IMG/VR virus record: IMGVR_UViG_3300032931_000293
Strand: one strand, 5' to 3'
Length of the DNA stretch: 64,000 bases
Origin: an uncultured virus (IMG/VR IMGVR_UViG_3300032931_000293)
Lineage: Duplodnaviria; Heunggongvirae; Uroviricota; Caudoviricetes
In this document: positions 1 to 64,000 of the stretch, piece after piece
Layout of the letters: every line of letters starts with the position of its first letter
How positions within the stretch are numbered: the first letter of the stretch is position 1
The notes under the pieces: model-generated
What the model saw: only the letters and a program-made list of their open reading frames with translations
Database searches by the model: none
What the model was told of the DNA's origin: nothing
Made by a program: the position numbers and the translations under genes

Positions 1-116
1 CAGTAGCGGCTATTTCAGCTGGATAACAAACTCAAATAAGTTCAAATAGTACAACCGATACACAACAAACTAATTCTCTTAATACTCTATTTTCTACTTA
101 TGCGAATTCAACTACC

Positions 117-575
117 GTGGCTGCTATTTCAGCTGGATTAGCCACAAAAGATACACAACAAATTAATTCAATTGGTACATTATTTTCTACTTATGCCAAT
201 TCAACTACAGTAGCAGCTATTTCTGCCGGATTGAATACTCGTGCCATAGCTGGTAATTATTTCGTTGCTCTCGCTGATGCTTCATCAATTGCCATAAATG
301 CGGCATTAGGAAACGTATTCACTGTATCTCTAACTGCAACAGGTCATACAATTGCAACACCGTCCAATCCTACTCCCCGTCAAAAAATAACAATAGCTGT
401 TCGTCAAGCCGGAACCGGGTCATATGATTGGACTTGGGATACCGGATATAGATTCGGCACAGATGTTACCGATCCGACGCCATCGACCGCCGTTGGTAAA
501 AATGATTACTACGGATTTTGCTACAACGAAATAGACTCCAAATGGGATTGTCTAGCATACGCAAGAGGATACTAA
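117..575 (+). CDS. Tail-fibre-associated protein, C-terminal part (frame extends to the window edge, interrupted by TAA at 24-26)
   Basis: Repeats TLFSTYANSTTVAAISAGL shared with the 3109 fibre; C-terminal beta domain typical of phage fibre tips. Confidence 0.6.
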   Translation: MAAISAGLATKDTQQINSIGTLFSTYANSTTVAAISAGLNTRAIAGNYFVALADASSIAINAALGNVFTVSLTATGHTIATPSNPTPRQKITIAVRQAGTGSYDWTWDTGYRFGTDVTDPTPSTAVGKNDYYGFCYNEIDSKWDCLAYARGY

Positions 576-576
576 T

Positions 577-825
577 ATGAAAGAATCAAAAGCTTCAGGT
601 GAAATATACATTAAAGATAAAAAAGACAATATATATAATTTAACAACTAGTCAATGTATTGACAAATATAATTTTAATAAGAAAGATCCTATCGTAACAT
701 CATTGGATATGAGAAAAGAAGTAGCGGATTTCCTTAAAATTAAAGAAGAAGATGTGAATATATTTGTAGATTTTGATGGAACTCCTATTAATATGATAAT
801 TAGACATACTCCGGTAAACGCATAA
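577..825 (+). CDS. Hypothetical protein
   Basis: ORF tightly packed in tail operon. Confidence 0.6.
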   Translation: MKESKASGEIYIKDKKDNIYNLTTSQCIDKYNFNKKDPIVTSLDMRKEVADFLKIKEEDVNIFVDFDGTPINMIIRHTPVNA

Positions 826-826
826 A

Positions 827-1957
827 ATGACTATATTATATTTTACTGGATTTGGATGGGGTACATCGGCTCCCGCACAAGCAAGCTCCGGTACTACGGC
901 GATATCGTCGACAACTTATAAATCTCCTCCATATTCACTAAGAATTAATCCTGCTACTACTGCTACGGGATTTTATAATTTGGGGATGCCATCGGCAACT
1001 GGAACATTGGGTGCAATGGGACAATCTGGATCTACATATCATAGATTTTGGTTTTATATAGCAGCGTTACCTTCAGCAACTGAAATAATTGCATCATCTC
1101 GACAAACTGGAGCAGAAAAAATAACTGTTAGATTAAACTCCACGGGAACGTTGGGTTTATATGATAATACCGGAACATTGGTCGGAAATGGATCTACTGT
1201 ATTAGCTACTACTACTTGGTACTTTATAGAATTTATGGCTACCCCTGGTGCTACTACGTCTGCCGCCTCATTGTGGGTTAATAATAATCTTGAAGTTTCA
1301 AGTTCAACGGTTGCTCAAGGTACTGGAACTTGCGACTATCTTAGACTAGGAAAAGTGGCTAACACTAATGGCTCCGGATTTGATTGTTATTATGACAATC
1401 CGCAAATGGGAACTACTCAAGGCGAAGCATATCAAGCACAAGTTGCCGAAATACATCCGGATGCCGATACTTCACCCGCTCAATGGACTGCTGGAACTGC
1501 TCCATCAAATTGGACATCCGTTGATAATATTCCAAATAATACAACAAACTACATTCAATCAACCGGATCAGCCGGCGAAGCCCATACAGTTTCCCTAGAT
1601 TCTCTAGCAACTGCCGGATATGCATCTCCTACTTCCATATACTCTGTTTTTTCGGGCTGGCGAGCGGCGGATGCTATTACGGGTACATCTTCTGTAACAT
1701 GCGCTACAAAAAGTGGATCAACCGTATCATCCCTAGGAGCTAAAGACTTCACAACCGGCGATACATCTACAGTTCAAATTTCTAACACCGACCCGGCTAC
1801 AACGGCGGCTTGGACAGAAACAGCAGTTAATGCAATTGAATTGAGAATTACGGAAGCAAACACTCCACAAGTTAGATGTTTCAGTATGATCGGTGAAGTT
1901 CTTTTATCGCCTGCGGCTGGATTTACCGGTCAATCTAGATTTTTCGCATTCTTCTAA
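827..1957 (+). CDS. Virion/tail protein with lectin-like beta-sandwich
   Basis: T/S/G-rich, WYFIEF...LWVNN pattern of concanavalin/LamG-like domains; tail context. Confidence 0.55.
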   Translation: MTILYFTGFGWGTSAPAQASSGTTAISSTTYKSPPYSLRINPATTATGFYNLGMPSATGTLGAMGQSGSTYHRFWFYIAALPSATEIIASSRQTGAEKITVRLNSTGTLGLYDNTGTLVGNGSTVLATTTWYFIEFMATPGATTSAASLWVNNNLEVSSSTVAQGTGTCDYLRLGKVANTNGSGFDCYYDNPQMGTTQGEAYQAQVAEIHPDADTSPAQWTAGTAPSNWTSVDNIPNNTTNYIQSTGSAGEAHTVSLDSLATAGYASPTSIYSVFSGWRAADAITGTSSVTCATKSGSTVSSLGAKDFTTGDTSTVQISNTDPATTAAWTETAVNAIELRITEANTPQVRCFSMIGEVLLSPAAGFTGQSRFFAFF

Positions 1958-1969
1958 AAGGAAATTAAC

Positions 1970-2290
1970 ATGTCGGATATTTATACAGACCCACAATTGA
2001 TTGAACGCCGTTGGAAAACCGTAATAAAAAAAGTAATTATTATTAATCCATCCACAAATATAGAAAACTCAACTAGAGAATTAATATTTGATATTGAAAA
2101 AGTACCTTATGATAATAACATACCAAAATATGACGAGTCAAAAAAACAATCTCCGTTAAAAATTAATATGGATCAATCCTCGGATATATTTACTATATTT
2201 GATCCAATTACTAGACAAAATATTACTATTTCTACTATTGGGTTATATTCCGCTCTTGAAGAAGCTTTTACTACTTGGATACAAAAATAA
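1970..2290 (+). CDS. Hypothetical tail-region protein
   Basis: AAGGA RBS; operon position. Confidence 0.6.
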   Translation: MSDIYTDPQLIERRWKTVIKKVIIINPSTNIENSTRELIFDIEKVPYDNNIPKYDESKKQSPLKINMDQSSDIFTIFDPITRQNITISTIGLYSALEEAFTTWIQK

Positions 2291-2325
2291 TTCTATTTTT
2301 AATTTATTGATGTTGTTTTGGTTTG

Positions 2326-2333
2326 TATAAATA
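2326..2333 (+). promoter_or_regulatory. T4 gp55-type late promoter TATAAATA
   Basis: Exact motif in intergenic gap before structural genes; recurs at 7488(+), 18617(-), 24421(-), 26066(-), 26827(-), 32640(-), 35690(+), 50835(+). Confidence 0.7.
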
Positions 2334-2367
2334 ATGTATAGAAGTAAAATTAAAAAGAAGGAATTTT

Positions 2368-3096
2368 GTGGAACCCGTAACATTCATCCAAACTTTTACA
2401 CAACTAGTTAATAATAGATCTCAGCAATTTGCTAGAGAAGATATGGGATTGGATTTAATAGGCCAAAACGGTATTGATATAATTCATCCTAATGGAAAAC
2501 AATCCATAATTTCTCTTCATGTAGACCTTTCTGGAAATATATCATCTTCACCTAGTATATTAGAATTTGGGCAAGTAATAACAAGTGTTGTGCTTAATTG
2601 GTCATATAATAAATCTATTATTTCACAATCTTTAAATAACGGGATTGGAGTTTTAAACCCAATATTAACCACCTATACACACTCTCCAATATTAATAAAT
2701 AGTAATACTACATATACACTAACATCAAATGATGGTTATACAACAATAACCCCTTCGGCAAATATAACATACTATCATAGAAGATATTGGGGGGTTTCAA
2801 CTAACTCTTCGCTAACTTCAACCGAAATTAAACTTGGTTCATCGGATTTAAGTAATTCTAAAACAAAAAATATAACTTTTGATTGCACGGGCGGAAGAAG
2901 ATTTTGGTATGCGTATCCCGCATCATTTGGGTATTCTAATGTAACCGTAAACGGGTTTCCTTTTTCTGGATGGATTGGTGGAACATACCCTCAAACCATT
3001 TCTATTACAAATTCTTATGGGTATACAGAAAACTACTATTATTATATGGTTAATAATATTCAAAATGGTTCTTCTATATCAACGGCATTTGCCTAA
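2368..3096 (+). CDS. Virion structural protein (Ig-like, YAYP motif)
   Basis: Late promoter; beta-rich; FWYAYPASFG motif seen in large-phage structural proteins. Confidence 0.55.
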   Translation: MEPVTFIQTFTQLVNNRSQQFAREDMGLDLIGQNGIDIIHPNGKQSIISLHVDLSGNISSSPSILEFGQVITSVVLNWSYNKSIISQSLNNGIGVLNPILTTYTHSPILINSNTTYTLTSNDGYTTITPSANITYYHRRYWGVSTNSSLTSTEIKLGSSDLSNSKTKNITFDCTGGRRFWYAYPASFGYSNVTVNGFPFSGWIGGTYPQTISITNSYGYTENYYYYMVNNIQNGSSISTAFA

Positions 3097-3108
3097 AGGA
3101 TACAATAA

Positions 3109-6100
3109 ATGACAGATATAGCCGGCACGAGAATAATAGATAAGATAGTGCCATACGATAGTAATGATACTTATCCAACGCATTCAGAAATATATGGACA
3201 GGGTGGATGGAGAACCGTAGCAAATATAACGGCCAGAGATGCTATAACAACGGATAGAAGAATTGTTGGAATGCTTGTTAATGTTCTAAGTAATTCTACC
3301 GTATATGAATTGGTTGGCGGTATAACTAATAGTAATTGGCAAATATATAATCCAAAAGCATCAATAAGTACTTTAACGGATGTATTCCTTACTAATGTAC
3401 AACCAGGCCAAACATTAATAACAGACGGAATTAATTGGTATAATGCAAATTCAAGTGTTGGCCCTTCAATAAGTGCGGGGGAATCATTATCTCAAGGCTC
3501 TATACCACTAGATACTATTTCTCAAAAATATACTATACTTCATTCAACTTTACCAGCATTATCCGCCGGATCTCCAATTGTTTCTCTACAAATACCAACA
3601 TCCGCCGACAATCTATTAGAATTGGCCATTCTCAATAGAACTTTAAGTTCTTTTGATGTTATATTATCTCAAATTCCCGATACTATAGGATACTATATAA
3701 ATTGGTCATTGGGAATTGGGGGTGGAATATTAATTAGCGAAGGTGCCGACAATATAACCATACTAGAGGGATTTGGAATAAGTTCAATTGAATCGCCAAC
3801 AAATACATTTACAATATCAGTAACCGGGATAGATACACAAGCTAACACAAACGATATTAATACATTATTTTCTACTTATGCCAATTCCACAACTGTTGAA
3901 TCTATTTCGAGCGGTTTACAAGCTCAATTAAATAATGTGGTTCATTTATCTGGAGATGAAGTAATTAGTGGATCAAAGAAGTTTATTAATGGAATTGAAG
4001 ATAATATTACATTGAATGGTGCCTTCCCAACTGGAGATGAAAACGGGTATATTACAAATTTCAACTCCTTTATTGATATTACGTCAGATGAGTCGGGATC
4101 TTTAAATGATATTAAACCTATTTGCACCCACATTAATATAGTTAACTCGGGAACGCAAGAACAACATTATAGTGTAATAAATTCCATTTGCCCGGATAAA
4201 ATCAATCTATCTAGTTCTTCTACGGGAACTATAGTATCAAATACTATATTTAATTATAGATCCAATGCGATAGAAACAGATAGCAGTGTATCTATTAATA
4301 ATGCGGGTGGGATGTACCTTGAAGGAAATGATTTTGGAGGTCCCGTTAAAAATCTTTATCAAGCGGGATTCGCTGGTAATTATTCTTCAAATACAATAAC
4401 AAATGCGTATGGGATATACTCTGGCGCTGATACGTATAATGGTACAATTTCGGCATCATATAAATTGTACTTAGCTACTAATAATTTCATAGTACCAATT
4501 GATGAGAATTACGGTATATATCAAGAAGATCCAACCGCTAAAAATTATTTTGGCGGAAACGTTGAAGTTAAAGGTGACATGATAGTTAGCGGGACACAAT
4601 TTATAGTCAACTCGGAAACTATTTCTGCCGCAGATAATCTTATTATTGTAAATGGTGGAGAAATTGGAACCGGTGTAACTCGTGGTGTTGCTGGAATTGA
4701 GGTTGAAAGAGGAACTGCTCCTAATTATATGTTTAACTTTGAGGAAGCACGTTCCGGATTCACGGTCGGCATGTCTGGGCAAACTCAATTAGTTGCTACC
4801 CGTGTTGATGTCCCTATAGCAGACGGGATTGCTCAATGGGATTCAGCAAAATATAAATTCTATACAGTTCCTAATTCTACATATACAAATTCTTCAATAA
4901 CTTCTGCAATTTCTGCTGGATTAAATACACAAATACAACAAATTTCGGGTTCTATACATAATTATGTTAATAAGTTTGGCGACACGGTTATAGGAGTTCT
5001 AACTATATCGGGAAGCAATGCCTTCATTACTACTATTAGAGGTTCGGGCACGAACAATGAGGCTTTTGGTAATGGGGCATTGGCCAATCTTACTACAGGC
5101 TCGGATAATACGGGTATCGGTTATCAAGCCCTTAATAATATTTCTATAAGTACAAAAAATACTGCCGTTGGTAGTGGAGCACTCGCTATCCTTTCTGGTA
5201 CTAGTAATAGTAATACTGCTGTTGGATATCAATCCTTAAATAAAACCGGAGCAAGTAACAACACTGCGGTCGGCTACTTAACAAATAGAAATAATACTTC
5301 TGGTATTGATAATTGCTCATTTGGGTGGACATCTATGTCATCCAATACAATTGGCCAGCAAAATTCCGCTTTTGGATCAACTTCATTATCATCTAATACT
5401 ATTGGAAGCGATAACGTTGTGATTGGATATGGCGCTATTAAAGCCGGAACAAACGGAAGCCAAAACACGGTAGTTGGAACTACCACTTTATATAACGGTA
5501 CAACCCATAATGATAATGCTATAGTTGGATGGTCGGCATTAACATCAAGTAATGGTACTTACAATAATTCTATAGTTGGAAGTAGAGCACTTTATTTTAA
5601 TACTACCGGTCACGAAAATACAGCAATTGGATATAGAGCACTTTATACCAATATAACCGGAAATTATAACGTTGTAATCGGAAATAATGCGGCTTACAAC
5701 GAATTAGGATCTAATAAGTTCTACGTTGACTCTACGACATCAACAAATGGAACTTCTAGTACTGCTCTTATGTATGGAGATTTCACAACAGGCCAATTGT
5801 ATAATAAAGGAAGTTTGTTGCTTACTACGGCGAACATCACTGGAAGTACTTCATATTATACTCTAAAATCCGGCGACACGATGACCGGAAAACTTAATAT
5901 TAATATCGGCGGGACACCCCCCGATTGGTCAATTATCCCAATTACAGGGTTGCAATTAGTAGGAGAAACGGCAATACAAAAAGGCATATCGGTATATTCT
6001 ACGGCTATTAATAATTTTGGAATGAGGTGTTATACATCCGAAGGAACCGTGGAAAATCCAACACCAGTCTCTAGCGGACGAATAATAGGGCAATTTAGTG

Positions 6101-7122
6101 CGCTTGGAATGTCAAATCCATCAATTACTGGTAGTACGAGATATCGTGGGGCTTCACTAAACTGGACTACATTAGGCAATTGGACAGATACTTATATTCC
6201 GACATCTTGCAATATTGGATATAATACGAGTGGAGCAACGGCGTCTTGGATATCGGCAAACGGGCTAAATCAAAACGTTACTATGTATCAACCATTAATA
6301 ATTGATACGGGAACCGCCTCGGGTACATTACCAACAAAATTATCATTCGTAGAGGCAACTATAGCTAGTCCAGATGGAGTATCGTCCGGGTTAGAATTCA
6401 TTTCCCATTCCGCAACATCCGGAATTATTGCAGGCCGAAACATAGGTGGAACTAGAGCCTCGCCAACTGACACTAATGCTAGTATGGCGTTGTTTCAAAT
6501 TGCTGGATACGGCAGAGCCAATGGAATAGATACTAGTTCTTCCTCCGCATTATTACGAGCATTTTCCGATGGTGCATGGGGTCCGACAAATACTGGAACA
6601 TATTTGACATACGAAGGAACTCCCGCTGGAACAACTACTAGAGGTGAGTGGTTTAGACTCCAAAATGGTAGTACTATAGTAGGAACCGATCCAAGTCCAA
6701 GCGGTTCGGATAAATTAAAGGTTGGCGGTAATGTTTTAATTGGCGGAACTACCACTTCAGAAATTAATTTAACTTCTTCAACGGATCCGGTTAATTTAAG
6801 GATATTAGCGTCAAGTGATTGGAATCAAGCATTAATCGGTACGACTACAAATCACGATCTTAAATTCATGGCCAATGGGTTAGATTGTGGTGGATTTGAT
6901 ACTAATCAGGAGCTAAACCTATATAGTTTAGCAGCGGATGAGGCTCATTTAGGAGGTGATCCTGGTGGAACCGATCTATTAAGGGTTGGTGGGGCTATTC
7001 GAATGGGGGTTTCTAGTAGTGTTCCGGATACTATTACCGATACTGGATCTATGTTTGTTTCCGGTGGTGCTTTGTACTTTAGAGGTGGTGCGGGTACAAT
7101 TACTAAAATAGCTAACGCATAA
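3109..7122 (+). CDS. Long tail fibre / adhesin
   Basis: 1337 aa, G/S/T/N-rich, about 14-aa NxAxGxxAL repeats (YadA/Hep-Hag-like head), coiled-coil spacers. Confidence 0.75.
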   Translation: MTDIAGTRIIDKIVPYDSNDTYPTHSEIYGQGGWRTVANITARDAITTDRRIVGMLVNVLSNSTVYELVGGITNSNWQIYNPKASISTLTDVFLTNVQPGQTLITDGINWYNANSSVGPSISAGESLSQGSIPLDTISQKYTILHSTLPALSAGSPIVSLQIPTSADNLLELAILNRTLSSFDVILSQIPDTIGYYINWSLGIGGGILISEGADNITILEGFGISSIESPTNTFTISVTGIDTQANTNDINTLFSTYANSTTVESISSGLQAQLNNVVHLSGDEVISGSKKFINGIEDNITLNGAFPTGDENGYITNFNSFIDITSDESGSLNDIKPICTHINIVNSGTQEQHYSVINSICPDKINLSSSSTGTIVSNTIFNYRSNAIETDSSVSINNAGGMYLEGNDFGGPVKNLYQAGFAGNYSSNTITNAYGIYSGADTYNGTISASYKLYLATNNFIVPIDENYGIYQEDPTAKNYFGGNVEVKGDMIVSGTQFIVNSETISAADNLIIVNGGEIGTGVTRGVAGIEVERGTAPNYMFNFEEARSGFTVGMSGQTQLVATRVDVPIADGIAQWDSAKYKFYTVPNSTYTNSSITSAISAGLNTQIQQISGSIHNYVNKFGDTVIGVLTISGSNAFITTIRGSGTNNEAFGNGALANLTTGSDNTGIGYQALNNISISTKNTAVGSGALAILSGTSNSNTAVGYQSLNKTGASNNTAVGYLTNRNNTSGIDNCSFGWTSMSSNTIGQQNSAFGSTSLSSNTIGSDNVVIGYGAIKAGTNGSQNTVVGTTTLYNGTTHNDNAIVGWSALTSSNGTYNNSIVGSRALYFNTTGHENTAIGYRALYTNITGNYNVVIGNNAAYNELGSNKFYVDSTTSTNGTSSTALMYGDFTTGQLYNKGSLLLTTANITGSTSYYTLKSGDTMTGKLNINIGGTPPDWSIIPITGLQLVGETAIQKGISVYSTAINNFGMRCYTSEGTVENPTPVSSGRIIGQFSALGMSNPSITGSTRYRGASLNWTTLGNWTDTYIPTSCNIGYNTSGATASWISANGLNQNVTMYQPLIIDTGTASGTLPTKLSFVEATIASPDGVSSGLEFISHSATSGIIAGRNIGGTRASPTDTNASMALFQIAGYGRANGIDTSSSSALLRAFSDGAWGPTNTGTYLTYEGTPAGTTTRGEWFRLQNGSTIVGTDPSPSGSDKLKVGGNVLIGGTTTSEINLTSSTDPVNLRILASSDWNQALIGTTTNHDLKFMANGLDCGGFDTNQELNLYSLAADEAHLGGDPGGTDLLRVGGAIRMGVSSSVPDTITDTGSMFVSGGALYFRGGAGTITKIANA

Positions 7123-7146
7123 TTTATGATATAATGAGTTAAAAGG

Positions 7147-7521
7147 ATGTATATGAATATTTTTATACTTATTTTATTAGCATTTGGTTTAACTAAAATA
7201 GTTAATTCGGGGTCTATTTTTAATCCGCTTAAAGAATATCTAACTAATAAAAATTATAATATAATAGTAACTTTATTGAATTGCCCGTTGTGTTTTGGAT
7301 TTTGGGTTGGTGCATTAATAGGTTACTTATATGGTCCTTTCTATTGTTGGAATATATTATTTAATGGAGCTTTTTATTCTGGATGTGTATGGTTGCTAAC
7401 TTGTATAACTCAATATCTTGGGAATGGATATGATCCAAATAGGTCAATAGTAGTTAATTTTGATAGCCAATTAGAAATTAAAAATGATATAAATAAAGGT
7501 AAGCAAGTTCTAAAGGGCTAA
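7147..7521 (+). CDS. DUF1360-like membrane protein
   Basis: Hydrophobic helices with CPLCFGFWVG motif. Confidence 0.6.
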   Translation: MYMNIFILILLAFGLTKIVNSGSIFNPLKEYLTNKNYNIIVTLLNCPLCFGFWVGALIGYLYGPFYCWNILFNGAFYSGCVWLLTCITQYLGNGYDPNRSIVVNFDSQLEIKNDINKGKQVLKG

Positions 7522-7523
7522 AA

Positions 7524-8009
7524 ATGAATACAAATATTCAACAAATAATGAGAGAAAGCCTATATGGTAGTCCAACATTACCACAATCGGCTCAAAGTAC
7601 CTTTAGCCCTTCCCCATTTAGAAGTGGTAGCCAAGCCGACCCGAATTATAACTTTCAAATAGGAACCGCAGAATTCGGATTTTCATTAACGGACGAAGAA
7701 TTAAACAATGCAATGAAGCAAATTGAGCCTTTATTGAATAGTTTAGGCGTTCAATATTGGTCGGTTAATCAAACGGATAAAGTATTAAATATTTCTGTTA
7801 ATAATGAGAATATCGATAAAGCAAAAGATTTATTAAATAAGTATGGATTTATATTCAATAATAAGACTTTTGGTGGAGAGCCAAGAACGCCAGATATGAA
7901 CTCTACCCCAAAACTCACCGCTTACGGAAGAGAAGCTGGACAAAATAGTGCATTTGGTGGTGGTGGTCTACTTAATGGCTATCCAATTGATAGATTAGCC
8001 GGCGAATAA
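7524..8009 (+). CDS. Late protein, possibly an internal head protein
   Basis: TATAAATA at 7488; N-terminal IMRE segment. Confidence 0.5.
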   Translation: MNTNIQQIMRESLYGSPTLPQSAQSTFSPSPFRSGSQADPNYNFQIGTAEFGFSLTDEELNNAMKQIEPLLNSLGVQYWSVNQTDKVLNISVNNENIDKAKDLLNKYGFIFNNKTFGGEPRTPDMNSTPKLTAYGREAGQNSAFGGGGLLNGYPIDRLAGE

Positions 8010-8089
8010 AATAATTAATTTATTATTGAGATAGTTGTTGACTTTATTAAAAAGTTAATTATAATATATTTAAGAAAGGAAATGACACT

Positions 8090-8296
8090 ATGAGTATAGT
8101 AGCACAAAGCGGAATTGATCAACTTATCAATAAGATTGAATCAACCGAACTAAAAGTAAAACAACTACATCCTAGTAAAAAGGGAAAGGTATTAATAGCA
8201 AATGCTAAACAAGCAGTTGACTATGAGTTTGGTAGAGATATTAACCAAATGGAATGGGCAGTAAGATATCTTCAAGAGTTAGATAAAATTCTTTGA
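8090..8296 (+). CDS. Hypothetical protein, monocistronic
   Basis: TTGACT-16-TATAAT upstream, AAGGA RBS, terminator downstream. Confidence 0.65.
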   Translation: MSIVAQSGIDQLINKIESTELKVKQLHPSKKGKVLIANAKQAVDYEFGRDINQMEWAVRYLQELDKIL

Positions 8297-8316
8297 AGTT
8301 ACTTCAAAGCACCTTT

Positions 8317-8348
8317 AAATCCTCGGAATAAACTTCCGAGGATTTTTT
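8317..8348 (+). terminator. Intrinsic terminator
   Basis: AAATCCTCGGAA/TTCCGAGGATTT stem plus T tract. Confidence 0.75.
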
Positions 8349-8386
8349 GTTTTGTGATATAATTGGGAAAATAAAGGAATACAATT

Positions 8387-8740
8387 ATGCACACTATAAT
8401 ATTAAAAAAAATAATAGAACACGTCCCGGAAGTATCTTATAAAATTGATGCTATTGACATCCACCCAAGTATGCTAAATGGACTAATTCCAATTTCAACA
8501 CCATGTTTCTTAAATGAAAAACGGAGGAATTCTACTTGTTCGTCTATTGGACTAGAATTACCTATAAGTATTAGTGACGTTGAGGGTAGCGAACTTTATG
8601 TTGTTTTTAATGCTATTGAGGAAATTATAAGATATAAATCTGAATGGAATTATCTATATAATATTACCATAATAGAAGATAGATTAAAAGAGGTTACTAA
8701 AGGATTACCGGGAATCAAAGTAATTATAAGAGGGGCTTAA
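8387..8740 (+). CDS. Hypothetical protein
   Basis: RBS; first gene of operon. Confidence 0.6.
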   Translation: MHTIILKKIIEHVPEVSYKIDAIDIHPSMLNGLIPISTPCFLNEKRRNSTCSSIGLELPISISDVEGSELYVVFNAIEEIIRYKSEWNYLYNITIIEDRLKEVTKGLPGIKVIIRGA

Positions 8741-8741
8741 T

Positions 8742-9548
8742 ATGCTTGGAATTATCCTTGCTGGCGGATTCGGAAAACGTTTATTAAGTTCTACAAGAAC
8801 TATTAATAAGCATCTTTTACCAATTTACTCAAAATCGGACGGTTCAACTCCGATGATATTTTATCCAATTAACACATTGATAAAATCTGGCGTTAAAAAG
8901 ATATTAATTATAACTTCGGATGAAGCCGCCGGACTAATGGTAGAAACGTTGGGGGATGGCAAGAGATTTGGAAAAGATATAGATTTTACCTATAAAATTC
9001 AAAATATGCACGATGAAACTCGACCATGCGGTATAGCATCGGCCCTCAAATTATGCGAAGATTTCACTAGAGGCGAACCATTTGCTGTTATTTTAGGTGA
9101 TAATTTTTATGAAGATTCATTCAAAAATGAGTTTGAAATATTTGAAAATAAATTTATAGATACCTATAGAAATTATTTGGGAAGTCTCTTTTCACAAGTT
9201 TTCCTTAAAGAAGTTGATGATCCTCAAAGATTTGGGGTTGCTACTTTGGTAGATGGAAAAGTTACAAAAATAATTGAGAAGCCTAAAGAACCAGAAAGTA
9301 ATTATGCGGTTAGTGGGCTATATCTATTTACCCCACATGTATATTCTTTATTAAAAGATTTAAAAGTTTCTGCTCGTGGGGAGTTAGAGGTTAGTGATAT
9401 CACAGATTGGTACTCTAAAGGTGGTACAATGCTCTCCGCAACCATAATTCCAAAATATTGGTCAGATATGGGTATCCCAGAATCTATGCTTAAGACTACC
9501 GACTATATAAATAAAATTGACTATAAATTAGATTTCTTAAGGGCTTAA
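8742..9548 (+). CDS. rmlA: Glucose-1-phosphate thymidylyltransferase (RmlA-like)
   Basis: GIILAGGFGKRL, NKHLLPI, LGDN, FGVA, EKP, SARGELE motifs. Confidence 0.85.
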   Translation: MLGIILAGGFGKRLLSSTRTINKHLLPIYSKSDGSTPMIFYPINTLIKSGVKKILIITSDEAAGLMVETLGDGKRFGKDIDFTYKIQNMHDETRPCGIASALKLCEDFTRGEPFAVILGDNFYEDSFKNEFEIFENKFIDTYRNYLGSLFSQVFLKEVDDPQRFGVATLVDGKVTKIIEKPKEPESNYAVSGLYLFTPHVYSLLKDLKVSARGELEVSDITDWYSKGGTMLSATIIPKYWSDMGIPESMLKTTDYINKIDYKLDFLRA

Positions 9549-9549
9549 A

Positions 9550-10017
9550 ATGAAATATAGAAACACTTCTGGATTAAAACAAATTGCAATTATCAATGGG
9601 AAGAAAGAGATTGTTCCTAATGGGGTAGTAATTGAAGTTGAAAAAGAATTCATTCATCCCGCATTTGAAAGAGTTGATGAAGATACTCAAGCAACTTTTA
9701 AAAAATTAGTCCCAAAATTTGTTAAGAATGATACAATAAACTCGTTACAAAAACAATTATCAGATATTCAACAAAGTAGCGAAGGATTGGCTTCGTCGGT
9801 TTCGGAGTCAATTAGTAAACAACTTGAAGAGTTATCGCAAAGATTATCTCAAGTAGAAACTCGTAATGAAATAGAAACTTTAACTAAAATGTGTGAAGAA
9901 AAGTTTACTATGGTCTTTAAGAGACTTGAAATACTTAAAAATGCCGTTCAAACTATAGAACTTGAAGTTGATCAGGCATTGTATGGTGAAGAGGGTGATA
10001 CCACTAAAAGTAGATGA
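9550..10017 (+). CDS. Coiled-coil hypothetical protein
   Basis: Heptad-rich C-terminal half. Confidence 0.6.
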   Translation: MKYRNTSGLKQIAIINGKKEIVPNGVVIEVEKEFIHPAFERVDEDTQATFKKLVPKFVKNDTINSLQKQLSDIQQSSEGLASSVSESISKQLEELSQRLSQVETRNEIETLTKMCEEKFTMVFKRLEILKNAVQTIELEVDQALYGEEGDTTKSR

Positions 10018-10095
10018 GGAGTTCTTCGTTATTTTAGATGATGACTTGATTTTGGACTTAAATGACTTATAATTTCCTCAAATAAAAGGGAAATT

Positions 10096-11556
10096 ATGGA
10101 TAAACTTGAAGCACTAAAACATTATTTTGGATATGATTCGTTTAGATCTGGTCAAGGGGAAATTATTGATGCTATTTTTGATCCTAAAGTAAATGGCGTT
10201 TTAGCCGTATTGCCCACTGGGTCAGGAAAATCAATTATTTACCAAATATCGGCTTTATTATCTAAAAATATTACTATAGTTGTTAGTCCGCTTATTTCCT
10301 TGATGAAAGATCAAGTAGACGGTATGAAGCAAAGAGGAATATCGGCAGAATTTTATAATTCATCTTTAAAAGATGAAGAAAAAGCCGATATAATGGATAA
10401 ATTGAGAAATAATAAAATAAAAATTCTTTATGTTGCGCCTGAAAGATTTGAAGATACAAATTTTATGGAAATTCTTAAAGAGAATAAAATTTCCTTATTT
10501 GCTATAGATGAATCACATTGTATATCATCTTATGGTCATAATTTTAGACCGGCATATCGCAAAATACGTAAGGCAATTTTTGAATTGAAGCCAAGCCAAG
10601 TAGTTGGATTAACTGCCACGGCAACTAAAAAAGTTCAACAAGATATTTGTAATCAATTGGGTGCTCCAAATGCTAAAAAGTTTATTATGGGATTTTTTAG
10701 GCCGGATTTAAAAATAGATATAATAAGATGCTTTTCGGATAGATTTGAAAAAATAGTAGACGATATAATGTGCTATCATGAGGATGGAATTAAGACTGGT
10801 ATAGTATATGTTGGCAAAAGAAAAGATGCCGAGACTATTGTAAACATTCTTAAAAACGAACATGAAATTAATGCTATGTTTTACCATGCCGGAATGGAAG
10901 ACGAGGATAGAACCGAGATACAAAATAAATGGTTTAAAGAGGGTGGCGTAATTGTTTGCACAACCGCAATGGCAATGGGAATTGACAAACGTGATGTCCG
11001 TTTTATTCTTCACGCATATGTTCCTAGTAGTATCGAAGATTATTATCAACAAATAGGAAGAGCCTCAAGAGATGGACTTGGGGCAGATTGTAGGATGTTC
11101 GTTGATCTTTATGAAGATACGAGATTTTTAAATTGGATGATTGATGCGAGTTATCCAAAGCCCGAAGTAGTTGAAAAGTTTTGGAAGTATGTTAATAATA
11201 TATCAAGGGATAATGATGGGATTATCAAACAAACTCAAGAGGAAATGGCTAGGAGTGCGGGAATTAATCCTCTATTTGTTGGTGGGTGTGTCGGTGTTCT
11301 CAAAAAGAATAGCCTTATTAATATGGTTGAACGGGGTAAGTACGAAGTAAATTACTTTGATAACTACTTACAAGCCCCCCTTGATTTTGAAGCATTGAAA
11401 CAACTTAGAAAATCACAACAAGATAAAATGCTTGAAATTATTGACTTCATTGAGGATAAGAAGACTTGTAGAATGGTAAAAATATTAAATTACTTTGATG
11501 AAAAAGATTCTAAACCATGTGGACATTGCGATATATGTAGAAAGGCAAAGAAATGA
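10096..11556 (+). CDS. recQ: RecQ-family DNA helicase
   Basis: PTGSGKS, DESHC, GHNFRP, TATA, QQIGRASRDG, C-terminal Zn site CGHCDIC. Confidence 0.9.
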   Translation: MDKLEALKHYFGYDSFRSGQGEIIDAIFDPKVNGVLAVLPTGSGKSIIYQISALLSKNITIVVSPLISLMKDQVDGMKQRGISAEFYNSSLKDEEKADIMDKLRNNKIKILYVAPERFEDTNFMEILKENKISLFAIDESHCISSYGHNFRPAYRKIRKAIFELKPSQVVGLTATATKKVQQDICNQLGAPNAKKFIMGFFRPDLKIDIIRCFSDRFEKIVDDIMCYHEDGIKTGIVYVGKRKDAETIVNILKNEHEINAMFYHAGMEDEDRTEIQNKWFKEGGVIVCTTAMAMGIDKRDVRFILHAYVPSSIEDYYQQIGRASRDGLGADCRMFVDLYEDTRFLNWMIDASYPKPEVVEKFWKYVNNISRDNDGIIKQTQEEMARSAGINPLFVGGCVGVLKKNSLINMVERGKYEVNYFDNYLQAPLDFEALKQLRKSQQDKMLEIIDFIEDKKTCRMVKILNYFDEKDSKPCGHCDICRKAKK

Positions 11557-12137
11557 AAGAATACGTTGATCCAATTATTAAATATCCTAATAATATATTA
11601 AGAGGGATTTCTAAGCCCATTGAAGTAGTTAACGAAGAGGTAAAAGATTTTACTCAAATGTTACTCATAGTTTGTAAGAAGCAAAGTGGGTTTGGATTGT
11701 CCGCTCCACAAGTAGGGAAAAATGTTAGAATTATTGTAATTGATACTAAAAAATGCCCATTAGTTGATGACTATGGGATCGCTCCCGGAGATTGTAGTCC
11801 TACTCCAACTCCGAGAAACTATAAGAGAGAAAGAAATTGCTATCTAATTAATCCGATTATTTCTAATATAAGCACAAAAGAATTCAAATATAAAGAAGGT
11901 TGTTTAAGCATTCCGAGGGTAAATGGGTGGGTTTCAAGGCCATCAAGTTTTGATGTTACCTTTCAAGATGTTAATGGAAAAGTTCATACCGAGCATATTC
12001 AAGATACTTCAAAAGACGTTTACGGGATAATAGTTCAACATGAGATTGATCATTTGAATGGAAAATTATTTATTGACAAACTTAATAATTTTGATATGAT
12101 GAAATTAACCAACAAGATTAACAAACTAAGGAAATAA
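11553..12137 (+). CDS. def: Peptide deformylase
   Basis: GFGLSAPQVG, EGCLS, QHEIDHLNG motifs all intact. Confidence 0.92.
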   Translation: MKEYVDPIIKYPNNILRGISKPIEVVNEEVKDFTQMLLIVCKKQSGFGLSAPQVGKNVRIIVIDTKKCPLVDDYGIAPGDCSPTPTPRNYKRERNCYLINPIISNISTKEFKYKEGCLSIPRVNGWVSRPSSFDVTFQDVNGKVHTEHIQDTSKDVYGIIVQHEIDHLNGKLFIDKLNNFDMMKLTNKINKLRK

Positions 12138-12138
12138 A

Positions 12139-12372
12139 ATGGCCAAATTAGAACTCTTCCAAGCTGTTTTGAACAAAATGCTCTCTGATATCCGTGAAGA
12201 TGCCGTAGATGCATTCTCCAAGCCCCCAATTTCTGGGAACATTGATGAAATTTCCGACGAGGATATTGAAAAATATGCGTTGGATTTCCACACAAAGGGT
12301 GAAACTGGAGCATATCTTTACTTTTTATCTATTCTTGAGTTGAGAAATCTACAAAAGAAGGTATCTCAATAA
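12139..12372 (+). CDS. Hypothetical protein
   Basis: Packed ORF with RBS. Confidence 0.55.
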   Translation: MAKLELFQAVLNKMLSDIREDAVDAFSKPPISGNIDEISDEDIEKYALDFHTKGETGAYLYFLSILELRNLQKKVSQ

Positions 12373-12707
12373 TGTCAATTAAAATTCCCGTTTCCGTTGA
12401 GATAATTCAACAAATACAAAAACAATATGCAAATATTGTTGCGGGTGATGTTAAGAGAATTAATGATCCTACTAATATTTCGATAGTACCTAAAATTGTT
12501 TCGGAGATTCAAAGTAACTTGAATGAGTTTGCGAAGCAACTTTACGATAAACACGGAAGGATCGTCATTCGTGTTGGTCCCGGAGAATTTGATTATTTAG
12601 ACATTACAAGTCCACGAATTAAGGTTAGTCACACTAAAGCGGTAGTATATTTTCTTGAAACCGATAAAAAAGGAAAGCCTATTTCTAACCCCGAGGAATT
12701 GGAATAA
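12372..12707 (+). CDS. Hypothetical protein
   Basis: Stop/start overlap with the previous gene. Confidence 0.55.
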   Translation: MSIKIPVSVEIIQQIQKQYANIVAGDVKRINDPTNISIVPKIVSEIQSNLNEFAKQLYDKHGRIVIRVGPGEFDYLDITSPRIKVSHTKAVVYFLETDKKGKPISNPEELE

Positions 12708-12709
12708 CA

Positions 12710-13159
12710 ATGTCAAGTGGTGCCACTCACGATAGAGTGACATTAGCACTTACCCCTATAATTTTAGGGGTAAGTTGGTACTTTTTGGGGAATCTTTCTA
12801 TATTAGTTGGATTAGCCTTTATATTCTCTGGATTGGCTTTCAATGGAGACTTAGATATTAATTCGCAAGTTTATAATAGATGGTTTATATTTCGGTGGAT
12901 TTGGATGCCATATCAATGGTTTGGACATAGAAGCCTTTGGACTCATGGTATCTTATTTGGAACTATTATTAGAGTTTTATGGGTTGGTGTGCCAATTGTA
13001 GGAATAATGTCTCTAATGGGTTATTTTCCATTAATAGTTCCATTTCTAGTAACTTATAAGTTAGAATTAATATTAGTTTTAATTGGTTTGGAGTTGGGAA
13101 ATATATCTCATACTTTCATGGATTGGATGTCTACCGGATTCAAGAAACTTTTCAATTGA
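12710..13159 (+). CDS. DUF2227-like metal-binding membrane protein
   Basis: SGATHD, GDLDINS, WIWMPY..HRS.WTHG, SHTFMD motifs. Confidence 0.75.
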   Translation: MSSGATHDRVTLALTPIILGVSWYFLGNLSILVGLAFIFSGLAFNGDLDINSQVYNRWFIFRWIWMPYQWFGHRSLWTHGILFGTIIRVLWVGVPIVGIMSLMGYFPLIVPFLVTYKLELILVLIGLELGNISHTFMDWMSTGFKKLFN

Positions 13160-13203
13160 CTTTTGAAAACTTGGGATTAAAATCCTACAAGGAGATATAG
13201 AAA

Positions 13204-13491
13204 ATGGCTAATAGAGAGTTTGAGTCGGCAAATCTAATGATACCTAAAAAGATTCTTAAAGAATATTACATTTACTATATTAGTATTATTCAGTCCGAAT
13301 TTAATGGACTAGATACCCATTGTAAATATGTTGCAGACAGAAGAATTAAAATGGATAGATTCACTAAAGTTATTGAAGATACGGATACTTATGTAATATT
13401 TGAATTTGATTACGATGGGACTCCGAGAAAATTAAAAGGATTTAAAACTAAAGAATTTGCTTTAAACCACTTGCAAAAGGAATTAAGATGA
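13204..13491 (+). CDS. Hypothetical protein
   Basis: TTGACT-16-TAAAAT promoter and AGGAG RBS. Confidence 0.6.
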   Translation: MANREFESANLMIPKKILKEYYIYYISIIQSEFNGLDTHCKYVADRRIKMDRFTKVIEDTDTYVIFEFDYDGTPRKLKGFKTKEFALNHLQKELR

Positions 13492-13838
13492 GCATCGAAC
13501 ATATTATCAAGGAACAAGAAGATTTTGTAACTCAAGTATCTCTAACTCTTATATTTCTATATGGATATAGAAATAATCCAGAATATTTTGAACTTCTTCT
13601 CTCCATGAAAGTAAAAGAAGAGTATTCTTATGAGAAGTATAAATCAAATCCCGAGTATCTTTGGGAGACTTTAGAGGAACTTTCTTCTGATATCATTCAT
13701 GGAAGTAAGAAATTTGTTATCAAAAGTAATGGCATATTTAGTTCATTGGATTTTGTTGGAAATAAGAAAAAGAAATCGTCGGTTGAAGAGATTATTTATT
13801 ATTTCTCTCAATTTGCCGATGGCCCTTGGGAAATTTGA
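13488..13838 (+). CDS. Hypothetical protein
   Basis: ATGA overlap. Confidence 0.55.
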   Translation: MSIEHIIKEQEDFVTQVSLTLIFLYGYRNNPEYFELLLSMKVKEEYSYEKYKSNPEYLWETLEELSSDIIHGSKKFVIKSNGIFSSLDFVGNKKKKSSVEEIIYYFSQFADGPWEI

Positions 13839-13839
13839 T

Positions 13840-14064
13840 ATGGGAATAATTACTGAAGCGGTTGTGTGCAACTTGAAGTTCTCTTTAGATTCCATTAAAG
13901 AAGCTTCAAGGTGCATTAATGATGCCGAATCGTGTTGTAAAGTTGGATTTAGAAACCCTTACATTAGAACCCATATGGAAAAAATAGATATAATAAAAAA
14001 GGCATTAAAAGAACTAGAAGATGAGGTATCAAAACAGTTAGAACTTGAAAGGAAATACGAATGA
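13840..14064 (+). CDS. Hypothetical protein (start trimmed to the ATG after the previous stop)
   Basis: Operon packing. Confidence 0.5.
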   Translation: MGIITEAVVCNLKFSLDSIKEASRCINDAESCCKVGFRNPYIRTHMEKIDIIKKALKELEDEVSKQLELERKYE

Positions 14065-14330
14065 TTTTCGGATTATTCAACAAAAAACCTAAAGAAATTC
14101 CAAGCGGAAACTTTGAAACTAATTGTTGCTTTATGAAGCAAATAACTCTAAATCATCCTAATGGTTCTGTTAATATTTCAATCCAAGGAAAAGACGGGAA
14201 GAACGTAGATTATGTTTCAAAGAGAATTGAAGAGGTTTTTAATGCTCCAAAAGTTGACTTGGCGAATATTAGTGAAAAATTTTACAATGAAATGTTTGAA
14301 ATAGTTAAACAATTTAACAAAGGAAAATAA
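14061..14330 (+). CDS. Hypothetical protein
   Basis: ATGA overlap, RBS. Confidence 0.55.
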   Translation: MIFGLFNKKPKEIPSGNFETNCCFMKQITLNHPNGSVNISIQGKDGKNVDYVSKRIEEVFNAPKVDLANISEKFYNEMFEIVKQFNKGK

Positions 14331-14331
14331 T

Positions 14332-14589
14332 ATGGCCGTTTCACTTTCGGATAAACAAAAAGAACTTATTTTTACTAAAATGTTCGCATTCGTAAATGAG
14401 CCATATAGCCTTGATTTTATGAAACAAGAAAATTGGTTTCAATTAAGAACGTGGAACCAAGACGCAGAGACTCTTTTTAAGAATTGGCTTGTGAAATACT
14501 TCCAACAAAACTTAGAGATGCGAAAGTCACTTGCCACCAAGGCGGCAGATTGGTTCATGTTAAACTACGGTTGGAAAATTAAGGAGTAA
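14332..14589 (+). CDS. Hypothetical protein
   Basis: RBS, packing. Confidence 0.6.
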   Translation: MAVSLSDKQKELIFTKMFAFVNEPYSLDFMKQENWFQLRTWNQDAETLFKNWLVKYFQQNLEMRKSLATKAADWFMLNYGWKIKE

Positions 14590-14592
14590 ATT

Positions 14593-14865
14593 ATGAAAGA
14601 ATTGCCTTCATATATGTTTAAATGTGCTAGTTGCAAAGATCAAATGTTTGATTATATTGAAGACTTTTTAGAATATATATCCGAAGGTTATACTCGTCCG
14701 GTTGATTGGGATAATCTAGAAGACGGCAAAGACGCCCACGACGAAACTTTTGATGAAGTATTTTCTAATCATAGTTGTACTAAAGTAAAATGTCCATGGT
14801 GTGGATATGAGAACACATATCATAGTTTCTATGATAATAGAGATTTAATAGTTAATCTAAGATAA
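14593..14865 (+). CDS. Zn-ribbon protein
   Basis: CASC and CPWC pairs. Confidence 0.6.
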   Translation: MKELPSYMFKCASCKDQMFDYIEDFLEYISEGYTRPVDWDNLEDGKDAHDETFDEVFSNHSCTKVKCPWCGYENTYHSFYDNRDLIVNLR

Positions 14866-14867
14866 TT

Positions 14868-15128
14868 ATGCATCCATTAGTAGTTCATTGCAAAAAATCA
14901 AAATATGATGTCTATTGTGGAAGGCCATCACCTTTCGGAAATCCATTTGAGATTGGCAAAGATGGCAATAGAAAACAAGTTATTGAGAAGTTTGAAAAGT
15001 GGATCGCACATAATCCGGAGTTAATTGAGGAAGTTAGAAGAGAATTAAAAGGTAAAGTTTTAGGATGTTGGTGTGCCCCTTTAGATTGTCATTGCGATAT
15101 ATTAGCAAGGATTGCCAATGAAAATTAA
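14868..15128 (+). CDS. DUF4326 protein
   Basis: YCGRPSPFGNPF and LGCWCAP..CHCDIL motifs. Confidence 0.85.
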   Translation: MHPLVVHCKKSKYDVYCGRPSPFGNPFEIGKDGNRKQVIEKFEKWIAHNPELIEEVRRELKGKVLGCWCAPLDCHCDILARIANEN

Positions 15129-15444
15129 ACAATATTTAGTTCTACGACCATCTATTAGCCCGGCCGTTGCTTGTATTGCGGTTGGACATGGTGTTCTCGG
15201 TTCTTATTTGAAATGGAAAGATGAAACTATTGTTCAAGATTGGATATCTGGAAAATATGGCCCATTTTATAAAGTAATTTGCCAAGCAAGAGACTTGAAT
15301 GAATGGGAAGCAATCAAAAAGTGGCCCAATAATATTATAATAACAGAAAGTAATCTTGATAATCTTGATATATGTGCCGCTTTTAAGCCTTTTGAATGGT
15401 CTAAAGGTAGTATTTTTAACGAATTAAAACTTTATGGGGGCTAA
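15118..15444 (+). CDS. Peptidyl-tRNA hydrolase Pth2-like protein
   Basis: KQYLVLR...AVGHG...W....KVIC pattern of the PTH2 fold. Confidence 0.6.
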   Translation: MKIKQYLVLRPSISPAVACIAVGHGVLGSYLKWKDETIVQDWISGKYGPFYKVICQARDLNEWEAIKKWPNNIIITESNLDNLDICAAFKPFEWSKGSIFNELKLYGG

Positions 15445-15445
15445 T

Positions 15446-15637
15446 ATGTATTGTTTTGTTACCGACTCGTCGGGCCATTGGTTCAAAATTGACGTTTCTC
15501 AAAAACAAGATTTTGAAGATTACGTTGAGTCTATGGAAAATGATGCGTGTTGGGAAGGTGAAGACTATAGTCAATATAGATGTATGCACCCAGTTAATTA
15601 TATGTTTCCTATACTTGAGGTCCTAAAAGAAAGTTGA
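15446..15637 (+). CDS. Hypothetical protein
   Basis: DSSGHWF motif; packing. Confidence 0.55.
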   Translation: MYCFVTDSSGHWFKIDVSQKQDFEDYVESMENDACWEGEDYSQYRCMHPVNYMFPILEVLKES

Positions 15638-15685
15638 TTTAAAATAAATTTGGAAGTAATATATGAAGAAGAACAAGGAGATGTA

Positions 15686-16222
15686 ATGAAAGATACTTTA
15701 ATTATAGGTGCTGTTGCTGGCCCCGGCGCCGGAAAGTCAACATTTTCGGGTGGTTTATTTAATAAATTAAAAACTTCGGGTATTAATTGCGAATATGTGC
15801 AAGAGTATGCTAAAACATTAACTTGGGAAAAGAATTTTGAGGCACTAAAACATCAATTTTATGTTTCCGGGGTTCAATCTTATACTCAAGATATGCTTAT
15901 AGGGCAAGTAGAAGCAATTATAACAGATTCCCCAATAGTAATAGGATTAATGTACTATAAAGAGGAAAATGATAATATTAGAAAGGCATTTGAAACTTAT
16001 ATAGTTGAGTCATTTAGAAGACAAAATAATATAACATTCTTCGTTAATAGAAAAAGAAAATATAATCCAATCGGTAGAACACAAAAAGAATCCGAGGCTA
16101 TTGAAATAGATAATAGAATTAAAAAGTTGTTTCAAGATAATGCCTTGAGTTATATCGAAGTTGATGGAGACGATTTTGGATTAGATAAAGCATATAATAT
16201 AGTCTTAAAGGAGTTACAATGA
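15686..16222 (+). CDS. P-loop nucleotide kinase-like protein (NadR/AAA_28 type)
   Basis: AGPGAGKST Walker A, EYAK, ITDSP, GRTQ; AGGAG RBS before ATG 15686. Confidence 0.75.
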   Translation: MKDTLIIGAVAGPGAGKSTFSGGLFNKLKTSGINCEYVQEYAKTLTWEKNFEALKHQFYVSGVQSYTQDMLIGQVEAIITDSPIVIGLMYYKEENDNIRKAFETYIVESFRRQNNITFFVNRKRKYNPIGRTQKESEAIEIDNRIKKLFQDNALSYIEVDGDDFGLDKAYNIVLKELQ

Positions 16223-17142
16223 ATTTACCACAACCAGGATCCGCAACATGGCTTTCTCAAGGGGAATACAACGCAGTCTTGAGAATGCGAAAAGAATCTG
16301 AACATGAAGAATATAAGTATCTTCATCTACTTCAAAATATACTAGAGAATGGTATTGAAAAGGGTGATAGAACTGGTACCGGTACTAAAAGTATTCCGCA
16401 TGCAACTCTTTCATATGATTTATCAAAGGGGTTTCCTCTTTTGACTACTAAAAAGATGGCTTGGAAAGTTATGAAAGTGGAGTTGGAGGGGTTTATTAAA
16501 GGAATAACTTCTAAAAAATGGTATCAAGATCGTGGATGCCATATATGGGATGAGTGGTGCAATCCAAGAAAAGTTCCATATGGACATGATATTGATACTA
16601 TGAAAAGAATGAAAGAAGAGGATGATTTGGGGGTCATATATGGCTCACAATGGAGAAATTTTAATAATCAAGGATATGATCAACTTAAAGTTATTGTTGA
16701 TACATTAAAGAAAAATCCTAATGATAGAAGAATGGTTTGTTCGGCGTGGAACCCGTGTGTTTTAGGCGATGTTGCATTGCCGAGTTGTCATTATTCTTGG
16801 TGTGTTAGTGTGTGTGGAAAAAAATTAAATCTATCATATACAATGCGGAGTGTAGATACTGGTTGCGGGGAGCCGTTTAATCAAGCATCATATTCGCTTC
16901 TTTGCCATCTTCTAGCCAAGGAAGCTAACCTAGAGGAAGGAATTGTCACGGGATTTTTGAATAATGTACACATATATAACAATCATATTCCCGGATTAAT
17001 GGAACAAATAAATCGTATTCCGTTTAAATTTCCTTCAATCAAAACAGATAAATTTACTTCTATATTTGAATGGGAATCATCCGATACGGTTTTGATTAAC
17101 TACGAGTCTCATCCGAAAATTTCTCTACCAATTGCAGTTTGA
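16219..17142 (+). CDS. thyA: Thymidylate synthase
   Basis: DRTGTGT, FPLLTTK, YGSQWR, ALPSCH, RSVD..G.PFN, HIY. Confidence 0.93.
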   Translation: MNLPQPGSATWLSQGEYNAVLRMRKESEHEEYKYLHLLQNILENGIEKGDRTGTGTKSIPHATLSYDLSKGFPLLTTKKMAWKVMKVELEGFIKGITSKKWYQDRGCHIWDEWCNPRKVPYGHDIDTMKRMKEEDDLGVIYGSQWRNFNNQGYDQLKVIVDTLKKNPNDRRMVCSAWNPCVLGDVALPSCHYSWCVSVCGKKLNLSYTMRSVDTGCGEPFNQASYSLLCHLLAKEANLEEGIVTGFLNNVHIYNNHIPGLMEQINRIPFKFPSIKTDKFTSIFEWESSDTVLINYESHPKISLPIAV

Positions 17143-18184
17143 TTATTGATAATATATAATCTCTATTCTCTTTTACATATATTCTATCAATAAATTTAAA
17201 CTCTTTCCATTTTTCATCTTTTGACCTACATCTAAACTCAACAGATGTGGGGGATATATTTAGATGGTTGGATGCTTCACGAGATGAGAAATAATATTTA
17301 CCGTTGGCTATTACCATTTTTATATTTTGTTTAGAATTTATAACTCTATCAATTCGTTCTTCAAAAGTCATATTTTTATATTTTTCTTTGCGGGAATTTG
17401 ACATTTTAATTTTTGATTCTTTGGTATGCCCAACTCCATATAATGGGTGGTTCTCCCCACTATTTCTAATACTCATTTTCTTTTTACATTTAATTCCTTC
17501 TTCCGAATTGTAGAAGTTAAATGAGGCTTCTTTACATTTAAGTTTACTTTCTTTAGATAATTTTTTTCCTATATGACTTTTTCTTAATTTTTCTTTGGTT
17601 TCTTCGGAGTGGTGTTTACCAAAGAAAGAATTATTTTCTCCATTTCTATCATCACATTGTTTACAAGTTGATGTGTTTTTATTAGTAGTATTTGTTTCTT
17701 TTCCACATATAGGGCATTTGAATTTTATACGAGATATCCCACCTTTCCAATTTGGATTACCGTTTCCTTTCATATTTTCAGAAAATTCAAGTTTTTCTTC
17801 TTCCGATTTCATATTCCATCTTTTCTTAGTGGATATTCTTTGTTTCTCTCTTATGGTATCAATATTCGGATGGTACGAAATTAAGTCTCCACCGGAAGCG
17901 AATTTTGACATATTATATCCAACTTGTTCATCCCATGGTTTAAATGTATCCAAATAATATTGTTCTTTTTCTATAATTAATTCATTTGGTACTTCTTCTA
18001 TTATCTCAAAAATAAAAGAAGCTTCTCCATATTTTACCCAAGCTCGTTGGAGATGAATACTATGATGTTTATTATGTCGTAAATCATATCTATGAAATTT
18101 CCATCTAGTATTGATATTTTCGCTACTTCCTAAATAATATTTTCCATTTACTTTATTAATTATTTTATAAATTCCACAAGTCAT
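17096..18184 (-). CDS. Free-standing GIY-YIG homing endonuclease with NUMOD3 repeats
   Basis: GIYKI...YLGSS, GYN, FFGKHHSEETKEK and GHTKESKIKMS repeats. Confidence 0.88.
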   Translation of the reverse strand: MTCGIYKIINKVNGKYYLGSSENINTRWKFHRYDLRHNKHHSIHLQRAWVKYGEASFIFEIIEEVPNELIIEKEQYYLDTFKPWDEQVGYNMSKFASGGDLISYHPNIDTIREKQRISTKKRWNMKSEEEKLEFSENMKGNGNPNWKGGISRIKFKCPICGKETNTTNKNTSTCKQCDDRNGENNSFFGKHHSEETKEKLRKSHIGKKLSKESKLKCKEASFNFYNSEEGIKCKKKMSIRNSGENHPLYGVGHTKESKIKMSNSRKEKYKNMTFEERIDRVINSKQNIKMVIANGKYYFSSREASNHLNISPTSVEFRCRSKDEKWKEFKFIDRIYVKENRDYILSIIKLQLVEKFSDETRS

Positions 18185-18185
18185 A

Positions 18186-18581
18186 TTAATTTCCTTTTAT
18201 ATTAACCGATGTTTCCGTATTCAATCCTACAAATCTCAAATACTCGCTAAGATTCTTGAATCCACATTCTTTCGACTTTTGTAACATTATAGATTTCTCA
18301 ACTTTAGATATTCTCAAATTAATTAATTGTTCTTTTTCTTCTCCAAGCAATTCTCCTATTTCCGGTATGTCTATATTAGTATGTAAAGGCAACACTTCAA
18401 CACAAGTATCTCCTTTGTATATTGGAATATACATACATTTAACATATTCTGGAAAATTAACACTACTCTCAAATTTATTTTTAAATTCATTTAAATAATC
18501 TTCTACTTTTTCCTTTGGAAGTACACCGATGAACACTCTCCATATTATTACTAATTTAGTTGGTTCTTTGAAGTTTATCAT
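18186..18581 (-). CDS. Small protein with portal-like N-terminal motif and C-terminal ribbon-helix-helix (MobC-like) domain
   Basis: INLRISKVEK...G..NLSEYLR RHH pattern; GGAG RBS before ATG 18581; late promoter at 18617. Confidence 0.55.
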   Translation of the reverse strand: MINFKEPTKLVIIWRVFIGVLPKEKVEDYLNEFKNKFESSVNFPEYVKCMYIPIYKGDTCVEVLPLHTNIDIPEIGELLGEEKEQLINLRISKVEKSIMLQKSKECGFKNLSEYLRFVGLNTETSVNIKGN

Positions 18582-18681
18582 AATTGTCTCCTTGTATATA
18601 GATTTGATATACATTATATTTATAAGACAACTCTTGATTTTGGAAAACTATTTTGTATAATCCATAAAGAGGAATTAATAG

Positions 18682-18954
18682 ATGCCATTAACTCAACTTG
18701 AAATAGCACAATATATTACAAAAATTTCATTGTCGTGGGGAAACCCCATCGTTCATTTTGGCGACGATAATACAATCGGTTTGGCTTGGAGTACAAAAGA
18801 TTTCTATGGAGATATAGAAATAACAAATACTTTAAATGTATACTTCGCAATGAGTAAAGATAGAGTACATATTAATTTCATAACGGTTAATGGTGTTGAA
18901 AACTTATCCGATTTAGATGATGCCCTAAAAAAATTCTCTAATATATTTAAATAA
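18682..18954 (+). CDS. Hypothetical protein
   Basis: TTGATT-16-TATAAT promoter, RBS. Confidence 0.6.
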   Translation: MPLTQLEIAQYITKISLSWGNPIVHFGDDNTIGLAWSTKDFYGDIEITNTLNVYFAMSKDRVHINFITVNGVENLSDLDDALKKFSNIFK

Positions 18955-18962
18955 GGAATTAT

Positions 18963-19145
18963 ATGGATGATTGGAAAACTAATTGGGAAGCATATCTAAA
19001 TAGTTCTAAAATAGAACCAACTCATAATGGTTCTATAAAAATTGATTTAAAAGATATAGATTTTTACATTCCCCCACTATTAGGGATTACCCCCGAAGAT
19101 TTTAAAGCAATCCAAAAACACAACGCAAAGAAAAGGATATTCTAA
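18963..19145 (+). CDS. Hypothetical protein
   Basis: RBS, packing. Confidence 0.5.
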   Translation: MDDWKTNWEAYLNSSKIEPTHNGSIKIDLKDIDFYIPPLLGITPEDFKAIQKHNAKKRIF

Positions 19146-19411
19146 TGATTTACGATATTACTATACCAACAATGAGACAAAAACTCCTTAATGATGCTAT
19201 ATTAGAGGGGGATGATTGTCCAGTAGATGATATATGCGATTCAATTCCTTCAATTATTAAAATTGTCAATGCACTAGAAGGAAAGTTAAGAGATTATAAG
19301 AATCATAATGCTAAACTTAGTGCAAATTTTAGTGATGCCGAGAGAAAAATAAACAACTTAAAGAGTCAAAAAGAAAGAAGAAATAAAAAGAAAGATAGAA
19401 GAAGAGGATGA
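19145..19411 (+). CDS. Hypothetical coiled-coil protein
   Basis: Packing. Confidence 0.5.
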   Translation: MIYDITIPTMRQKLLNDAILEGDDCPVDDICDSIPSIIKIVNALEGKLRDYKNHNAKLSANFSDAERKINNLKSQKERRNKKKDRRRG

Positions 19412-19743
19412 TATATTATATTGATTTTGATTGTACGATTTGTCCTGGCTCAGAGGCACTCCCACCCCAACAAGAATGCATTGAAGTTCTAAATAGACTT
19501 AAAGAATGTAATAATTATATTTTTATATATTCCTGTAGGGCAAATTCTCAATTGGTTGAAGATAAAGATATTGCCATTAGAGATATGGTCAATTATCTTA
19601 AATATTATAATATTCCATATGATGGAATAATCCACGATAAGCCACTATTTAACTATTACATAGACGATAGAAATATTGGAACGCCGTTAACTAATGAGGG
19701 AATGGTGGATTGGAAAGAAATTAAAAAATTACTTTCAAAATAA
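19408..19743 (+). CDS. HAD-superfamily phosphatase
   Basis: IDFDCTI motif I, SCR, KP...YIDDR. Confidence 0.75.
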   Translation: MIYYIDFDCTICPGSEALPPQQECIEVLNRLKECNNYIFIYSCRANSQLVEDKDIAIRDMVNYLKYYNIPYDGIIHDKPLFNYYIDDRNIGTPLTNEGMVDWKEIKKLLSK

Positions 19744-19992
19744 TTATAAAGTTAATTCGGTTGGTTTTAATTCTTTAGTGTCTAAAATTTCACTGTAATC
19801 TAAAGCCGATTTATTGAGTGCATTAGAAAAACTTAATAAGTCGGCTTTAAGATTTTCCAATAAGTTCCCATAAGGAATTGATGGTTCTTTTGATATAAAA
19901 TAATATTTTCCATCCTTTTCAAATAATTTCATTATATAATAACCTTCGGAGTTCTTGAAAACTACTCTATATTCAAAATTTCCATAGTTCAT
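19744..19992 (-). CDS. Hypothetical phage protein
   Basis: RBS and late-like AATAAATA at 20011. Confidence 0.55.
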   Translation of the reverse strand: MNYGNFEYRVVFKNSEGYYIMKLFEKDGKYYFISKEPSIPYGNLLENLKADLLSFSNALNKSALDYSEILDTKELKPTELTL

Positions 19993-20050
19993 AAAATTCC
20001 CTCTATCTTATATTTATTTTGGACTTATGATATGTTAAAGGAATATATTT

Positions 20051-20317
20051 ATGGAACCACAAATCCCAGATGATTCTGCTGATATAACGCAAGAAGAACA
20101 AGCATTTCTAGAAAAAAATAGACTTCAATCCTTTAGAGTATATCATGCAAGAACATTAGCATCAGCCCTTCAATTAATAAAAAGTAACAAAAAAGAGGAT
20201 GCTATTAAATATCTTCATGATGAAATTTATAATATTACACAGATAAAAAATAAAGAGTTTTCAAATTTGATGGACGCATTAACTTTGAAATTGGTATTAA
20301 GGAATTCAAAAAAATGA
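20051..20317 (+). CDS. Hypothetical protein
   Basis: TTTTGGA-N2-TATGAT promoter, RBS. Confidence 0.6.
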   Translation: MEPQIPDDSADITQEEQAFLEKNRLQSFRVYHARTLASALQLIKSNKKEDAIKYLHDEIYNITQIKNKEFSNLMDALTLKLVLRNSKK

Positions 20318-20811
20318 TCAAAATGATAGTAGCCCACGATGAAAATAATGTAATTGGATATAAAAATGCAATTCCTTGGATAAATAAGGAAGATTTGAAG
20401 TTGTTTAAAACTCTTACTACTAATAATACGATAGTAATGGGGAGAAAAACTTGGGATTCTCTTCCTAAAAAGCCGTTGCCAAATAGAGTAAATATAGTTG
20501 TAACTAGGCAAAAATTACCATCTACGAATGAAGTTATATTTGTAAATACTCTTTCGGATGCTATTAGCCATCCAAATAATATAGGAGATGTATATATAAT
20601 TGGTGGAGAGCAATTATATAAATTTGCTTTAGATTATGACGTAATTGAAGAAATTGAAGTATCTTTAATATCAGGAATACATGAAGGCGATGCCTTTTTC
20701 CCTAAACTTGATATGTTGGAAAAATGGTATAAATCCATAGTTAGAAATCATAAGACATTCAAACAAATAACATATGTTAGAAATAGAGGGCAATTAGATG
20801 GAACATATTAA
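20314..20811 (+). CDS. folA: Dihydrofolate reductase
   Basis: VIG..N.IPW..KEDL..FK, VMGRKTWDSLP..PLPNR, IIGG, GDAFFP. Confidence 0.92.
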   Translation: MIKMIVAHDENNVIGYKNAIPWINKEDLKLFKTLTTNNTIVMGRKTWDSLPKKPLPNRVNIVVTRQKLPSTNEVIFVNTLSDAISHPNNIGDVYIIGGEQLYKFALDYDVIEEIEVSLISGIHEGDAFFPKLDMLEKWYKSIVRNHKTFKQITYVRNRGQLDGTY

Positions 20812-21595
20812 GAACATTATTCCCACATTTCATATTATTGCCGAAACAAAATTATGTGAAGAAGGAGTTAGAGCATTTTTTAACTTGTCTAAACCTAGAT
20901 TCTTTACCAATTTAGATGAGAAAAATAAAGTTAAAGTATCGGATAGTGAAAAGACGATTGAAGTAGTTGGTAATATATGTAATATATTACAAAGTGAAAG
21001 AACGGGAAATAATAAAGAGTACGTTGAGTTAATTAATAAGCATTTCCCGGAACTAGGTTCTCATACGTTTGTAACTATAGCATTCAATAATGTATCGCAA
21101 ACCTTCATTGATAAAATACATAGGATGCATGCTAAAGTAGAAATACATCAACGAGAACTTGGTAATGAGCAATTAAAGTTTTGGTTATTGCCAACTTATG
21201 AGGACGATAAGGATTTGGCCTATAGATTTGCCGAATTATTTGAATCGTATGGAACATTAAAGACTAAATTGGAATCGGATTTGGCTAATAAGAATAGAAA
21301 TACTTCAAAGGACTTGGAATCCATTAAAAGATTGCTACCAAATACATATGCTCTTGATTGCGTAGTGACTACAAATCTACATGTGTGGAAAGATATAATA
21401 GTAAAATACACCGATTTAAACTATGATGACGAGATAAGATATATTTTATTATTTCTCACTAAAGTATTTAAAACGAAATATCAAAATGTATTTGAGGATC
21501 TCGTATTAGTTGAAAAATCGGGAAATATTATTGGCATTGACTCCTTAAAAGTTGACGGTAAAATATGGAGAGACAGTAAAATTATTAGGAAATAA
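20798..21595 (+). CDS. ThyX (flavin-dependent thymidylate synthase)-like protein, catalytic motif degenerate
   Basis: H..VT...NVS, RLLPN....VVT.NL..W, EIR motifs present; RHRx7S replaced by HRMH...HQRE. Confidence 0.6.
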   Translation: MEHIKNIIPTFHIIAETKLCEEGVRAFFNLSKPRFFTNLDEKNKVKVSDSEKTIEVVGNICNILQSERTGNNKEYVELINKHFPELGSHTFVTIAFNNVSQTFIDKIHRMHAKVEIHQRELGNEQLKFWLLPTYEDDKDLAYRFAELFESYGTLKTKLESDLANKNRNTSKDLESIKRLLPNTYALDCVVTTNLHVWKDIIVKYTDLNYDDEIRYILLFLTKVFKTKYQNVFEDLVLVEKSGNIIGIDSLKVDGKIWRDSKIIRK

Positions 21596-21596
21596 A

Positions 21597-22373
21597 ATGA
21601 AATTTTTAAAATATGATTTAACAAATGTTGCCGTTATAGGAGACATTCATTCATCTCTTGACAATCTTCAAAATATATTAAAATTAATTGAAGTAGATAA
21701 AAGAAAAAAATTAATTACTTTAGGCGATATTTGGGATAGAGGAAACGAACCAAATGAAGTAATTGATATTTTATACGATTTATACACTTGTGGAAAGTTA
21801 ATTCCAATAATAGGAAATCATGACGTTAAACATATTAGACATTTTACGGAAAATAAAAACTACAATTTGGGTACTCAACAGGAAGCAACTTTAAATAAAT
21901 TAACTAAAGAGTCAATTGATAAATTTGTTGAAATTTATCGAGAAGATATTGTTTGTATTTACGATCCGATTATGAAGATATTCCTTTCTCATGGTCCCGG
22001 CGGAAGACCTCAAAATATATTGTATAAAAACTATGAAAATGAGAGAATTATTATAGGCGGTCAACCGAATGTGACATTTGAAGAATTCATCCTTAAAGAT
22101 AACCACAATGTTGCTAAAAAACATATTTCTACATTATTGTACGGAATAACCAATGGCGATAAAACTATGGATGGATTTCCGGTAAGACTACCTATTATTA
22201 AAGATATAAATGATAATTTAGAAGGGTGGGTATATTGCTATGGACATATTCATAGTAGTAACTTTTATCCCGAAAAGAATAAATCATGTATTTGTTTAGA
22301 TTTTTGTTCTCCAACTGGAAAAATTGGAGCTGCTATTATTAACTCAAAAGATGATATTAATCTATTAGTTTAA
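21597..22373 (+). CDS. Calcineurin-like metallophosphoesterase
   Basis: GDIH, GDIWDRG, GNHD, SHG, GHIH. Confidence 0.85.
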   Translation: MKFLKYDLTNVAVIGDIHSSLDNLQNILKLIEVDKRKKLITLGDIWDRGNEPNEVIDILYDLYTCGKLIPIIGNHDVKHIRHFTENKNYNLGTQQEATLNKLTKESIDKFVEIYREDIVCIYDPIMKIFLSHGPGGRPQNILYKNYENERIIIGGQPNVTFEEFILKDNHNVAKKHISTLLYGITNGDKTMDGFPVRLPIIKDINDNLEGWVYCYGHIHSSNFYPEKNKSCICLDFCSPTGKIGAAIINSKDDINLLV

Positions 22374-22656
22374 TAGTTCTTTTAATTTTCTTTATCGCTA
22401 TCATATTAGGGTGGGTTATAGTTCTAACCCACCCTAAATATTTTTTATAACATTCATTTTCTTCTAATTTATCATAAGTATCATACATATGAACTTCTTC
22501 CAATGGTATACAATTATGCAAAAATGAATGACAAGTTAAGCACAATCTCATAGTATCATTTAATGTTCCACCCTCACTTTTAGGTATATAATGATGAAGA
22601 GTCATATCATCATCTCTAACTATTCTATTACATAAAGGACATTTTTCTTTTTGCAA
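22357..22656 (-). CDS. Small HNH endonuclease
   Basis: CPLC, HHYIPKSEGG, LCLTCH. Confidence 0.8.
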   Translation of the reverse strand: MQKEKCPLCNRIVRDDDMTLHHYIPKSEGGTLNDTMRLCLTCHSFLHNCIPLEEVHMYDTYDKLEENECYKKYLGWVRTITHPNMIAIKKIKRTIKLID

Positions 22657-22671
22657 GATTAATCCTTACTA

Positions 22672-23661
22672 TTATTCGGTGGAATATAACCCAGAAGTAG
22701 AAACATCCACTTCGTTATTTTCATTAATCCTCTCAAATTTTATTATAAATCTAGTACAATCGTTTGGGACACTTTGAGCAACAATAATGGCATTCATCGA
22801 TATACAATAATTTAAACATGAATACAAGCCAAATCCATGTATTTCTCCAGTTTCTTGATTATTATTTTTTGTAGTTACTCCAAAATTTTTAAATATTTTG
22901 GATATAATATCATTTGAAATTCCCTTACCGTTATCCTCATATATTAAATATTTATTTTGTGCATCTCCATATATTCTAATTTTTAATTTTTCCAACATAT
23001 GATCGTTATGGTCTATTGAATTTTTAGCCAAATTCAATATGACTTGTGAAAGATACATTGGAGAGTGTTCGGCAACGAAATTTAAACTTTCTAAATTTAC
23101 TTCAATATTATCGTTTGATATTTTATCTTTTATATTTCGTTCTAGTAATACTATTTGTATCCAAGAACTAACCGTATCTTTTACGTTTGATTTAAATACG
23201 GAGAAATTTTTAATTTTATTTATATTTTTACTTAAATTATTTAATAATTCACTCGTTTGTATCGTAGCCATCTCTACTTTTCTAAGAATTTCAACATGGC
23301 GAGCATCTTTCTCATCGTCTAACATTCTAGTTATAGATATGTAAATTCCAGATATCCAAGGACTTAATTCGTGATTTAATCCGGCTATTATTCCAGAGAG
23401 GTGATGATTATATGACGTTGTTCTCTCTAATTCATTTTGAATTTGATTTTTTTCGTTTTGAATTTTGTCAATAGTAGTCAATTTTGAGAGTTCCGATTCA
23501 ACCGTTTTCATTTTTGATTTACTTTTTTCAAGTAATAAAAAAAGAATATAAATTAATACCATTCCAATGATAGTTGATATTAAATACGATATATATGTTC
23601 CAATAATAGCAAGTGTTATTAAGGCTAAAAAAGCCAAAAAAACCTGTTTATATTTTTTCAT
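22672..23661 (-). CDS. Membrane sensor histidine kinase
   Basis: Two TM helices, coiled coil, H-box NHELSP, N-box LNLAKNS, G1 EDNGKGI, G2 HGFGLY. Confidence 0.85.
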   Translation of the reverse strand: MKKYKQVFLAFLALITLAIIGTYISYLISTIIGMVLIYILFLLLEKSKSKMKTVESELSKLTTIDKIQNEKNQIQNELERTTSYNHHLSGIIAGLNHELSPWISGIYISITRMLDDEKDARHVEILRKVEMATIQTSELLNNLSKNINKIKNFSVFKSNVKDTVSSWIQIVLLERNIKDKISNDNIEVNLESLNFVAEHSPMYLSQVILNLAKNSIDHNDHMLEKLKIRIYGDAQNKYLIYEDNGKGISNDIISKIFKNFGVTTKNNNQETGEIHGFGLYSCLNYCISMNAIIVAQSVPNDCTRFIIKFERINENNEVDVSTSGLYSTE

Positions 23662-24001
23662 TTTTCTTTATGAATTCCCTAATGGTTGAAATCACTTTTA
23701 AATCTTTATTTATATATTCGTACTTTTCCAATGCTTTTATAGTTAAATCGTCTTTACATCCGGTAATAAACAATATTTTTCCTAAATCGCTTGTAAATTT
23801 TTCAGCAAAGTGTATGCCGGTTTTTCCATTTTGCAAGATAACATCTAGTATACTTATATCATACTTATTATTTTTCATTATATCAACTGCACTTGCGAAG
23901 CTTGTAACATAGTCAATTGTATGCTCCGGATAGTCTTCAACTAAAATATCTCGGACTGAATCTCCGAAAAAAGAATGGTCTTCAAGGTAAAGAATTTTCA
24001 T
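23648..24001 (-). CDS. Single-domain response regulator (receiver)
   Basis: ILYLED, ILDV (phospho-Asp), FITG, INK; no output domain. Confidence 0.85.
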   Translation of the reverse strand: MKILYLEDHSFFGDSVRDILVEDYPEHTIDYVTSFASAVDIMKNNKYDISILDVILQNGKTGIHFAEKFTSDLGKILFITGCKDDLTIKALEKYEYINKDLKVISTIREFIKKNEKI

Positions 24002-24004
24002 TTA

Positions 24005-24388
24005 TCATCCCCCTAATGCTAAACTAATTAAAAACTTTGCTAACTCTACTATTATAGCACCAACGCTTGCTATTGTAGCACTTCTCATATTCAAAATAGA
24101 AGAACGCTTTTTTATTTTTTCGCTCTCCTTTTTTAATTTTTCATTTTCTTTTTTTAACTTTTCAATGTGTTCTTCGTAAATATATTTTAATTTTTCTTCT
24201 TTTTCTTTTCTATACTTACCCATAATATGTTCTAAATATTGATCTACCGTATCAAGAAGTTGTCTATATTTTAACGATTCCATTTCTTCATTGGAAAAAC
24301 TATTAGTTAGAATGTTCTCTAAAGCAAATTTCAATTCGGTTGCCTTCACACTTGCATCTATCCATTTTTGTAAGTCTTCATGTGGCAT
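24005..24388 (-). CDS. Coiled-coil protein with C-terminal membrane helix
   Basis: First gene behind late promoter 24421; hydrophobic tail. Confidence 0.6.
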   Translation of the reverse strand: MPHEDLQKWIDASVKATELKFALENILTNSFSNEEMESLKYRQLLDTVDQYLEHIMGKYRKEKEEKLKYIYEEHIEKLKKENEKLKKESEKIKKRSSILNMRSATIASVGAIIVELAKFLISLALGG

Positions 24389-24427
24389 AGAGTTAGTAGT
24401 TCCTTGATTAGTACAATGTATATTTAT

Positions 24428-24459
24428 AAAAAAAGGGAAGCAATTACGCTTCCCTTTTT
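24428..24459. terminator. Bidirectional intrinsic terminator
   Basis: AAAAAGGGAAGC/GCTTCCCTTTTT. Confidence 0.75.
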
Positions 24460-24477
24460 ATTACTTTGCTCTATTTA

Positions 24478-25134
24478 TTACTTGCCAATCCCTTTATTTC
24501 CTTCGTTCTTGAATTTGGCACCCTTTGGGATAATTTCCCCAATATTTTCTTTGATTTCGGTTTCGGGGGCAACTTCACCCTCTCCACCCAAAATACCTTC
24601 AAGATTCTCTTCTCCACCTTCTCCACCCTCGGCACCTTCTTCGGCGGATTCGGCAGCAGCAACTATTTCTCCAAAGTCTTCATCGGTTAACTCGCCTTTA
24701 GTTTGGGCTAATTCTTTAATTTTGTCTACGAGTGCTTGAATTTCAATTGCTTCGACTCCTGCATCTTCTAATTCTTCGCCTTCTTCTCCACCTTCAATTG
24801 CTTCTGGTGCAACTTCCGATGTTTCTTCGGCTTCAACTACTGGGGCGGAAATTTCATCGGTAGGAGCAACCTCTTCTCCCGCTTCACCTCCAACTTCCTC
24901 TTCTTCTGCCTCTTCCTCTCCATGTGCCCAATCAAGTAATGATTTAAGCAATGAAACGCTTAAAGTTACCTTCTCTTCTTCTACAACCGGATCGCTTGCT
25001 GCGGCATCGGTTATTGGGGGGGCATTAGTGCTTGGTTCCATTGTGGCGGGTGTAGCCATAGCATCGGCATTTTCTTTAAAGATGCCTTTGATTTTTGCTC
25101 TAAAGTCTTCAACAAGTTTGTTGCTAGTAGTCAT
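24478..25134 (-). CDS. Very acidic protein, possible prohead core/scaffold component
   Basis: E/G/A-rich low complexity; late operon. Confidence 0.5.
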   Translation of the reverse strand: MTTSNKLVEDFRAKIKGIFKENADAMATPATMEPSTNAPPITDAAASDPVVEEEKVTLSVSLLKSLLDWAHGEEEAEEEEVGGEAGEEVAPTDEISAPVVEAEETSEVAPEAIEGGEEGEELEDAGVEAIEIQALVDKIKELAQTKGELTDEDFGEIVAAAESAEEGAEGGEGGEENLEGILGGEGEVAPETEIKENIGEIIPKGAKFKNEGNKGIGK

Positions 25135-25155
25135 GATCGTCTCCTTGGATGTATA

Positions 25156-25713
25156 TTATAACTTATTTGTTACCAAATCTGGCAACTTTTGTTCGGGTGA
25201 TTTTGGAATATTTGGTGCTTGCCCCTCTGGACTTAAATCGGGCGAAGTTGTTGGAGTTGTTGGGGTAGCATTTGATCCTAATAGAACTTCGCAAGCTTCT
25301 TGCTTTAGTCCATTAACAAATTGATCAAATTCACTTGTAGCAACTCCGGTAGATGCATCAACTTCTTTTTTTTCAATAGATAATTTAGCAATTATCTCCG
25401 AAATGGCGTTAGGTCCCATCTTTTTAACACTACCTTTCAGTGTATCCAAGCCAATTTCGTTTTGCCTTTCAACTATCATTCCATCACCGCCACAAGATAT
25501 TGGTGGTTGTGGTGGTTTTATTTGGGGAGATAATGAAGTCCCGTTGGCAACCCCATCTATTGCTTCCCCTTTAATGCCATTTAATCTATTTCTAATATTA
25601 TTTCTAAAATCATCAAGTGAAGTTAATTCAATAACATCTTTTTGTTGTTCTTGTGGTTGAATTATTGGTTCTTCCACTCCGAAAATCTCATTAAGTTTAT
25701 CTTTAAATGCCAT
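25156..25713 (-). CDS. Late protein, possibly an internal head protein
   Basis: Late operon; KLNE N-terminus. Confidence 0.5.
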   Translation of the reverse strand: MAFKDKLNEIFGVEEPIIQPQEQQKDVIELTSLDDFRNNIRNRLNGIKGEAIDGVANGTSLSPQIKPPQPPISCGGDGMIVERQNEIGLDTLKGSVKKMGPNAISEIIAKLSIEKKEVDASTGVATSEFDQFVNGLKQEACEVLLGSNATPTTPTTSPDLSPEGQAPNIPKSPEQKLPDLVTNKL

Positions 25714-25716
25714 AAA

Positions 25717-26040
25717 TTATATAGCCTTCTCTGCTTTTTCCACTTTTCCAATTATAACTTTCGCTATTTTATCTTTATTATCTTCTAAGTAAACCCAAAG
25801 ACTCTTCACCATACGAGGAGAATGCTTTGACTCTAATTCATTTACAAATTGAAGAACTTCATTTAAAAGTGATTCTGCATCGGGGTGTAGTCCAGAAGCT
25901 TCTATAGAGGCTTCTTTTGGTGCATCTATGACGGTTTCGTCTTGATCAATAACATCATCTTCTTCAACTACTTTCGTGTCGCCTAGTCCGAGTTTTTTTC
26001 TTAAGTTTTCTCTATACAATTTATCAGAATCGGTTAACAT
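25717..26040 (-). CDS. Late protein
   Basis: TATAAATA at 26066, AGGAG RBS. Confidence 0.6.
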   Translation of the reverse strand: MLTDSDKLYRENLRKKLGLGDTKVVEEDDVIDQDETVIDAPKEASIEASGLHPDAESLLNEVLQFVNELESKHSPRMVKSLWVYLEDNKDKIAKVIIGKVEKAEKAI

Positions 26041-26074
26041 AATAAAACTCCTTATATATATCTCTTATTTATAT

Positions 26075-26455
26075 TCAGGCCGATTGTTTTAATTTGGATT
26101 TATATGGTATTTGTTCTTCTACTACATTAGCACCAACAATTCTTGCCATTTCAAGTAATAGGGAATCTCTTTTCTTTCTACTATTCTCCATTATGACATC
26201 GCCAACCATATATTTCATCTTTTCTAAAATACCCAAGTAATATTCCAATATACCATTCTCTTTTTCCGATAATGCTATAAATTTATCAGCATTATCCCTA
26301 TCTTCCATAATACTATCTTGTAATTCGTCTGTTATAGTATTAATTAATGATATTTTTTCTCCCATAGTCAACTGTATACCGGACTTCTTTTCCCAATTTT
26401 TGGCCGCACTCAAGGCTCTTTCTGAAGGAAGTTTGGTGTTTTGAATTAGTTCCAT
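26075..26455 (-). CDS. Hypothetical protein
   Basis: RBS; late operon. Confidence 0.55.
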   Translation of the reverse strand: MELIQNTKLPSERALSAAKNWEKKSGIQLTMGEKISLINTITDELQDSIMEDRDNADKFIALSEKENGILEYYLGILEKMKYMVGDVIMENSRKKRDSLLLEMARIVGANVVEEQIPYKSKLKQSA

Positions 26456-26471
26456 ATACTTATTCCTTTGT

Positions 26472-26807
26472 CTATATCTCGTTTAAATGAGCGTCTCCTT
26501 CATTTATAGCACATTCCTTAGTCCAAACCATAGTAAATTCTTCTATGATTAGTTTCTCTAATTCTATTATATCATTATCAGTTAAACTTGGATGCTTATT
26601 TTTTATACATTCTTTAATTTTTATAAAAACTTTTGAAGTTAATAAATTAAAACACTCTTTATACTCATCTCTATATTGTTTAGCATATTTGAGGACCCAA
26701 TCTTCAATTGCTTTATTGCCCGGATCGTATCCGAGTTTTTGTCCCATAATCCATTTGTGTTTTTTCGCTTCTTCTACTTGATTACGGCAAATGGCTTTCA
26801 TATCCAT
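26472..26807 (-). CDS. DUF4032-like protein
   Basis: EEAKKHKWIMGQKLGYDPG..AIEDW motif. Confidence 0.6.
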   Translation of the reverse strand: MDMKAICRNQVEEAKKHKWIMGQKLGYDPGNKAIEDWVLKYAKQYRDEYKECFNLLTSKVFIKIKECIKNKHPSLTDNDIIELEKLIIEEFTMVWTKECAINEGDAHLNEI

Positions 26808-26872
26808 AATAAAGCTCCTATATAAGTATTTATATTTTGGAAGTATAATGTTTATTATAAGGAGTTTCTATT

Positions 26873-27232
26873 ATGAATCAAGGACTAACTAAAGATATAG
26901 TAATTGGATATTTACAAAGAAAATCTACCGATATAATGATACAAGAAAAATGCCAAGATATAGTTAAACAAATTTCCGTTGAAATTCAAGAATTATTTAA
27001 ATCTGGGAAGTATAGTCTTTTATTAAATATAGTCAATTCTAATAAAATATCTATATCTATTACATTAAATGAGGTGACATTGGAAGAATATATTTGCTCA
27101 TGTGACATATTATATTCGGAAGCATCCCTATTAATTGAAATTAGAAATATTAAAGATGTACTTTATGATGCAAGAAAAAATATATCATTTAAATCAAAAA
27201 AGCCTCTTTGGAAGAAACTATTAGGGATATAA
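26873..27232 (+). CDS. Hypothetical protein
   Basis: TTTTGGA-N2-TATAAT promoter, AGGAG RBS, terminator. Confidence 0.6.
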   Translation: MNQGLTKDIVIGYLQRKSTDIMIQEKCQDIVKQISVEIQELFKSGKYSLLLNIVNSNKISISITLNEVTLEEYICSCDILYSEASLLIEIRNIKDVLYDARKNISFKSKKPLWKKLLGI

Positions 27233-27236
27233 CAAA

Positions 27237-27262
27237 AAACCCTAGAAGAAGTTCTAGGGTTT
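27237..27262. terminator. Bidirectional terminator between convergent genes
   Basis: AAACCCTAGAA/TTCTAGGGTTT. Confidence 0.7.
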
Positions 27263-27267
27263 CTCTT

Positions 27268-27747
27268 TTAAGGATTTAATTTCCTATAAACATCGGCCCA
27301 AACTTCTCCCATCAATAATAAATGCTTATTAATATATGCTTTAAATCTAGTTTCTTTATTCAAAGACTCTCTTGCTTTTGCGGCTCTATCTTCGTCAAAG
27401 TTCTCTGGAGCACCAAATATCTCAATTAACATAGAATGAAATTGTATAGTCATGTCCATATTATGTTGCATTAACTTCACCATTCCGTTAGCATCGTGCA
27501 TAGCCGTGGTATACTCTTTGGCGATGCTTTTCTTAATTAATGGGCTTGTTTTAGGTCCAACATCTTGAACTGGTATTGACTCTGTTTTAGAGAATCTTTC
27601 ATTGAATTCTGTGGTTGAAGGCTTATTGCAACAATTAGAAACACCTTCAATGTCTTTAATAATTTCCTTTCCATTTGAATCAATGAAAACTTGTTTTAAT
27701 TCTCCATCAATATATCTTAAATTAACTAGAGTTGCTTTATCGTCCAT
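27268..27747 (-). CDS. Hypothetical protein
   Basis: RBS. Confidence 0.55.
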   Translation of the reverse strand: MDDKATLVNLRYIDGELKQVFIDSNGKEIIKDIEGVSNCCNKPSTTEFNERFSKTESIPVQDVGPKTSPLIKKSIAKEYTTAMHDANGMVKLMQHNMDMTIQFHSMLIEIFGAPENFDEDRAAKARESLNKETRFKAYINKHLLLMGEVWADVYRKLNP

Positions 27748-27757
27748 ATATAATTCC

Positions 27758-28909
27758 TTATAAATTGTACTTTAATAGATAATCGTTACTAATAGCCTTG
27801 AAACTCATTTGACCATCGAACCTCTTAACAACAACACCTTCAATTAGATGCTCAATTCCTGGATACTTTGTAGTTATTGCGAAATCAAGTAGAATCTTTA
27901 TTGTATCTAACTTTAATTCCTTCAAAGTACCTTCGGCAACCGTGTGAACGTGCTTTCCTTTGTATCCAAATTCCTTTAGTTTTTCAACTAATAATTTTCT
28001 TTCCTCTACGCTAACGTATTGTTGCTTATCAATATCCCAAATATCAAAAATGTAAATATCTAATTCGGTCCTTTGACTTCTATTGCCATTCATACTTGGC
28101 CCTACATATTCCCCTTGAACGGCAATATTTCTTTTTAGTTTCTTGATAGCATCAATTAATCCTTTTTCTCTTGCAATATTATAGAATTTACTATCGTTAC
28201 TTGACTTATTCTTACTCAAGAAACTCCAAAATCCAAGTTTTTGTTTCCAAACACAAAGATTACGACTACATACACCAACTTCGGTGCCTTTTAAGTAACA
28301 AGTAAGCGAACTTCCATCTTCCTTGATAGTAATTTCGTATTTTTGAGTAAGATTTGATTCGTCTTCAAAGAATCTAGAAAAATTTTGGATTCTTTCTTGA
28401 TCGGTCTTCTTAAGATAAGCGGGGAATCCACCAGAAGTCTTTTGATATAGATACTTATATACTCTTTTTCTCAACGGCAACGGAAGAATCTTCAAGGCAT
28501 AATCTCTCCATCCAACTTGATGAATAGGCTCAACCGTCATTTCGGCAGGATCTTCCCATTTCATGACTTTAAGTGCTTCGGCAATATCTTTACTCTTAAT
28601 CTCATTAGTAAATTCTGAAATTGGAAGAGCCAATCCTTGACTCAAAGTTTTCTTTAGTTTTATACTACGGATTCTTGCCCCACTAACACCATTATATTCC
28701 TTGGCATTCTTTTCAAGGAACTTGAATCTAGGGTCGGACATAGGAACAATAGAATCAATTTCAAAGTAAACACATTTATCTCCAACTTTGAATTCTTCTT
28801 TTTTTGTAACTACGGGCCACCCACCGTCAATAATGGCTTCAACAATTCTATCCGCATCTTTAATGGGATTAATAGCAGTAATAGTTTTGATTGATACTAA
28901 ATTTCTCAT
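27758..28909 (-). CDS. RNA ligase, DRB0094/Rnl2-like, with N-terminal OB (tRNA-binding-like) domain
   Basis: PIKDADRI, FP..LKKTDQERIQN, KEDGSS (motif I), QGE, FDI, EGVVVK, FKAIS. Confidence 0.85.
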   Translation of the reverse strand: MRNLVSIKTITAINPIKDADRIVEAIIDGGWPVVTKKEEFKVGDKCVYFEIDSIVPMSDPRFKFLEKNAKEYNGVSGARIRSIKLKKTLSQGLALPISEFTNEIKSKDIAEALKVMKWEDPAEMTVEPIHQVGWRDYALKILPLPLRKRVYKYLYQKTSGGFPAYLKKTDQERIQNFSRFFEDESNLTQKYEITIKEDGSSLTCYLKGTEVGVCSRNLCVWKQKLGFWSFLSKNKSSNDSKFYNIAREKGLIDAIKKLKRNIAVQGEYVGPSMNGNRSQRTELDIYIFDIWDIDKQQYVSVEERKLLVEKLKEFGYKGKHVHTVAEGTLKELKLDTIKILLDFAITTKYPGIEHLIEGVVVKRFDGQMSFKAISNDYLLKYNL

Positions 28910-29178
28910 TTTACTTCCTTAAAAATTATTGGCAATTTACTTTCGCCTTTTTCATTCCAAGTACGAATCTGTGATTCTCTTAACTCTTTCTTTTCGCAAT
29001 GAATAGTCTCAATAACTACTTCGGCTCCCGTATTAGCCTCGATAGCCATACATCCGGCATCATTTTCCGATAAATTAAAAATTAACTTAAGTGCTTTAGT
29101 GATATCACTATACGCACAATCGTCATCGTTGCGGAGTATTACCTCAAATTGCTTCAATTTGTCTACTTTAAAACTCAT
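28906..29178 (-). CDS. clpS: ClpS-like N-degron adaptor
   Basis: VILRNDD...L..IF.LS...A...A pattern; the conserved His appears replaced. Confidence 0.6.
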   Translation of the reverse strand: MSFKVDKLKQFEVILRNDDDCAYSDITKALKLIFNLSENDAGCMAIEANTGAEVVIETIHCEKKELRESQIRTWNEKGESKLPIIFKEVK

Positions 29179-29223
29179 TTTGGCTTCCTTTCTACTCCTA
29201 TTGTATAATAGGGAAAATAAAAG

Positions 29224-29688
29224 TCAAGTTTCTTTTTGCTCCCAAGGATATACTAACCAAGAATTTGGTTTCTCTTTAACATAAAATGTTGGGGTTATTT
29301 TGTATTGATTATTTTTGTTTAAGTGAAGTACGGCAATATCAAATGGTCCGTAATGAGGATCTAAATTTTTATTTATCCAATTAATAGTATGTCCCGCATC
29401 TATTAGATCGTCAACAAAAAGTAAATCGCTACCATCAACTTTTTCTAATGCGGTAGTGTCAATTAACCGAGGATATGGAAATACTATTCCTATTTTTCCA
29501 TAAAAACTCACTCTAATAGATATATGCTTAGTTTTCAATAATTTTGCCAATGGTTTTGAAATATTCAATCCACCTCTAGCAATTCCTACAATATAGTCGT
29601 ATTCTTTGCCAGATTTTTTAATTTTTTCGGCTAATTGAACGATTAACTTATCGATTTCTTTTTTGGTTATATATATTTTATTTTCCAT
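29224..29688 (-). CDS. Phosphoribosyltransferase (purine PRTase-like)
   Basis: GIARGG, LFVDDLIDAGHT PRPP loop, WLVYPWE. Confidence 0.85.
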   Translation of the reverse strand: MENKIYITKKEIDKLIVQLAEKIKKSGKEYDYIVGIARGGLNISKPLAKLLKTKHISIRVSFYGKIGIVFPYPRLIDTTALEKVDGSDLLFVDDLIDAGHTINWINKNLDPHYGPFDIAVLHLNKNNQYKITPTFYVKEKPNSWLVYPWEQKET

Positions 29689-29691
29689 GTA

Positions 29692-30366
29692 TTAAGTCCA
29701 AAGGTGTTTTCTTATCTTCATAAGCCTAATAATCATATCTTCATCTTCTTTGTCACTCATTGTTTCGTATACATTTTGTCTATCGTAATAAGCACTTCTT
29801 TCGGCATCCGGTTTAAGATTGAAATGATAGGTTAATGGATCACCATATTCGTCTCTTGAAGCAATATTATCTTCTTTTGATGGCTCCCATTCCAAATCAT
29901 AATCTTTATCTTCTAAAGTAAACGGATCGCTTTTTTGTCTAATCGGGCGTTTAATAGTCCACCAATCATATAAATCTTTTATTTCTTTATTAGAATTATT
30001 TTGAGACTCAAAACATTCACGGTGACTCTTTTTATCATCTTCACTCCAATCCTTACATCCATCCATTTCACTTTCAATATTGATTGGTTCTAATCTATTA
30101 TATGGACCACTACATTCTTTTTCAACGAAATCTACTAGAACTTGGAAAGCCGCATGCAATAGAATTTCATCCCTATCAACCCATGGCCCTTTACGAAGAG
30201 TTCTAATTTTAACAACATTAACAGGAGAAATAAATGTATATTTAAACCAATATTTAAAATTTCTTAACCATTGAAAAGGAATGAATCTCCTATTATAAGT
30301 ACAAAAGTGATCTTCATAAAATTCATTTAATTTATATAACAATGGTTTTTTCTTATATTCCGACAT
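29692..30366 (-). CDS. Conserved hypothetical phage protein
   Basis: W.DRDE.LLHA.F..LVDFVEKE and LM.IR.HLWT patterns; TTGACT-15-TATAAT promoter. Confidence 0.6.
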   Translation of the reverse strand: MSEYKKKPLLYKLNEFYEDHFCTYNRRFIPFQWLRNFKYWFKYTFISPVNVVKIRTLRKGPWVDRDEILLHAAFQVLVDFVEKECSGPYNRLEPINIESEMDGCKDWSEDDKKSHRECFESQNNSNKEIKDLYDWWTIKRPIRQKSDPFTLEDKDYDLEWEPSKEDNIASRDEYGDPLTYHFNLKPDAERSAYYDRQNVYETMSDKEDEDMIIRLMKIRKHLWT

Positions 30367-30412
30367 AAAAATCTCCAATAGGCATATTATAATGCCATAA
30401 TATGAAAGTCAA

Positions 30413-30934
30413 TTACTTTTTCGTTATTTTACCTTTAACTTTTTCCCATCCACTTTCGGTTCTAGTATAAAATTTAAACGAACTTATAGGTACTGCGAAA
30501 AATGGCTCGTCACGACTATAAATTGTGTTTTTAAGTTTAACGGGACTTTCGTGGATAGTTTTCATTTTAGTAATGGCTATAGTATCACATGGCTCATTAG
30601 TCATAATAAATATGTCCGCTTCACTTTTATTTTTTCTATGGGGAATGTCTATCGTATCCCACCCTTCCCATTCTCCCGTTTTCTTCCAAACCTTTTTTCT
30701 TTCGGCCTCACATGCAACATTCTTATTATTTTTTATATTAACTATTAAAAAGTCTCTCTTTTTAAATTGTTCTTTTTGCTCTTGTAAAGGAACTATTAGT
30801 TTATATTTTCCACTATCCTCTAAAAATTCTACGGCGGTTTGCTTGGCTATTCCATCATTCTCTTTACAAAGACTTGCAGAGAATTTCTTGTGGCCTATAT
30901 CAACCATATTAGTTCCTTTCAAAAATGTTATCAA
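30413..30934 (-). CDS. Possible PD-(D/E)xK nuclease-fold protein (likely start 30907)
   Basis: RDFL...CEAERK spacing. Confidence 0.4.
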   Translation of the reverse strand: MITFLKGTNMVDIGHKKFSASLCKENDGIAKQTAVEFLEDSGKYKLIVPLQEQKEQFKKRDFLIVNIKNNKNVACEAERKKVWKKTGEWEGWDTIDIPHRKNKSEADIFIMTNEPCDTIAITKMKTIHESPVKLKNTIYSRDEPFFAVPISSFKFYTRTESGWEKVKGKITKK

Positions 30935-30952
30935 CTATATTATAAGTCCAAA

Positions 30953-31372
30953 TTATAATGAACCTATGAAATTTCCTATCATAACTCGAATTTCAGTATT
31001 AGAAATTTGTGCGGCTATTGAAATTGCCTCAAGTTTCTCTAATATTTTTGATCCGTTTTTAATTTTATATACTTTCTCTATTATCTCGTCAAAGGAGTCG
31101 TTTGAGGATAGCGCATAAGTATTAATAATCCCTTTTATAATTTCTATTCTATTTAAAACATAAGTAGGGTCTAATTTTCCACCATAATCGCCCATTCTTA
31201 ATGCTTGTTGGGCGTTTCTCCAATTCGGAGTAGATGTGCTAAATCTTAAATCACTACTATAATTCATTAATTGATCTTCAAAGCAAATGAAAGCAACTCC
31301 GATTTTTCTTGAATCGGAGTTTTCTTTGGATTTAATTAGTTGCTCAAGCATCAGAAGTTGCCCAGATTTCAT
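30953..31372 (-). CDS. Hypothetical late protein
   Basis: Downstream of 31344 gene. Confidence 0.5.
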   Translation of the reverse strand: MKSGQLLMLEQLIKSKENSDSRKIGVAFICFEDQLMNYSSDLRFSTSTPNWRNAQQALRMGDYGGKLDPTYVLNRIEIIKGIINTYALSSNDSFDEIIEKVYKIKNGSKILEKLEAISIAAQISNTEIRVMIGNFIGSL

Positions 31373-32618
31373 CCGGGATATCCATTAAATCACTATCATC
31401 AATAATAATTTCTTCGGCATCATGGGCTTGAGCCATTCTTTCTTTTCCTTGCTCGGGAGTTTCAAATCTATCTTTATCGGCTTGGAATTGTCCCATAGCC
31501 TTCTTTCTTGATTTGATATAACTTGCGAGTCTTGGATTGTTTTGCTTCCATCTTCTAAAAAGTTTCATACCAAATTCGTCTTTCTTTAGAGCATCGGGTG
31601 GTATCAATCCCTTGTTTTTTACATATTCTATGAATTCTTTTCTCGTAAATGGTTTACCATTTGCTTTCTCTGCTTTGGCAATGTCTTTATCGTCTATGAG
31701 TTTCTTTTGGGAAACATTTTGAAGTCTATGTTTTTGTACGTCTGCTCCTTGAGTTCCGACTTCCCCTTGTTTAAATTCTGGTTTAAATCTATCTAAGTCA
31801 ACTAATTTTTCCCCAAGTTCTTCTATTGATAATTGACTTCCTCTTGGATCTTCTACGGTTTCAACGTGACCTTCTTTACCATCCCATACATATCTCTTTC
31901 CACTATTCCATTTTGATACAAATTCTTTGACATAAGAAGGGTCTATTAATCCATCAGATCCAATTGAAGTCATTGGAACCGGCATTGTTGCAACAACTAC
32001 GGGTGTTCCTTCGCCGCTAACACGGAAGGCTTGCTCTTGATCTCTCATTTCAAATCCAACTAAGTAATGTGGTGCTCCGTTTACATTAACTACGGTTGCT
32101 TCGCCATTTGGATTAGTTATTACAGCCTTTTTAGGCTCGGATGATGGGTTTATTTTGACCCCAGTTCCAACTAAATCCGCATATTTACTATATTTAGGTA
32201 AATTTGTGTCCTTGCCTAATAGTTGTATATCTTTTTCTTTTAGTTTATTTGTAGGATAATCTTCGGGATTATTTCCTACTGCTTTGTCATATACTCTATG
32301 GCCCTTAGCCCAATTACCACGATTAAATGCGGTTATTACCGTTGATAAGAACTTGGATGATATTCTATTACCTCTCATTTGCTCGGATGGAATAGATACT
32401 TCAATATATGAGTCTTGACCTTGCTCATCCTTTACCAATAATCTTACAACTTGTCTATTGCCAGATTCAGTTCTAATTATATTTTCGGGATTAATTACTA
32501 TATTCTTAAGATGCTCCGAAGCCTCTTCAATATTATTTGAAGTTATTTCAGTTTCGTTAGCAATCCAAGACTCTTGTAAATATTTTAATGTACTATCTTC
32601 ATTGAAAGGTGTTCTCAT
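31344..32618 (-). CDS. Late protein, possibly virion-internal
   Basis: TATAAATA at 32640, GGAG RBS, FNE/LQE N-terminus. Confidence 0.55.
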   Translation of the reverse strand: MRTPFNEDSTLKYLQESWIANETEITSNNIEEASEHLKNIVINPENIIRTESGNRQVVRLLVKDEQGQDSYIEVSIPSEQMRGNRISSKFLSTVITAFNRGNWAKGHRVYDKAVGNNPEDYPTNKLKEKDIQLLGKDTNLPKYSKYADLVGTGVKINPSSEPKKAVITNPNGEATVVNVNGAPHYLVGFEMRDQEQAFRVSGEGTPVVVATMPVPMTSIGSDGLIDPSYVKEFVSKWNSGKRYVWDGKEGHVETVEDPRGSQLSIEELGEKLVDLDRFKPEFKQGEVGTQGADVQKHRLQNVSQKKLIDDKDIAKAEKANGKPFTRKEFIEYVKNKGLIPPDALKKDEFGMKLFRRWKQNNPRLASYIKSRKKAMGQFQADKDRFETPEQGKERMAQAHDAEEIIIDDSDLMDIPDEIWATSDA

Positions 32619-32713
32619 TGTAATCTCCTAATTTACTCTTATTTATAAGTTTTGGATTCAATAAATACTTATATTATGTTATAATTGCCTAAACGACAAT
32701 AAGGAATACACTT

Positions 32714-33058
32714 ATGGGTAGACCAAAAAAGATATCAAAAGACTTCAATCAATATCTTGTATGTTTTGATTTTTATTATCTTACTTCTTTTAGTAAGAAA
32801 AAATCCGTGCTTAAACTTCATTTATTCTCCCCTGAAAAGTCACCCGATGCATCAGTTAATTACGTATATTCAATAGTTTCACAAGCATTCAAAGAAGCGT
32901 TTGGTAAAACCGAGTTTAATAAAAATGTTGTGAGATTTGAAAAATTTGTGTATATGCCAAAATTAGAAGGCGAAGTTGCTAAAAGTAACTTTGGATTAAC
33001 AGATGACGCTAAAGTAAAATCGTTAGTTGTACTATTCAAGAAACACCTTTTGTCTTAA
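32714..33058 (+). CDS. Basic hypothetical protein
   Basis: AAGGA RBS; MGRPKK AT-hook-like start. Confidence 0.55.
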   Translation: MGRPKKISKDFNQYLVCFDFYYLTSFSKKKSVLKLHLFSPEKSPDASVNYVYSIVSQAFKEAFGKTEFNKNVVRFEKFVYMPKLEGEVAKSNFGLTDDAKVKSLVVLFKKHLLS

Positions 33059-33947
33059 ATAGTTCCTTAAATATTGCTTCTAACACTGGGACTACTATAC
33101 TATTTCCGGCTAATCTATACATTGCATTACGACTAATTTTAGTTGATATAATCTTGTCAATATCACTATCGCTAACACCCATAAATCTAAATGCCTCTCT
33201 TGGAGTTGGAACTCTAAATTCATTAATTAAAGTAGTCCATGTTGGACAAAATAATCCACCATATCCGTGAGTTAATTCGCAAGTTAATGTTGGGATCACT
33301 TTAGTATCTTTAATGTTCTTTTGGCGTTTCACGATATATACTCGACCATTATCGGTAAGATAATACTTTGGGTCTACGTTAGTCTCCAATAAATCTTTTA
33401 TTTGTGTTTTTAATAACATTGATTCGGGGAAATTAAAAGAATCATTTCCCAATATACTTACCATGAATATCCGCTCTCTACTTTGTGGGATCCCATAATC
33501 CCGTGCATTAAGAACTTTCCAATAATTTTTATAACCTAATGTCTCAAGATATTCGCACCACTTATCAAAATCGTGCTTATTCTTTTTTCCAACTAAGTTC
33601 TTCACATTTTCTAATAATAAATATTTTGGCTTTCCACTTTCAATAAGTCTTTTACATTCCCATAGTAAACTACTTCTAGTGTTACTACCTAATTCTAATC
33701 CTTTTTTAGTGCCAGCCAATGATATATCTTGACACGGGAAACTATATGTAAATAAATCACATTGCGGTAATACATCTAACTTTGAAATATCTCCATAATT
33801 TGGGGTATTTCCGTGAATAGACATATATGCTTTAATAGCATTTTCGTTTATTTCGCTAATTCCAACTACTTTGTAAGGAACTCCTATATTCCTTAATGCC
33901 ATGGATTGACTACCATAACCGCTAAATGCTTCAAATACTTTTAACAT
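33036..33947 (-). CDS. DNA (cytosine-5) methyltransferase
   Basis: FSGYG, SFPCQD, ENV, PQSRER, LAGNS. Confidence 0.92.
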   Translation of the reverse strand: MLKVFEAFSGYGSQSMALRNIGVPYKVVGISEINENAIKAYMSIHGNTPNYGDISKLDVLPQCDLFTYSFPCQDISLAGTKKGLELGSNTRSSLLWECKRLIESGKPKYLLLENVKNLVGKKNKHDFDKWCEYLETLGYKNYWKVLNARDYGIPQSRERIFMVSILGNDSFNFPESMLLKTQIKDLLETNVDPKYYLTDNGRVYIVKRQKNIKDTKVIPTLTCELTHGYGGLFCPTWTTLINEFRVPTPREAFRFMGVSDSDIDKIISTKISRNAMYRLAGNSIVVPVLEAIFKELFKTKGVS

Positions 33948-34971
33948 AAATGTCCTTAAATATTGCTTCTAACACGGGAACTACTATACTATTTCCAGAT
34001 ATGTGATAGAATTTATTAATGTTTATTCCTTTTGCTATCATGTGTTCTTTAACCAACTTATAAGAACCTTCACCAAATCCCATAAGTCTAAATACTTCTC
34101 TTGGGGTTGCTAATCTAATAGAATTAACATCAAATCCCAAGTCTACTTTATTAATTTCGGACTCACTTAATCCCTTTAGTTGTTCTCGTAGTAGATATGC
34201 ATCATGTATTTGATTACTATATAGAATTGCTCCAAAATTTCCGGGGTGTGATCCCTGGGTAGTTAAGGCATGTACTACACTATTAAGTCCATATACTCGT
34301 TTTGTACTATTTGTGCTTTGAGTATTATTAATAGTTTTTATAATTCGTTCTCTCATTTTAGGATTTGAGTAGTAATGAATATCTCCAAATTCATTTATAA
34401 CATCATCGTCCGAATCCATAAAATTACTCAAATTGTTGTCTAATGCCGAAACGGTAAAATGAAATTTCTTTTCTAATGATGATACAACAAATACTCTCTC
34501 TCGTTTTTGTGGTATCCCATAGTCTTGTGCATCTAACACCGACCAAGTATTGATATATCCTAAACCACTTAAGAAATCTAACCATTTATTAAAGTTAGAA
34601 ATATTTTTAGGACTTACAAGTTGCTTTACATTCTCCAATAACAATGTCTTTGGGAGTTTCTTTGACTTCTTGAGAAGTCTTCCTACTTCCCATAAAAGCG
34701 CAGATCTTGTTGGAGAACCTTCATCAAGCCCCTTTTGATTTCCAAGAATAGATATATCTTGGCAAGGAAAAGAATAGGTTAATAAGTCACATTCCGGTAA
34801 TTCGTCTACTTTAGAGATATCACCTAAATTTGGAGTAACTCCGTGAATTGATTCGTATATACCATGAATAGTTTTATCTACCTCACAACAAATACTTGTG
34901 TGACCTATACTTAAGTTTTTTAGTGCTTGAGTTTGAGCACCTATTCCAGAGAATAATTCAACTATTTTCAT
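33931..34971 (-). CDS. DNA (cytosine-5) methyltransferase
   Basis: FSGIG, SFPCQD, ENV, PQKRER, SGNS. Confidence 0.92.
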   Translation of the reverse strand: MKIVELFSGIGAQTQALKNLSIGHTSICCEVDKTIHGIYESIHGVTPNLGDISKVDELPECDLLTYSFPCQDISILGNQKGLDEGSPTRSALLWEVGRLLKKSKKLPKTLLLENVKQLVSPKNISNFNKWLDFLSGLGYINTWSVLDAQDYGIPQKRERVFVVSSLEKKFHFTVSALDNNLSNFMDSDDDVINEFGDIHYYSNPKMRERIIKTINNTQSTNSTKRVYGLNSVVHALTTQGSHPGNFGAILYSNQIHDAYLLREQLKGLSESEINKVDLGFDVNSIRLATPREVFRLMGFGEGSYKLVKEHMIAKGININKFYHISGNSIVVPVLEAIFKDIYVKSI

Positions 34972-35491
34972 TATGTTTCCTTGTTAAATACTCTCTTAAT
35001 TCTTTACTACCATTGTATCTAATATTAAATGTTGGAATTCCAATTCCCCTTGCTAGACGGACGGCTTGACTTGTTCCCCCAAAAACTTCACAATTTACCT
35101 CTTTAGCACAAAAAACTACAAAATCTACTCTTGGATAATTTTTATATCCCAATACTTGATGTGAATTTCGGCACATCAATCTTTTAGCACCAACTTTAAG
35201 CTGTCCATAGCAAGGATGATACTTATTAGCATATTCTTTCCCTATATCCGTATCCCCAACATCATAGTGTGCAATGCTATTGGAAGGATTATACATTTCT
35301 TTATTGAAGCCACTCCAAGGTAGATATATAACACATTTATTATTTGAGCCTATTTGAAACGATATATCGGCACCTGGAGCATTTCCAGAAAAAAGAACAT
35401 ATCTTGAAGATAATTTAGAACTAATAATTTTTATTAGATTTTCTTCTTTTTCTGTTATTTCTCTTGAACCGATTCCGGCATATGTTATCAT
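34958..35491 (-). CDS. DprA/SLOG-family protein
   Basis: YAGIGSR, SGNAPGAD, RN..QVLG, GGT..AVRLA. Confidence 0.75.
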   Translation of the reverse strand: MITYAGIGSREITEKEENLIKIISSKLSSRYVLFSGNAPGADISFQIGSNNKCVIYLPWSGFNKEMYNPSNSIAHYDVGDTDIGKEYANKYHPCYGQLKVGAKRLMCRNSHQVLGYKNYPRVDFVVFCAKEVNCEVFGGTSQAVRLARGIGIPTFNIRYNGSKELREYLTRKHNENS

Positions 35492-35569
35492 AATTTACTT
35501 CCGGGTAATAGGGTTGTACACTACATAAAGTGTTTATATCAAATTTTGGTATAATGGTCTTCATCTGAG

Positions 35570-36848
35570 TTGTGGCAAGGAAACCCAATGGATTTATCCG
35601 TTGGGAGGAATTGCCACCCTTTCTAAAACTTATTCTACCACAAAGAAAAAGAAAGTCAAAAGATTTTTCCGAAAAGTGGTATAATTGATTATAAATATAG
35701 TATGAAAGGAGGAAAAGATGAAGTTATCAATTAAGTGTAAAATACTACCAAACGAAAAACAACATCAAGAACTCCTTAATGTTATGAAAACATTTAATCT
35801 TGCTTGTGATTGGATAAGCCAAAAAGCATTTGAAACTAAAACATATAATAAAGTCAATCTACATAAAATAGTTTATTACGAAGTTAAACAAAGATTTAAC
35901 TTATCAAGCCAATTGGCAGTTAGAGCAATTGGAAAAGTAACCGATTGTTATAAAAATTGGAAACAGAAAAATAAAGTATTATCGTTTAGAGAATTAGGTT
36001 CAGTTGACTACGATTCAAGAATTTTAACTATTAAACAAGATAGTATTTCTATAATGGGTATGGGTAAACGAATTAAATTACCATATCGTTGTAAGAAAGA
36101 ATTAAGTAATTTTGATTTAAGTTGTCAATCAGAATTAACTTACGATAAAGTTAAAAATAAGTTTTATATTACATTCTTTGCCGAAACAAGTGAGGAAGTT
36201 CCAATTAAAACAAATAAATTTTTAGGTGTTGACTTGGGAATAGTCAATCTTGCTACTTGCTCTGATGGTGAAGTAATTTCCGGTGAAAAAATAGAAAGTT
36301 ATAGAAAGAAAATAACAGGATTGAAGGCAAGATTACAAGCAAAAAGTAGTAAGTCGGCAAAAAGACATTTGAAGAAAATAAGTAAAAAGGAGACAAGTTA
36401 TAAGAAAGATGTAAACCATTGTATAAGCAAGAAGTTAGTCCAAAAAGCAAAGACACTTAAAGTTGGGTTGAAATTAGAAGACCTTAACTTTAAGAAACAA
36501 GTTCCGCAAAAAGGTTGGACTAAAGAATGGAAAGATAGTAATGCTCGCAGAGGTAAGTGGGCTTTTGGTCAATTAAGGCAATTTATTGATTACAAGGCTA
36601 AACTTGCCGGAGTTCCTGTCCTATATATTAATCCGGCGTATACTAGCCAAAAATGTAGTAATTGTGGTCATACTTGCGAAGAAAATAGACTTTCTCAAAG
36701 TGAGTTCGTTTGTATACAATGTGGTTATTCTGCTAATGCCGACTACAATGCTTCAGTAAATATTTCTAGGGCTGAAATCAACCAGCCTATTGTAGACATT
36801 CGCAAGAGTGATTTACAAACACAATCCCTTTAGGGGTTGGGTAGTTGA
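35570..36848 (+). mobile_element. Non-autonomous IS200/IS605 (IS1341-like, TnpB-only) element; ends approximate
   Basis: Left hairpin 35572-35617 with TTTA loop, right hairpin CAATCCC-TTTA-GGGGTTG then GGTAGTTGA; opposite strand to flanking operon; no tnpA in window. Confidence 0.7.
35718..36833 (+). CDS. tnpB: TnpB RNA-guided endonuclease
   Basis: RuvC I GVDLG, RuvC II LEDL, YTSQKCSNCG/CIQCG Zn finger, RuvC III NADYNAS. Confidence 0.9.
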   Translation: MKLSIKCKILPNEKQHQELLNVMKTFNLACDWISQKAFETKTYNKVNLHKIVYYEVKQRFNLSSQLAVRAIGKVTDCYKNWKQKNKVLSFRELGSVDYDSRILTIKQDSISIMGMGKRIKLPYRCKKELSNFDLSCQSELTYDKVKNKFYITFFAETSEEVPIKTNKFLGVDLGIVNLATCSDGEVISGEKIESYRKKITGLKARLQAKSSKSAKRHLKKISKKETSYKKDVNHCISKKLVQKAKTLKVGLKLEDLNFKKQVPQKGWTKEWKDSNARRGKWAFGQLRQFIDYKAKLAGVPVLYINPAYTSQKCSNCGHTCEENRLSQSEFVCIQCGYSANADYNASVNISRAEINQPIVDIRKSDLQTQSL

Positions 36849-36926
36849 TTAACTATTGATTCTATTACATCCACATCTAATTAAGGAAATACATCAAATT
36901 CAATACCTAAATTGGCTAAATTTCCA

Positions 36927-36948
36927 ATATATATATATATATATATAT
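36927..36948. repeat. (AT)11 microsatellite
   Basis: Direct reading. Confidence 0.85.
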
Positions 36949-37109
36949 CTTTGTATTATCGGAGTATCTAACCAAAAAAAAAGCTTTTAACGAAGTCGTG
37001 GCCTTTATGCCAAGATGTATCTTTTTTTCGTTCTTCTTGTTCCTTAATATACTCGGGATCGGAAGTAGATATAAATTTTAAATAGAATTTCTTTTCTTCC
37101 ATATAATTC

Positions 37110-37754
37110 TTAGCAAAGATTCTCAAATGCACAACTAACCATTAAATCTATTGCGGCTAATTGTTGTTTTGTATAGAGTATTTTAGGAATAGGAGCCGCA
37201 TTTGAGTATTGGGTTAATGGAAAATGCTTAATTTCATAAATACCAAGTTTTTTTCTATTCTCTATTCTACTTTTTTCAATTAATTTCATATATTTTTTAT
37301 CTTTCTCCAATTCCATTTCAATAGAGTCTTTTCGAGTTGGACAAAGTAACTTATATCTCTTATCATGTAACTTATAAAGATCCTCTTTTTGAGTCTCACT
37401 AAGCCCCTTAAGAGGCGCTTTAGTCCACTCAACAACTCCAGATTTCATTAGTCTCCATAATGCAAATGCTCTAACTCTTTGCTCATCAAAGCATTCCCAA
37501 TCTCCGTGTATTACCGTTAGATAGTGCATAGCTCTTCCAATGTCTTCCATAATACTATGTACATAATCTAATTCGGTTTTATTCTTATTCCTCTCTTCTA
37601 AATGTACCTTTTTAAGATTTACTTTACCACATAACCAATATGTCCAAATTGTTTCTTTCCCATATGGATAATAGTTTAAAATATCTAATTTTGGAAAATG
37701 TACATCAACTAACTTGCCGATGTTTCTAAATGTGTGGGTTGTTATATTATCCAC
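37110..37754 (-). CDS. Hypothetical protein
   Basis: Packed minus-strand operon. Confidence 0.55.
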   Translation of the reverse strand: MDNITTHTFRNIGKLVDVHFPKLDILNYYPYGKETIWTYWLCGKVNLKKVHLEERNKNKTELDYVHSIMEDIGRAMHYLTVIHGDWECFDEQRVRAFALWRLMKSGVVEWTKAPLKGLSETQKEDLYKLHDKRYKLLCPTRKDSIEMELEKDKKYMKLIEKSRIENRKKLGIYEIKHFPLTQYSNAAPIPKILYTKQQLAAIDLMVSCAFENLC

Positions 37755-37756
37755 TT

Positions 37757-38038
37757 TTACTTTCCTAAAATTCTATCAAGTAGAGATTTCTTGATTATTG
37801 GTTTAGGTTCTTCGGTTTTCGTTGTTTCTTTGAAATCCTCTGGATGTAGTTTTCTATGTTTATCCGAACCATAAACACATACCTCTTTACCATTTAGTTG
37901 AGTTGATATTTGTTCTAATAGATATATAGGAACGGAAATATCTCTATTGCAAATTCGTTGTAAATACTCTAATTCATTAAGAAGTGTATGCCACTCATAT
38001 ATAGATAATTTTATCGAAGCAGTTGAAGTATCATTCAT
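37757..38038 (-). CDS. Hypothetical protein
   Basis: Packing, RBS. Confidence 0.55.
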   Translation of the reverse strand: MNDTSTASIKLSIYEWHTLLNELEYLQRICNRDISVPIYLLEQISTQLNGKEVCVYGSDKHRKLHPEDFKETTKTEEPKPIIKKSLLDRILGK

Positions 38039-38040
38039 TT

Positions 38041-38427
38041 TTAATTTCCTTTTATAGCACCTTTAAAGCAATCTCTCAAGCATTTTTCCGATGGGTTAAA
38101 TCTATGTCCAAAATTGCACGAAGTCAAGTATAATTCAAATAATGTATTTTCGTTTATACCACTATTAACTAGGTTATTAATAACCTTCTTGAATTCAATT
38201 AATGCTTTTCTTTTTTCTGCTTTTTTCTTCTCTTGTTCTTTATTATGTAAAGCCTTATATAGTGCTTTTGAGTGCATCAATGCGCTTACTTCTTCTTGGG
38301 CATACTCTAAAGAATCTAAAGTTCTTATATTAAATCCATCAGCCATTTCCATTTCAAATGGATTCTCACAAACTAATTCCCATCCTTCGTTTTCAAGATA
38401 CCTAATAATATTCTTACGTGTCATCAT
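38041..38427 (-). CDS. Hypothetical protein
   Basis: Packing. Confidence 0.55.
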   Translation of the reverse strand: MMTRKNIIRYLENEGWELVCENPFEMEMADGFNIRTLDSLEYAQEEVSALMHSKALYKALHNKEQEKKKAEKRKALIEFKKVINNLVNSGINENTLFELYLTSCNFGHRFNPSEKCLRDCFKGAIKGN

Positions 38428-38428
38428 A

Positions 38429-39145
38429 TTACTTTGTCCTTATTGTATGCTCACGATCATATGCGGCCCTTCCTATTGTATTCTTGATCGTCTTTAAGTC
38501 TTTTTTAGTTCTACCACAATCTTTGGAAGTTATTTTGAATGCTTTAAACGAGTTTTCCATTTCAACCGCATGAGTCCATATCTTCCAAAACAAATTCTTC
38601 TTTGACCTTGAGGATCGAGTTGACGCCAATACAACTTTTCCTCTATTAGCATACTTTACTATTTGGAAATTAGAATCCCAAAATTCTTGAAGTTCCTTTT
38701 TGTTACAATATGCTACTTCGTCAATAAGTAGAACGTCTATTTTTAATCCACAAGAATATGCGGTATTAGGAGTTGCAACAATTATTTTTGAACCATTACT
38801 AAATTCTATTCCTGTGCTATCCCATCTTGTAACACTAATTTTTAGATAGTCGGGAGCATTTAAATATAATGATTTTAATCCATCTAATATATTTTTAGTC
38901 ATTACCTTTTTAGCACATGCAAGGAATATAGTAGTATTCGTCTTTTTAAATGCCTCGGTAAGTGCTATAAACTCCAAAATTAAACTTTTTCCACTTTGCC
39001 TAACCCCTTGAATTATCTTACATTCACTCGACTCCTCTATAATTTCTTTTTGTTTTTTGTTAAGTCTACAAATAGTTCCCATATAATTTTTAAAATACGT
39101 ATAAGAAAGTATTTCATGTGTTAATAAATCATATATAATTGGCAT
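38429..39145 (-). CDS. Stand-alone terminase large-subunit-like ATPase domain (no nuclease domain)
   Basis: GVRQSGKS Walker A, IEFSNGSKI, LLIDEVAY Walker B, LAST motif; 238 aa. Confidence 0.75.
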   Translation of the reverse strand: MPIIYDLLTHEILSYTYFKNYMGTICRLNKKQKEIIEESSECKIIQGVRQSGKSLILEFIALTEAFKKTNTTIFLACAKKVMTKNILDGLKSLYLNAPDYLKISVTRWDSTGIEFSNGSKIIVATPNTAYSCGLKIDVLLIDEVAYCNKKELQEFWDSNFQIVKYANRGKVVLASTRSSRSKKNLFWKIWTHAVEMENSFKAFKITSKDCGRTKKDLKTIKNTIGRAAYDREHTIRTK

Positions 39146-39146
39146 T

Positions 39147-39386
39147 TTAATTTCCTTTTAACTCTTCCGGGAATGGTATTGGGGAATCTGAATAATGAGT
39201 TATGTTAATTGTACAACTATTAATACCGAAATTTTCACCTTCTACATATACGGTATTCGGATTTTGATATGATGGGTTTGAAGAATATACTTTGGCAACT
39301 TGAATATATTCTTTACCGCTCGTAATTCCCTTACATTTAACCCAATAGAATCCTGGTAGTATTGGAGCATATGGTATCCACTTCAT
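39147..39386 (-). CDS. Hypothetical protein
   Basis: P..PGFYW motif. Confidence 0.55.
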   Translation of the reverse strand: MKWIPYAPILPGFYWVKCKGITSGKEYIQVAKVYSSNPSYQNPNTVYVEGENFGINSCTINITHYSDSPIPFPEELKGN

Positions 39387-39571
39387 TGTCTAGACCTTTT
39401 TGCCGAGTATTCCATTAGTTTTGACACCCTAGCATCTATTCTTTTTCTACCATCGGGCGTATCAAGTTGTTCAATTGCTTTTTCCATTTCGGGAGAACAA
39501 TCCCACTTTATATTATTATTTTTTATAAATTTAACCCATTCTAAAAGTTCATTATTTATATTATGTTTCAT
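39383..39571 (-). CDS. Hypothetical protein
   Basis: ATGA overlaps. Confidence 0.5.
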   Translation of the reverse strand: MKHNINNELLEWVKFIKNNNIKWDCSPEMEKAIEQLDTPDGRKRIDARVSKLMEYSAKRSRQ

Positions 39572-39765
39572 TTAATTTCCTTCTTATATTGTTTTACTGC
39601 TTCTTTCGGTGACACATTTTTATTATATAATTTACCAAAGAACCCAATTGGGTTGTAAATATCATTTATAAATTTTAATTTTTTAGTTCTATCCTCACCA
39701 TATGGGCTTCCAAGTAACTCATATACTCTTTTACCCCATTCAAAATAATTTAACTTTGGATCCAT
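39568..39765 (-). CDS. Hypothetical protein
   Basis: Packing. Confidence 0.5.
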   Translation of the reverse strand: MDPKLNYFEWGKRVYELLGSPYGEDRTKKLKFINDIYNPIGFFGKLYNKNVSPKEAVKQYKKEIK

Positions 39766-39766
39766 A

Positions 39767-40240
39767 TTATTCCTCAAATAGTCTAACTGTATTATGTAAT
39801 ATAGATAATAATTGTGGGTCTATATTGAATCGTTGTGAGTTTATTTCTAGGCTTTTCAAGATATTTCCGTCCCTATGTTTCCGTGTAGCCGCTTTCCAAT
39901 CACAAATCATCTCAATTATATCCACCAAATTCATATCCTTTATTCCATCTTTAAAATGCTCCGGATGATGTCTATTAACCGCATAATGATGATCTAGTGC
40001 CGGTTTCATCTCTTCCAAGAATTTTTTATACTCATCAGAACCATAAGTTGATTTAGATAATTTGGGAGTATATGTAGCGAATAATTCCACTTCTGGGGAG
40101 TCCATTTTAGATGTATCATGGTTATTACCACGATCTTCAAGTTTCTTAATGATTAGATTAATATATTCCCTAACCATCTTGACATGCTTCAATACTTCTT
40201 GGTTAGAATCAAACTCTTCGGTTGTTAAATTAGTTTTCAT
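39767..40240 (-). CDS. DUF5662 (HD-like) protein
   Basis: HDTSK, HHYAVNRHHPEH, EMICDW. Confidence 0.8.
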   Translation of the reverse strand: MKTNLTTEEFDSNQEVLKHVKMVREYINLIIKKLEDRGNNHDTSKMDSPEVELFATYTPKLSKSTYGSDEYKKFLEEMKPALDHHYAVNRHHPEHFKDGIKDMNLVDIIEMICDWKAATRKHRDGNILKSLEINSQRFNIDPQLLSILHNTVRLFEE

Positions 40241-40572
40241 TAATGCAATCCTAATAGTGGGTTATTGTCAATCATTTTAGTAGTTAATTCTTTAATTTTA
40301 ACTACCTTCCATTTCCATCCGTCCGTTTTAAGTTCTACAACGTAGAATATATCACATTTCATATCATTAATTACATCTTTAAGTATATGTTCAATTTTGA
40401 AATGCAATTCGCACATAGAATAGGTTGATACATGACGAGCTTCAACTATAGACTCTATTCTAATACAATATTCTTTCTCGGTTTGCTTATTATCACAATC
40501 AATAAACTCATCTTTATATGTAGTTACGATTATCTTTTGTGCTTTTTGATGTTTCTTATCGCCGTAGTGCAT
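40240..40572 (-). CDS. Hypothetical protein
   Basis: TTTTGGA-class promoter, RBS. Confidence 0.55.
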   Translation of the reverse strand: MHYGDKKHQKAQKIIVTTYKDEFIDCDNKQTEKEYCIRIESIVEARHVSTYSMCELHFKIEHILKDVINDMKCDIFYVVELKTDGWKWKVVKIKELTTKMIDNNPLLGLH

Positions 40573-40606
40573 ATTTTATTTCCTTTTCACTATAATAATT
40601 CCAAAA

Positions 40607-41353
40607 TCAATAAAGTCTATTTATTTCCAAGCATCTTTCGGATGTATATTTAGCATAATCTACGGGTGCCAACCCATAATTCCCAAGGGCATATCCATCA
40701 TTTACCTCCATTAATAGAGTTTTTCCGGTGTCGTTATCAATACCAACATCAATTGAATAAAAAATAGCATTAACTTTTGATAAATTTGCCATTCTTTCTA
40801 TATCTTGTACCGGAGTTTCAACTTTCCAATTATCCCCAAAATATCTATAGCAATCTACTACTTTACCCTTATAGATATATGCTCTAAATTCCGCACCAAA
40901 GTTTATACACTTTGATACATAAACATCTATGTTGTTGCTACAATTAGTTTTAGAATCAAACTCGTTTTCAGTTAAACAAGTAAATCCCGTAAATAGTTTA
41001 TTAGTCACCGGTTTAACAAAATATATGCTTCCAAATTGTTCATTTTCTTGAAGAATCTTTCTAAAATTTTTTAATGCCATCTTCCTAATGCTTCTACCAA
41101 AATACTCTCTTAATTCTTCTGGATAATTGGGAATGCAAGGATCGGATATTTTAAGTTGCTTCCAAATGTATTGGCACAATTGAACATGCCCGGCAAAAAT
41201 ATCATCTTTAGTTATTTGAGTTCTATTAGTGTATATATCATTACTAGAAACTAATTTAGTTTCGTAACATAAATTCAAATATCCGTCATAAAGATCTAAT
41301 TGATCTCTATCACGAATTTGACCATCCGAATCCGTTAATACAAATGCTCTCAT
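40607..41353 (-). CDS. ATP-grasp protein (DUF4343/R2K-like)
   Basis: YPEELREYFGR, FVKP...KLFTG, EFR, IDVG, EVNDGYALG. Confidence 0.8.
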   Translation of the reverse strand: MRAFVLTDSDGQIRDRDQLDLYDGYLNLCYETKLVSSNDIYTNRTQITKDDIFAGHVQLCQYIWKQLKISDPCIPNYPEELREYFGRSIRKMALKNFRKILQENEQFGSIYFVKPVTNKLFTGFTCLTENEFDSKTNCSNNIDVYVSKCINFGAEFRAYIYKGKVVDCYRYFGDNWKVETPVQDIERMANLSKVNAIFYSIDVGIDNDTGKTLLMEVNDGYALGNYGLAPVDYAKYTSERCLEINRLY

Positions 41354-41589
41354 TTCTTTCTCCAAGCCCAATCAATTTCATCAATGAAGTGCCAAGGACA
41401 ATGTGCCGGATTAAACTTATCCACGGAAACTTCTAATAATTTCCCATTAATATCAATTAATTTAAATATTTTTAAATTATCTTTATATAATATTTCCTTA
41501 ACCCAATATTTTTCAATAATTCTTCCCTCTTTAAAAATAACTTTATCGTCTACTTTAATATTATGATATGTTTCCGTGAATGTGTTCAT
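41350..41589 (-). CDS. Hypothetical protein
   Basis: RBS, packing. Confidence 0.5.
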   Translation of the reverse strand: MNTFTETYHNIKVDDKVIFKEGRIIEKYWVKEILYKDNLKIFKLIDINGKLLEVSVDKFNPAHCPWHFIDEIDWAWRKK

Positions 41590-41600
41590 AATAATTCCTT

Positions 41601-42074
41601 TTATTTAGTTGCAATAACCCAAATGAAATATTCATTTGTGTTAGTTTTTATCCAAGTACTAACTATCCTAGCATTTTCAATCGTTCCAAGTGTTTCTAAT
41701 TTTGTTGTACTATCAACATACTCAACCCCGTCACCGGTTGAATAATCTTTAAATAGACTTTTTATTTTAACTTTTCTAGATTGACAAATTTCATTAATAG
41801 CATACTTATAAGCACTTGCATTGTATTCAGTAAAAGGCACATCCATTTTGGCCGAGCCAATTCCGGCTTCATATTTTCCACCCATAGTAGGATCAAATAT
41901 CCAATTAGGCATATATGTGCCCTCGTCACTCCATGCAGTTTTATAATTATTCATTTTTGGTTTAATATAAACCATTACTTCTTCATCATTTGGATCAAAT
42001 ATATTTGGCGAGTTTTGCCTAGTAGAACATCCACAAAAAGTAATTAGTGCTAATAATATGATTATATTGGGCAT
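41601..42074 (-). CDS. Lipoprotein (LPP20-like)
   Basis: Signal peptide with FCGC lipobox; P.W, GIGSA. Confidence 0.55.
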   Translation of the reverse strand: MPNIIILLALITFCGCSTRQNSPNIFDPNDEEVMVYIKPKMNNYKTAWSDEGTYMPNWIFDPTMGGKYEAGIGSAKMDVPFTEYNASAYKYAINEICQSRKVKIKSLFKDYSTGDGVEYVDSTTKLETLGTIENARIVSTWIKTNTNEYFIWVIATK

Positions 42075-42102
42075 ATATATTCCTTTCCATGCCCATTATA
42101 AA

Positions 42103-42360
42103 CTACATAACTACTTTGTCAATCTTAAAACTTTCCCATATAGATTCTATTATTATCATTGATGCATCATCGGCATGAATAATTTCAGATTTTTCGTTAA
42201 TTATTTCATATTCCCATAGTTTATATTCATTTCTTATGTGTCTACCTATTGTGTGATGCTTAGATATTAATCCGGATTTATTTGTTAGGGCCAATTCTCT
42301 TAACATATTAATAGGTAATTGAATATCATTAATTAATTTTTCCAATTTTATTTGTTTCAT
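42103..42360 (-). CDS. DUF6794-like protein
   Basis: H..IG..IRN...LW and HADD.S..II motifs. Confidence 0.6.
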   Translation of the reverse strand: MKQIKLEKLINDIQLPINMLRELALTNKSGLISKHHTIGRHIRNEYKLWEYEIINEKSEIIHADDASMIIIESIWESFKIDKVVM

Positions 42361-42908
42361 TTTCTATTCCTTCTAATAGAATTGCTATCAAAATATCCAA
42401 TTCTATTATTAAAAATCATTTCTTTTTTATGATCAAAAATCAAATCTTTAGTTTTTTCTTGAAACGCTTCCCAGTTAATTTCTACTTTTTTATCACCCGG
42501 AAATCTTCTAGAATTATTTTTATACTTATTATGTTCACCGACATACTCTTCAAAAAAAGATTGTCTTTTCAAAAGTATATCCATTCCTTCTTTTGAAATG
42601 TCATATACATAATAAAATCTAATAATATCATAATCCAATCCGGGTTCGTCTTCCGCATCATTCAAATCTGGCCTATCTATTTCCGGTTCGTAATAAGAAA
42701 ACCACATTTCACTCATAACATTCCACTCTTTTACGTTTTGTTCATGCTTTCCTATCATTAAACTACTATTAATTTGTTCAAAGTAAACATTATAACCCCC
42801 AATATCTCCAACTCCCGTTATCATTCCATCATAGTAATTTATATGGAATAATATATTTAAATTATCTATATAACCCCGTGGTCCTTTATACATTTTAATA
42901 CCTTTCAA
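42357..42908 (-). CDS. Hypothetical protein
   Basis: YYDG..TG motif; packing. Confidence 0.55.
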   Translation of the reverse strand: MKGIKMYKGPRGYIDNLNILFHINYYDGMITGVGDIGGYNVYFEQINSSLMIGKHEQNVKEWNVMSEMWFSYYEPEIDRPDLNDAEDEPGLDYDIIRFYYVYDISKEGMDILLKRQSFFEEYVGEHNKYKNNSRRFPGDKKVEINWEAFQEKTKDLIFDHKKEMIFNNRIGYFDSNSIRRNRK

Positions 42909-43016
42909 GTTCTATTGAGAATATCCAAACATTTAAGCAATAGAATGTTATAGAATCGTATGTTTCTTTATATATTCCAAAACGCATTCTAAAATCCGGT
43001 CCATAGAATCTAATCT

Positions 43017-43259
43017 TCATTTGAAATATTCCAAATTACTATATTTAAAATCAACGAGAGTATCTATTAAGGTTCCCCATTTATCTCCTTGTATATTACT
43101 TTCATTAACAACGCAAGTTAATTCTGGGTTTTTATTATATGTGATAATAAGATTTCTATTAAACATTTTTTCATTATATTCATACTTCCAAGAAAAGCCC
43201 CATTCCTCACAAAGTTTTATAAATGTTAAAGATTTACCTCTATTCTGAATATCAATCAT
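43017..43259 (-). CDS. Hypothetical protein
   Basis: ATGA overlap, RBS. Confidence 0.5.
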   Translation of the reverse strand: MIDIQNRGKSLTFIKLCEEWGFSWKYEYNEKMFNRNLIITYNKNPELTCVVNESNIQGDKWGTLIDTLVDFKYSNLEYFK

Positions 43260-43717
43260 TTTATTTCCTTTCTAACTTCCATTAATATCTTTCCTAAATT
43301 ATTACTTCCAATTCCTTTAACGGTTCCAAAAAATCCATCGTACCACCAATTACATTCTTCTAAATGTGCATTCCCGGTTCCAAGTAATACTTCTCGTGCT
43401 ATAGGACATTCACTAAATTTAACTCTTAATATATCTCTCATTATGTAATATCTACTCAAATCCCATGATGCTTTTATAAATCCGGAAACTACTTGGCCAT
43501 TATCTTTTGCTTCCCTCGGTGTCATTTTAGAGAAACTTTCCCATTTATTTGGTGGAGCCTTCATGGCTTGATAAGCATTCTCGCTTGATGGCCAAGCCAC
43601 ACCTTTATATGTAAATGGTTCTATATGAAAATTTGATAATGGCCTATGGGCCTTAAAAAACCCCATAATTTTATGGGGTAAGTTTGCTTCGTAATTGGCC
43701 AAAACATATTCTCTCAT
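43256..43717 (-). CDS. NADAR (YbiA-like) hydrolase
   Basis: LSNF, SSENAYQAMK, W...RY.IM..IL..KF, LLGTG, G.NNLGKILM.VR. Confidence 0.88.
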   Translation of the reverse strand: MREYVLANYEANLPHKIMGFFKAHRPLSNFHIEPFTYKGVAWPSSENAYQAMKAPPNKWESFSKMTPREAKDNGQVVSGFIKASWDLSRYYIMRDILRVKFSECPIAREVLLGTGNAHLEECNWWYDGFFGTVKGIGSNNLGKILMEVRKEIK

Positions 43718-44025
43718 TTAATCCCTTTATTATGCCCATAATTCCTCAACAACTCTGTTATCTTTATTATTTGTTTACCATTTAATTGTCTTAATGCTAG
43801 ATGATGCCTAATCTTCCATTCTTCAATAAATTCATAACCATTACCTTGATTGAAAACGGATAGAAAGTAATTCTTGTGAATGGCTCCTATTACTCTATTA
43901 CCTAAAAATACTTGAAGACTTTCCGAATCTGCCTCTTTTAAGTGTAGTTTTTCTACTGGTTGATACTCAGGATATGACCATTCCGTATTTACCGAGTCAT
44001 CTAATTTCCAATTAATCTTAAGCAT
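43714..44025 (-). CDS. Hypothetical protein
   Basis: TTTTGGA-class promoter, GGAG RBS. Confidence 0.55.
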   Translation of the reverse strand: MLKINWKLDDSVNTEWSYPEYQPVEKLHLKEADSESLQVFLGNRVIGAIHKNYFLSVFNQGNGYEFIEEWKIRHHLALRQLNGKQIIKITELLRNYGHNKGIK

Positions 44026-44058
44026 TGTATTTCCTCCGATACTATTATATTTCCAAAA

Positions 44059-44478
44059 CTACTTCATTCCTCTCATTATTACTCTTCCAATTAATTGATA
44101 GTATTTGTTCTTCTCTCTATTTGTTAGTTTATCTAAATCAACTTTACCATCTACTCCAAGCAACTCCATCATCTCTTTTGTTAACATTCTTTCGCCCTTC
44201 TTCCATCCAACCACTCTATCTTTTTGGAATCTAATCCATTTCTCCCTAAATTTCTTATCTCTTTCGTCTACAATTTCAAATGTTATATCCGTATTTGGAA
44301 TAGTATGACAATGATCCTTCATCAATTCCTCATATGTTCCATATTTCCTTGACTCTAAAATTTTCCATTGCTCTTTTTTATTTTTAAATTTTTCTTCGTC
44401 TTCGTATTGAGTTGTATATAACTCATTAGTTGCTTCGCAATGTCTTAAATATAAATGCCACGGACCCATACTCATCAA
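44059..44478 (-). CDS. Hypothetical protein
   Basis: Packing. Confidence 0.55.
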   Translation of the reverse strand: MMSMGPWHLYLRHCEATNELYTTQYEDEEKFKNKKEQWKILESRKYGTYEELMKDHCHTIPNTDITFEIVDERDKKFREKWIRFQKDRVVGWKKGERMLTKEMMELLGVDGKVDLDKLTNREKNKYYQLIGRVIMRGMK

Positions 44479-44660
44479 TATTTCTCCTCATTTAATAGTT
44501 TATAAACTTTTACTTCTGTTATTTTTCTTCCGCTTTCTTCCATAAGGCATTTCTTTTTATAGAACTCTACCTTTTCATTTACTTCTTCGTCTAAACATTC
44601 AATTGGTAGAACCCCCTTTGATATGTTTCCACGTTCCCAAAATATTTTTATTAATGCCAT
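44475..44660 (-). CDS. Hypothetical protein
   Basis: Packing. Confidence 0.5.
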   Translation of the reverse strand: MALIKIFWERGNISKGVLPIECLDEEVNEKVEFYKKKCLMEESGRKITEVKVYKLLNEEKY

Positions 44661-44663
44661 AAA

Positions 44664-44849
44664 TTATTCCTTTATAAGTTTCTCTAATTCTTTCAAGAAA
44701 ATGTATCCGTGCATAAGTATAAACTTCTCGTATTCCTTATTAGCATCATCATAATTAATGCTATGTCCTTTTGAATCTAATGGGGACTTTCTACGACTTA
44801 ATTCTAATTCCAAGCCTCTTTTAATCAACTCTTGGTTTATTATACTCAC
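44664..44849 (-). CDS. Hypothetical protein
   Basis: Packing. Confidence 0.5.
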   Translation of the reverse strand: MSIINQELIKRGLELELSRRKSPLDSKGHSINYDDANKEYEKFILMHGYIFLKELEKLIKE

Positions 44850-45505
44850 TAAATTAAATCCTTATACTCAATTCTTAAATATTCTTCAACTATATCTTTA
44901 ACTATATTCGGGTCTAATTTCCCGCCAGACATCTTCATAACTTTTCCAACTATTTGAATGTGCTTACCATCAAAACCACCACAAGGATGCACTCCAATAT
45001 CTCTTAATGCTCTATTAATATATTTTATTATATCTATCTTACTAAATTGTTCCGTTTGTATCATTCCTTTAGAACAAAAATACTCGTAAGCATCATCAAA
45101 GTTGCTATTAATGAAATCTGCCAAATACTCAATAAGGCAAATATCGGATACACATTCTCTTCTGCACAACTTGATAAATGATTTCATTTTATTTCTATAA
45201 TCTGTATTTAAATCGTTAATAGCATTGTCAACCAATTTATCAACTATATTACCGTGCTTTGTTAAATCAACTTCTTCATCTAATTCGTCTTGGGTATAGA
45301 CTTTAGCCTTTCCAATATATGCTTCTTTCCATCCAAGAGAACAACTATCATATGCAAAATCAATTAAAGCCTCGTAAGCCTTAATATAATCTATCAAAGC
45401 ATCTTCTTTGGTTTTACCAAATCCATACACGGGACCATCAGCATCTTTAGGAGTAAATGAAACTATCCATTCGTTACTAGTATTCACCCATTTAAAGTTT
45501 ATCAT
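44849..45505 (-). CDS. Composite protein: HicB-like N-terminus, GatB/Yqey-like C-terminus
   Basis: GFGKTKEDAL at N-terminus; VGKVMKMSGGKLDP at C-terminus. Confidence 0.45.
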   Translation of the reverse strand: MINFKWVNTSNEWIVSFTPKDADGPVYGFGKTKEDALIDYIKAYEALIDFAYDSCSLGWKEAYIGKAKVYTQDELDEEVDLTKHGNIVDKLVDNAINDLNTDYRNKMKSFIKLCRRECVSDICLIEYLADFINSNFDDAYEYFCSKGMIQTEQFSKIDIIKYINRALRDIGVHPCGGFDGKHIQIVGKVMKMSGGKLDPNIVKDIVEEYLRIEYKDLI

Positions 45506-45771
45506 TTTAACTCCTTTAATTCATTAACTTCTTTAAATATAATCCCATTCCACACACATACATTCTTGACTAATTGTACGTCCAAAGGAACTTCCTTTCC
45601 ACTAAAGTCTTTACTATATAAATGATGATTTAATATACACTTATGAGAGTTAATATCAAGAATATTAAATCCCTTTGGAGTTACTTTAATGAATCTTACG
45701 ATTCTACCACTATCGGTTATGTATAATTGACCTAACTTAAAAGATCTATAATAACCTTGAAAATAACTCAT
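45502..45771 (-). CDS. Hypothetical protein
   Basis: Packing. Confidence 0.55.
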   Translation of the reverse strand: MSYFQGYYRSFKLGQLYITDSGRIVRFIKVTPKGFNILDINSHKCILNHHLYSKDFSGKEVPLDVQLVKNVCVWNGIIFKEVNELKELK

Positions 45772-46130
45772 TGCTTAGGAACAATACAAAATGCTACAAC
45801 TTGCTCAACTTCTACTACCCCGTTATGAATTTCACCAATAACATTTGGAGTTACTTCAAAGTGCTTGCTTTCTATAAGTTTTTCAAACATGTCACCGTTA
45901 CAAGGTCCTACTTCTATTACCATCCTACCTTTTTGTAATTCACAATTAGTTACCAAACCCATTATACTATCTAATGATGTATTTGGTGATATCTCGTTTG
46001 TAACATAACAAGTTTTATTCTTAGCCTTTTCATTGAATAACTCAACCATCTTCTCTAAAGACTCCTTTGAGTAAATTCGATTGTTTCTAGTTGGCTTATC
46101 TGCTTCTATACAATCAATGAGTATTTTCAT
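45768..46130 (-). CDS. Truncated T4 gp21-like prohead-protease homologue, probably inactive
   Basis: EADKPTRNNRIYS.E.L matches the gp21 N-terminal motif; no GExxHP or GxSSR. Confidence 0.5.
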   Translation of the reverse strand: MKILIDCIEADKPTRNNRIYSKESLEKMVELFNEKAKNKTCYVTNEISPNTSLDSIMGLVTNCELQKGRMVIEVGPCNGDMFEKLIESKHFEVTPNVIGEIHNGVVEVEQVVAFCIVPKQ

Positions 46131-46271
46131 TTCTAACCTCAACATAAGTTACAAATGACTCAAATAAACATTTAAGTTGTTTCATTCGTGCTTCATCTTT
46201 AGGACTTTCAACTACTTTATCAATAAAGTACTTCAAATCCGTTGCTTGTATTAACGTAGTGTTTTCCATAA

Positions 46272-46805
46272 TCATTTCTCCTTAATTGTTAATTTTTGAC
46301 TAATTGTATCTAAAACTTCTAATCGTGCCATCTTCTCACCAACATAATATGCTAAATTAGTATATGCCTCGTTGTTAATCGTAATAACTAACTTAGAACA
46401 AAAATCAAAATTAGTATCATCTTCAAATGTTATTAAGTTCTTCCTAATTTCTTTTAGTGTAATATGATATGGAGATTCTACTAATGAGTCAAAATCAAAG
46501 GATTTAATAGGATCATAGTCTTCATCATTAACATTCATACATATACAACTACCTTGACCAATCATTAATTCAATGGTTATCCCATACCCACCATACTTCA
46601 TAAAGAACTTATATGTAGGAAATGAAGTTCCGTCAATATGAATCCAGTTGTCTTCAACTACTTTGGATCTAACAATAGACTTAAAAGACTCTCTAAATCC
46701 TTTAGGGAATTTTTCTAGGAAATAATGTAATTGTTCTTCGTCTATTTCTTTATGCTCTAAAAGACAAGGAAGGACAACTTCTAAATGAGGAATTAATGAT
46801 TTCAT
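46272..46805 (-). CDS. Hypothetical protein
   Basis: ATGA overlap. Confidence 0.55.
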   Translation of the reverse strand: MKSLIPHLEVVLPCLLEHKEIDEEQLHYFLEKFPKGFRESFKSIVRSKVVEDNWIHIDGTSFPTYKFFMKYGGYGITIELMIGQGSCICMNVNDEDYDPIKSFDFDSLVESPYHITLKEIRKNLITFEDDTNFDFCSKLVITINNEAYTNLAYYVGEKMARLEVLDTISQKLTIKEK

Positions 46806-47125
46806 TTTATAAGTTCCATGAGGCTTTTTGCCCAATTCTTTGTTGAATCCCGTGATACTTCGGCACAATGAATGTCTATTTTACTCATTACTATTGTTTT
46901 TAATTTTGTGTCCCAATGTTTAGAACAATCAAGATGATGTTGGGCTTGGTCTTTAATAGTTTTCTTGGACACTTCTAATATATATACCTCGTCCGATGAA
47001 GCATAATTTCTATCATACATAAACTTTTTTAATGCCTCTTTTTTATTTTTAGCCTTAATATATCCTATAGAGTGGCACACGTTCTTATCAACTTCAAATC
47101 TATGGTGTGTTTGGTAATATTTCAT
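46802..47125 (-). CDS. Hypothetical protein
   Basis: ATGA overlap. Confidence 0.55.
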   Translation of the reverse strand: MKYYQTHHRFEVDKNVCHSIGYIKAKNKKEALKKFMYDRNYASSDEVYILEVSKKTIKDQAQHHLDCSKHWDTKLKTIVMSKIDIHCAEVSRDSTKNWAKSLMELIK

Positions 47126-47400
47126 TTCAACATCTCCTTGAGTCTTTCTATTTTGAATTTAATCCTTTCCTCTACTTTATCCTCTCCAACTATAATACTC
47201 ATTTGTCGCATCATTATAGTTACATCGGCAACTTCGTCAATTATGTTATTAAGTTCCTCTATTCCGACTTTTTTGGATCTACGAAACTTGCAAATAGCCT
47301 TAATTAACTCCGAACACTCCTCTATTGCCATATCTTCCTGTGCTTTACCACCCCAAGTTTGCAAAGCCTTTAAGAAAATCTTGTCATATTCTTTAAGCAT
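47122..47400 (-). CDS. MazG-like NTP pyrophosphohydrolase
   Basis: IEECSEL..AI.K..R and DEVADV. Confidence 0.75.
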   Translation of the reverse strand: MLKEYDKIFLKALQTWGGKAQEDMAIEECSELIKAICKFRRSKKVGIEELNNIIDEVADVTIMMRQMSIIVGEDKVEERIKFKIERLKEMLK

Positions 47401-47857
47401 CTTTCAATTCCTTATCAAGTTCTTTTCTAATATATCTAATATGTTCAATTAGCCACGCAATAGAATGTTCCGCATAATCTTGCTGAAGGGCGAAAATTTC
47501 ATAGGATTTCTTGTCTTCACCTATCATATCTTTAAGTCTATAAGAATATTCTAAATAAACTCTCGGGACTCTCAATTCTAACTCTTCAATGCTATACACA
47601 CTTATCTTTACTTCGGAAATTACATCCTTCGGTATGCTATTCTCTTTAAGTAACCTCAAAGCAAATTCCGACCACTGCTTACTAGCCTCAAGTTTTCTAT
47701 CAAGTATCTTTCGGTGTACATTACACTTCTTTTCTCTTTCAACTTTAAGTCTATCTTCAATAGACTTAAAATATTCCTGGGAAATTGGCTTATCCCCAAA
47801 AGGTATTTCGTCTTCTTGTATTATCGCTTTCTTTTCCCCAATTAACCATTTAAACAT
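47393..47857 (-). CDS. Hypothetical protein
   Basis: TTTTGGA-class promoter, AGGAG RBS. Confidence 0.55.
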   Translation of the reverse strand: MFKWLIGEKKAIIQEDEIPFGDKPISQEYFKSIEDRLKVEREKKCNVHRKILDRKLEASKQWSEFALRLLKENSIPKDVISEVKISVYSIEELELRVPRVYLEYSYRLKDMIGEDKKSYEIFALQQDYAEHSIAWLIEHIRYIRKELDKELKDA

Positions 47858-47900
47858 AATATATCTCCTTTAAGTTATTATAATGTACTTCCAAAACTAC

Positions 47901-48806
47901 TCAAGTCAATTTACTTTCAAATTTATCTAGTATTTTATAAATTAATTCTTTATTACATACGTTTTCTATCCATATACTTGGAATATTACCAAAATAAATT
48001 CCTGCTAATCCTCCGGTAATAGCCCCGTTAGTATCAGTATCCTCACCCAAATTAATAGCTTTTAATACGGCTTCCTCGTAACTTGTACTAGTCTTCAAAC
48101 ACCATTGAGCTACTTCTATACCGTGAACCACATATCCAGTTGAACGAATATAAGATCTAGAAACTACACGACTATCAAATACTCCAACCAATTCTTCCAC
48201 TTCTCCATAATATCTATTAATAGCATTGTTAGCCAATTCAAATGATTCGTCTAACTTCTTACCATTATAAATGTTTACCGCTACTAAACAATACCAAGCA
48301 CAACATAGTTGACTTGTAATATGCCCGTGAGTCCATTTAGAAGCCTCCATCGCCTTATTAATAATGTCTAATTCCGAATTATTAACATTTGAAAGTGCTA
48401 TTGGTAATATTCTCATAAGTGAACCATTACCATTTGAATCTACTTCCGTTAATCCGCAATCTATAGGATTAATTCCAAGATGCTCCGAAAACTTACTAAT
48501 AGCTTGACCAGTCGTAGCTCCAACATCAAATACATCATTATGGGCGGTGTATTTCCCGTCGTATAACCAATCAACAAATTTACACATTATTCCATAACTA
48601 TCTTCGCCTTTAGCCAACCCATCCATAGTAGCCAATGTTAAACTAGTATCATCACTCCAAGTTCCTATTGGTTGCTTATATGTACCATTACCCATCATAC
48701 ATGTAACGGGATTCTTATCTAAATAATCCCTTGATTTAAACTCTACAGGAACACCCAAAGCATCACCAACAATTAATCCTAATATAGCATCTTTAATCTT
48801 AGACAT
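47901..48806 (-). CDS. ADP-ribosylglycohydrolase (DraG/ARH family)
   Basis: GDALGVPVEF, WSDDT, GNGSLMR, THG, GEDTDTNGAITG. Confidence 0.92.
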   Translation of the reverse strand: MSKIKDAILGLIVGDALGVPVEFKSRDYLDKNPVTCMMGNGTYKQPIGTWSDDTSLTLATMDGLAKGEDSYGIMCKFVDWLYDGKYTAHNDVFDVGATTGQAISKFSEHLGINPIDCGLTEVDSNGNGSLMRILPIALSNVNNSELDIINKAMEASKWTHGHITSQLCCAWYCLVAVNIYNGKKLDESFELANNAINRYYGEVEELVGVFDSRVVSRSYIRSTGYVVHGIEVAQWCLKTSTSYEEAVLKAINLGEDTDTNGAITGGLAGIYFGNIPSIWIENVCNKELIYKILDKFESKLT

Positions 48807-48807
48807 C

Positions 48808-48960
48808 TTATCTCCCCTTGGTAATGCTAGGAAGTATCTCAACTCCACCTTGAGAATGTATTACTAATACCGTAATACCATTAGTATTGTACTCAGGCTT
48901 ATAACGATCCTCCCTATGAACACATCCACATAATATTAAACTAATTAAAAGTAATCTCAT
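48808..48960 (-). CDS. Small lipoprotein (not in ORF track)
   Basis: MRLLLISLILCGC lipobox; AAGGA RBS. Confidence 0.45.
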   Translation of the reverse strand: MRLLLISLILCGCVHREDRYKPEYNTNGITVLVIHSQGGVEILPSITKGR

Positions 48961-49145
48961 ATTTCCTTCTTATAATCTCGTAAGGCTTTAAGTATGTCAT
49001 TAACCTCTTCAAATGATCTAGGAATAATATTATATTCAATCCTATCACCATTGGCAACTTCTATACCATTCATAAATGCGTCAGATCTACTTTGACCAGT
49101 ACGAAGATACTTTGAATCATATCCACTATTATCATCTAAACTCAT
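48957..49145 (-). CDS. Hypothetical protein
   Basis: GGAGG RBS before ATG 49145. Confidence 0.5.
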   Translation of the reverse strand: MSLDDNSGYDSKYLRTGQSRSDAFMNGIEVANGDRIEYNIIPRSFEEVNDILKALRDYKKEI

Positions 49146-49179
49146 ATTATTTCCTCCAAGACATATAATAATTCCAAAA

Positions 49180-49398
49180 TTACTTAAAGCAACCACCCTT
49201 ACAACTAATACGACCACATAATGGACATGACCCCATAGATTCCTCTAATGGACAATCGGAAGGTATATCATATACGTCTTTATAACCTTCGCCAATTACT
49301 CTATTTAACTTCATACATGTATGATGATATCCATAATACTCATTATCAAAATGTGGACAATCATCACAATGAGTTATTATACATATTCTATTTGACAT
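49180..49398 (-). CDS. Cys-rich small protein
   Basis: CDDCP, IPSDCPL, CPLC. Confidence 0.55.
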   Translation of the reverse strand: MSNRICIITHCDDCPHFDNEYYGYHHTCMKLNRVIGEGYKDVYDIPSDCPLEESMGSCPLCGRISCKGGCFK

Positions 49399-49401
49399 AA
49401 A

Positions 49402-49920
49402 CTATCTCCTATAAGTTACTTCTAATGACGGACCATATCCTAATTCTACTTTAGGCAACTTCCCCTTATACTTCAATGACCTCCTAATCTCATTCTTCTC
49501 CTTCTCAAGAATCTTCCACATCATATACCCCTCCCACCAAAATGGATCATTAGTAACCTCTATATAACAATCAGTACCACTTTTATATAATTCAAAATAA
49601 CTATACATCCTCTCCCGTAACTCCTCAAACTCCTTCTTAATCCATTCATTATTTAAAAAATCCCTAAACATATCGTCCTTCTCTAAAAATGGACCCAATT
49701 CCTTGTAATCACTACCAGGAAAATAACAACTATCTAAAAAATTCTCCAAATGTGTGTAACCACTATTCTTGCTATGAAATATACAATATGGCTTGCTATC
49801 CCTATATACTATCCTATGCCTATCCTTTAATGCTCCCTTTATATTTTCTGCTTCATACAAAGCAACCCCACCTAAATCACTTATAAGCTGCTCACAAGAT
49901 ACTTCATTAAAATAAAACAT
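49402..49920 (-). CDS. Hypothetical protein
   Basis: Packing. Confidence 0.55.
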   Translation of the reverse strand: MFYFNEVSCEQLISDLGGVALYEAENIKGALKDRHRIVYRDSKPYCIFHSKNSGYTHLENFLDSCYFPGSDYKELGPFLEKDDMFRDFLNNEWIKKEFEELRERMYSYFELYKSGTDCYIEVTNDPFWWEGYMMWKILEKEKNEIRRSLKYKGKLPKVELGYGPSLEVTYRR

Positions 49921-49922
49921 CT

Positions 49923-50429
49923 TTAATTCCTTATAATCTTATTATAGTTCTCATACTCAAATAATACATATCCCGAATCAAAAATATCATAAAAAGAATC
50001 ATCAATATATTTACTATATGGACCTACATGAAACCACTTAATAAAATAAAAATCATCTAAAGCCATACGTCTTCCATTATACCATATATACTTTACAAAT
50101 TTTTCAGCCATTGCTTGACAATGGTCTTCAGTATTCATATTACCCTTAGATACTAAATTCCACCTTCTAAAATAACCCCATTGATATACTGGAATAGTAA
50201 TTGGATCTTCTTTACAACCACGCCTAACTTTCCATTTACCATGCTCCTCATGGTTATATAATAAAATAGGAACAGTCCTATCTATATCATGAATCCTATT
50301 AATAATATTATTACTAAAATTAAAAGTCGCTTCTCTAACCTTTTTATTAATAGCCGCCTCTTTCAGTGCCTTTCTTCTAATGTATTCATTCTCTATATCA
50401 TCATCACTTATAATAGATAAATCAATCAT
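49923..50429 (-). CDS. Hypothetical protein
   Basis: Packing. Confidence 0.55.
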   Translation of the reverse strand: MIDLSIISDDDIENEYIRRKALKEAAINKKVREATFNFSNNIINRIHDIDRTVPILLYNHEEHGKWKVRRGCKEDPITIPVYQWGYFRRWNLVSKGNMNTEDHCQAMAEKFVKYIWYNGRRMALDDFYFIKWFHVGPYSKYIDDSFYDIFDSGYVLFEYENYNKIIRN

Positions 50430-50664
50430 TTATTTTATCCTTAATAGTTTCTAAATCAAACCCATACTCCACTTCAAATTCGTCAATCGTTGATGTATCA
50501 CCATCAATTTCACCATTTACATAGCCCCTTACACATACAATACCACTATTCCGCCAAGATTCCCATTCTTCCCTAGTAAACCGCTTTCCATCATAATCAA
50601 ATACCTCAGTACCTACATCATAATAAGTATCTTGCTTTGCTATAAGTTTAATGTAATTACCCAT
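50422..50664 (-). CDS. Hypothetical protein, first gene of leftward operon
   Basis: AGGAGG RBS; promoter at 50702-50716. Confidence 0.6.
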   Translation of the reverse strand: MGNYIKLIAKQDTYYDVGTEVFDYDGKRFTREEWESWRNSGIVCVRGYVNGEIDGDTSTIDEFEVEYGFDLETIKDKIND

Positions 50665-50701
50665 ATAAATTCCTCCTAATATACTCCATTGCCTAAAAAG
50701 T

Positions 50702-50716
50702 ATCCTATGTCCAAAA
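50702..50716 (-). promoter_or_regulatory. TTTTGGA-N2-TAnnnT promoter class (example copy)
   Basis: Same spacing at 15649(+), 20017(+), 26835(+), 30939(-), 40592(-), 44044(-), 47882(-), 49165(-). Confidence 0.6.
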
Positions 50717-50900
50717 TCATTAAGGTCAATAATGGGGAGATTGAAAAACTACTTGGAAGATACTATGAGCTACTTGAAAGACCTTCTAAAATATAAATAT
50801 TCAAAAATTTATAACATGATGTCCATATTACGGGTATAAATATGTGGTATAATACTATACGAGCATTAATAACCTAAATATAACCCATAAAGGGGAACAA

Positions 50901-51962
50901 ATGAGAGACTCTACTTTTTCTAACTTATATACAAAATTCCAAGAATTAGGAATAACTGTTAATGAGGTTATTCCTACGCCAACCGGAAAGTATGATGGAA
51001 TTGTTACATATAACTATACTAATATAACAACTCGTATTAGTAGATTAGATAAATTTTACTCTAACAGTAAATTATCTTTCAAGTTACATAAAGATATATT
51101 AAAGGATACTAAAAGATATAAAGACACCCGATATGTAGTAAATAAAAATGGAGATGTATTTAGCACTATAGGAGCAATAAAAAAGATAAAACCACAAATA
51201 AAACATGGGTGTCTTTATTTTAATTCATCATTATCACATAAACTAATAATATCTAATGTAGTTATGGAATCTTGGGGAAACGTAAAACCAACCGAAGACT
51301 CGTATATTCGACATTTAAATGATAATAGAATGGATTGTAGATTAGAAAATCTTAAATGGGTATCAGATATACGAGATGAATATATAGATAATTTATATAA
51401 AATGGGAGTAGTATTAACTAATTGTGTGAAAAACGAGACTGGATCTTATATGGGAACTATACAATATCTCCACACTAATATTGTTAAAAAAATAAATGAT
51501 ATTGGAGATTTCTATAAAAACTATAAAAATAATTTTAAACTTAATAAAGATATTTTAAAGGATACTAAACAATATAAAAATACTCATATATTTTCAAATA
51601 AAAATGGGGACATATTTAGTGTAAATGGATTAGTTAAAAGACTAAATAATGTATCTAAAAATGGATATGTTGATGTCAGGGGTATTCCGGCACATCATAT
51701 AGTATTGGAATCTTGGGGATTTCATCGACCATCAAATAACCATATAGTAAGGCATCTAAATGATATACCTAGTGATAATAGATTGGAAAATCTTAAATGG
51801 GATTTTCAAATAGTTAATATGAAAGATAAAGATGTTAATGAAGATAAAAGAAAAGAATTACTTAAACGGCTTTTAGATGCTAATCTATTTACTTTAGAAG
51901 AAATTTCAATTCTTATGAAAGTTAAATTAGAATCAATTGAAGGTATTATAAAAACTTTTTGA
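50901..51962 (+). CDS. HNH endonuclease with an internally duplicated module
   Basis: RHLNDNRMDCRLENLKW and RHLNDIPSDNRLENLKW; duplicated KDILKDTKxYK. Confidence 0.8.
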   Translation: MRDSTFSNLYTKFQELGITVNEVIPTPTGKYDGIVTYNYTNITTRISRLDKFYSNSKLSFKLHKDILKDTKRYKDTRYVVNKNGDVFSTIGAIKKIKPQIKHGCLYFNSSLSHKLIISNVVMESWGNVKPTEDSYIRHLNDNRMDCRLENLKWVSDIRDEYIDNLYKMGVVLTNCVKNETGSYMGTIQYLHTNIVKKINDIGDFYKNYKNNFKLNKDILKDTKQYKNTHIFSNKNGDIFSVNGLVKRLNNVSKNGYVDVRGIPAHHIVLESWGFHRPSNNHIVRHLNDIPSDNRLENLKWDFQIVNMKDKDVNEDKRKELLKRLLDANLFTLEEISILMKVKLESIEGIIKTF

Positions 51963-52270
51963 GGCTAAAATTCCGCCGCCAAAAAAATTTTTTAAATTAG
52001 ACATATACACAAAAAAATTTGATAATCCTAAAATTAGTCCACTGGTCTAGACCCCCATTTTTTAAGCCTATCTATGTCTATAAACACTGTCCAGATAACG
52101 ATTTATGCCTTTTAACCCCCTATTAATTACCCAACTAACTACCCAATTTAATAGTACCTTCCAAGATACTCCCAATTATCTTCCCACCAATTCCCCCTTG
52201 AGTGGTGTATGATACACCCACTATGTATTTTCCCTCTTGACATTCCTTTCCCGTATCTACAATGTCCCTT

Positions 52271-52582
52271 ATGAGCAACACCTATCCTCTTCCTCTTGCG
52301 CAGGCCAATCTTGTTCGTTGGTTGGACAAGCGTGTACCTCTCACGGCTGGTGACGTTACCCTTAGCATCGAGGAACGTTCCAAGTTAATCACGATGATCT
52401 ACAATGGTAGCATTCCAATTTTCATTAGGAAGGATTGCGAGGATAGTTATTCATTGATAGTTGATGAGGGTAAGGGGTCAATTGAGGACTTTTATGTGCT
52501 TGAGGCTAACGTATGTGGTGACAATATTTGTCAGGTGATGGAAGACAATTCAATTCGTTTTAGTCAATGGAAGATGGCTTGA
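52271..52582 (+). CDS. Small early protein, leaderless
   Basis: ATG 7 nt after TACAAT; stop inside the next -35 box. Confidence 0.6.
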   Translation: MSNTYPLPLAQANLVRWLDKRVPLTAGDVTLSIEERSKLITMIYNGSIPIFIRKDCEDSYSLIVDEGKGSIEDFYVLEANVCGDNICQVMEDNSIRFSQWKMA

Positions 52583-52611
52583 CATCCTCTAAAGTCACTT
52601 AGGATACACAT

Positions 52612-52797
52612 ATGGACAACATACAAGTCGCTCTCAATAAGATCCAAGCTTTTAAGCGAGGTGAGCGGATGATAGTATCTGGGGCATGGTTGGATGTGCT
52701 ATCTGATCTTGATCCCGATTTAGCTTGCAAGGTGAAGAGTATTCCGAATCCTGACCGAGTGGGCTTGTTGGATCAATACGTGGCTTGGATTGGCTAA
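52612..52797 (+). CDS. Small early protein, leaderless
   Basis: ATG 6 nt after TAGGAT. Confidence 0.6.
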   Translation: MDNIQVALNKIQAFKRGERMIVSGAWLDVLSDLDPDLACKVKSIPNPDRVGLLDQYVAWIG

Positions 52798-52960
52798 AAA
52801 GGGGCTTGAGTAGCTTTTGAGTAGCTTTTGAGTAGCTCTTAAACCCTTAAGGGTTAGGAAGCTACCTTGAAGCCCTTGAGTAGTGTGTGATACAGTCAAT
52901 AAGAACCTATCTTGACATTCATTTCCGATCTACTATAAAGCCACTTACAAGGAGCCTACT

Positions 52961-53086
52961 ATGACATTCCATGAGTTTTTCGGTGATGGTGAGGTTATTA
53001 GTGCGATGGTAACGGTTGGTATAATTTGTATTGCGATGATTACTCCTAACATTTGTGTTGCAATTCGTCGGATTGGTCGGAAGTGA
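52961..53086 (+). CDS. 41-aa membrane peptide
   Basis: AAGGAG RBS; hydrophobic core. Confidence 0.5.
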   Translation: MTFHEFFGDGEVISAMVTVGIICIAMITPNICVAIRRIGRK

Positions 53087-53235
53087 CAAGTTTTGTCATA
53101 GGGATAGTTGTTGGTATTGTAGCCTATCGAGTAGTTATGGAGAAGCTTAGAGCTATTTTCAAGTAACTTTGTAAGCCCTCTAAGGGGGCTTGACTTTTTT
53201 CCCCATCTATTAGGATATACTCAAGGAACCCAACC

Positions 53236-53487
53236 ATGATCCCTATTCTTTTCTTTATCTTTCTTAGTATTGCGGTAGTTTCGTTTATTACGGCACTTAT
53301 AAATCTATTGCTAGGTGCTAGGAGGATCCAGAACATGGCATGGAATGCAGATTTTAGGGACAGTAATGGTACAATTAGCAAGACATTTTTGATTCATATT
53401 ATTTGTGCAATTTTCTATGTAATTAGTAGTATTGGGACGGCCATTCTTGGTATTGCTTGGATAGTTCAAGCGATCAAGGGGGTTTGA
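53236..53487 (+). CDS. Two-TM membrane protein
   Basis: Promoter, AAGGA RBS, two hydrophobic helices. Confidence 0.6.
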   Translation: MIPILFFIFLSIAVVSFITALINLLLGARRIQNMAWNADFRDSNGTISKTFLIHIICAIFYVISSIGTAILGIAWIVQAIKGV

Positions 53488-53488
53488 C

Positions 53489-53671
53489 ATGAATTACATT
53501 AAGGTTAATGACGATGATGATGGGGTTGTGATTGTTGAGGATTATGAGGGTGGCATTAAGTCATTTTCGTACAACGGTGGTTACGAGAAGAAGCAAGCCC
53601 GAAGAGCGGGAGAGAAGTTGGCGGAACGGGTTGCAAAGGAGAAGGGATGCGATTGGGGATGCAACTATTGA
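53489..53671 (+). CDS. Small early protein
   Basis: Stop inside the next -35 box. Confidence 0.55.
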   Translation: MNYIKVNDDDDGVVIVEDYEGGIKSFSYNGGYEKKQARRAGEKLAERVAKEKGCDWGCNY

Positions 53672-53700
53672 CTTTCTTTGAAGGTTGATAGGATACTATT

Positions 53701-53868
53701 ATGATTAAATACTCTGAGATTGAGCATCTTCCTTTGGATCATCCTTTGATGCTTCAGTTTATGAAGCAAGAGAGGGATCTTGAGGTTTACAAGGAGACTT
53801 CTAGGGATTGTGGTATGGATGAAGAGTCAATGGAATATTTCAATCGATATGTTGCGGGAGACAAGTAG
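53701..53868 (+). CDS. 55-aa leaderless protein
   Basis: ATG 6 nt after TAGGAT. Confidence 0.55.
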   Translation: MIKYSEIEHLPLDHPLMLQFMKQERDLEVYKETSRDCGMDEESMEYFNRYVAGDK

Positions 53869-53921
53869 CCTCTTGACTTCCGATCCTTCCGCATACACTT
53901 TCATTCATAAGGAAACATACC

Positions 53922-54101
53922 ATGCGATTCCCGGTTACGGTTTGGTTTGACAACGGAAACAAGGTCAAGTGTGAGAATGACAAGGATCTCAAGAATGAAA
54001 TCCTTAATGCTCATTCGGAGCAAATCTTTGCCGAATCAATCCATGATGCGGATGGGAAGGACCTTGGATGCCATTGGAGTGTGAAGATTGTTCCACTTTG
54101 A
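53922..54101 (+). CDS. 59-aa protein
   Basis: Promoter 53873, AAGGA RBS. Confidence 0.55.
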   Translation: MRFPVTVWFDNGNKVKCENDKDLKNEILNAHSEQIFAESIHDADGKDLGCHWSVKIVPL

Positions 54102-54114
54102 AGTAATCTTTTAG

Positions 54115-54255
54115 TTTTATGCTACTACGAGGTAGAAGCCTCGATTGAGAATAAAGCATAGGTCCGAAAGGAAATCCCTTTGCCGAGTAGATTCCCGAAA
54201 GGTAAAGCCAGAAGGATACCCGACCCCGAGCGAAAGCCCAGGGTTGTTTTTGTTT
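54115..54255 (+). ncRNA. Candidate structured RNA (GAAA tetraloops, loop-E-like motif)
   Basis: Stems TATGCT/AGCATA, CGAGG/CCTCG, TCC-GAAA-GGA, CTTTGCC/GGTAAAG, CGACCC/GGGTTG, T tail. Confidence 0.5.
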
Positions 54256-54415
54256 GATTTGGTGTATCACACACTGCTCAAGGGGATGTCCTCTTGAATG
54301 TCTGGTATTGCCAGGTTGTAAGTTGCTTTATAGTAACTTGTTATGCTTTTAAGTTACTTTGAATGTCCTTAAAGATGTCCTATTGACAAGTTGAGTTGAT
54401 GTGTTAGGATATGAG

Positions 54416-54470
54416 CCGCTATCACTATGAACGTGAGCAGAAGCCCTAGGTGTGTCGCCTAGGGTTTTTT
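54416..54470 (+). ncRNA. Candidate sRNA of about 55 nt
   Basis: Own promoter 54383-54410 and terminator CCCTAGG/CCTAGGG-T6. Confidence 0.5.
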
Positions 54471-54506
54471 GTTTGACTTTATCGAGTGGCTTGATATGAT
54501 ATGAAT

Positions 54507-54650
54507 ATGAGACATCAAGAACTTGCTTCGGGATACGCTACTTACGACGTTCAGGACTGCAAGTCGGCTCGAAAGTCGATTCGATACTATAAGCGTAAGG
54601 CCCATAAGGCTTTACGGCAGATCCGCAAGAAGGAAATAAACGAGGAATAA
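54507..54650 (+). CDS. 47-aa basic leaderless protein
   Basis: ATG 6 nt after TATGAT; K/R-rich. Confidence 0.55.
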   Translation: MRHQELASGYATYDVQDCKSARKSIRYYKRKAHKALRQIRKKEINEE

Positions 54651-54653
54651 AAC

Positions 54654-54860
54654 ATGACTCTTTCGCCTGCATTTATTGAGACATTGAAGGTTATTGCTAA
54701 GAAAAAGACTTGGCAAGACAAAGATGATGAAAACGGTGAATATTTTAACCCTTATGATTGGTGCGGTGGTAACTTTAATGATGCATATGAGGGTGGTGTA
54801 GTTACAGGAGAAATTGAAATGGCTAGAACCGTCCTTGAAGAACTAGGGATTGACTTTTAA
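54654..54860 (+). CDS. Small early protein
   Basis: GGNFNDAYEGG...GE..AR motif; RBS. Confidence 0.6.
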   Translation: MTLSPAFIETLKVIAKKKTWQDKDDENGEYFNPYDWCGGNFNDAYEGGVVTGEIEMARTVLEELGIDF

Positions 54861-54882
54861 GGAAGCTCATTAAGATACTATT

Positions 54883-55089
54883 ATGAGCTACGAACTTCGT
54901 TCCGCCGACTTCCAAAATGTAATCTTCACGGCATCTACATATGATGATATGTGGAAGCAACTTATGGATTTCAAGGATGCACAACTTGATGGTAATATTG
55001 ATGGACTCATTATCTGTAATACTATCACCAAGGAATGGGATTATGCTTGGAGGGTTGCAATCAACCACAAGGATTTGTTGGTTTCATGA
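54883..55089 (+). CDS. Small leaderless protein
   Basis: ATG 6 nt after TAAGAT. Confidence 0.6.
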   Translation: MSYELRSADFQNVIFTASTYDDMWKQLMDFKDAQLDGNIDGLIICNTITKEWDYAWRVAINHKDLLVS

Positions 55090-55310
55090 GCTACGCCCTT
55101 TGGAAGAAATTGAAGTCACTTGATTATGAGATCGCTATGAAGGATCTTGACATCAATGATGAAATGGTTAATCTTCCATTCCCGGTTGGTAGGATTGCTT
55201 TCAAGATGTTCAAGGACCATCGTGGAGGTGGTTATGATGTCCTTTATTGGACATATACGCATACCGGACCCGGATCAAATAAAACAACTTACACGATTTG
55301 GAACAAATGA
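55086..55310 (+). CDS. Small early protein
   Basis: ATGA overlap. Confidence 0.5.
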   Translation: MSYALWKKLKSLDYEIAMKDLDINDEMVNLPFPVGRIAFKMFKDHRGGGYDVLYWTYTHTGPGSNKTTYTIWNK

Positions 55311-55492
55311 ACAACAATGAAATTCCCCGCCGTCTAAGTTCAAGTACCAATCCTTTGTCTAATGAAAAGCAAAAATGGTTAAATTGGTGCTACGATTATG
55401 GGAGTGATATTCGTGATTCGCTTCCTCCCGGACCCGAAAAGGAAAAAATGACTAATCTCTTGGCCGGACTCATCCTTGTAGATGGTGAATAA
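55307..55492 (+). CDS. Small early protein
   Basis: ATGA overlap. Confidence 0.5.
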   Translation: MNNNEIPRRLSSSTNPLSNEKQKWLNWCYDYGSDIRDSLPPGPEKEKMTNLLAGLILVDGE

Positions 55493-55493
55493 A

Positions 55494-55748
55494 ATGATTA
55501 AAACTCTTAGTAACGTTCATTATCATATGGACATGGGTTGCGGAATTGATGTATGGCGCATTGTTGGTGATGATGAAGAGGGTAGAACCAAGTCGATTTC
55601 GACCCCCGTCAAAATGGATGAGAAAAACGACATTCTAACTACCGCTAGTGGTTCGGTGTATCATATCACTAACTATAGTGGTAGTCGTGAAATGTTCATT
55701 GCCCAAGTGGTGAAGGACATTGCAAACGGAGGGTATGAAGTCCGTTGA
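55494..55748 (+). CDS. Small early protein
   Basis: T.SGSVY motif; stop inside the next -35 box. Confidence 0.55.
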   Translation: MIKTLSNVHYHMDMGCGIDVWRIVGDDEEGRTKSISTPVKMDEKNDILTTASGSVYHITNYSGSREMFIAQVVKDIANGGYEVR

Positions 55749-55793
55749 CTTCTACTCTCAAGCCGCTATAAAGCTACTCACAAGGAAACTATC

Positions 55794-55997
55794 ATGGCCA
55801 CCATTAGACTTAATGCGTTTGACAAGGATTCAAGCGGATCCTACTCGGAAACGGTTGAAGTTTCCTCCCTTGATGAACTCAAGGCAAAGGAAAAGGTGTT
55901 TGATGGTGCGGTTCCCTTCACTCGGTTCTATTTTGACCATGAAGTGTTGGAGTGTAACGATGAAGCTATTGAACAATATTGTGATGAATTGATTTGA
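55794..55997 (+). CDS. Small acidic early protein
   Basis: Promoter, AAGGA RBS. Confidence 0.6.
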   Translation: MATIRLNAFDKDSSGSYSETVEVSSLDELKAKEKVFDGAVPFTRFYFDHEVLECNDEAIEQYCDELI

Positions 55998-55998
55998 C

Positions 55999-56169
55999 AT
56001 GAGGGGTTATATTGATGCCCCCGATGGTACTCGATACTACGGGGAAGGAAAAACTTCTAAAGATATATACAATGAGGTAAATCGTCAAGTGCTTCAGATG
56101 CATGATGGTAAGATTCCGTCTAGTTGGTTAGGAAAAGCATCAACATTGGTTATTACGGATAAGCAATGA
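55999..56169 (+). CDS. 56-aa protein
   Basis: Fills the gap; ATGA overlap with next gene. Confidence 0.45.
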   Translation: MRGYIDAPDGTRYYGEGKTSKDIYNEVNRQVLQMHDGKIPSSWLGKASTLVITDKQ

Positions 56170-56402
56170 TCCATCAAACGATTGGAGTGTATCCTAATGG
56201 TGATTACAAGATGAACGGAGTACCTTCCGAGCATCTCGAAAATCATATCGAGTATAATAAATTATGGCGATGGGGTCGGGCTTTAATTGTTGATGGTGTA
56301 GTGGTTTATAAGGGAAATGTCCATGAGGAAACCCTTAAAATGGTACTCGATAAGATTCCGTCAATGTTCAAGCCGACTAAGGATACACAACCTTATCATT
56401 GA
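56166..56402 (+). CDS. Small early protein
   Basis: HIEYN..WR.GRAL.VDG; stop in TTGAC. Confidence 0.6.
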   Translation: MIHQTIGVYPNGDYKMNGVPSEHLENHIEYNKLWRWGRALIVDGVVVYKGNVHEETLKMVLDKIPSMFKPTKDTQPYH

Positions 56403-56517
56403 CAAGTAGCTTCGTGGGTGAAATCCCACCCGAACCTTGAGTAGTGTATGATACACATTATCAAGTTACTTGGAATTGACTACTTGACTTTTACTCTGAA
56501 GCTACTAGGATACTATT

Positions 56518-56754
56518 ATGAGCAACACCATCGATCTCCGCAACTGTGTCAAGGGGCAGAAGCTCCGTTCTTCGCAAGGTGCAATCCTCACCTATTCTAA
56601 GCCATTGGAAGAGGGTAACTTCTACGATCATGAAGTGATCTACCCCGATGGTAGCTTCGGAACTCGCATCCATGATGGGCATGTGTATCGTAATCCCGAC
56701 AAGCGGATTCCCGAGGATCATGATATCGTGGAAATCCTCCCGATTGATGCTTGA
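56518..56754 (+). CDS. Small leaderless protein
   Basis: ATG 6 nt after TAGGAT; stop inside the next -35 box. Confidence 0.65.
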   Translation: MSNTIDLRNCVKGQKLRSSQGAILTYSKPLEEGNFYDHEVIYPDGSFGTRIHDGHVYRNPDKRIPEDHDIVEILPIDA

Positions 56755-56784
56755 CATTCCCAATCCCCTTGTATAGTCATACCC

Positions 56785-56853
56785 ATGAAGACAATCATCA
56801 ACATCATCACCAACATCATCGTGATTTTCGGTAACTCGGAAATGGAAGGATAA
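56785..56853 (+). CDS. 22-aa Ile-rich leaderless micropeptide
   Basis: ATG 7 nt after TATAGT; ends on the RBS of the next gene. Confidence 0.4.
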   Translation: MKTIINIITNIIVIFGNSEMEG

Positions 56854-56854
56854 C

Positions 56855-57319
56855 ATGCAAGCCAACGGAAATGCGCCAATCAAGGTTAAAGTGGGAAGCC
56901 GCTACATTGACCTTATGAACACTGTCGTAAAGATCAAAAAGGTCACAAAGACGGGTTGGTTCATTTCCGATCAGTCAAGCTACCGTGAAGATGGTACTTG
57001 CTACCACGGTGCCGCATTGAATCTCTATAAGGAAATTGAAGATACTAAGGATGTTGATTCGTCAATTCATGATATCCTAAATAGTAATGCGGATAAATTT
57101 GTTAATTATATCGGTAGCTTGCGGGATCGTTAGCAAGATGAAAAAGAGCATGAAGATATCGCCAATTATATGAGTGCTATTAATGTGTTCACTCAAACTA
57201 CTATCCCCAACGTAACGGAAGTCAAGGCTAGTAAGTGGTCGGTATCATTTAAGATGCCAAACAATCGTACATATTCATATTACCTTAAAGGTAACAACGG
57301 CGGATTGAAGGAAATATGA
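56855..57319 (+). pseudogene. Gene interrupted by in-frame TAG at 57131-57133
   Basis: Frame stays open 61 codons past the TAG; LRDR*QDEKEHED context suggests a Trp codon. Confidence 0.55.
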
Positions 57320-57465
57320 TGGAAACATTTAGGGTAAATCAATCTGCTAAAAGGGCGTTGAAGATTCTCTTGGACAATTTTGAGAAACATGGTATTCCGG
57401 TTAATACGGATGTAATTGCCGAATTAGAATATATTATTTCCTCAACTACAGAATCTACTGAATGA
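57316..57465 (+). CDS. 49-aa protein
   Basis: AAGGA RBS, ATGA overlap. Confidence 0.45.
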   Translation: MMETFRVNQSAKRALKILLDNFEKHGIPVNTDVIAELEYIISSTTESTE

Positions 57466-57587
57466 ATCAAGTAGCCTTTTAATCCCTCATGGGCTTAGAA
57501 GCTCCCCTTGAATAGTGTATCATACATATTATCGAGTTACCTGGAATTATCCTCTTGACTTCCATTCCTACTTGCTAGGATACATTC

Positions 57588-57893
57588 ATGAGCCACAACC
57601 ATAAGAAGATCCGCCAGACCTCCACCGTGACCACCGCTTGCGAAATCTCTTTCGGAGTGGACAATATGCGCTATGGAACGGTGTGTGTTCCTATCGGTGC
57701 GGAAGTGGAGCGTTTCAAGGAAGGTGGAGTTATCTCGGATTGGTTCCTAGTTAACCCCGGCAAGTATTGTCCCGAAAGTGCCATGTTTGATGGTAAGCCA
57801 TCGCATGGATATATGTGGGATGCTACTTATAGGGGTATCCGTTTGCCATATGCCAATGTGAAGGACGGACATCCGAAGTTTTTTGTTGCTTGA
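57588..57893 (+). CDS. Small leaderless protein
   Basis: ATG 6 nt after TAGGAT; stop inside the next -35 box. Confidence 0.65.
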   Translation: MSHNHKKIRQTSTVTTACEISFGVDNMRYGTVCVPIGAEVERFKEGGVISDWFLVNPGKYCPESAMFDGKPSHGYMWDATYRGIRLPYANVKDGHPKFFVA

Positions 57894-57923
57894 CTTCTAC
57901 GCCTACCCTCTACAATCAAAACC

Positions 57924-58235
57924 ATGACCACCACCGCCATGCTCACTGCTAAAACCATCTTGAACCAAATCGGCTCCAATAGCCTCATGTGCCTTGGGGT
58001 TCCTCGCAATTCCATCTATGCTATTCCGGAAACTTCCGAGCATCTTGGAGGGGTTCAATTCAAGTTCACGAATTGTCCCAAGGTTCGTAATGGCACCGTC
58101 CGAGTGATTCTGATGCCGAATGATACATATAACGTTGAAATCCTCAACGTTCGTGGCCGGAAGATTGCCGAGTTTTCCGATGTGTATTGTGACAACTTGG
58201 GGCGTGATGGCGTGATTGAAGGTGTTACCGGTTGA
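57924..58235 (+). CDS. Conserved hypothetical phage protein, leaderless
   Basis: A.TIL.QIG...DTY.VE...DVYCD.L pattern; stop inside the next -35 box. Confidence 0.65.
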   Translation: MTTTAMLTAKTILNQIGSNSLMCLGVPRNSIYAIPETSEHLGGVQFKFTNCPKVRNGTVRVILMPNDTYNVEILNVRGRKIAEFSDVYCDNLGRDGVIEGVTG

Positions 58236-58264
58236 CATCGTAGGAAAGTCGCTAGGATACAATC

Positions 58265-58351
58265 ATGCGAAAGCCCTTCTACTGCTTCCGGAACCACCAA
58301 CTGGTGCTTAATAGCCGATGGAAGCGATTTGTCCTCGCCATTGGGGCTTGA
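58265..58351 (+). CDS. 28-aa leaderless micropeptide
   Basis: Spans exactly from one -10 (+6 nt) to the TGA of the next -35 box. Confidence 0.5.
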   Translation: MRKPFYCFRNHQLVLNSRWKRFVLAIGA

Positions 58352-58381
58352 CTTCCCTTTCCCACTCATTAGGATACTCAC

Positions 58382-58594
58382 ATGAGCATCACCGAAGACC
58401 TCGCCACCAACGCACCCCTTGAAGTCAAGGCTACCGTCTTTGCCGAGTATCACAATGACCGTGAAGTAGCTTACAAGGCGGTTGAAAACTACTGCAATGA
58501 TAATTTGATCTATTCGGATGGATCCATTGCAAAGGTCATGGAAATGATCTACGAGAATGTTTCATTTAATGTTGCTTTTGAAGTGGAAGGATAA
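58382..58594 (+). CDS. Small acidic leaderless protein
   Basis: ATG 6 nt after TAGGAT. Confidence 0.6.
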   Translation: MSITEDLATNAPLEVKATVFAEYHNDREVAYKAVENYCNDNLIYSDGSIAKVMEMIYENVSFNVAFEVEG

Positions 58595-58647
58595 TAACTC
58601 TTGACTTCCTCAAAAGACTTGTAAGCTACTCTCAAGGAACCTAAGCC

Positions 58648-58803
58648 ATGATGATCGTCAAAAAGGATGAAACCTACTGCCTTGGTCTTGAAGTCCCGGA
58701 AGGTTGGACTCTTGTCAAGGATGGGTTTACTTCCAATGTAGAGGCTCAACAGTGGCTCTGGAATGAAATCGATTCCATTCCCGAAGGCTACGGATTGCCC
58801 TAA
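58648..58803 (+). CDS. 51-aa protein
   Basis: Promoter 58601, AAGGA RBS. Confidence 0.5.
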   Translation: MMIVKKDETYCLGLEVPEGWTLVKDGFTSNVEAQQWLWNEIDSIPEGYGLP

Positions 58804-58919
58804 AGGGATTATGAGTAGCTCGGAAAGCTACTCCACCCCTTGAGTAGTGTGTGATACGGATTATCGAGTAACTTGGAATTAACTTCTTGACATTCATTCC
58901 TAGTTATTATAATATTCAT

Positions 58920-59174
58920 ATGAAACTTTATGCTCCATACGAAAACAGTATTACGATTGGTCAATGGTCGGGATGTCGCACATTGCACCGTGAGGATGGA
59001 TCATCCGTTCATGGTGTTTTGATTGCACCAAGTATTCATGATGTTTTCTTTGATGGGATTGAAGCATTGCGATTGTACGATTTGCACCGTAATGCATTGA
59101 AGGTTGGCACGGTTTCCATGTATTGTGAAACTAAACGGGATAATTGGAAAAAGGGAATTGAATTACCCTCTTGA
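58920..59174 (+). CDS. Small leaderless protein
   Basis: ATG 6 nt after TATAAT; stop inside the next -35 box. Confidence 0.6.
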   Translation: MKLYAPYENSITIGQWSGCRTLHREDGSSVHGVLIAPSIHDVFFDGIEALRLYDLHRNALKVGTVSMYCETKRDNWKKGIELPS

Positions 59175-59218
59175 CAATCCTTCCTAGTCGTTAGGATAAA
59201 TCCCATAAGGAAAACACT

Positions 59219-59434
59219 ATGCGATTCCAAGTCAAAGCATGGAAGGATAACGGGGAACCATATAAGGATGGGACAAGTAGTGTTCAGTTGATTCGGAATA
59301 TATCCGCCATGGATGCACGGCATGCCGTGATGGCAACCTTTCCCAATGCAATGTTTTGTGGATATGTTGGTCATCGTGCTAAGTATTGGGTTCCAACCCT
59401 TCACAATGGCCATGTTATAGCCTATAAGGCTTGA
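59219..59434 (+). CDS. Small early protein
   Basis: AAGGA RBS; stop in TTGAC. Confidence 0.6.
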   Translation: MRFQVKAWKDNGEPYKDGTSSVQLIRNISAMDARHAVMATFPNAMFCGYVGHRAKYWVPTLHNGHVIAYKA

Positions 59435-59572
59435 CTTTTCTTCCTAAACCTTCGAGTAGCCTTCTAAGCCCTTACTGGTTTGGAAGCTACCCTTGAGTAG
59501 TGTGTGATACGGATTATCGAGTAACTTGGAATTAACTACTTGACATTGATTGGAAGGCATTAGACTAAGAGC

Positions 59573-59878
59573 ATGGAAACGATCAAGACTCCCCATGACC
59601 TCAAGTTGAAGGATGGAACTCCGATTCCCAAGGGCAGCACGTTGCTGTTTGTCCGTCACTACGCTGAAGGAACGCTTCAGACCGTGGGAGTTTTCTCCTA
59701 TAAGGGTCGTGAGCTACGCATGCGCTATCGGCATGTTATTAAGGTTCCTAGCGTCAAGAGAATTGATAAGTGGGTTTATGATTCCGTTTGCGAAAGTGTT
59801 TTTGGAAACACTTGTGAACCGGATGGTTATGGGAGTGAAGGCGAGCCTTCATGGTTGCTTGCCTTGGGCTTGGTTTAA
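59573..59878 (+). CDS. Conserved hypothetical phage protein, leaderless
   Basis: W..DSVC....CEPDG....PSWL..LG motif. Confidence 0.65.
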   Translation: METIKTPHDLKLKDGTPIPKGSTLLFVRHYAEGTLQTVGVFSYKGRELRMRYRHVIKVPSVKRIDKWVYDSVCESVFGNTCEPDGYGSEGEPSWLLALGLV

Positions 59879-59915
59879 CCTCTTGACATCCACGGAAACG
59901 TGATAGGATACATAC

Positions 59916-60437
59916 ATGAACACCAACACCCTCCCCGTCACCAATGAGCCGAGCCTTGCGAGTGTTCCCATTGATTTGCCTTTGGGATTGGTTAAAATGC
60001 TCTCTTACAAAGGGACTTTTTGTTCCATTAAGATGCAACGGCCTATGAAAATGCGGAAGGGCCGGGCTGAAATTGTTAAGATTTCACAATTCACCGTGCG
60101 AGTCGGGGTTTCTTATGATTCTCAAATCGGGGTAAAGGAACGTCGGGAAAATGGGGAGTTGCCGGAAGAAAATGCCGGCTTAATCGGTCGGGAATGGATT
60201 ATCCCCAATTATATTTTGCGGAGCCTTAAATCCGGAAAAATGATGATCCGAGTGACTCCGGTCCATAATGATGCTTGTAAGCGATTGGTTGAGTATATTC
60301 GCAATGGTAAGTCAATCTCAAAGGGTGAAGCGGAGATAGATTGCCTTGCAAGTGAATTTGCGGATCGTGGTGATTGGAAAGGCGCAATGGATATAACGGC
60401 GGAATACATTACAGAAGTAAATGGTGAAGTAGTTTGA
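59916..60437 (+). CDS. Early protein, leaderless
   Basis: ATG 6 nt after TAGGAT; terminator follows. Confidence 0.65.
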   Translation: MNTNTLPVTNEPSLASVPIDLPLGLVKMLSYKGTFCSIKMQRPMKMRKGRAEIVKISQFTVRVGVSYDSQIGVKERRENGELPEENAGLIGREWIIPNYILRSLKSGKMMIRVTPVHNDACKRLVEYIRNGKSISKGEAEIDCLASEFADRGDWKGAMDITAEYITEVNGEVV

Positions 60438-60441
60438 AGTA

Positions 60442-60480
60442 AATAAAAGTGGCTTAGAGTAATTCTAAGCCACTTTTATT
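60442..60480. terminator. Bidirectional terminator, perfect 17-bp inverted repeat
   Basis: AATAAAAGTGGCTTAGA/TCTAAGCCACTTTTATT. Confidence 0.8.
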
Positions 60481-61620
60481 ATTAGATATATACTGTGTGA
60501 TACATTGCTCAAGGAAAACCAATGGTTCTTTTTCGTAATATGGTATTTCAATAAGATGGATATTGTTTTTATTGCAATACTCTTTTTTAATATTATCATT
60601 ATATTTAATTCGTTCAAATGTTTTTTCACCACCCCAACCTTTAATTGGTTTAAAATGTTGTTCTCCTTGATATTCAATTGCTATCTTGTAATTAGATATA
60701 TAAAAGTCAAATGGTAATTTATTTTTCTTTCCTCTACAATCATCAAAGGACTTTTGCGGTTCAAATAATATATTTTTTCTTTTTAAATAATTATATATTA
60801 GTTTTTCCCCTTTTGATTTTTTACATATTGGGCATCCGCATTGTATTCCAATATGACTAAGAGAATTTTGTAAGAATTCTCCATGAATTGGACAAATTAT
60901 TATTCCTTTTGTTTGAGCATTTACATAAATAAATTTATCGTAGCGATAGAGATTATTATGAATTTTATTAGCTCTTTCTATAAATTCTTCAAGTGTCTTT
61001 CTAGTTTTATTTCCATTACTATCCAAATAACAGTTTCTACACCCACAATGTGAAAGATGTTGGTCGGGTGGTTGCTCAAATATCCCATGTTTACTACATA
61101 TTATTTTTATTGGTGTTTGGGAGTCAATGTATTGGGATACACTATAATCATATCTATCTCCGTGAATCTCTTTTGCTTTTGAGATAAAATCCAATAAATT
61201 TCCTCTAGTTTTTAGTACTTTTTCCATTATTCCACATTTTCTACATCCCTTTCCGTATATATGAGTGTGAGCCGTTTGTTCAAAAATTCCATGGATAGGG
61301 CAAATTATCTTGACTTTTCTTTCTGATCCTATATATTCCACCAAACTATAGTCATACTTACTTTTATGTTTTAAAGTGGAAATGTCAATAAACTTTTGTG
61401 TTGTGAGTGTTGTTTTTTCAATATTTACTAATTTTCCACATTTTTTACAACCATATTTCCTATGACAATCGGGAGTTTGTTCAAATTCTCCATGAATTGG
61501 ACAAATTATCTTGATTTTAGTGTAAGCATTCTTATAAACAACTAAAGAATAATCGTACTTATTTTTGTGAAATAATTTAGATCTATTAATAAATTCATCT
61601 TGTGTTAACGCTTTAGGCAT
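60454..61620 (-). CDS. Homing endonuclease with DUF723-like Zn repeats and C-terminal PD-(D/E)xK domain
   Basis: Four YDYS..Y......IICPIHG.F.Q repeats; LPFDFY...IEYQGEQH; AT-rich, opposite strand. Confidence 0.8.
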   Translation of the reverse strand: MPKALTQDEFINRSKLFHKNKYDYSLVVYKNAYTKIKIICPIHGEFEQTPDCHRKYGCKKCGKLVNIEKTTLTTQKFIDISTLKHKSKYDYSLVEYIGSERKVKIICPIHGIFEQTAHTHIYGKGCRKCGIMEKVLKTRGNLLDFISKAKEIHGDRYDYSVSQYIDSQTPIKIICSKHGIFEQPPDQHLSHCGCRNCYLDSNGNKTRKTLEEFIERANKIHNNLYRYDKFIYVNAQTKGIIICPIHGEFLQNSLSHIGIQCGCPICKKSKGEKLIYNYLKRKNILFEPQKSFDDCRGKKNKLPFDFYISNYKIAIEYQGEQHFKPIKGWGGEKTFERIKYNDNIKKEYCNKNNIHLIEIPYYEKEPLVFLEQCITQYISNNKSGLELL

Positions 61621-61771
61621 ATATTCTCCTGATAGGTAAAAGAAGTGAGAGGTAAGCCGTACTCATCAGGTTTCGGGCAGGGGTAATTAAGCCTTGTCCC
61701 TCTCATTCCTTATTTATTATACCACTTGACTTATCCAAAATAACTCATATACTTCCTCCAAAGGAACCTAT

Positions 61772-61984
61772 ATGAACCGTAAGCAGGCACTTATTGAAGA
61801 TCATAAGGAGTTACTCGAAATCCGCTTGAAGAGTATTAAGAGGGATTGGAGTAACCGTAATAAGCCTCGATTTGATAGAGATTTGCTTAAGTGGCTTATT
61901 GGTGAAGCAAAAACCCATAAGCACATGATTGTGCAACTTTCCGAGTTGCCGAATGCGCCATTTGACTTTTGTGGAAGCTGGTGA
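61772..61984 (+). CDS. Small early protein
   Basis: Promoter 61726, AAGGA RBS. Confidence 0.6.
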   Translation: MNRKQALIEDHKELLEIRLKSIKRDWSNRNKPRFDRDLLKWLIGEAKTHKHMIVQLSELPNAPFDFCGSW

Positions 61985-62158
61985 TCCTTTTAGTTCAACA
62001 ATTGGACATTGTGACATACCTTGCTATAGTTAATAGCAAGGTTATGGTTGTTTACGAGTGGGAGAATAACCTGGCATTGCACTTTCATATCATTGAAAGG
62101 AAATTAGTGCTTGACACCGAGACAATTGAAGTAGACTTAGAAACATAAGGAGTATATT

Positions 62159-62356
62159 ATGTGGATAAACATTAAAGAGAAACTACCTGAAATCCATAAA
62201 GAAGTTTTGGTTTGGGTTGATGGTCATCGAAGGCCTGCTTGGAGTAATAACTATGCACTAGTTGCATATATGGAAAGTGATGGAGTGTTTTGGGAAGAGA
62301 TGCATGACGAAATTGTTATTGGTGTCACTCATTGGATGGAATATCAAAAGCCTTGA
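62159..62356 (+). CDS. DUF551 protein
   Basis: WINIKEKLPE...VLV...VTHWM. Confidence 0.75.
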   Translation: MWINIKEKLPEIHKEVLVWVDGHRRPAWSNNYALVAYMESDGVFWEEMHDEIVIGVTHWMEYQKP

Positions 62357-62397
62357 CTTCCTCAAAAGCCACATAAGCTACTCTCAAGGAAACCATC

Positions 62398-62631
62398 ATG
62401 CAAGATTCTATCATCGTCTATCGTAATCCTATGGAAAAGGCTATGTGGGAAAGCGGGAATATGCACCTTGGTATCATTTTCGCTATTACCATGGGAATTA
62501 CCTTTTTCCTAGTTTACAAGGGACTTGAAAAGATTACCGGGGAGAAGTGGAATCAACCTAATTGGTTCCTTTGGGTTAGTGGAACCCTTGGAGTTATTGC
62601 GGGTGTTGCCGCTTGTTGGTTTATCGGCTGA
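62398..62631 (+). CDS. Two-TM membrane protein
   Basis: IIVYRNPME...W; two hydrophobic helices. Confidence 0.6.
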   Translation: MQDSIIVYRNPMEKAMWESGNMHLGIIFAITMGITFFLVYKGLEKITGEKWNQPNWFLWVSGTLGVIAGVAACWFIG

Positions 62632-62654
62632 CCTAAAACACAAGGAACATTATA

Positions 62655-62951
62655 ATGCGTATTATTATTTGTCTTATTATTTCTATTGCGATTACCGGTT
62701 GTGCCCCTAGCATCGGGGAAGTTCAGCAAGTAGGTATCACTGACCAAAAAAACGTTATTGAACGAAATGCACCTAAGCCTCGATTTACTATCATATATCA
62801 AGGCAAGTTTTCAGGTGGTGAAGCGGATTTTAAGACATATCGAGCAATTTATACGATTATTGACAATTCAACGGGTCAAGAGTTTCTTGGAATTGAAGGG
62901 GTTGGAGTTTCTAGTTTGACTTCAAGCGGCAAGACTTCTTGCGAAAAGTAA
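62655..62951 (+). CDS. Lipoprotein
   Basis: ITGC lipobox; IIDNSTGQEFL. Confidence 0.6.
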   Translation: MRIIICLIISIAITGCAPSIGEVQQVGITDQKNVIERNAPKPRFTIIYQGKFSGGEADFKTYRAIYTIIDNSTGQEFLGIEGVGVSSLTSSGKTSCEK

Positions 62952-62986
62952 CTTGACATTCCATAAAGCAACATAGAATCAAACCC

Positions 62987-63217
62987 ATGAGCAATCCAAC
63001 TAAAGAATATCTTGAAGGTGAAACTCGGGCAATGGAGGATGATGCGGGAGTTAGTATGCAAAGTCCTTTCGCAAATCCATACGATGAACGGGATGAGCCG
63101 GAAAAGGCTTTCGAGTGGCAATGTGGTTATAACAATTTTAACCATAACCGTAGGAAGAATATGATGGCACAGATGGAGAGTGAAGGAAGTTGGTACGACC
63201 CATACGATTCCCCTTGA
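62987..63217 (+). CDS. Small acidic leaderless protein
   Basis: ATG 7 nt after TAGAAT; NPY......W..GY; stop inside the next -35 box. Confidence 0.6.
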   Translation: MSNPTKEYLEGETRAMEDDAGVSMQSPFANPYDERDEPEKAFEWQCGYNNFNHNRRKNMMAQMESEGSWYDPYDSP

Positions 63218-63246
63218 CTTCTCGAAAAAGACTATAGAATAAGACA

Positions 63247-63565
63247 CATAACCCACAAGGAAGAAACCTTAAGATGCGAATAACAAGCCTGTCCTAACTA
63301 TCTCCTACGATGGTTAGAGGGGCAAAGAGCGTAGGATAGGCTTCGAGTGTTGGATGGTTCCTATGCTCCTCGAAGCGACTTGCTTTCAGCCGGATGGTTT
63401 AGTCAAGCCATTGAACCGAGGATAAGCTTTCATTGGTTAGCAAGGGATTAAAGGCCCTACCCACTTGCCTAGAAAACAAGGGTGATAAGTGAAGCCGAGG
63501 GAATAAGTTGACTTGCTCCAAAGGGCATATAACTAGACGGGGGTTGCTTGGCTCCAACCCCCCGC
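63247..63565 (+). ncRNA. Candidate structured ncRNA of about 320 nt
   Basis: Promoter 63214-63240, no + ORF, consecutive stems, terminal CGGGGGTTG/CAACCCCCG hairpin. Confidence 0.6.
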
Positions 63566-63598
63566 TTGACTTCTTGAAAAAGACTATAGAATAACTCT

Positions 63599-63803
63599 CG
63601 TTGAAAACGATATAGAGTGGCTTAAGAGTGGGACGAGAATCATATGTTGCTAGTACCAACACCATGATATGGATAATCGGCGGGTATCAAACCATAATCC
63701 TATCTAATCAATAGGCAATGTCACTTGGGATAATATCCCTAACACTTCCGGGTGGAACAACCGATAACGGAAACTCAATCCTACTCCTAAGCTACTTTAT
63801 ATC
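63599..63803 (+). ncRNA. Candidate multibranch ncRNA closed by a 25-bp helix
   Basis: Promoter 63566-63592; 63609-63633 pairs with 63779-63803 (21 Watson-Crick, 3 G.U, 1 mismatch). Confidence 0.6.
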
Positions 63804-63900
63804 TTGACAATCCATGAACCGCCTTGGGTCAGAATGACCAAAGTATGTAGCACGATTCATACTAATGTACTCTACCCCAAGACCGTTCATAGATTGCCAA
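63804..63900. repeat. 97-nt imperfect hairpin
   Basis: 31-nt arms with 24 Watson-Crick pairs plus inner AGTATG/CATACT. Confidence 0.75.
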
Positions 63901-64000
63901 AAGTAATCTACCATTCAGGTCATTGAAAGTAGCTTGACTAGCTATCAAGTGAAGGTATGATGCAAAGCGGTTAGCTACTGCAAAGCATGACGTTCAATCC

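Follow-up and report, generated by a model that had tools for sequence, protein, structure and literature searches.

Phages borrow single signalling genes or jam the two-component systems of their hosts. A phage-borne histidine kinase is found in the agrDBC genes of phiCDHM1, which the cited part of that report presents as a temperate phage with a peptide quorum-sensing system, 60–70% similar to host genes, and with no phage-encoded regulator (PMC4124054). Jumbo phages carry the receiver-fold domain cREC, which reportedly is never found together with histidine kinases and has ties to NAD+/cyclic-nucleotide systems (PMC7824862). Among cellular systems, class I HisKA kinases with a stand-alone receiver are represented by the Thermotoga maritima HK853–RR468 pair (PDB 3DGE) and by ZraS, with a DHp–CA kinase core, an H-E H-box, N, G1, F and G2 boxes and an output-less receiver. 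The BceS–BceAB and LiaFSR systems instead have a kinase with adjacent transmembrane (TM) helices, no extracytoplasmic domain and a co-encoded membrane protein. Two adjacent TM helices without a sensor loop are the defining architecture of intramembrane-sensing kinases, according to the passage cited (PMC8534201).

The window analysed here, a 64,000-nucleotide stretch from an uncultured virus, encodes a module that resembles each of these systems in part. Four genes on the minus strand, nearly abutting, run in the order X, receiver, kinase and HNH, just where the first-pass annotation had placed them (Table 1). No published description of an X–receiver–kinase trio was found in the literature searched. 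The best explanation is a late-transcribed signalling unit that is vertically inherited and confined to one clade of jumbo phages of the T4 kind. The sequence itself shows that the chemistry of kinase and receiver is intact, that the gene order is fixed, that a late promoter is present and that selection is purifying. The more specific reading preferred here, to which we give a probability of roughly 0.45, is that the trio is a phospho-timer of the phage's own, running in one direction only and acting on X through its receiver.

Table 1. Features of the module in the window
Feature	Position	Strand	Description
X	24005..24388	-	127 aa; N-terminal helical hairpin, then a coil and a TM helix at the C-terminus
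Single-domain receiver	23648..24001	-	117 aa
Histidine kinase, class I-like	22672..23661	-	329 aa; two TM helices, coiled coil, DHp, HATPase_c
HNH, HlpB-like, stand-alone	22357..22656	-	99 aa
T4-type late promoter motif TATAAATA	24421..24428	-	32 nt upstream of X
Intrinsic-terminator-like hairpin	24430..24459	-	12 pairs; T-run leads directly into promoter

The motif ahead of X, TATAAATA, is the T4-type late promoter consensus as given in the cited part of PMC1524935. Its raw count in the window is not above chance (15 observed vs 18.2 expected); 11 of the 15 stand no more than 60 nt ahead of an ORF start, a placement shared by only 71 of 1000 copies of 55 permuted 8-mers, and the late promoter read at this position by the first-pass annotation is upheld. 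The synteny comparison across large phages that the annotation had proposed gives a uniform result: the motif stands upstream of X, and the order promoter–X–receiver–kinase is kept, at all 13 of the distinct loci where the DNA ahead of X can be seen. X is thus present at every one of these loci, in agreement with its earlier designation as partner of the pair. A hairpin with a T-run lies 5' of the motif in 10 of 12 folded loci, and in the window it would insulate the operon from the upstream gene for an acidic protein. The late sigma factor gp55 (E 2e-25) is encoded by a relative, G001, a 332-kb T4-like phage that also has gp23 (E 7.5e-98). No capsid or late-sigma gene was identified within the 64-kb window, and we infer from G001 that the window phage is lytic and T4-like.

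Genes for DHFR, a Thy1-like protein and a phosphoesterase neighbour the module in the window and its relatives, and no holin or endolysin gene adjoining it was identified in either. The HNH protein scores above the cut-off for HNH (PF01844), and its closest NCBIfam model is HlpB (NF058586). Like Bacillus subtilis HlpB it is a stand-alone protein of ~100 aa, matched over nearly its full length, but at 55.6 bits it falls well under the equivalog cut-off of 130, and its setting is a phage. HlpB is reported to be a DNA binder that leaves its substrate uncut (PMC3765158). Among the loci the HNH gene is mostly, but not invariably, 3' of the kinase; it is probably co-transcribed and outside the core signalling parts.

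The family has a restricted distribution. No members were found in the 185,579 species genomes of GTDB or among cultured phages, and every one of four viral loci (three distinct) recovered with the receiver as bait has X and the kinase. Across six locus pairs dN is 0.08–0.35 against dS values from 0.76 to saturated, as would be expected of purifying selection, and the third-position GC of the module tracks that of each phage (rho 0.92, n=9). These observations bear on the idea that the module is a functionless, recent or decaying capture from a host. The kinase is divergent enough to miss Pfam HisKA, the receiver falls marginally below its Pfam cut-off, and module GC is slightly below that of the flanks in 9/9 loci, all of which such a capture could produce. 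It is nevertheless highly improbable, given the lack of any family member in GTDB, dN well below dS, codon usage that follows the phage, and invariant catalytic residues. The first-pass annotation had named a recent unconserved host capture as fatal to its proposal; the purifying selection and the GC tracking refute one, within what sequence can decide. The trio also differs from phiCDHM1 agrDBC in having a cognate receiver and no cellular family member found.

The catalytic part of the kinase is conventional in most respects. It matches Pfam HATPase_c above the cut-off (E 4e-13), and Pfam HisKA (PF00512) gives no match to it at E<=0.1 or to four homologues at E<=0.05. In the family profile His97 aligns with HK853 His260 and H97-E98 with H260-E261, and the HE pair is present in 57/57 rows with an H-box. 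A structural model (pLDDT 83.9) has helices at residues 2–116 and 120–154 and matches the DHp–CA structures of ZraS and HK853, so that His followed by Glu on a helical-hairpin DHp is as in class I kinases. The ATP-binding domain, a HATPase_c with N, G1, F and G2 boxes, again as in class I, contains N210/N214, D243-N-G-x-G, F257 and H-G-x-G-L; N210, N214, D243, G245, G247, F257, G276 and G278 are invariant in 44/44 kinases. The earlier description of a kinase with all catalytic boxes (H, N, G1, F and G2) is therefore accurate.

The exception is the position four residues after the histidine (H+4). In HisKA kinases, phosphatase activity requires Thr/Asn at H+4 and kinase activity requires an acid at H+1, according to the cited portion of PMC3510030. 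Of 60 rows examined, 57 have an H-box, and all 57 have Pro at H+4 (Pro101 in the window), aligned to HK853 T264; the E/DxxT/N signature of a bifunctional kinase/phosphatase is absent. Judged by this residue, the kinase looks unable to turn its signal off. Loss of Thr/Asn alone is no proof of lost phosphatase activity, because BceS, similarly without Thr/Asn, carries Val there in the cited part of PMC11502775. The trio is further set apart from HK853–RR468 and ZraS by being phage-borne, by an obligatory X, by a late phage promoter and by having no conserved sensor domain.

The membrane part of the kinase led the first-pass annotation to propose intramembrane sensing. Residues 7–44 form two hydrophobic stretches that follow each other without an intervening loop, so the two TM helices without an external sensor domain are indeed seen in the window kinase, and both are retained across its own clade (15 rows), where they may be important. 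A C-terminal TM helix occurs in 46 of 48 X members, with which the kinase helices could pair. On this account the kinase would be BceS/LiaS-like, with X as its sensor accessory, and would read membrane stress. Family-wide, however, the TM input is not kept. Among 16 close homologues the TM region has no invariant columns and a mean conservation of 0.35, whereas the DHp reaches 0.74 and the ATP-binding domain 0.82. Thirteen kinase homologues are soluble, a state reached by three changes on the tree, and at L001, the sole soluble-kinase locus showing X, X is retained alongside a kinase without TM helices. The conserved residues of X lie in its cytoplasmic hairpin and not in its TM helix. Differences from BceS–BceAB and LiaFSR are found in every part: the kinase TM region is variable or absent, the receiver has no DNA-binding domain, and X is a single-pass protein with a cytoplasmic hairpin. 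Intramembrane sensing as the core mechanism is thus not supported for the family, and we regard it as unlikely.

The receiver scores 29.6 bits against Pfam Response_reg (gathering cut-off 30.2). A canonical receiver is defined by five active-site residues, DD, D, T and K (PMC12632262). All five are present in the window (E7, D8, D53, T80 and K99) and there is no output domain, as the label of receiver-only regulator had implied; D8, D53, T80 and K99 are invariant in 46/46 members, as are E/D7 and the small T+1 residue, G81. Also invariant are the beta3–alpha3 loop and the T80-G-C-x-D-x-x-T87 loop, the latter implying a conserved partner. There is a weak cREC match (E 0.006) along with the shared fold, but the receiver, which always directly precedes the kinase, does not fit the description of cREC. 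No second receiver or Hpt was found in G001.

Single-domain receivers are able to serve as phosphate sinks, and the module could thereby manipulate the host, with the receiver draining host kinases or the kinase cross-phosphorylating regulators of the host or its flagellar motor pathway. Some relatives have a flagellin gene ~5 kb off or a second canonical receiver, and for phage-borne agrC signalling to a regulator of the host has been suggested (PMC4124054). Draining of host phosphorelays, as first suggested for this locus, leaves the retention of the phage's own intact kinase unexplained: a sink requires no kinase of its own, yet here it is always linked. Kinase and receiver both have family-specific invariant surface residues, and late expression would be poorly suited to host takeover. 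The divergences of X, receiver and kinase correlate (Mantel rho 0.65–0.72, 20 trios), although shared descent alone could suffice for this. Host manipulation is accordingly rather unlikely.

X belongs to a small family found only with this module. Its N-terminal hairpin has the conserved residues W9, S13, K/R20, E/D35 and Y41 and is followed by a coil of variable length (32 to 77 residues) and the C-terminal TM helix. XhlA-type proteins likewise have a coiled coil and then a TM helix at the C-terminus, and 6 of 48 members match PHROG 1193 ‘hemolysin’ (XhlA-type) weakly (best E 8.6e-5). That PHROG is tied as the commonest match, the other 42 members do not match it, and coiled-coil plus TM proteins can match it by composition alone. 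X differs from XhlA-type proteins in its extra conserved N-terminal hairpin and in the absence of an adjoining identified holin or endolysin; at E<=1, Pfam XhlA (PF10779) does not match the X of either G001 or G002. Several other identities were rejected: an HPt phosphotransfer protein (no invariant His, with H54 in 39/48 members, and no Hpt match in G001/G002), a Spo0E-like phosphatase (PF09388 matches 0/2 records, G001 and G002, at E<=10) and a pseudo-DHp (X and kinase profiles are unrelated).

A kinase without its phosphatase residue would want an off-switch, and X, as a small helical hairpin and first gene of the operon, might provide it by inhibiting the DHp in the manner of Sda or by dephosphorylating the receiver in the manner of Spo0E; the receiver would then target another phage or host protein. 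Small inhibitors that bind the DHp are described in the cited part of PMC8534201. The missing Spo0E match, the absence of an invariant Gln/Asn in the X hairpin and the unrelated X and kinase profiles make such a role for X unlikely.

In the preferred phospho-timer, the kinase would autophosphorylate on His97, and its cognate receiver would take over the phosphate on Asp53. Because it has neither the Thr/Asn phosphatase residue nor a conserved sensor domain, the kinase would be one-way, and phospho-receiver would accumulate with late expression and cytoplasmic state (e.g., ATP), acting as a timer or latch. Having no output domain, the receiver would then act by protein binding, most likely to the cytoplasmic hairpin of X, and X would gate a late membrane event, of which lysis timing is the most plausible. 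The binding of X by the receiver and the gating by X are the weakest steps of the proposal.

Lysis timing as the output has circumstantial support. An unrelated PAS-HisKA trio with the same layout occurs in two other viral contigs (L053 and L055); its first gene matches a holin PHROG (E 6e-7), and a weakly holin-like gene follows its kinase. Between X and its L053 counterpart no homology was detected (hhalign probability 0.6%). It is conceivable, though on the unlikely side, that lytic phages have a lysis phosphorylation clock of their own, in which a one-way kinase feeds a private receiver and an XhlA-like gate, and that this layout arose at least twice, with different kinases, in unrelated large phages.

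The three core proteins are small and expressible, which makes both the chemistry and the question of partners testable without the phage. Should the output be lysis timing, the module would represent a control principle distinct from the antiholin type. If the proposal is true, selection maintains a complete, insulated kinase–receiver circuit throughout a deep clade of T4-like jumbo phages, which would compute a late decision through a phosphorylation pathway of their own.

The module in the window opens with the gene for X, a 127-aa protein with a helical hairpin, a coil and a C-terminal transmembrane (TM) segment, and continues with genes for a stand-alone receiver, a histidine kinase and an HNH protein. 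All four ORFs lie almost abutting on the minus strand where the first-pass annotation had placed them, and the late promoter it proposed for the trio holds up as well. The motif TATAAATA is the T4 late promoter read by gp55 (PMC1524935). Its raw count in the window is not over-represented (15 copies, 18.2 expected); its position is biased towards ORF starts, with 11 of the 15 copies at most 60 nt upstream of one, versus 71/1000 for 55 permuted 8-mers. The same bias is seen in the related viral genome record G001 (57 of 80 copies within 60 nt). At 331,849 bp and 92% completeness, this record has genes for gp23 (E 7.5e-98) and for a sigma of the gp55 type (E 2e-25) as well as matches to 22 window ORFs, and the top homologues of the kinase, receiver and X (82, 89 and 92% identity) each lie on a 385,866-bp contig. 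Because of these relatives, the window is most likely a piece of a T4-like jumbo phage.

Coordinates of the module and of other features in the window
Feature	Coordinates	Strand	Remarks
X gene	24005-24388	minus	ORF, nearly abutting the next
Receiver gene	23648-24001	minus	ORF
Kinase gene	22672-23661	minus	ORF
HNH gene	22357-22656	minus	ORF
Late promoter motif TATAAATA	24421-24428	minus	32 nt before X
Hairpin and T-run	24430-24459	minus	immediately precedes TATAAATA
Second TATAAATA	23707-23714		inside receiver gene, 45 nt before kinase start; seen in 1 of 14 loci
Hairpin within HNH gene	22406-22437		strong, 13 pairs, terminator-like on plus strand; just past end of converging phosphoesterase gene
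DHFR, degenerate Thy1-like and metallophosphoesterase genes	20314-22373		converge on module
ThyA-type thymidylate synthase	16219-17142		by inspection
Very acidic low-complexity late proteins	24478-25134, 25156-25713		upstream of module
ClpS-like adaptor gene	28906-29178		NCBIfam E 1.6e-4, under cut-off
Two tandem DNA cytosine methyltransferase-like ORFs	33036-34971		translations inspected
Region of short, sparse ORFs	~52000-60000		GC up to 0.41-0.45; compare early/terminal-repeat regions of large phages

With the kinase as bait, 2 viral loci were retained from 60 candidate stretches, 19 metagenome loci from 122 (17 in the family, 2 with generic kinases) and 3 genome loci from 32, all generic kinases at 24% identity. 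A search of 185,579 species genomes with the receiver (57 candidates) and with X (22 candidates) gave nothing; in a set of 50,697 phage records there was no match to the kinase or to X, and a single weak one to the receiver (32% identity, E 3e-3). All 13 distinct loci whose contig includes upstream DNA keep the order promoter, X, receiver, kinase: the window, L001, L002=L006, L004, L005, L010, L011, L012, L013=L014, L015, L016, L019 and L045=L046. This count omits L003, L007, L008, L009, L017 and L018, whose contigs begin too late, and the generic kinases L020-L024. Both X and the kinase are present in all 4 viral loci (3 distinct) retrieved with the receiver, and a terminator-like hairpin lies upstream of the promoter in 10 of 12 folded loci. 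Distances among the three proteins correlate across 20 trios (rho 0.65-0.72), 8 of them paired solely via contigs of identical bp; the correlation reflects common ancestry and does not show contact. In its third-position GC the module tracks the genes around it (rho 0.92, n=9), and each of six locus pairs has a dN (0.08-0.35) lower than its dS (0.76 to saturated). A recent, unconserved host capture, the outcome against which the first-pass annotation had weighed its proposal, is refuted by this GC tracking and dN/dS pattern, and decay of the module is highly improbable. The 332-kb relative also encodes an ECF sigma-70 factor (L001 5930-6472; TIGR02937 above cut-off), on the strand opposite to the module and two genes upstream of it.

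Of the 13 distinct loci in which the DNA downstream of the kinase can be seen, 11 have the HNH gene after it; the gene is missing from that position in L001 and L045, and the G001 homologue adjoins DHFR, ~60 kb off. Among models HlpB fits the HNH protein best, at 55.6 bits against a cut-off of 130; HlpB is a repair factor described as binding DNA without cleaving it (PMC3765158). The HNH gene is taken as a usual passenger on the late transcript, outside the core module. The DHFR/Thy1-like/phosphoesterase block, whole or partial, converges on the module in most relatives. Acidic proteins occupy the same upstream position in L002, L005, L010, L012, L013 and L019, and a profile search did not link those of the relatives to the window's. 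A full-length flagellin-like gene lies ~5 kb from the module in L005 (13562-14413; 283 aa, NCBIfam flagellin E 1e-44), L006 (13315-14202) and L010 (13692-14543), adjoining a large protein with a weak squalene-cyclase-like match.

Pfam recognizes HATPase_c in the window kinase (E 4e-13) and gives no HisKA match. A profile of 44 homologues, out of 2299 candidates, aligns the reference kinase HK853 across the His-bearing DHp and ATP-binding CA domains, with H97-E98 falling on H260-E261, and the predicted structure (pLDDT 83.9) resembles ZraS and HK853. All 44 homologues share the same N-, G1-, F- and G2-box residues, in agreement with the complete catalytic boxes noted earlier. The kinase departs from the textbook twice, in an H-E-x-x-P H-box and in an unconserved N-terminus. 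For one, all 57 rows that include the H-box carry Pro at H+4, which corresponds to HK853 T264; 60 rows were examined, some of them redundant, and 3 are truncated ahead of the H-box. In four HisKA proteins, Thr or Asn at H+4 is reported as needed for phosphatase and not kinase activity, and the H+1 acid for kinase activity (PMC3510030); the phage kinase retains this acid. The same H+4 substitution has been employed to lock systems on (PMC11502775). From Pro at H+4, loss of phosphatase activity is likely, and not proven because BceS naturally has Val there (PMC11502775).

Second, among 16 close homologues, mean conservation is 0.35 in the TM region (0 invariant columns), 0.74 in DHp (20) and 0.82 in CA (75). 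By hydropathy 20 of 57 rows lack a TM; 13 of them were judged genuinely soluble and 1 borderline, and the other 6 were put down to truncation or a wrong start. On a 46-row tree without outgroup the soluble state takes 3 changes, of which well-supported branches force at least 2. Next to this variable membrane region, the intramembrane sensing proposed at first pass appears unlikely, and a kinase that would work one way with no conserved sensor seems fairly probable. In L045 a ~30-residue loop separates the kinase's two TM helices (kinase at 3324-4631), and therefore some family members may sense outside the membrane; a small signal-peptide protein (2133-2507) is encoded immediately upstream of the promoter there.

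The receiver scores 29.6 bits in Pfam (cut-off 30.2). All five residues of the active site (definition of PMC12632262) are retained throughout the 46 aligned sequences, and T+1 is Gly; by these residues it is a true receiver, and identity as a pseudo-receiver or cREC (as defined in PMC7824862) was rejected. It has no output domain, as first described. The non-catalytic residues H9, F11, L56, N58, G59, T61, G62, C82, D84 and T87 are invariant, and a conserved binding partner is suggested because the loop after T80 is invariant in a protein without an output domain. No receiver besides the module's own and no Hpt match were found in G001. Phosphate would very probably pass from His97 of the kinase to Asp53 of its own receiver, and manipulation of the host by the module is distinctly unlikely. 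A second canonical single-domain receiver (L042 10290-10691, G002 25302-25643; Pfam E 8e-19) is encoded behind a membrane-protein gene that seems free of a late-type motif, in the same phage record as one module, G002 (32% complete), in which no second kinase was found.

X has 24 close homologues, and 36 clusters were found among 1.84 billion representatives. Its predicted structure (pLDDT 89.8) shows a helical hairpin followed by a long helix with the TM at its end. All 48 members have W9 and S13, with K/R at position 20 and E/D at position 35; Y41 is kept in 47 and H54 in just 39. The C-terminal TM is present in 46, and the spacer from hairpin to TM ranges from 32 to 77 residues. X would thus dock through a conserved hairpin on the cytoplasmic side, loosely tethered to the membrane. 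The odds are about even that X is the receiver's partner, on which the receiver would act; X as an inhibitor or phosphatase is rather unlikely. Curated families gave no match above cut-off. PHROG 1193 ('hemolysin') matches 6 of 48 members (best E 8.6e-5), tying with one unnamed family as the commonest match, and Pfam XhlA does not match X of G001 or G002; the XhlA/hemolysin likeness is a lead only.

A search with the soluble kinase clade retrieved L053 (1667-5202), which has the same layout of coil-plus-TM gene, stand-alone receiver and kinase. Its kinase is unrelated to the module's (25% identity, canonical HisKA, Thr at H+4) and has a longer N-terminus, PAS-like by eye. The first gene matches holin PHROG 689 (E 6e-7) and PHROG 1193 (E 4e-4), with no detectable homology to X, and the gene after the kinase has a weak holin-family match (E 0.045). 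L055 (3246-6834) keeps the whole arrangement, with kinases 41% identical; neither locus has TATAAATA. In both, the genes after the trio are the holin-like one and two for membrane or secreted proteins, and a large structural-looking gene lies just upstream. The three-gene layout may have arisen twice, and by analogy its repetition is the best, circumstantial link of the module to lysis.

The phage pair would work in the manner of a class I kinase and its free-standing receiver. It differs from known class I pairs in that the kinase matches neither the HisKA profile nor the phosphatase motif, and in having a third, family-specific gene. No paper on the trio was found at listing level; the nearest published case found is the phiCDHM1 agr cassette, described as lacking a regulator (PMC4124054). 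At sequence level the chemistry is intact, the gene order fixed, the promoter late and the genes under selection. Lysis timing as the outcome of X action is possible, if doubtful. With that outcome left open, the module would be a private late phospho-timer acting on X (probability about 0.45).

What the first reader, a model, noticed from the sequence alone, without database searches (positions are those of the whole stretch)
63214..63565. Promoter-driven, ORF-free, densely structured RNA of about 320 nt
Seen: after TTGACT-15-TAGAAT there is no + ORF but successive helices: AAGCCTGTCCTA/TAGGATAGGCTT (overlapping an alternative CTAACTATC/GATGGTTAG), GCTTCGAG/CTCGAAGC, ATGGTTT/AAGCCAT, a GCTTTCATT..AGTGAAGC-closed junction, TGCTC/GGGCA and a final GC-rich hairpin. 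Wobbles are G.U on +. I do not recognise tmRNA, RNase P, SRP or intron signatures. Inference: an undescribed phage ncRNA expressed as a cassette of the early array.
Basis: partly seen in the sequence, partly recalled or inferred. Interest (0 to 1): 0.7.

Follow-up and report, generated by a model that had tools for sequence, protein, structure and literature searches.

The report
Pseudoknot-chain phage RNA, possibly tmRNA-derived
An uncultured large phage appears to make, from its own early promoter, an uncatalogued RNA of about 320 bases folded as a row of pseudoknots; it partly resembles the message half of the bacterial ribosome-rescue RNA (tmRNA) without the tRNA-like half, and may act as a decoy for the host's translation machinery, but no relative was found and its function is not shown.

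Summary
The promoter (one of 22 alike in this early array), the lack of a + gene and each listed helix are in the sequence. A better model is a head-to-tail row of H-type pseudoknots: one strong (63290-63336), two moderate (63395-63438, 63440-63483), one weak. Their total energy is reached by 4 of 1000 shuffles and 0 of 239 neighbouring tiles; most of the signal comes from the first. Several tmRNA landmarks lie in tmRNA order and spacing: a resume-like site (best of 11,988 array positions), pseudoknot sizes and junctions, and the start of a T-arm. But there is no tRNA-like domain, no helix 2 or 5, the tag-like frame ends DG, not AA, and Rfam, ARAGORN and held-out profiles are negative. It is not a tmRNA. 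Best reading (0.4): a tmRNA message-domain derivative acting as a decoy, probably for ribosomal protein S1. Main rival (0.35): an unrelated pseudoknotted RNA. No homologue was found, so covariation and expression are untested.

The parts
63214..63240 (+). Early promoter of the array type, TTGACT-15-TAGAAT; start of transcript inferred near 63247
   Evidence: 28 of 29 bases shared with the promoter at 63566
63247..63286 (+). Weakly structured 5' leader with a 4-bp hairpin (63257-63271) and an AAGGA motif 12 nt before an ATG (7-codon frame 63274-63297)
   Evidence: spacing in nine array genes is 6-9 nt
63268..63287 (+). tmRNA resume-like site; first codon GCG at 63276, A at -4, purine at -3, U at -1, but A at -5
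   Evidence: 9.5 bits, rank 1 of 11,988 + positions in 52-64 kb, rank 13 of 127,960 in the window; for the role of these positions
63276..63317 (+). Tag-like frame ANNKPVLTISYDG-stop, running through pseudoknot A; no C-terminal AA
63287..63339 (+). Pseudoknot A (strong): stem 1 63290-302/63309-24, stem 2 63303-09/63330-36, then TAG; resembles tmRNA pk2
   Evidence: (best H-type pseudoknot in the last 20 kb on either strand; 9 of 500 shuffles)
63340..63397 (+). Unit B: bulged hairpin 63340-50/63363-76 with only a weak second stem, then TGG; its loop can also pair with 63327-36 (competing helix)
63395..63438 (+). Pseudoknot C (moderate): stem 1 63395-403/63410-18, stem 2 63406-10/63434-38, then TAG
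63438..63489 (+). Pseudoknot D (moderate): stem 1 63440-46/63460-68, stem 2 63454-58/63479-83, A-rich loop 3, then TAAG
63496..63545 (+). tmRNA-like 3' landmarks: pk4-end-like motif at 63496-63507 and GAC plus T-stem-like 5' strand at 63536-63545, 28 nt apart (29-31 nt in 21 tmRNAs); the conserved helix-2 strand between them is missing
63538..63564 (+). Terminal GC-rich hairpin directly before the next -35 box; probable terminator or processing signal, U-tract poor
   Evidence: pair probability 0.98; not listed by the terminator scan; hairpins abut several other -35 boxes

Best explanation
A stable, early phage RNA of about 290-320 nt folded as a row of H-type pseudoknots, derived from the message and pseudoknot half of tmRNA after loss of the tRNA-like domain, helix 2 and helix 5. 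Shown from sequence: promoter, no gene, pseudoknot potential above chance, partial tmRNA landmarks in order. Inferred: transcription; descent from tmRNA; and the mechanism. Lacking an acceptor end it cannot be charged or enter stalled ribosomes by itself, so it most likely works as a decoy for a protein that binds this half of tmRNA, first of all ribosomal protein S1. That would dampen host trans-translation and translation of leadered host mRNAs while sparing the many leaderless early phage mRNAs. Descent 0.4; descent plus S1/SmpB decoy about 0.2.
For: Pseudoknot energy without the terminal hairpin and without any junction rule: 4 of 1000 shuffles; with the whole cassette 0 of 500 shuffles and 0 of 239 tiles in all four settings, near the median of real tmRNA post-tag regions. 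Pseudoknot lengths 44-47 nt against 39-57 (10th-90th percentile) in tmRNA; 3 of 3 are followed by T[AG][GA], as are 104 of 212 tmRNA pseudoknots and 147 of 567 in shuffles. Resume-like site ranks 1 of 11,988; ANN is the commonest tag start (13 of 81) and one of 81 tags is ANNQPVLAAA. Resume-to-T-stem distance 268 nt against 238-269. Chain of landmarks: 1-7 of 1000 shuffles, 0 of 723 tiles. Post-tag part aligns better than shuffles to 22 tmRNAs of the phylum of G002 (2 of 100). S1 binds the message domain and pseudoknots but not the tRNA-like domain (PMC1168896, passages) and is dispensable for leaderless mRNAs (PMC3296737, passages); 14 of 30 promoter-like sites in the array have an ATG 6-7 nt behind them.
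Against: No homologue, so no covariation. Profile HMMs from 81 held-out tmRNAs do not single it out (30-80 of 500 shuffles, 7-140 of 760 tiles), after a first set of 11 had (2-3 of 300). A covariance model of pk2-pk3 gives no hit here (its structure was poor). The landmark chain depends on block boundaries chosen after seeing the sequence: 3 to 254 of 500 shuffles over eight set-ups, 1-10 bits against medians of 76-96 for true tmRNAs. Without pseudoknot A the energy test is weak (112 and 29 of 1000); count-first chains gave 0-15 of 300; 1-2 of 20 E. coli rRNA tiles reach the same energy. Three other tmRNA groups gave no alignment signal (24-74 of 100). A at -5 is the one substitution reported as harmful there (PMC2481249, passages). 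The same 3' stretch also gave a weak match to 23S rRNA, so it matches G-rich profiles easily. The host, and whether it has an S1 of the E. coli type, are unknown.
Confidence: 0.4

Rival explanations
1. A real, pseudoknotted phage ncRNA of its own family with no tmRNA ancestry; the pseudoknots protect it from nucleases and present binding sites as a scaffold or decoy for an unknown host or phage protein. The tmRNA-like motifs are chance.
For: All evidence for expression context and pseudoknots; negative tmRNA profile and covariance tests; scheme-dependent landmark chain; RNA-only neighbours with no family.
Against: Does not explain the joint order and spacing of resume-like site, junction motifs and T-stem start.
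Confidence: 0.35
2. A decayed remnant (old tmRNA or other RNA gene, or filler) caught between two recently duplicated promoters, without present function.
For: Whole-cassette MFE z only -1.5; competing helices and no single dominant fold; no homologue in any collection searched; near-identical flanking promoters suggest recent cassette shuffling (PMC2839356 abstract and section 14).
Against: Stems are intact with G.U on the + strand; intact promoter and closing hairpin; the clade itself was not found in the viral or genome collections, so lack of homologues says little.
Confidence: 0.1
3. A leader-peptide or ligand switch: translation of the 7-codon frame at 63274 chooses between the competing 5' helices and controls read-through at the terminal hairpin into the RNA cassettes downstream.
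For: Five mutually exclusive strong helices in 63285-63376, folds within 0.8-4.4 kcal of the best; AAGGA upstream of the ATG; the terminal loop can pair with 63401-08 or 63493-99.
Against: Shine-Dalgarno spacing 12 nt against 6-9 in nine array genes; a new promoter follows the hairpin at once, so attenuation would control little; no riboswitch family.
Confidence: 0.07
4. A working message domain used in trans with a separate tRNA-like piece (host or phage), adding a tag that ends in DG and escapes proteolysis.
For: Resume-like site and open frame with stop; tag-less mini-tmRNAs exist in phage DS6A (PMC11915505, passages); a possible small tRNA-like gene starts at about 63967 and runs off the window.
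Against: No helix-2 strands to hold a partner; no tRNA-like piece detected in the window; the frame would have to unwind pseudoknot A.
Confidence: 0.05
5. A mimic of a type III antitoxin (pseudo-ToxI kind) that neutralises a host abortive-infection nuclease.
For: Phage ncRNA made of pseudoknots is the known form (PMC3475682, passages).
Against: ToxI units are near-identical 36-nt repeats; here units are 44-47 nt and internal repetition is not significant (21 of 300 shuffles); no Rfam match.
Confidence: 0.03

Closest known systems
One-piece tmRNA (SsrA), Rfam RF00023
   Same: Resume-like site with ANN start, row of 44-47-nt H-type pseudoknots with TAG/TGG/TAAG junctions, GAC and T-stem start about 260 nt after the resume codon.
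   Different: No 5' acceptor strand, D-loop, helix 2, pk1 or helix 5; no T-loop, acceptor 3' strand or CCA; only about 30 nt before the resume codon (88-100 in tmRNA); tag ends DG (AA in 77 of 81); ARAGORN and Rfam negative.
Tag-less (no-CDS) tmRNA of mycobacteriophage DS6A and permuted two-piece tmRNAs
   Same: Phage-borne partial or rearranged tmRNA; the DS6A form inhibits the host tmRNA (PMC11915505, passages).
   Different: Those keep the tRNA-like domain; this would be the mirror case. The form table of that paper lists standard, permuted, intron and two no-CDS forms, no form without the tRNA-like domain, and truncated forms were rejected from the database.
PeSL cassettes of T4-type phages (PMC2839356)
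   Same: Repeated strong sigma-70-like promoters with stem-loops, often G/C tracts, between small cargo units (section 14).
   Different: Cargo there is protein genes; here the cargo is an RNA, spacers are 15-16 nt and many mRNAs are leaderless.
Pseudo-ToxI of phage PhiTE (PMC3475682)
   Same: Phage-made pseudoknot RNA acting as a decoy.
   Different: Tandem near-identical 36-nt repeats there; dissimilar longer units here.

Membership tests
tmRNA (RF00023 and permuted forms) | tRNA-like domain: acceptor stem with G3.U70, T-loop, 3' CCA | tested here: not met
   ARAGORN none; Rfam none at E <= 10; only GAC and a T-stem-like 5' strand at 63536-45
tmRNA (RF00023 and permuted forms) | Helix 2 joining tRNA-like and message domains, and pk1 before the resume codon | tested here: not met
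   About 30 nt upstream of the resume-like codon against 88-100; helix-2 3' block scores only 3.2 bits at 63524
tmRNA (RF00023 and permuted forms) | Resume context (A at -4, purine at -3, pyrimidine at -1, Ala/Gly first codon) | tested here: met
   9.5 bits, between the 10th and 25th percentile of true sites, rank 1 of 11,988; A at -5 is unusual (3 of 81)
tmRNA (RF00023 and permuted forms) | Short tag ending in hydrophobic AA, stop in the loop of helix 5 | tested here: not met
   Frame ends DG, stop inside pseudoknot A stem 1; AA in 77 of 81 tags
tmRNA (RF00023 and permuted forms) | Row of H-type pseudoknots pk2-pk4 after the tag | tested here: inconclusive
   Energy test positive but carried mostly by pseudoknot A; sequence profiles and covariance model negative; no covariation data
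tmRNA (RF00023 and permuted forms) | Alanylation, SmpB binding, trans-translation | not testable with these tools
   bench work
23S rRNA domain V mimic | Sequence and structure of helix 89 and the L1 stalk | tested here: not met
   Pairwise not significant; HMM at most 2.7 bits, equalled or passed by unrelated tiles; covariance model no hit at 63477-63555
Type III antitoxin / pseudo-ToxI | Tandem near-identical repeats of about 36 nt | tested here: not met
RNase P, SRP, 6S, group I/II intron, riboswitches, small ribozymes, GOLLD/ROOL/OLE/HEARO | Match to the Rfam model | tested here: not met
   the same search does find a group I intron and tRNAs in relative L005. Very divergent or permuted members could be missed.

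The most novel reading that the evidence does not exclude
A giant phage keeps only the message and pseudoknot half of tmRNA and makes it from a strong early promoter to soak up ribosomal protein S1 (and perhaps SmpB), tilting the host ribosome towards the phage's leaderless mRNAs and blunting ribosome rescue: RNA-based host takeover with a part taken from the host's own rescue RNA.
Probability: 0.18. Interest if true: 0.85.

Novelty: new variant of a known kind. Interest (0 to 1): 0.55.

Why it matters
Published partial tmRNAs keep the tRNA-like half; a form with only the message and pseudoknot half is not among the forms listed in the 2025 tmRNA database paper (passages seen) and would be invisible to ARAGORN and Rfam, which rely on the tRNA-like part. 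It would give a natural test of the old question of what tmRNA's pseudoknots do by themselves, and a new way for phages to control translation. Even without tmRNA descent, it marks the start of a block of at least three uncatalogued structured RNAs in an unstudied clade of large phages, and shows that MFE z-scores miss such RNAs.

Tried and rejected
Homologues: BLASTN in phages and plasmids, none. DNA patterns: viral contigs (15, 31 none; 32, three hits, and 74, twenty hits, all chance), metagenomes (25 none), genomes (75 none; 100, 22 hits, seed only). Through neighbouring or core proteins: viral and genome collections (30 one weak hit, 50) gave no relative; metagenomes gave 9 loci, of which L005 and L006 are close kin but hold no copy of the cassette. 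No whole genome is held; those loci are not held as records. No sequencing run was listed, which is no evidence on expression. Earlier notes by place or sequence: none. 23S domain V mimic rejected. Minus-strand frames 63399-63665 and 62876-63256 have no PHROGs match; stop-codon recoding leaves no long + frame. CsrB-like GGA repeats, T-box, FMN, c-di-GMP, twister, pistol, HDV-like, RNase P and group I motifs were considered by eye from recalled consensus features and dropped for lack of the required pairings and of Rfam hits. An 85-nt internal duplication is not significant (21 of 300; the pattern count was circular). Literature: ten searches showed no paper on a tmRNA without tRNA-like domain, but none was worded exactly for it, the library lacks most subscription papers, and the supplements of PMC11915505 and PMC10690425 were not examined and could hold related sequences. 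L185 (genome marked unpublished) was left out of all analyses; of the other 92 tmRNA loci ARAGORN read 81.

Full report
Context. The window is part of a 71,257-base contig of an uncultured phage; a relative at 84% identity for one protein lies on a 385,866-base contig, so the genome is probably very large. No whole genome is held. From 52 kb on, small + strand genes sit behind a repeated promoter: 22 sites on +, 0 on -, 16 with a 15-nt spacer. In a looser list, 14 of 30 sites have an ATG 6-7 nt behind the -10 box, that is leaderless, and most others an AAGGA-led gene. This resembles PeSL arrays of T4-type phages (PMC2839356: abstract and section 14). The last three sites (63214, 63566, 63934) carry no gene. 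A relative, L005 (67% identity for the 59916 protein), has the same array with a tRNA cassette about 5 kb downstream of that gene, so this region plausibly begins the stable-RNA block (inference).

Observation. Promoter, lack of a gene and the listed helices are real. Whole-cassette MFE is unremarkable: z -1.49 on +, +0.43 on -. Strong local helices are in excess on + only (6 against 0.9, 0 of 300 shuffles; - strand 48 of 300), and only in 63241-63380 and the end hairpin. No Rfam family, tRNA or tmRNA is found.

Structure. Comparison with real tmRNAs suggested pseudoknots, which MFE folding cannot see. A simple H-type finder gives pseudoknot A (63294-63336) as the best in the last 20 kb on either strand, reached by 9 of 500 shuffles. 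A finder allowing one bulge gives A, C (63395-63438) and D (63440-63483) in all four settings, with 0 of 500 shuffles, 0 of 239 tiles and 1-2 of 20 E. coli rRNA tiles reaching the total, which is near the median of true tmRNA post-tag regions. Two of those settings count the end hairpin as a pseudoknot and two use a junction rule taken from tmRNA; with neither, 4 of 1000 shuffles reach it, and without A only 112 or 29 of 1000. Unit B between A and C is a good hairpin with a weak second stem; counting it, the units run head to tail from 63290 to 63483 (0 of 300 shuffles in that setting, 4-15 of 300 in the three others). The finders and their cut-offs are my own and were written after seeing the sequence. 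So A is well supported, C and D moderately, B weakly; none has covariation support.

Resemblance to tmRNA. For: a resume-like site 11 nt before A, best of 11,988 + positions in the array and 13th of 127,960 in the window, about 0.03 for a cassette of this length; a frame starting ANN, the commonest tag start (13 of 81); pseudoknot lengths and junctions like tmRNA's (3 of 3 junctions; 104 of 212 in tmRNA, 147 of 567 in shuffles); a pk4-end-like motif and a GAC/T-stem start that are each top-scoring and 28 nt apart, against 29-31 in 21 tmRNAs; resume-to-T-stem distance 268 against 238-269; landmark chain 1-7 of 1000 shuffles, 0 of 723 tiles. The number of pseudoknots varies among tmRNAs, and some cyanobacteria have two small ones for pk4 (PMC1168896, passages). 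Against: no tRNA-like domain, helix 2, pk1 or helix 5; tag ends DG (AA in 77 of 81); A at -5 is the harmful change there (PMC2481249, passages); HMMs from 81 held-out tmRNAs do not pick it out (30-80 of 500) although an HMM from 11 did (2-3 of 300); the pk2-pk3 covariance model has no hit; the chain test ranges from 3 to 254 of 500 with block choice and scores 1-10 bits against medians of 76-96; alignment of the post-tag part is above chance for one of four groups (2, 24, 27, 74 of 100). It is therefore not a tmRNA; whether it descends from one is open (0.4). Earlier scan notes describe tmRNA copies without the tRNA-like half in marine phages. They are unchecked, share no detected sequence with this one, and I use them only as the reason for retesting.

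Mechanism. Without an acceptor end the RNA cannot be charged. S1 binds tmRNA's message domain and pseudoknots but not its tRNA-like domain (PMC1168896) and is dispensable for leaderless mRNAs (PMC3296737, passages, which also notes that S1's role in trans-translation is debated). An abundant early RNA of this build would best serve as an S1 (or SmpB) decoy that favours the phage's leaderless mRNAs. Every step of this is inference; the host is unknown. The mirror case is published: the tag-less form of phage DS6A inhibits host tmRNA (PMC11915505, passages). Phage tmRNAs behind early promoters are known (PMC9004378, passages).

Rivals. Unrelated pseudoknotted RNA (0.35); decayed remnant (0.10); leader-peptide switch using the 7-codon frame (0.07); message domain used in trans with a non-degrading tag (0.05); type III antitoxin mimic (0.03; PMC3475682, passages). 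A 23S rRNA mimic was tested and rejected.

Homologues. None was found in phages, plasmids, viral, metagenome or genome collections. The clade's proteins were also not found in the viral and genome collections, so this is weak evidence. A published survey of viral structured RNAs covers only 29-151 nt in its IMG/VR set (PMC10690425, passages); phage ncRNAs of unknown role are known from phiKZ (PMC8545117, passages). Other papers were seen only as search listings.

Verdict. Probably a real, uncatalogued phage RNA (about 0.85-0.9), with a different fold from the one proposed, possibly a new half-form of tmRNA. Interest 0.55.

Noticed in passing
window 63595-63803 (+): Second RNA-only cassette behind a near-identical promoter (63566): a 25-bp closing stem with G.U on +, around a multi-hairpin junction; z -4.7 on +, -3.7 on -; no Rfam family, no pattern hit in viral contigs. 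A clearer folding signal than the flagged cassette.
   Followed up: partly
window 63804-63903 (-): Long hairpin of about 40 bp that folds far better on the minus strand (-52.8 kcal, z -9.1, several G.U) than on plus: a minus-strand RNA or single-stranded DNA signal inside a + strand RNA block. Unexplained.
   Followed up: partly
window 63934-64000 (+): Another array promoter with no gene; the transcript would begin near 63967 with a hairpin and a T-loop-like stretch at the window's edge, possibly a tRNA or small tRNA-like gene cut off by the window.
   Followed up: no
L005 8000-8620: tRNA cassette of the related phage, missed by ARAGORN: a tRNA split by a group I intron (8024-8216) and two more tRNAs.
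   Followed up: partly
L005 8277-8410: Between those tRNAs, an RNA-like stretch ending in CCA with two apparent H-type pseudoknots (by eye); no Rfam match.
   Followed up: no
L005 9435-9500 and 10045-10115: An apparent H-type pseudoknot in the leader behind promoter 9407, and a long hairpin after a 58-codon gene (by eye).
   Followed up: no
window 60454-61620 (-) and 50901-51962 (+): Two free-standing homing-endonuclease-like genes; the first is AT-rich (GC 0.25-0.33) and interrupts the early array on the opposite strand.
   Followed up: no
window 35718-36833 (+): TnpB/Cas12f-like gene of IS605 type.
   Followed up: no
window 56440-56480, 57510-57555, 58845-58887, 59500-59540: A repeated non-coding block of about 45 nt directly before four array promoters, a likely recombination or regulatory module.
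   Followed up: no
window 54383-54472: A 90-nt promoter-to-promoter unit holding little but a long hairpin (-23.5 kcal): possibly another small RNA cassette.
   Followed up: no

What the first reader, a model, noticed from the sequence alone, without database searches (positions are those of the whole stretch)
63566..63803. Second ncRNA candidate: multi-arm junction closed by a 25-bp helix, behind a near-duplicate promoter
Seen: the promoter (CTTGACTTCTTGAAAAAGACTATAGAATAA) differs by one base from that at 63213. 63609-63633 pairs with 63779-63803 and encloses hairpins ATCAT.TGTTG/CAACA.ATGAT, CCTAT/ATAGG, GGGAT/ATCCC and TTCCG/CGGAA. A third promoter at 63934 starts another apparently ORF-less transcript that runs off the window. 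Inference: a tandem cluster of structured RNAs, possibly decoys for RNA-binding defence proteins or partners of a protein encoded beyond the window.
Basis: partly seen in the sequence, partly recalled or inferred. Interest (0 to 1): 0.72.

Follow-up and report, generated by a model that had tools for sequence, protein, structure and literature searches.

The report
Helix-sealed small RNA of giant phage
An uncultured large phage has, behind one of its own early promoters, a roughly 205-base stretch that codes for no evident protein and folds into a many-armed RNA sealed by a long double helix; it is probably a real small RNA gene, but no relative was found and its job is unproven.

Summary
The promoter and closing helix are real. 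63609-63633 pairs with 63779-63803 (24 of 25 pairs; z about -5). The promoter belongs to this phage's early class (15-bp spacer), and it is the only one of 19 tested with no ATG in the next 43 nt; the inferred start is 63599/63600. The inner arms are weaker: interior energy is no better than shuffles, though perfect 5-bp helices are enriched (post hoc test). The near-duplicate promoter is not special, since protein cassettes have near-duplicates too. The third transcript cannot be called ORF-less from 39 bases. No Rfam match or homologue was found, so covariation and expression are untested. No reverse transcriptase was found in 48 of 51 long ORFs; about 7 kb more of the contig lies outside the window and could not be fetched. 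A related phage uses the same promoter class for tRNAs and carries helix-closed modules. Best reading: a stable early small RNA of an undescribed family, like T4 RNAC/RNAD, probably binding a host protein (inferred). Interest moderate.

The parts
63565..63592 (+). Early-class promoter: -35 TTGACT at 63566-71, 15-bp spacer, -10 TAGAAT at 63587-92; 29 of 30 identical to the promoter at 63213
63599..63600 (+). Inferred transcription start; leaderless genes of this promoter class have ATG 6-7 nt after the -10
   Evidence: inference, not measured
63600..63808 (+). Candidate small RNA, about 205-209 nt; 63600-04 may pair weakly with 63804-08
   Evidence: (in the MFE), absent from the MFE; no Rfam match
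63609..63637 (+). 5' arm of the closing helix (25 bp plus a 3-bp extension)
63774..63803 (+). 3' arm of the closing helix
63639..63668 (+). Arm 1: two 5-bp stems with a 7-nt loop (P 0.45-0.76)
63668..63715 (+). Arms 2 and 3, alternative pairings unresolved (63668-72/63692-96 plus 63699-703/63711-15, or 63670-75/63701-06)
63727..63739 (+). Arm 4: 5-bp hairpin with a 3-nt loop (P 0.67-0.88)
63746..63772 (+). Arm 5 (P 0.65-0.82); 63721-25 could pair with 63751-55 to form an H-type pseudoknot (untested)
   Evidence: pseudoknot is inference
63802..63902 (-). Adjacent rod hairpin, probably a separate convergent unit (- strand z -10.2 with 5 G-U; + strand z -5.3 with 0 G-U)
63213..63565 (+). Upstream promoter and structured unit with an apparent H-type pseudoknot (63327-36/63359-68 and 63340-47/63369-76); separate finding
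63933..63961 (+). Possible third promoter (16-bp spacer) over a palindrome; transcript runs off the window

Best explanation
This is a stand-alone early small RNA gene of a large uncultured phage, inserted as a promoter-plus-RNA cassette in the variable early region. Shown in sequence: a promoter of the phage's class, no start codon behind it, and a 25+3-bp helix joining the two ends. Inferred: host RNA polymerase starts at about 63600. No intrinsic terminator follows, so the 3' end is made by trimming a read-through transcript back to the helix base, or by meeting the convergent rod unit. The sealed ends protect the RNA from exonucleases so that it accumulates. Its head of four to five short arms then works in trans as a binding surface (decoy or scaffold) for a host RNA-binding protein, most plausibly one of translation or RNA turnover, possibly of defence. 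I put about 0.7 on a real plus-strand RNA gene and about 0.4 on this whole mechanism.
For: Promoter class and spacer. Only promoter of 19 without an ATG in the next 43 nt. Helix unique on its strand and beyond shuffles. 3 G-U against 1 A-C on +. Excess of compatible 5-bp helices inside (post hoc). No terminator-like site found near 63800. In relative L001 (67% identity in the protein at 59916) promoters of the same type precede tRNA genes, probably including one split by a group I intron, and helix-closed modules occur at 8625-8696 (z -3.1) and 10042-10119 (z -5.7). The gene before the upstream RNA has a weak structural likeness to Rmf (under the tool's naming bar). Precedent for abundant phage RNAs of unknown function of this size: T4 RNAC/RNAD (PMC9697503, passages); PAK_P3 ncRNA1 of about 210 nt, processed (bioRxiv 2023.10.13.562163, passages).
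Against: No homologue, so no covariation. L001 lacks it within the 13 kb held. Interior energy equals shuffles. The minus strand folds as well by energy. Nothing identifies a protein partner or an antisense target: only 10-15-nt chance-level matches in the window.
Confidence: 0.4

Rival explanations
1. Punctuation or processing module: the helix is an RNase III-type stem or a 5' stabiliser at the head of a longer precursor, for example a tRNA cluster beyond the window, and the enclosed part has no function in trans.
For: No terminator after the helix; only the helix is thermodynamically significant; the relative has tRNAs behind such promoters; an RNase III substrate is a helix of about two turns (recalled).
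Against: A dedicated strong promoter directly in front and a further promoter at 63933 make a mere leader redundant; the interior is enriched in short perfect helices.
Confidence: 0.25
2. 5' domain of one larger non-coding RNA (400 nt or more, GOLLD/ROOL-like in setting) that runs off the window.
For: In the fold of 63600-64000 the first six bases pair with 63993-98; large phage RNAs lie beside tRNA genes (PMC9241854, passages).
Against: That pairing is only 6 bp; the rod favours the minus strand; no Rfam match.
Confidence: 0.12
3. A DNA-level inverted-repeat element (MITE-like or a swapped cassette remnant) with no selected RNA function.
For: 21 of 25 arm positions are exact complements; both strands fold; the unit sits between two CTTGAC boxes, like other cassettes.
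Against: No target-site duplication is visible; no second copy in the window; an intact promoter is correctly placed; G-U bias on + (weak, 3 to 1).
Confidence: 0.12
4. RNA partner of a reverse transcriptase or nuclease (retron- or DRT-like) encoded beyond the window.
For: Terminal inverted repeats enclosing several hairpins resemble the retron a1/a2 layout (recalled).
Against: No long msd-like hairpin inside the helix; no RT in 48 of 51 long ORFs; at least 197 nt of other structured DNA follow, not an RT gene.
Confidence: 0.06
5. mRNA for micropeptides: a 16-codon frame at 63664-63714 and a 29-codon frame at 63718-63807, the latter ending at the TGA of the next CTTGAC box as several protein cassettes do.
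For: Frames seen; the stop overlaps the box as in genes ending at 62356 and 63217.
Against: No AAGGA-type ribosome site as in neighbouring leadered genes; the frames lie inside a sealed structure; frames this short arise by chance. TAG read-through is unsupported: 7 of 79 long ORFs end in TAG, and the coverage gain without TAG as a stop (0.82 against 0.74) is no larger than that without TGA (0.84).
Confidence: 0.05

Closest known systems
T4 RNAC and RNAD (species 1 and 2) and other phage stable RNAs of unknown function, e.g. PAK_P3 ncRNA1
   Same: Phage-encoded small non-coding RNA of unknown function, 120-210 nt class (PMC9697503 and bioRxiv 2023.10.13.562163, passages); location of T4's pair in the tRNA cluster is recalled.
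   Different: No direct comparison with the T4 genes was made beyond blastn of the phage collection, which found nothing. T4's are classed as late and PAK_P3's lack their own start site; this one has an early-type promoter.
PeSL promoter-early stem-loop cassettes of T4-like phages (PMC4122927, abstract)
   Same: Near-identical early promoters bound swappable modules in a hypervariable region; relatives L001 and L002 differ in module content.
   Different: PeSLs are small terminator/promoter composites; here the cargo is a 200-nt folded RNA and no U-tailed terminator was found.
6S RNA (RF00013, RF01685)
   Same: About 190-200 nt, ends joined by a long closing stem.
   Different: No central bubble with a long terminal stem in the predicted folds; no Rfam hit up to E 10; no alignment with a 6S locus from the phylum of G001.
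Retron msr-msd RNA
   Same: Terminal inverted repeats around internal hairpins (recalled).
   Different: No msd-like long hairpin inside, no adjacent RT gene in the window.
GOLLD and ROOL large phage RNAs
   Same: Structured RNA in a slot where a relative carries tRNAs.
   Different: Much shorter as delimited by its helix; no Rfam match.

Membership tests
Any Rfam 15 family | Covariance-model score above gathering, or a credible E-value | tested here: not met
   0 hits in the window at gathering; 2 chance hits elsewhere in 61600-64000 up to E 10
6S RNA | Rod with a central bubble and a long terminal stem | tested here: not met
   Predicted folds are multi-arm; no similarity to L177
6S RNA | Binds sigma70 holoenzyme and templates pRNA | not testable with these tools
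   needs experiment
Retron ncRNA | a1/a2 terminal inverted repeats | tested here: met
   25-bp helix; not specific to retrons
Retron ncRNA | Long msd hairpin between the repeats | tested here: not met
   longest inner helices are 5-10 bp
Retron ncRNA | Cognate RT gene next to it | tested here: inconclusive
   none in 48 of 51 long ORFs; about 7 kb of the contig lies outside the window (length 71257) and was not seen
tRNA or tmRNA | Cloverleaf or tRNA-like domain | tested here: not met
   ARAGORN 0 genes; no alignment to 5 tmRNA loci
T4 RNAC/RNAD-like stable phage RNA | Discrete abundant RNA during infection | not testable with these tools
   no RNA holder listed
T4 RNAC/RNAD-like stable phage RNA | Located in or beside the tRNA cluster | tested here: inconclusive
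   no tRNA in the window; relative L001 has tRNAs behind the same promoter type
PeSL cassette | Conserved early promoter repeated between variable modules | tested here: met
PeSL cassette | Terminator stem-loop joined to the promoter | tested here: inconclusive
   an 8-bp GC hairpin precedes 63565 but has no U tract by the scan's rule
MITE-like element | Target-site duplication and multiple copies | tested here: not met
   flanks; single copy in the window; rest of the genome not held
Conserved structured RNA family (new) | Compensatory base changes among homologues | tested here: inconclusive
   no homologue found

The most novel reading that the evidence does not exclude
The founding member of a new RNA fold family used by a lineage of jumbo phages, possibly of Planctomycetota, as an early-made, nuclease-proof decoy that neutralises a host RNA-sensing defence or translation factor. 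It would sit in a head-to-head array of unrelated RNA modules swapped through duplicated promoters.
Probability: 0.18. Interest if true: 0.75.

Novelty: new member of a known kind. Interest (0 to 1): 0.42.

Why it matters
Large phages devote prime early promoters to RNAs whose jobs are almost all unknown; T4's RNAC and RNAD are still described as of unknown function (PMC9697503). A compact RNA with a defined promoter and sealed ends is easy to synthesise, probe and use as bait, so it is a practical entry to that question. If it proved a protein decoy it would add an RNA-based host-takeover or counter-defence route. With one sequence and no covariation it is, for now, a good candidate and no more.

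Tried and rejected
Whole genome: none held; L001 and L002 records not held for whole-record search. Rfam and ARAGORN: nothing. blastn against phages and plasmids: only 19-31-nt matches at E 2-8. Exact motif scans: 0 loci, 47 and 78 viral loci, 21 genome loci; none extends beyond its seed by alignment (125 of 125 scored) or by model R1 (best 8.9 and 13.6 bits against 272 for self). R1 rests on one sequence and is weak for distant homologues. R1 over 26 sources, over 101 genomes of the phylum of G001 and over G036: not found in those searched. Neighbour proteins as bait: none in viral contigs or genome contigs; 9 metagenome loci. A relative with 84% protein identity on a 386-kb contig exists but its DNA could not be reached; the single metagenome scan had gone on a neighbour protein, so the RNA was never searched there. 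Promoter-pattern scan gave 16 loci, each with a single 15-bp-spacer site and no shared proteins. Sequencing runs: no RNA holder listed; the one DNA run laid a 172-nt piece on a neighbouring gene, not on the RNA. Upstream unit as tmRNA: not found by ARAGORN or Rfam and no alignment with 5 tmRNAs. TnpB omega-RNA: no similarity to the tnpB region beyond chance. Supplements of PMC10690425: one motif not found in 3 of 6 readable files; 3 of those 6 and 3 larger files were not searched and could hold a related family. Paper searches showed no listing that describes this element; that is not proof of absence from print.

Full report
Setting. The window is part of a 71,257-bp contig of a large phage: a T4-like terminase domain, thymidylate synthase, DHFR, RNA ligase, methylases, homing endonucleases and TnpB. 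A relative with 84% identity in one core-region protein lies on a 386-kb contig, so a jumbo genome is likely (inference). From about 52,200 to 63,217 the + strand holds short genes, many with a promoter of their own. The finding lies at the end of this early region.

Promoter. 63565-63594 differs by one base from 63213-63242. Both read TTGACT-15 bp-TAGAAT. The short spacer is the rule here: 17 of 25 matches have 15 bp and 5 have 16, and relative L001 shows the same (8 at 15, 1 at 16). Among 19 such promoters, 11 are followed by ATG at 6-7 nt, 6 by ATG at 18-22 nt behind an AGGA site, 63213 by one at 33 nt, and 63565 by none in 43 nt. The leaderless genes place the start at 63599 or 63600 (inference). 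Near-duplicate promoters also precede protein genes (26 of 30 for 58600 and 62352), so the duplication reflects cassette shuffling as described for PeSLs (PMC4122927, abstract), not something peculiar to RNAs.

Structure. The closing helix has 21 Watson-Crick pairs, 3 G-U and 1 A-C, with probabilities near 1, and continues for 3 bp after a small loop. It is the only helix of that quality on the + strand of 64 kb and outscores 5 block shuffles (49 against 34-39). The whole folds with z -5.1. The interior is less certain. Its energy equals that of shuffles; sampled structures split among three to five arms, the commonest shape in 394 of 1000; the 63699-63715 hairpin has only about 0.3 probability; and a 10-bp helix 63721-30/63746-55 competes or forms a pseudoknot. 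In favour, five compatible perfect 5-bp helices occur in 2 of 2000 shuffles and 9 of 940 tiles, a statistic I chose after seeing the sequence. Energy does not fix the strand; the promoter and the G-U bias favour +.

Directly after the helix, 63802-63902 is a rod that folds at -52.8 kcal/mol on the - strand (z -10.2) and -30.2 on + (z -5.3), with 5 G-U pairs against 0. It is most simply a convergent unit whose 3' end meets this RNA's 3' end, although 5 to 0 is only suggestive and no clear minus-strand promoter lies in the window. The third promoter matches the 16-bp class, but 39 bases cannot show that its transcript lacks a frame, and an ATG at 63987 runs off the end.

Homologues. None was found by Rfam, blastn, four motif scans checked by alignment and by a one-sequence covariance model, or the model over 26 sources and 101 genomes. 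The phage family itself was not found in the viral and genome collections with four protein baits, so these blanks say little about conservation. The only informative relative, L001, lacks the RNA in the 13 kb held, but it has a promoter of the same type at 7911 followed by a group I intron within a probable tRNA, a further Rfam tRNA match, and another behind the promoter at 8515. It also has helix-closed modules at 8625-8696 and 10042-10119. Covariation and expression remain untested.

Host. 15-bp-spacer promoters are frequent in some genomes of the phylum of G001 (record titled Pirellula sp.): G036 has 42 against 19 with 17 bp and 1 in the reversed control, while most of the 41 genomes favour 17. 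Four genomes from other loci were uninformative, and no other phylum was sampled. A planctomycete host is a lead only.

Mechanism. Shown: promoter, absence of a start codon, sealed ends, no terminator-like site. Inferred: early transcription, 3' end by trimming or by convergence, stability from the helix, and action in trans through the short arms on a host protein. I give about 0.7 to a real RNA gene and 0.4 to this whole account. Rivals: processing or leader module 0.25, domain of a larger RNA 0.12, DNA-level repeat 0.12, RT partner 0.06, micropeptides 0.05. No RT was found in 48 of 51 ORFs of 130 aa or more; the three left out overlap other genes on the opposite strand.

Comparison. It resembles, in kind, the stable phage RNAs of unknown function: T4 RNAC/RNAD (PMC9697503, passages), PAK_P3 ncRNA1 (bioRxiv 2023.10.13.562163, passages) and phage K's long RNAs beside tRNAs (PMC9241854, passages). 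Candidate phage RNAs are known in bulk (10,006 in PMC10690425, passages; supplements only partly searched). It fails tested features of 6S RNA, tRNA/tmRNA, retron msd and MITEs. Features of retrons, 6S RNA, RNase III substrates and the T4 tRNA cluster are recalled, not read here. Earlier notes of this scan describe similar helix-closed arrays in other phages; they are unchecked leads, and they lower rather than raise the surprise.

Verdict. A real, promoter-driven, helix-sealed RNA candidate with no known family and no homologue in hand. New member of a known kind; interest 0.42.

Noticed in passing
window 63802-63902 (-): A rod hairpin of about 100 nt, the best long-range helix score on either strand of the window (61; z -10.2), head to head with the RNA studied. 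No Rfam match.
   Followed up: partly
window 63248-63565 (+): Unit with a clear H-type pseudoknot (10-bp and 8-bp stems), further short stems, an open frame of 13 codons from 63275 beginning Ala-Asn-Asn, and a terminal GC hairpin resembling a tmRNA T-arm region with an enlarged loop. Not detected as tmRNA; a degenerate tmRNA-like RNA is not excluded.
   Followed up: partly
window 52236-63592 (+): Early promoters with a 15-bp spacer and many leaderless genes; the same spacer is favoured in genome G036 and present in three others of 41 sampled from the phylum of G001.
   Followed up: partly
window 62987-63217 (+): 76-aa protein with weak structural likeness to ribosome modulation factor clusters (under the naming bar; no Pfam hit); two homologues.
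   Followed up: partly
window 63940-64000 (+): The last nine bases look like a tRNA T-loop preceded by an anticodon-like hairpin, but no D-arm can be drawn; possibly a degenerate tRNA-like element cut by the window end.
   Followed up: no
window 61630-61718 (+): Small three-way junction closed by a helix (z -2.3) just before the promoter at 61725.
   Followed up: partly
L001 7990-8620 (+): tRNA cluster with a group I intron (Rfam 53.5 bits) apparently inside a tRNA, and two atypical tRNAs missed by ARAGORN.
   Followed up: partly
L001 10451-13115 (-): A run of about ten short paralogous ORFs sharing a C-terminal motif like 'T.KGLW'.
   Followed up: no
window 35718-36833 (+): TnpB/Cas12f1-like gene; its omega-RNA was not examined.
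   Followed up: no
window 38429-39145 (-): Stand-alone 238-aa protein matching only the N-terminal ATPase part of a T4-like terminase.
   Followed up: no
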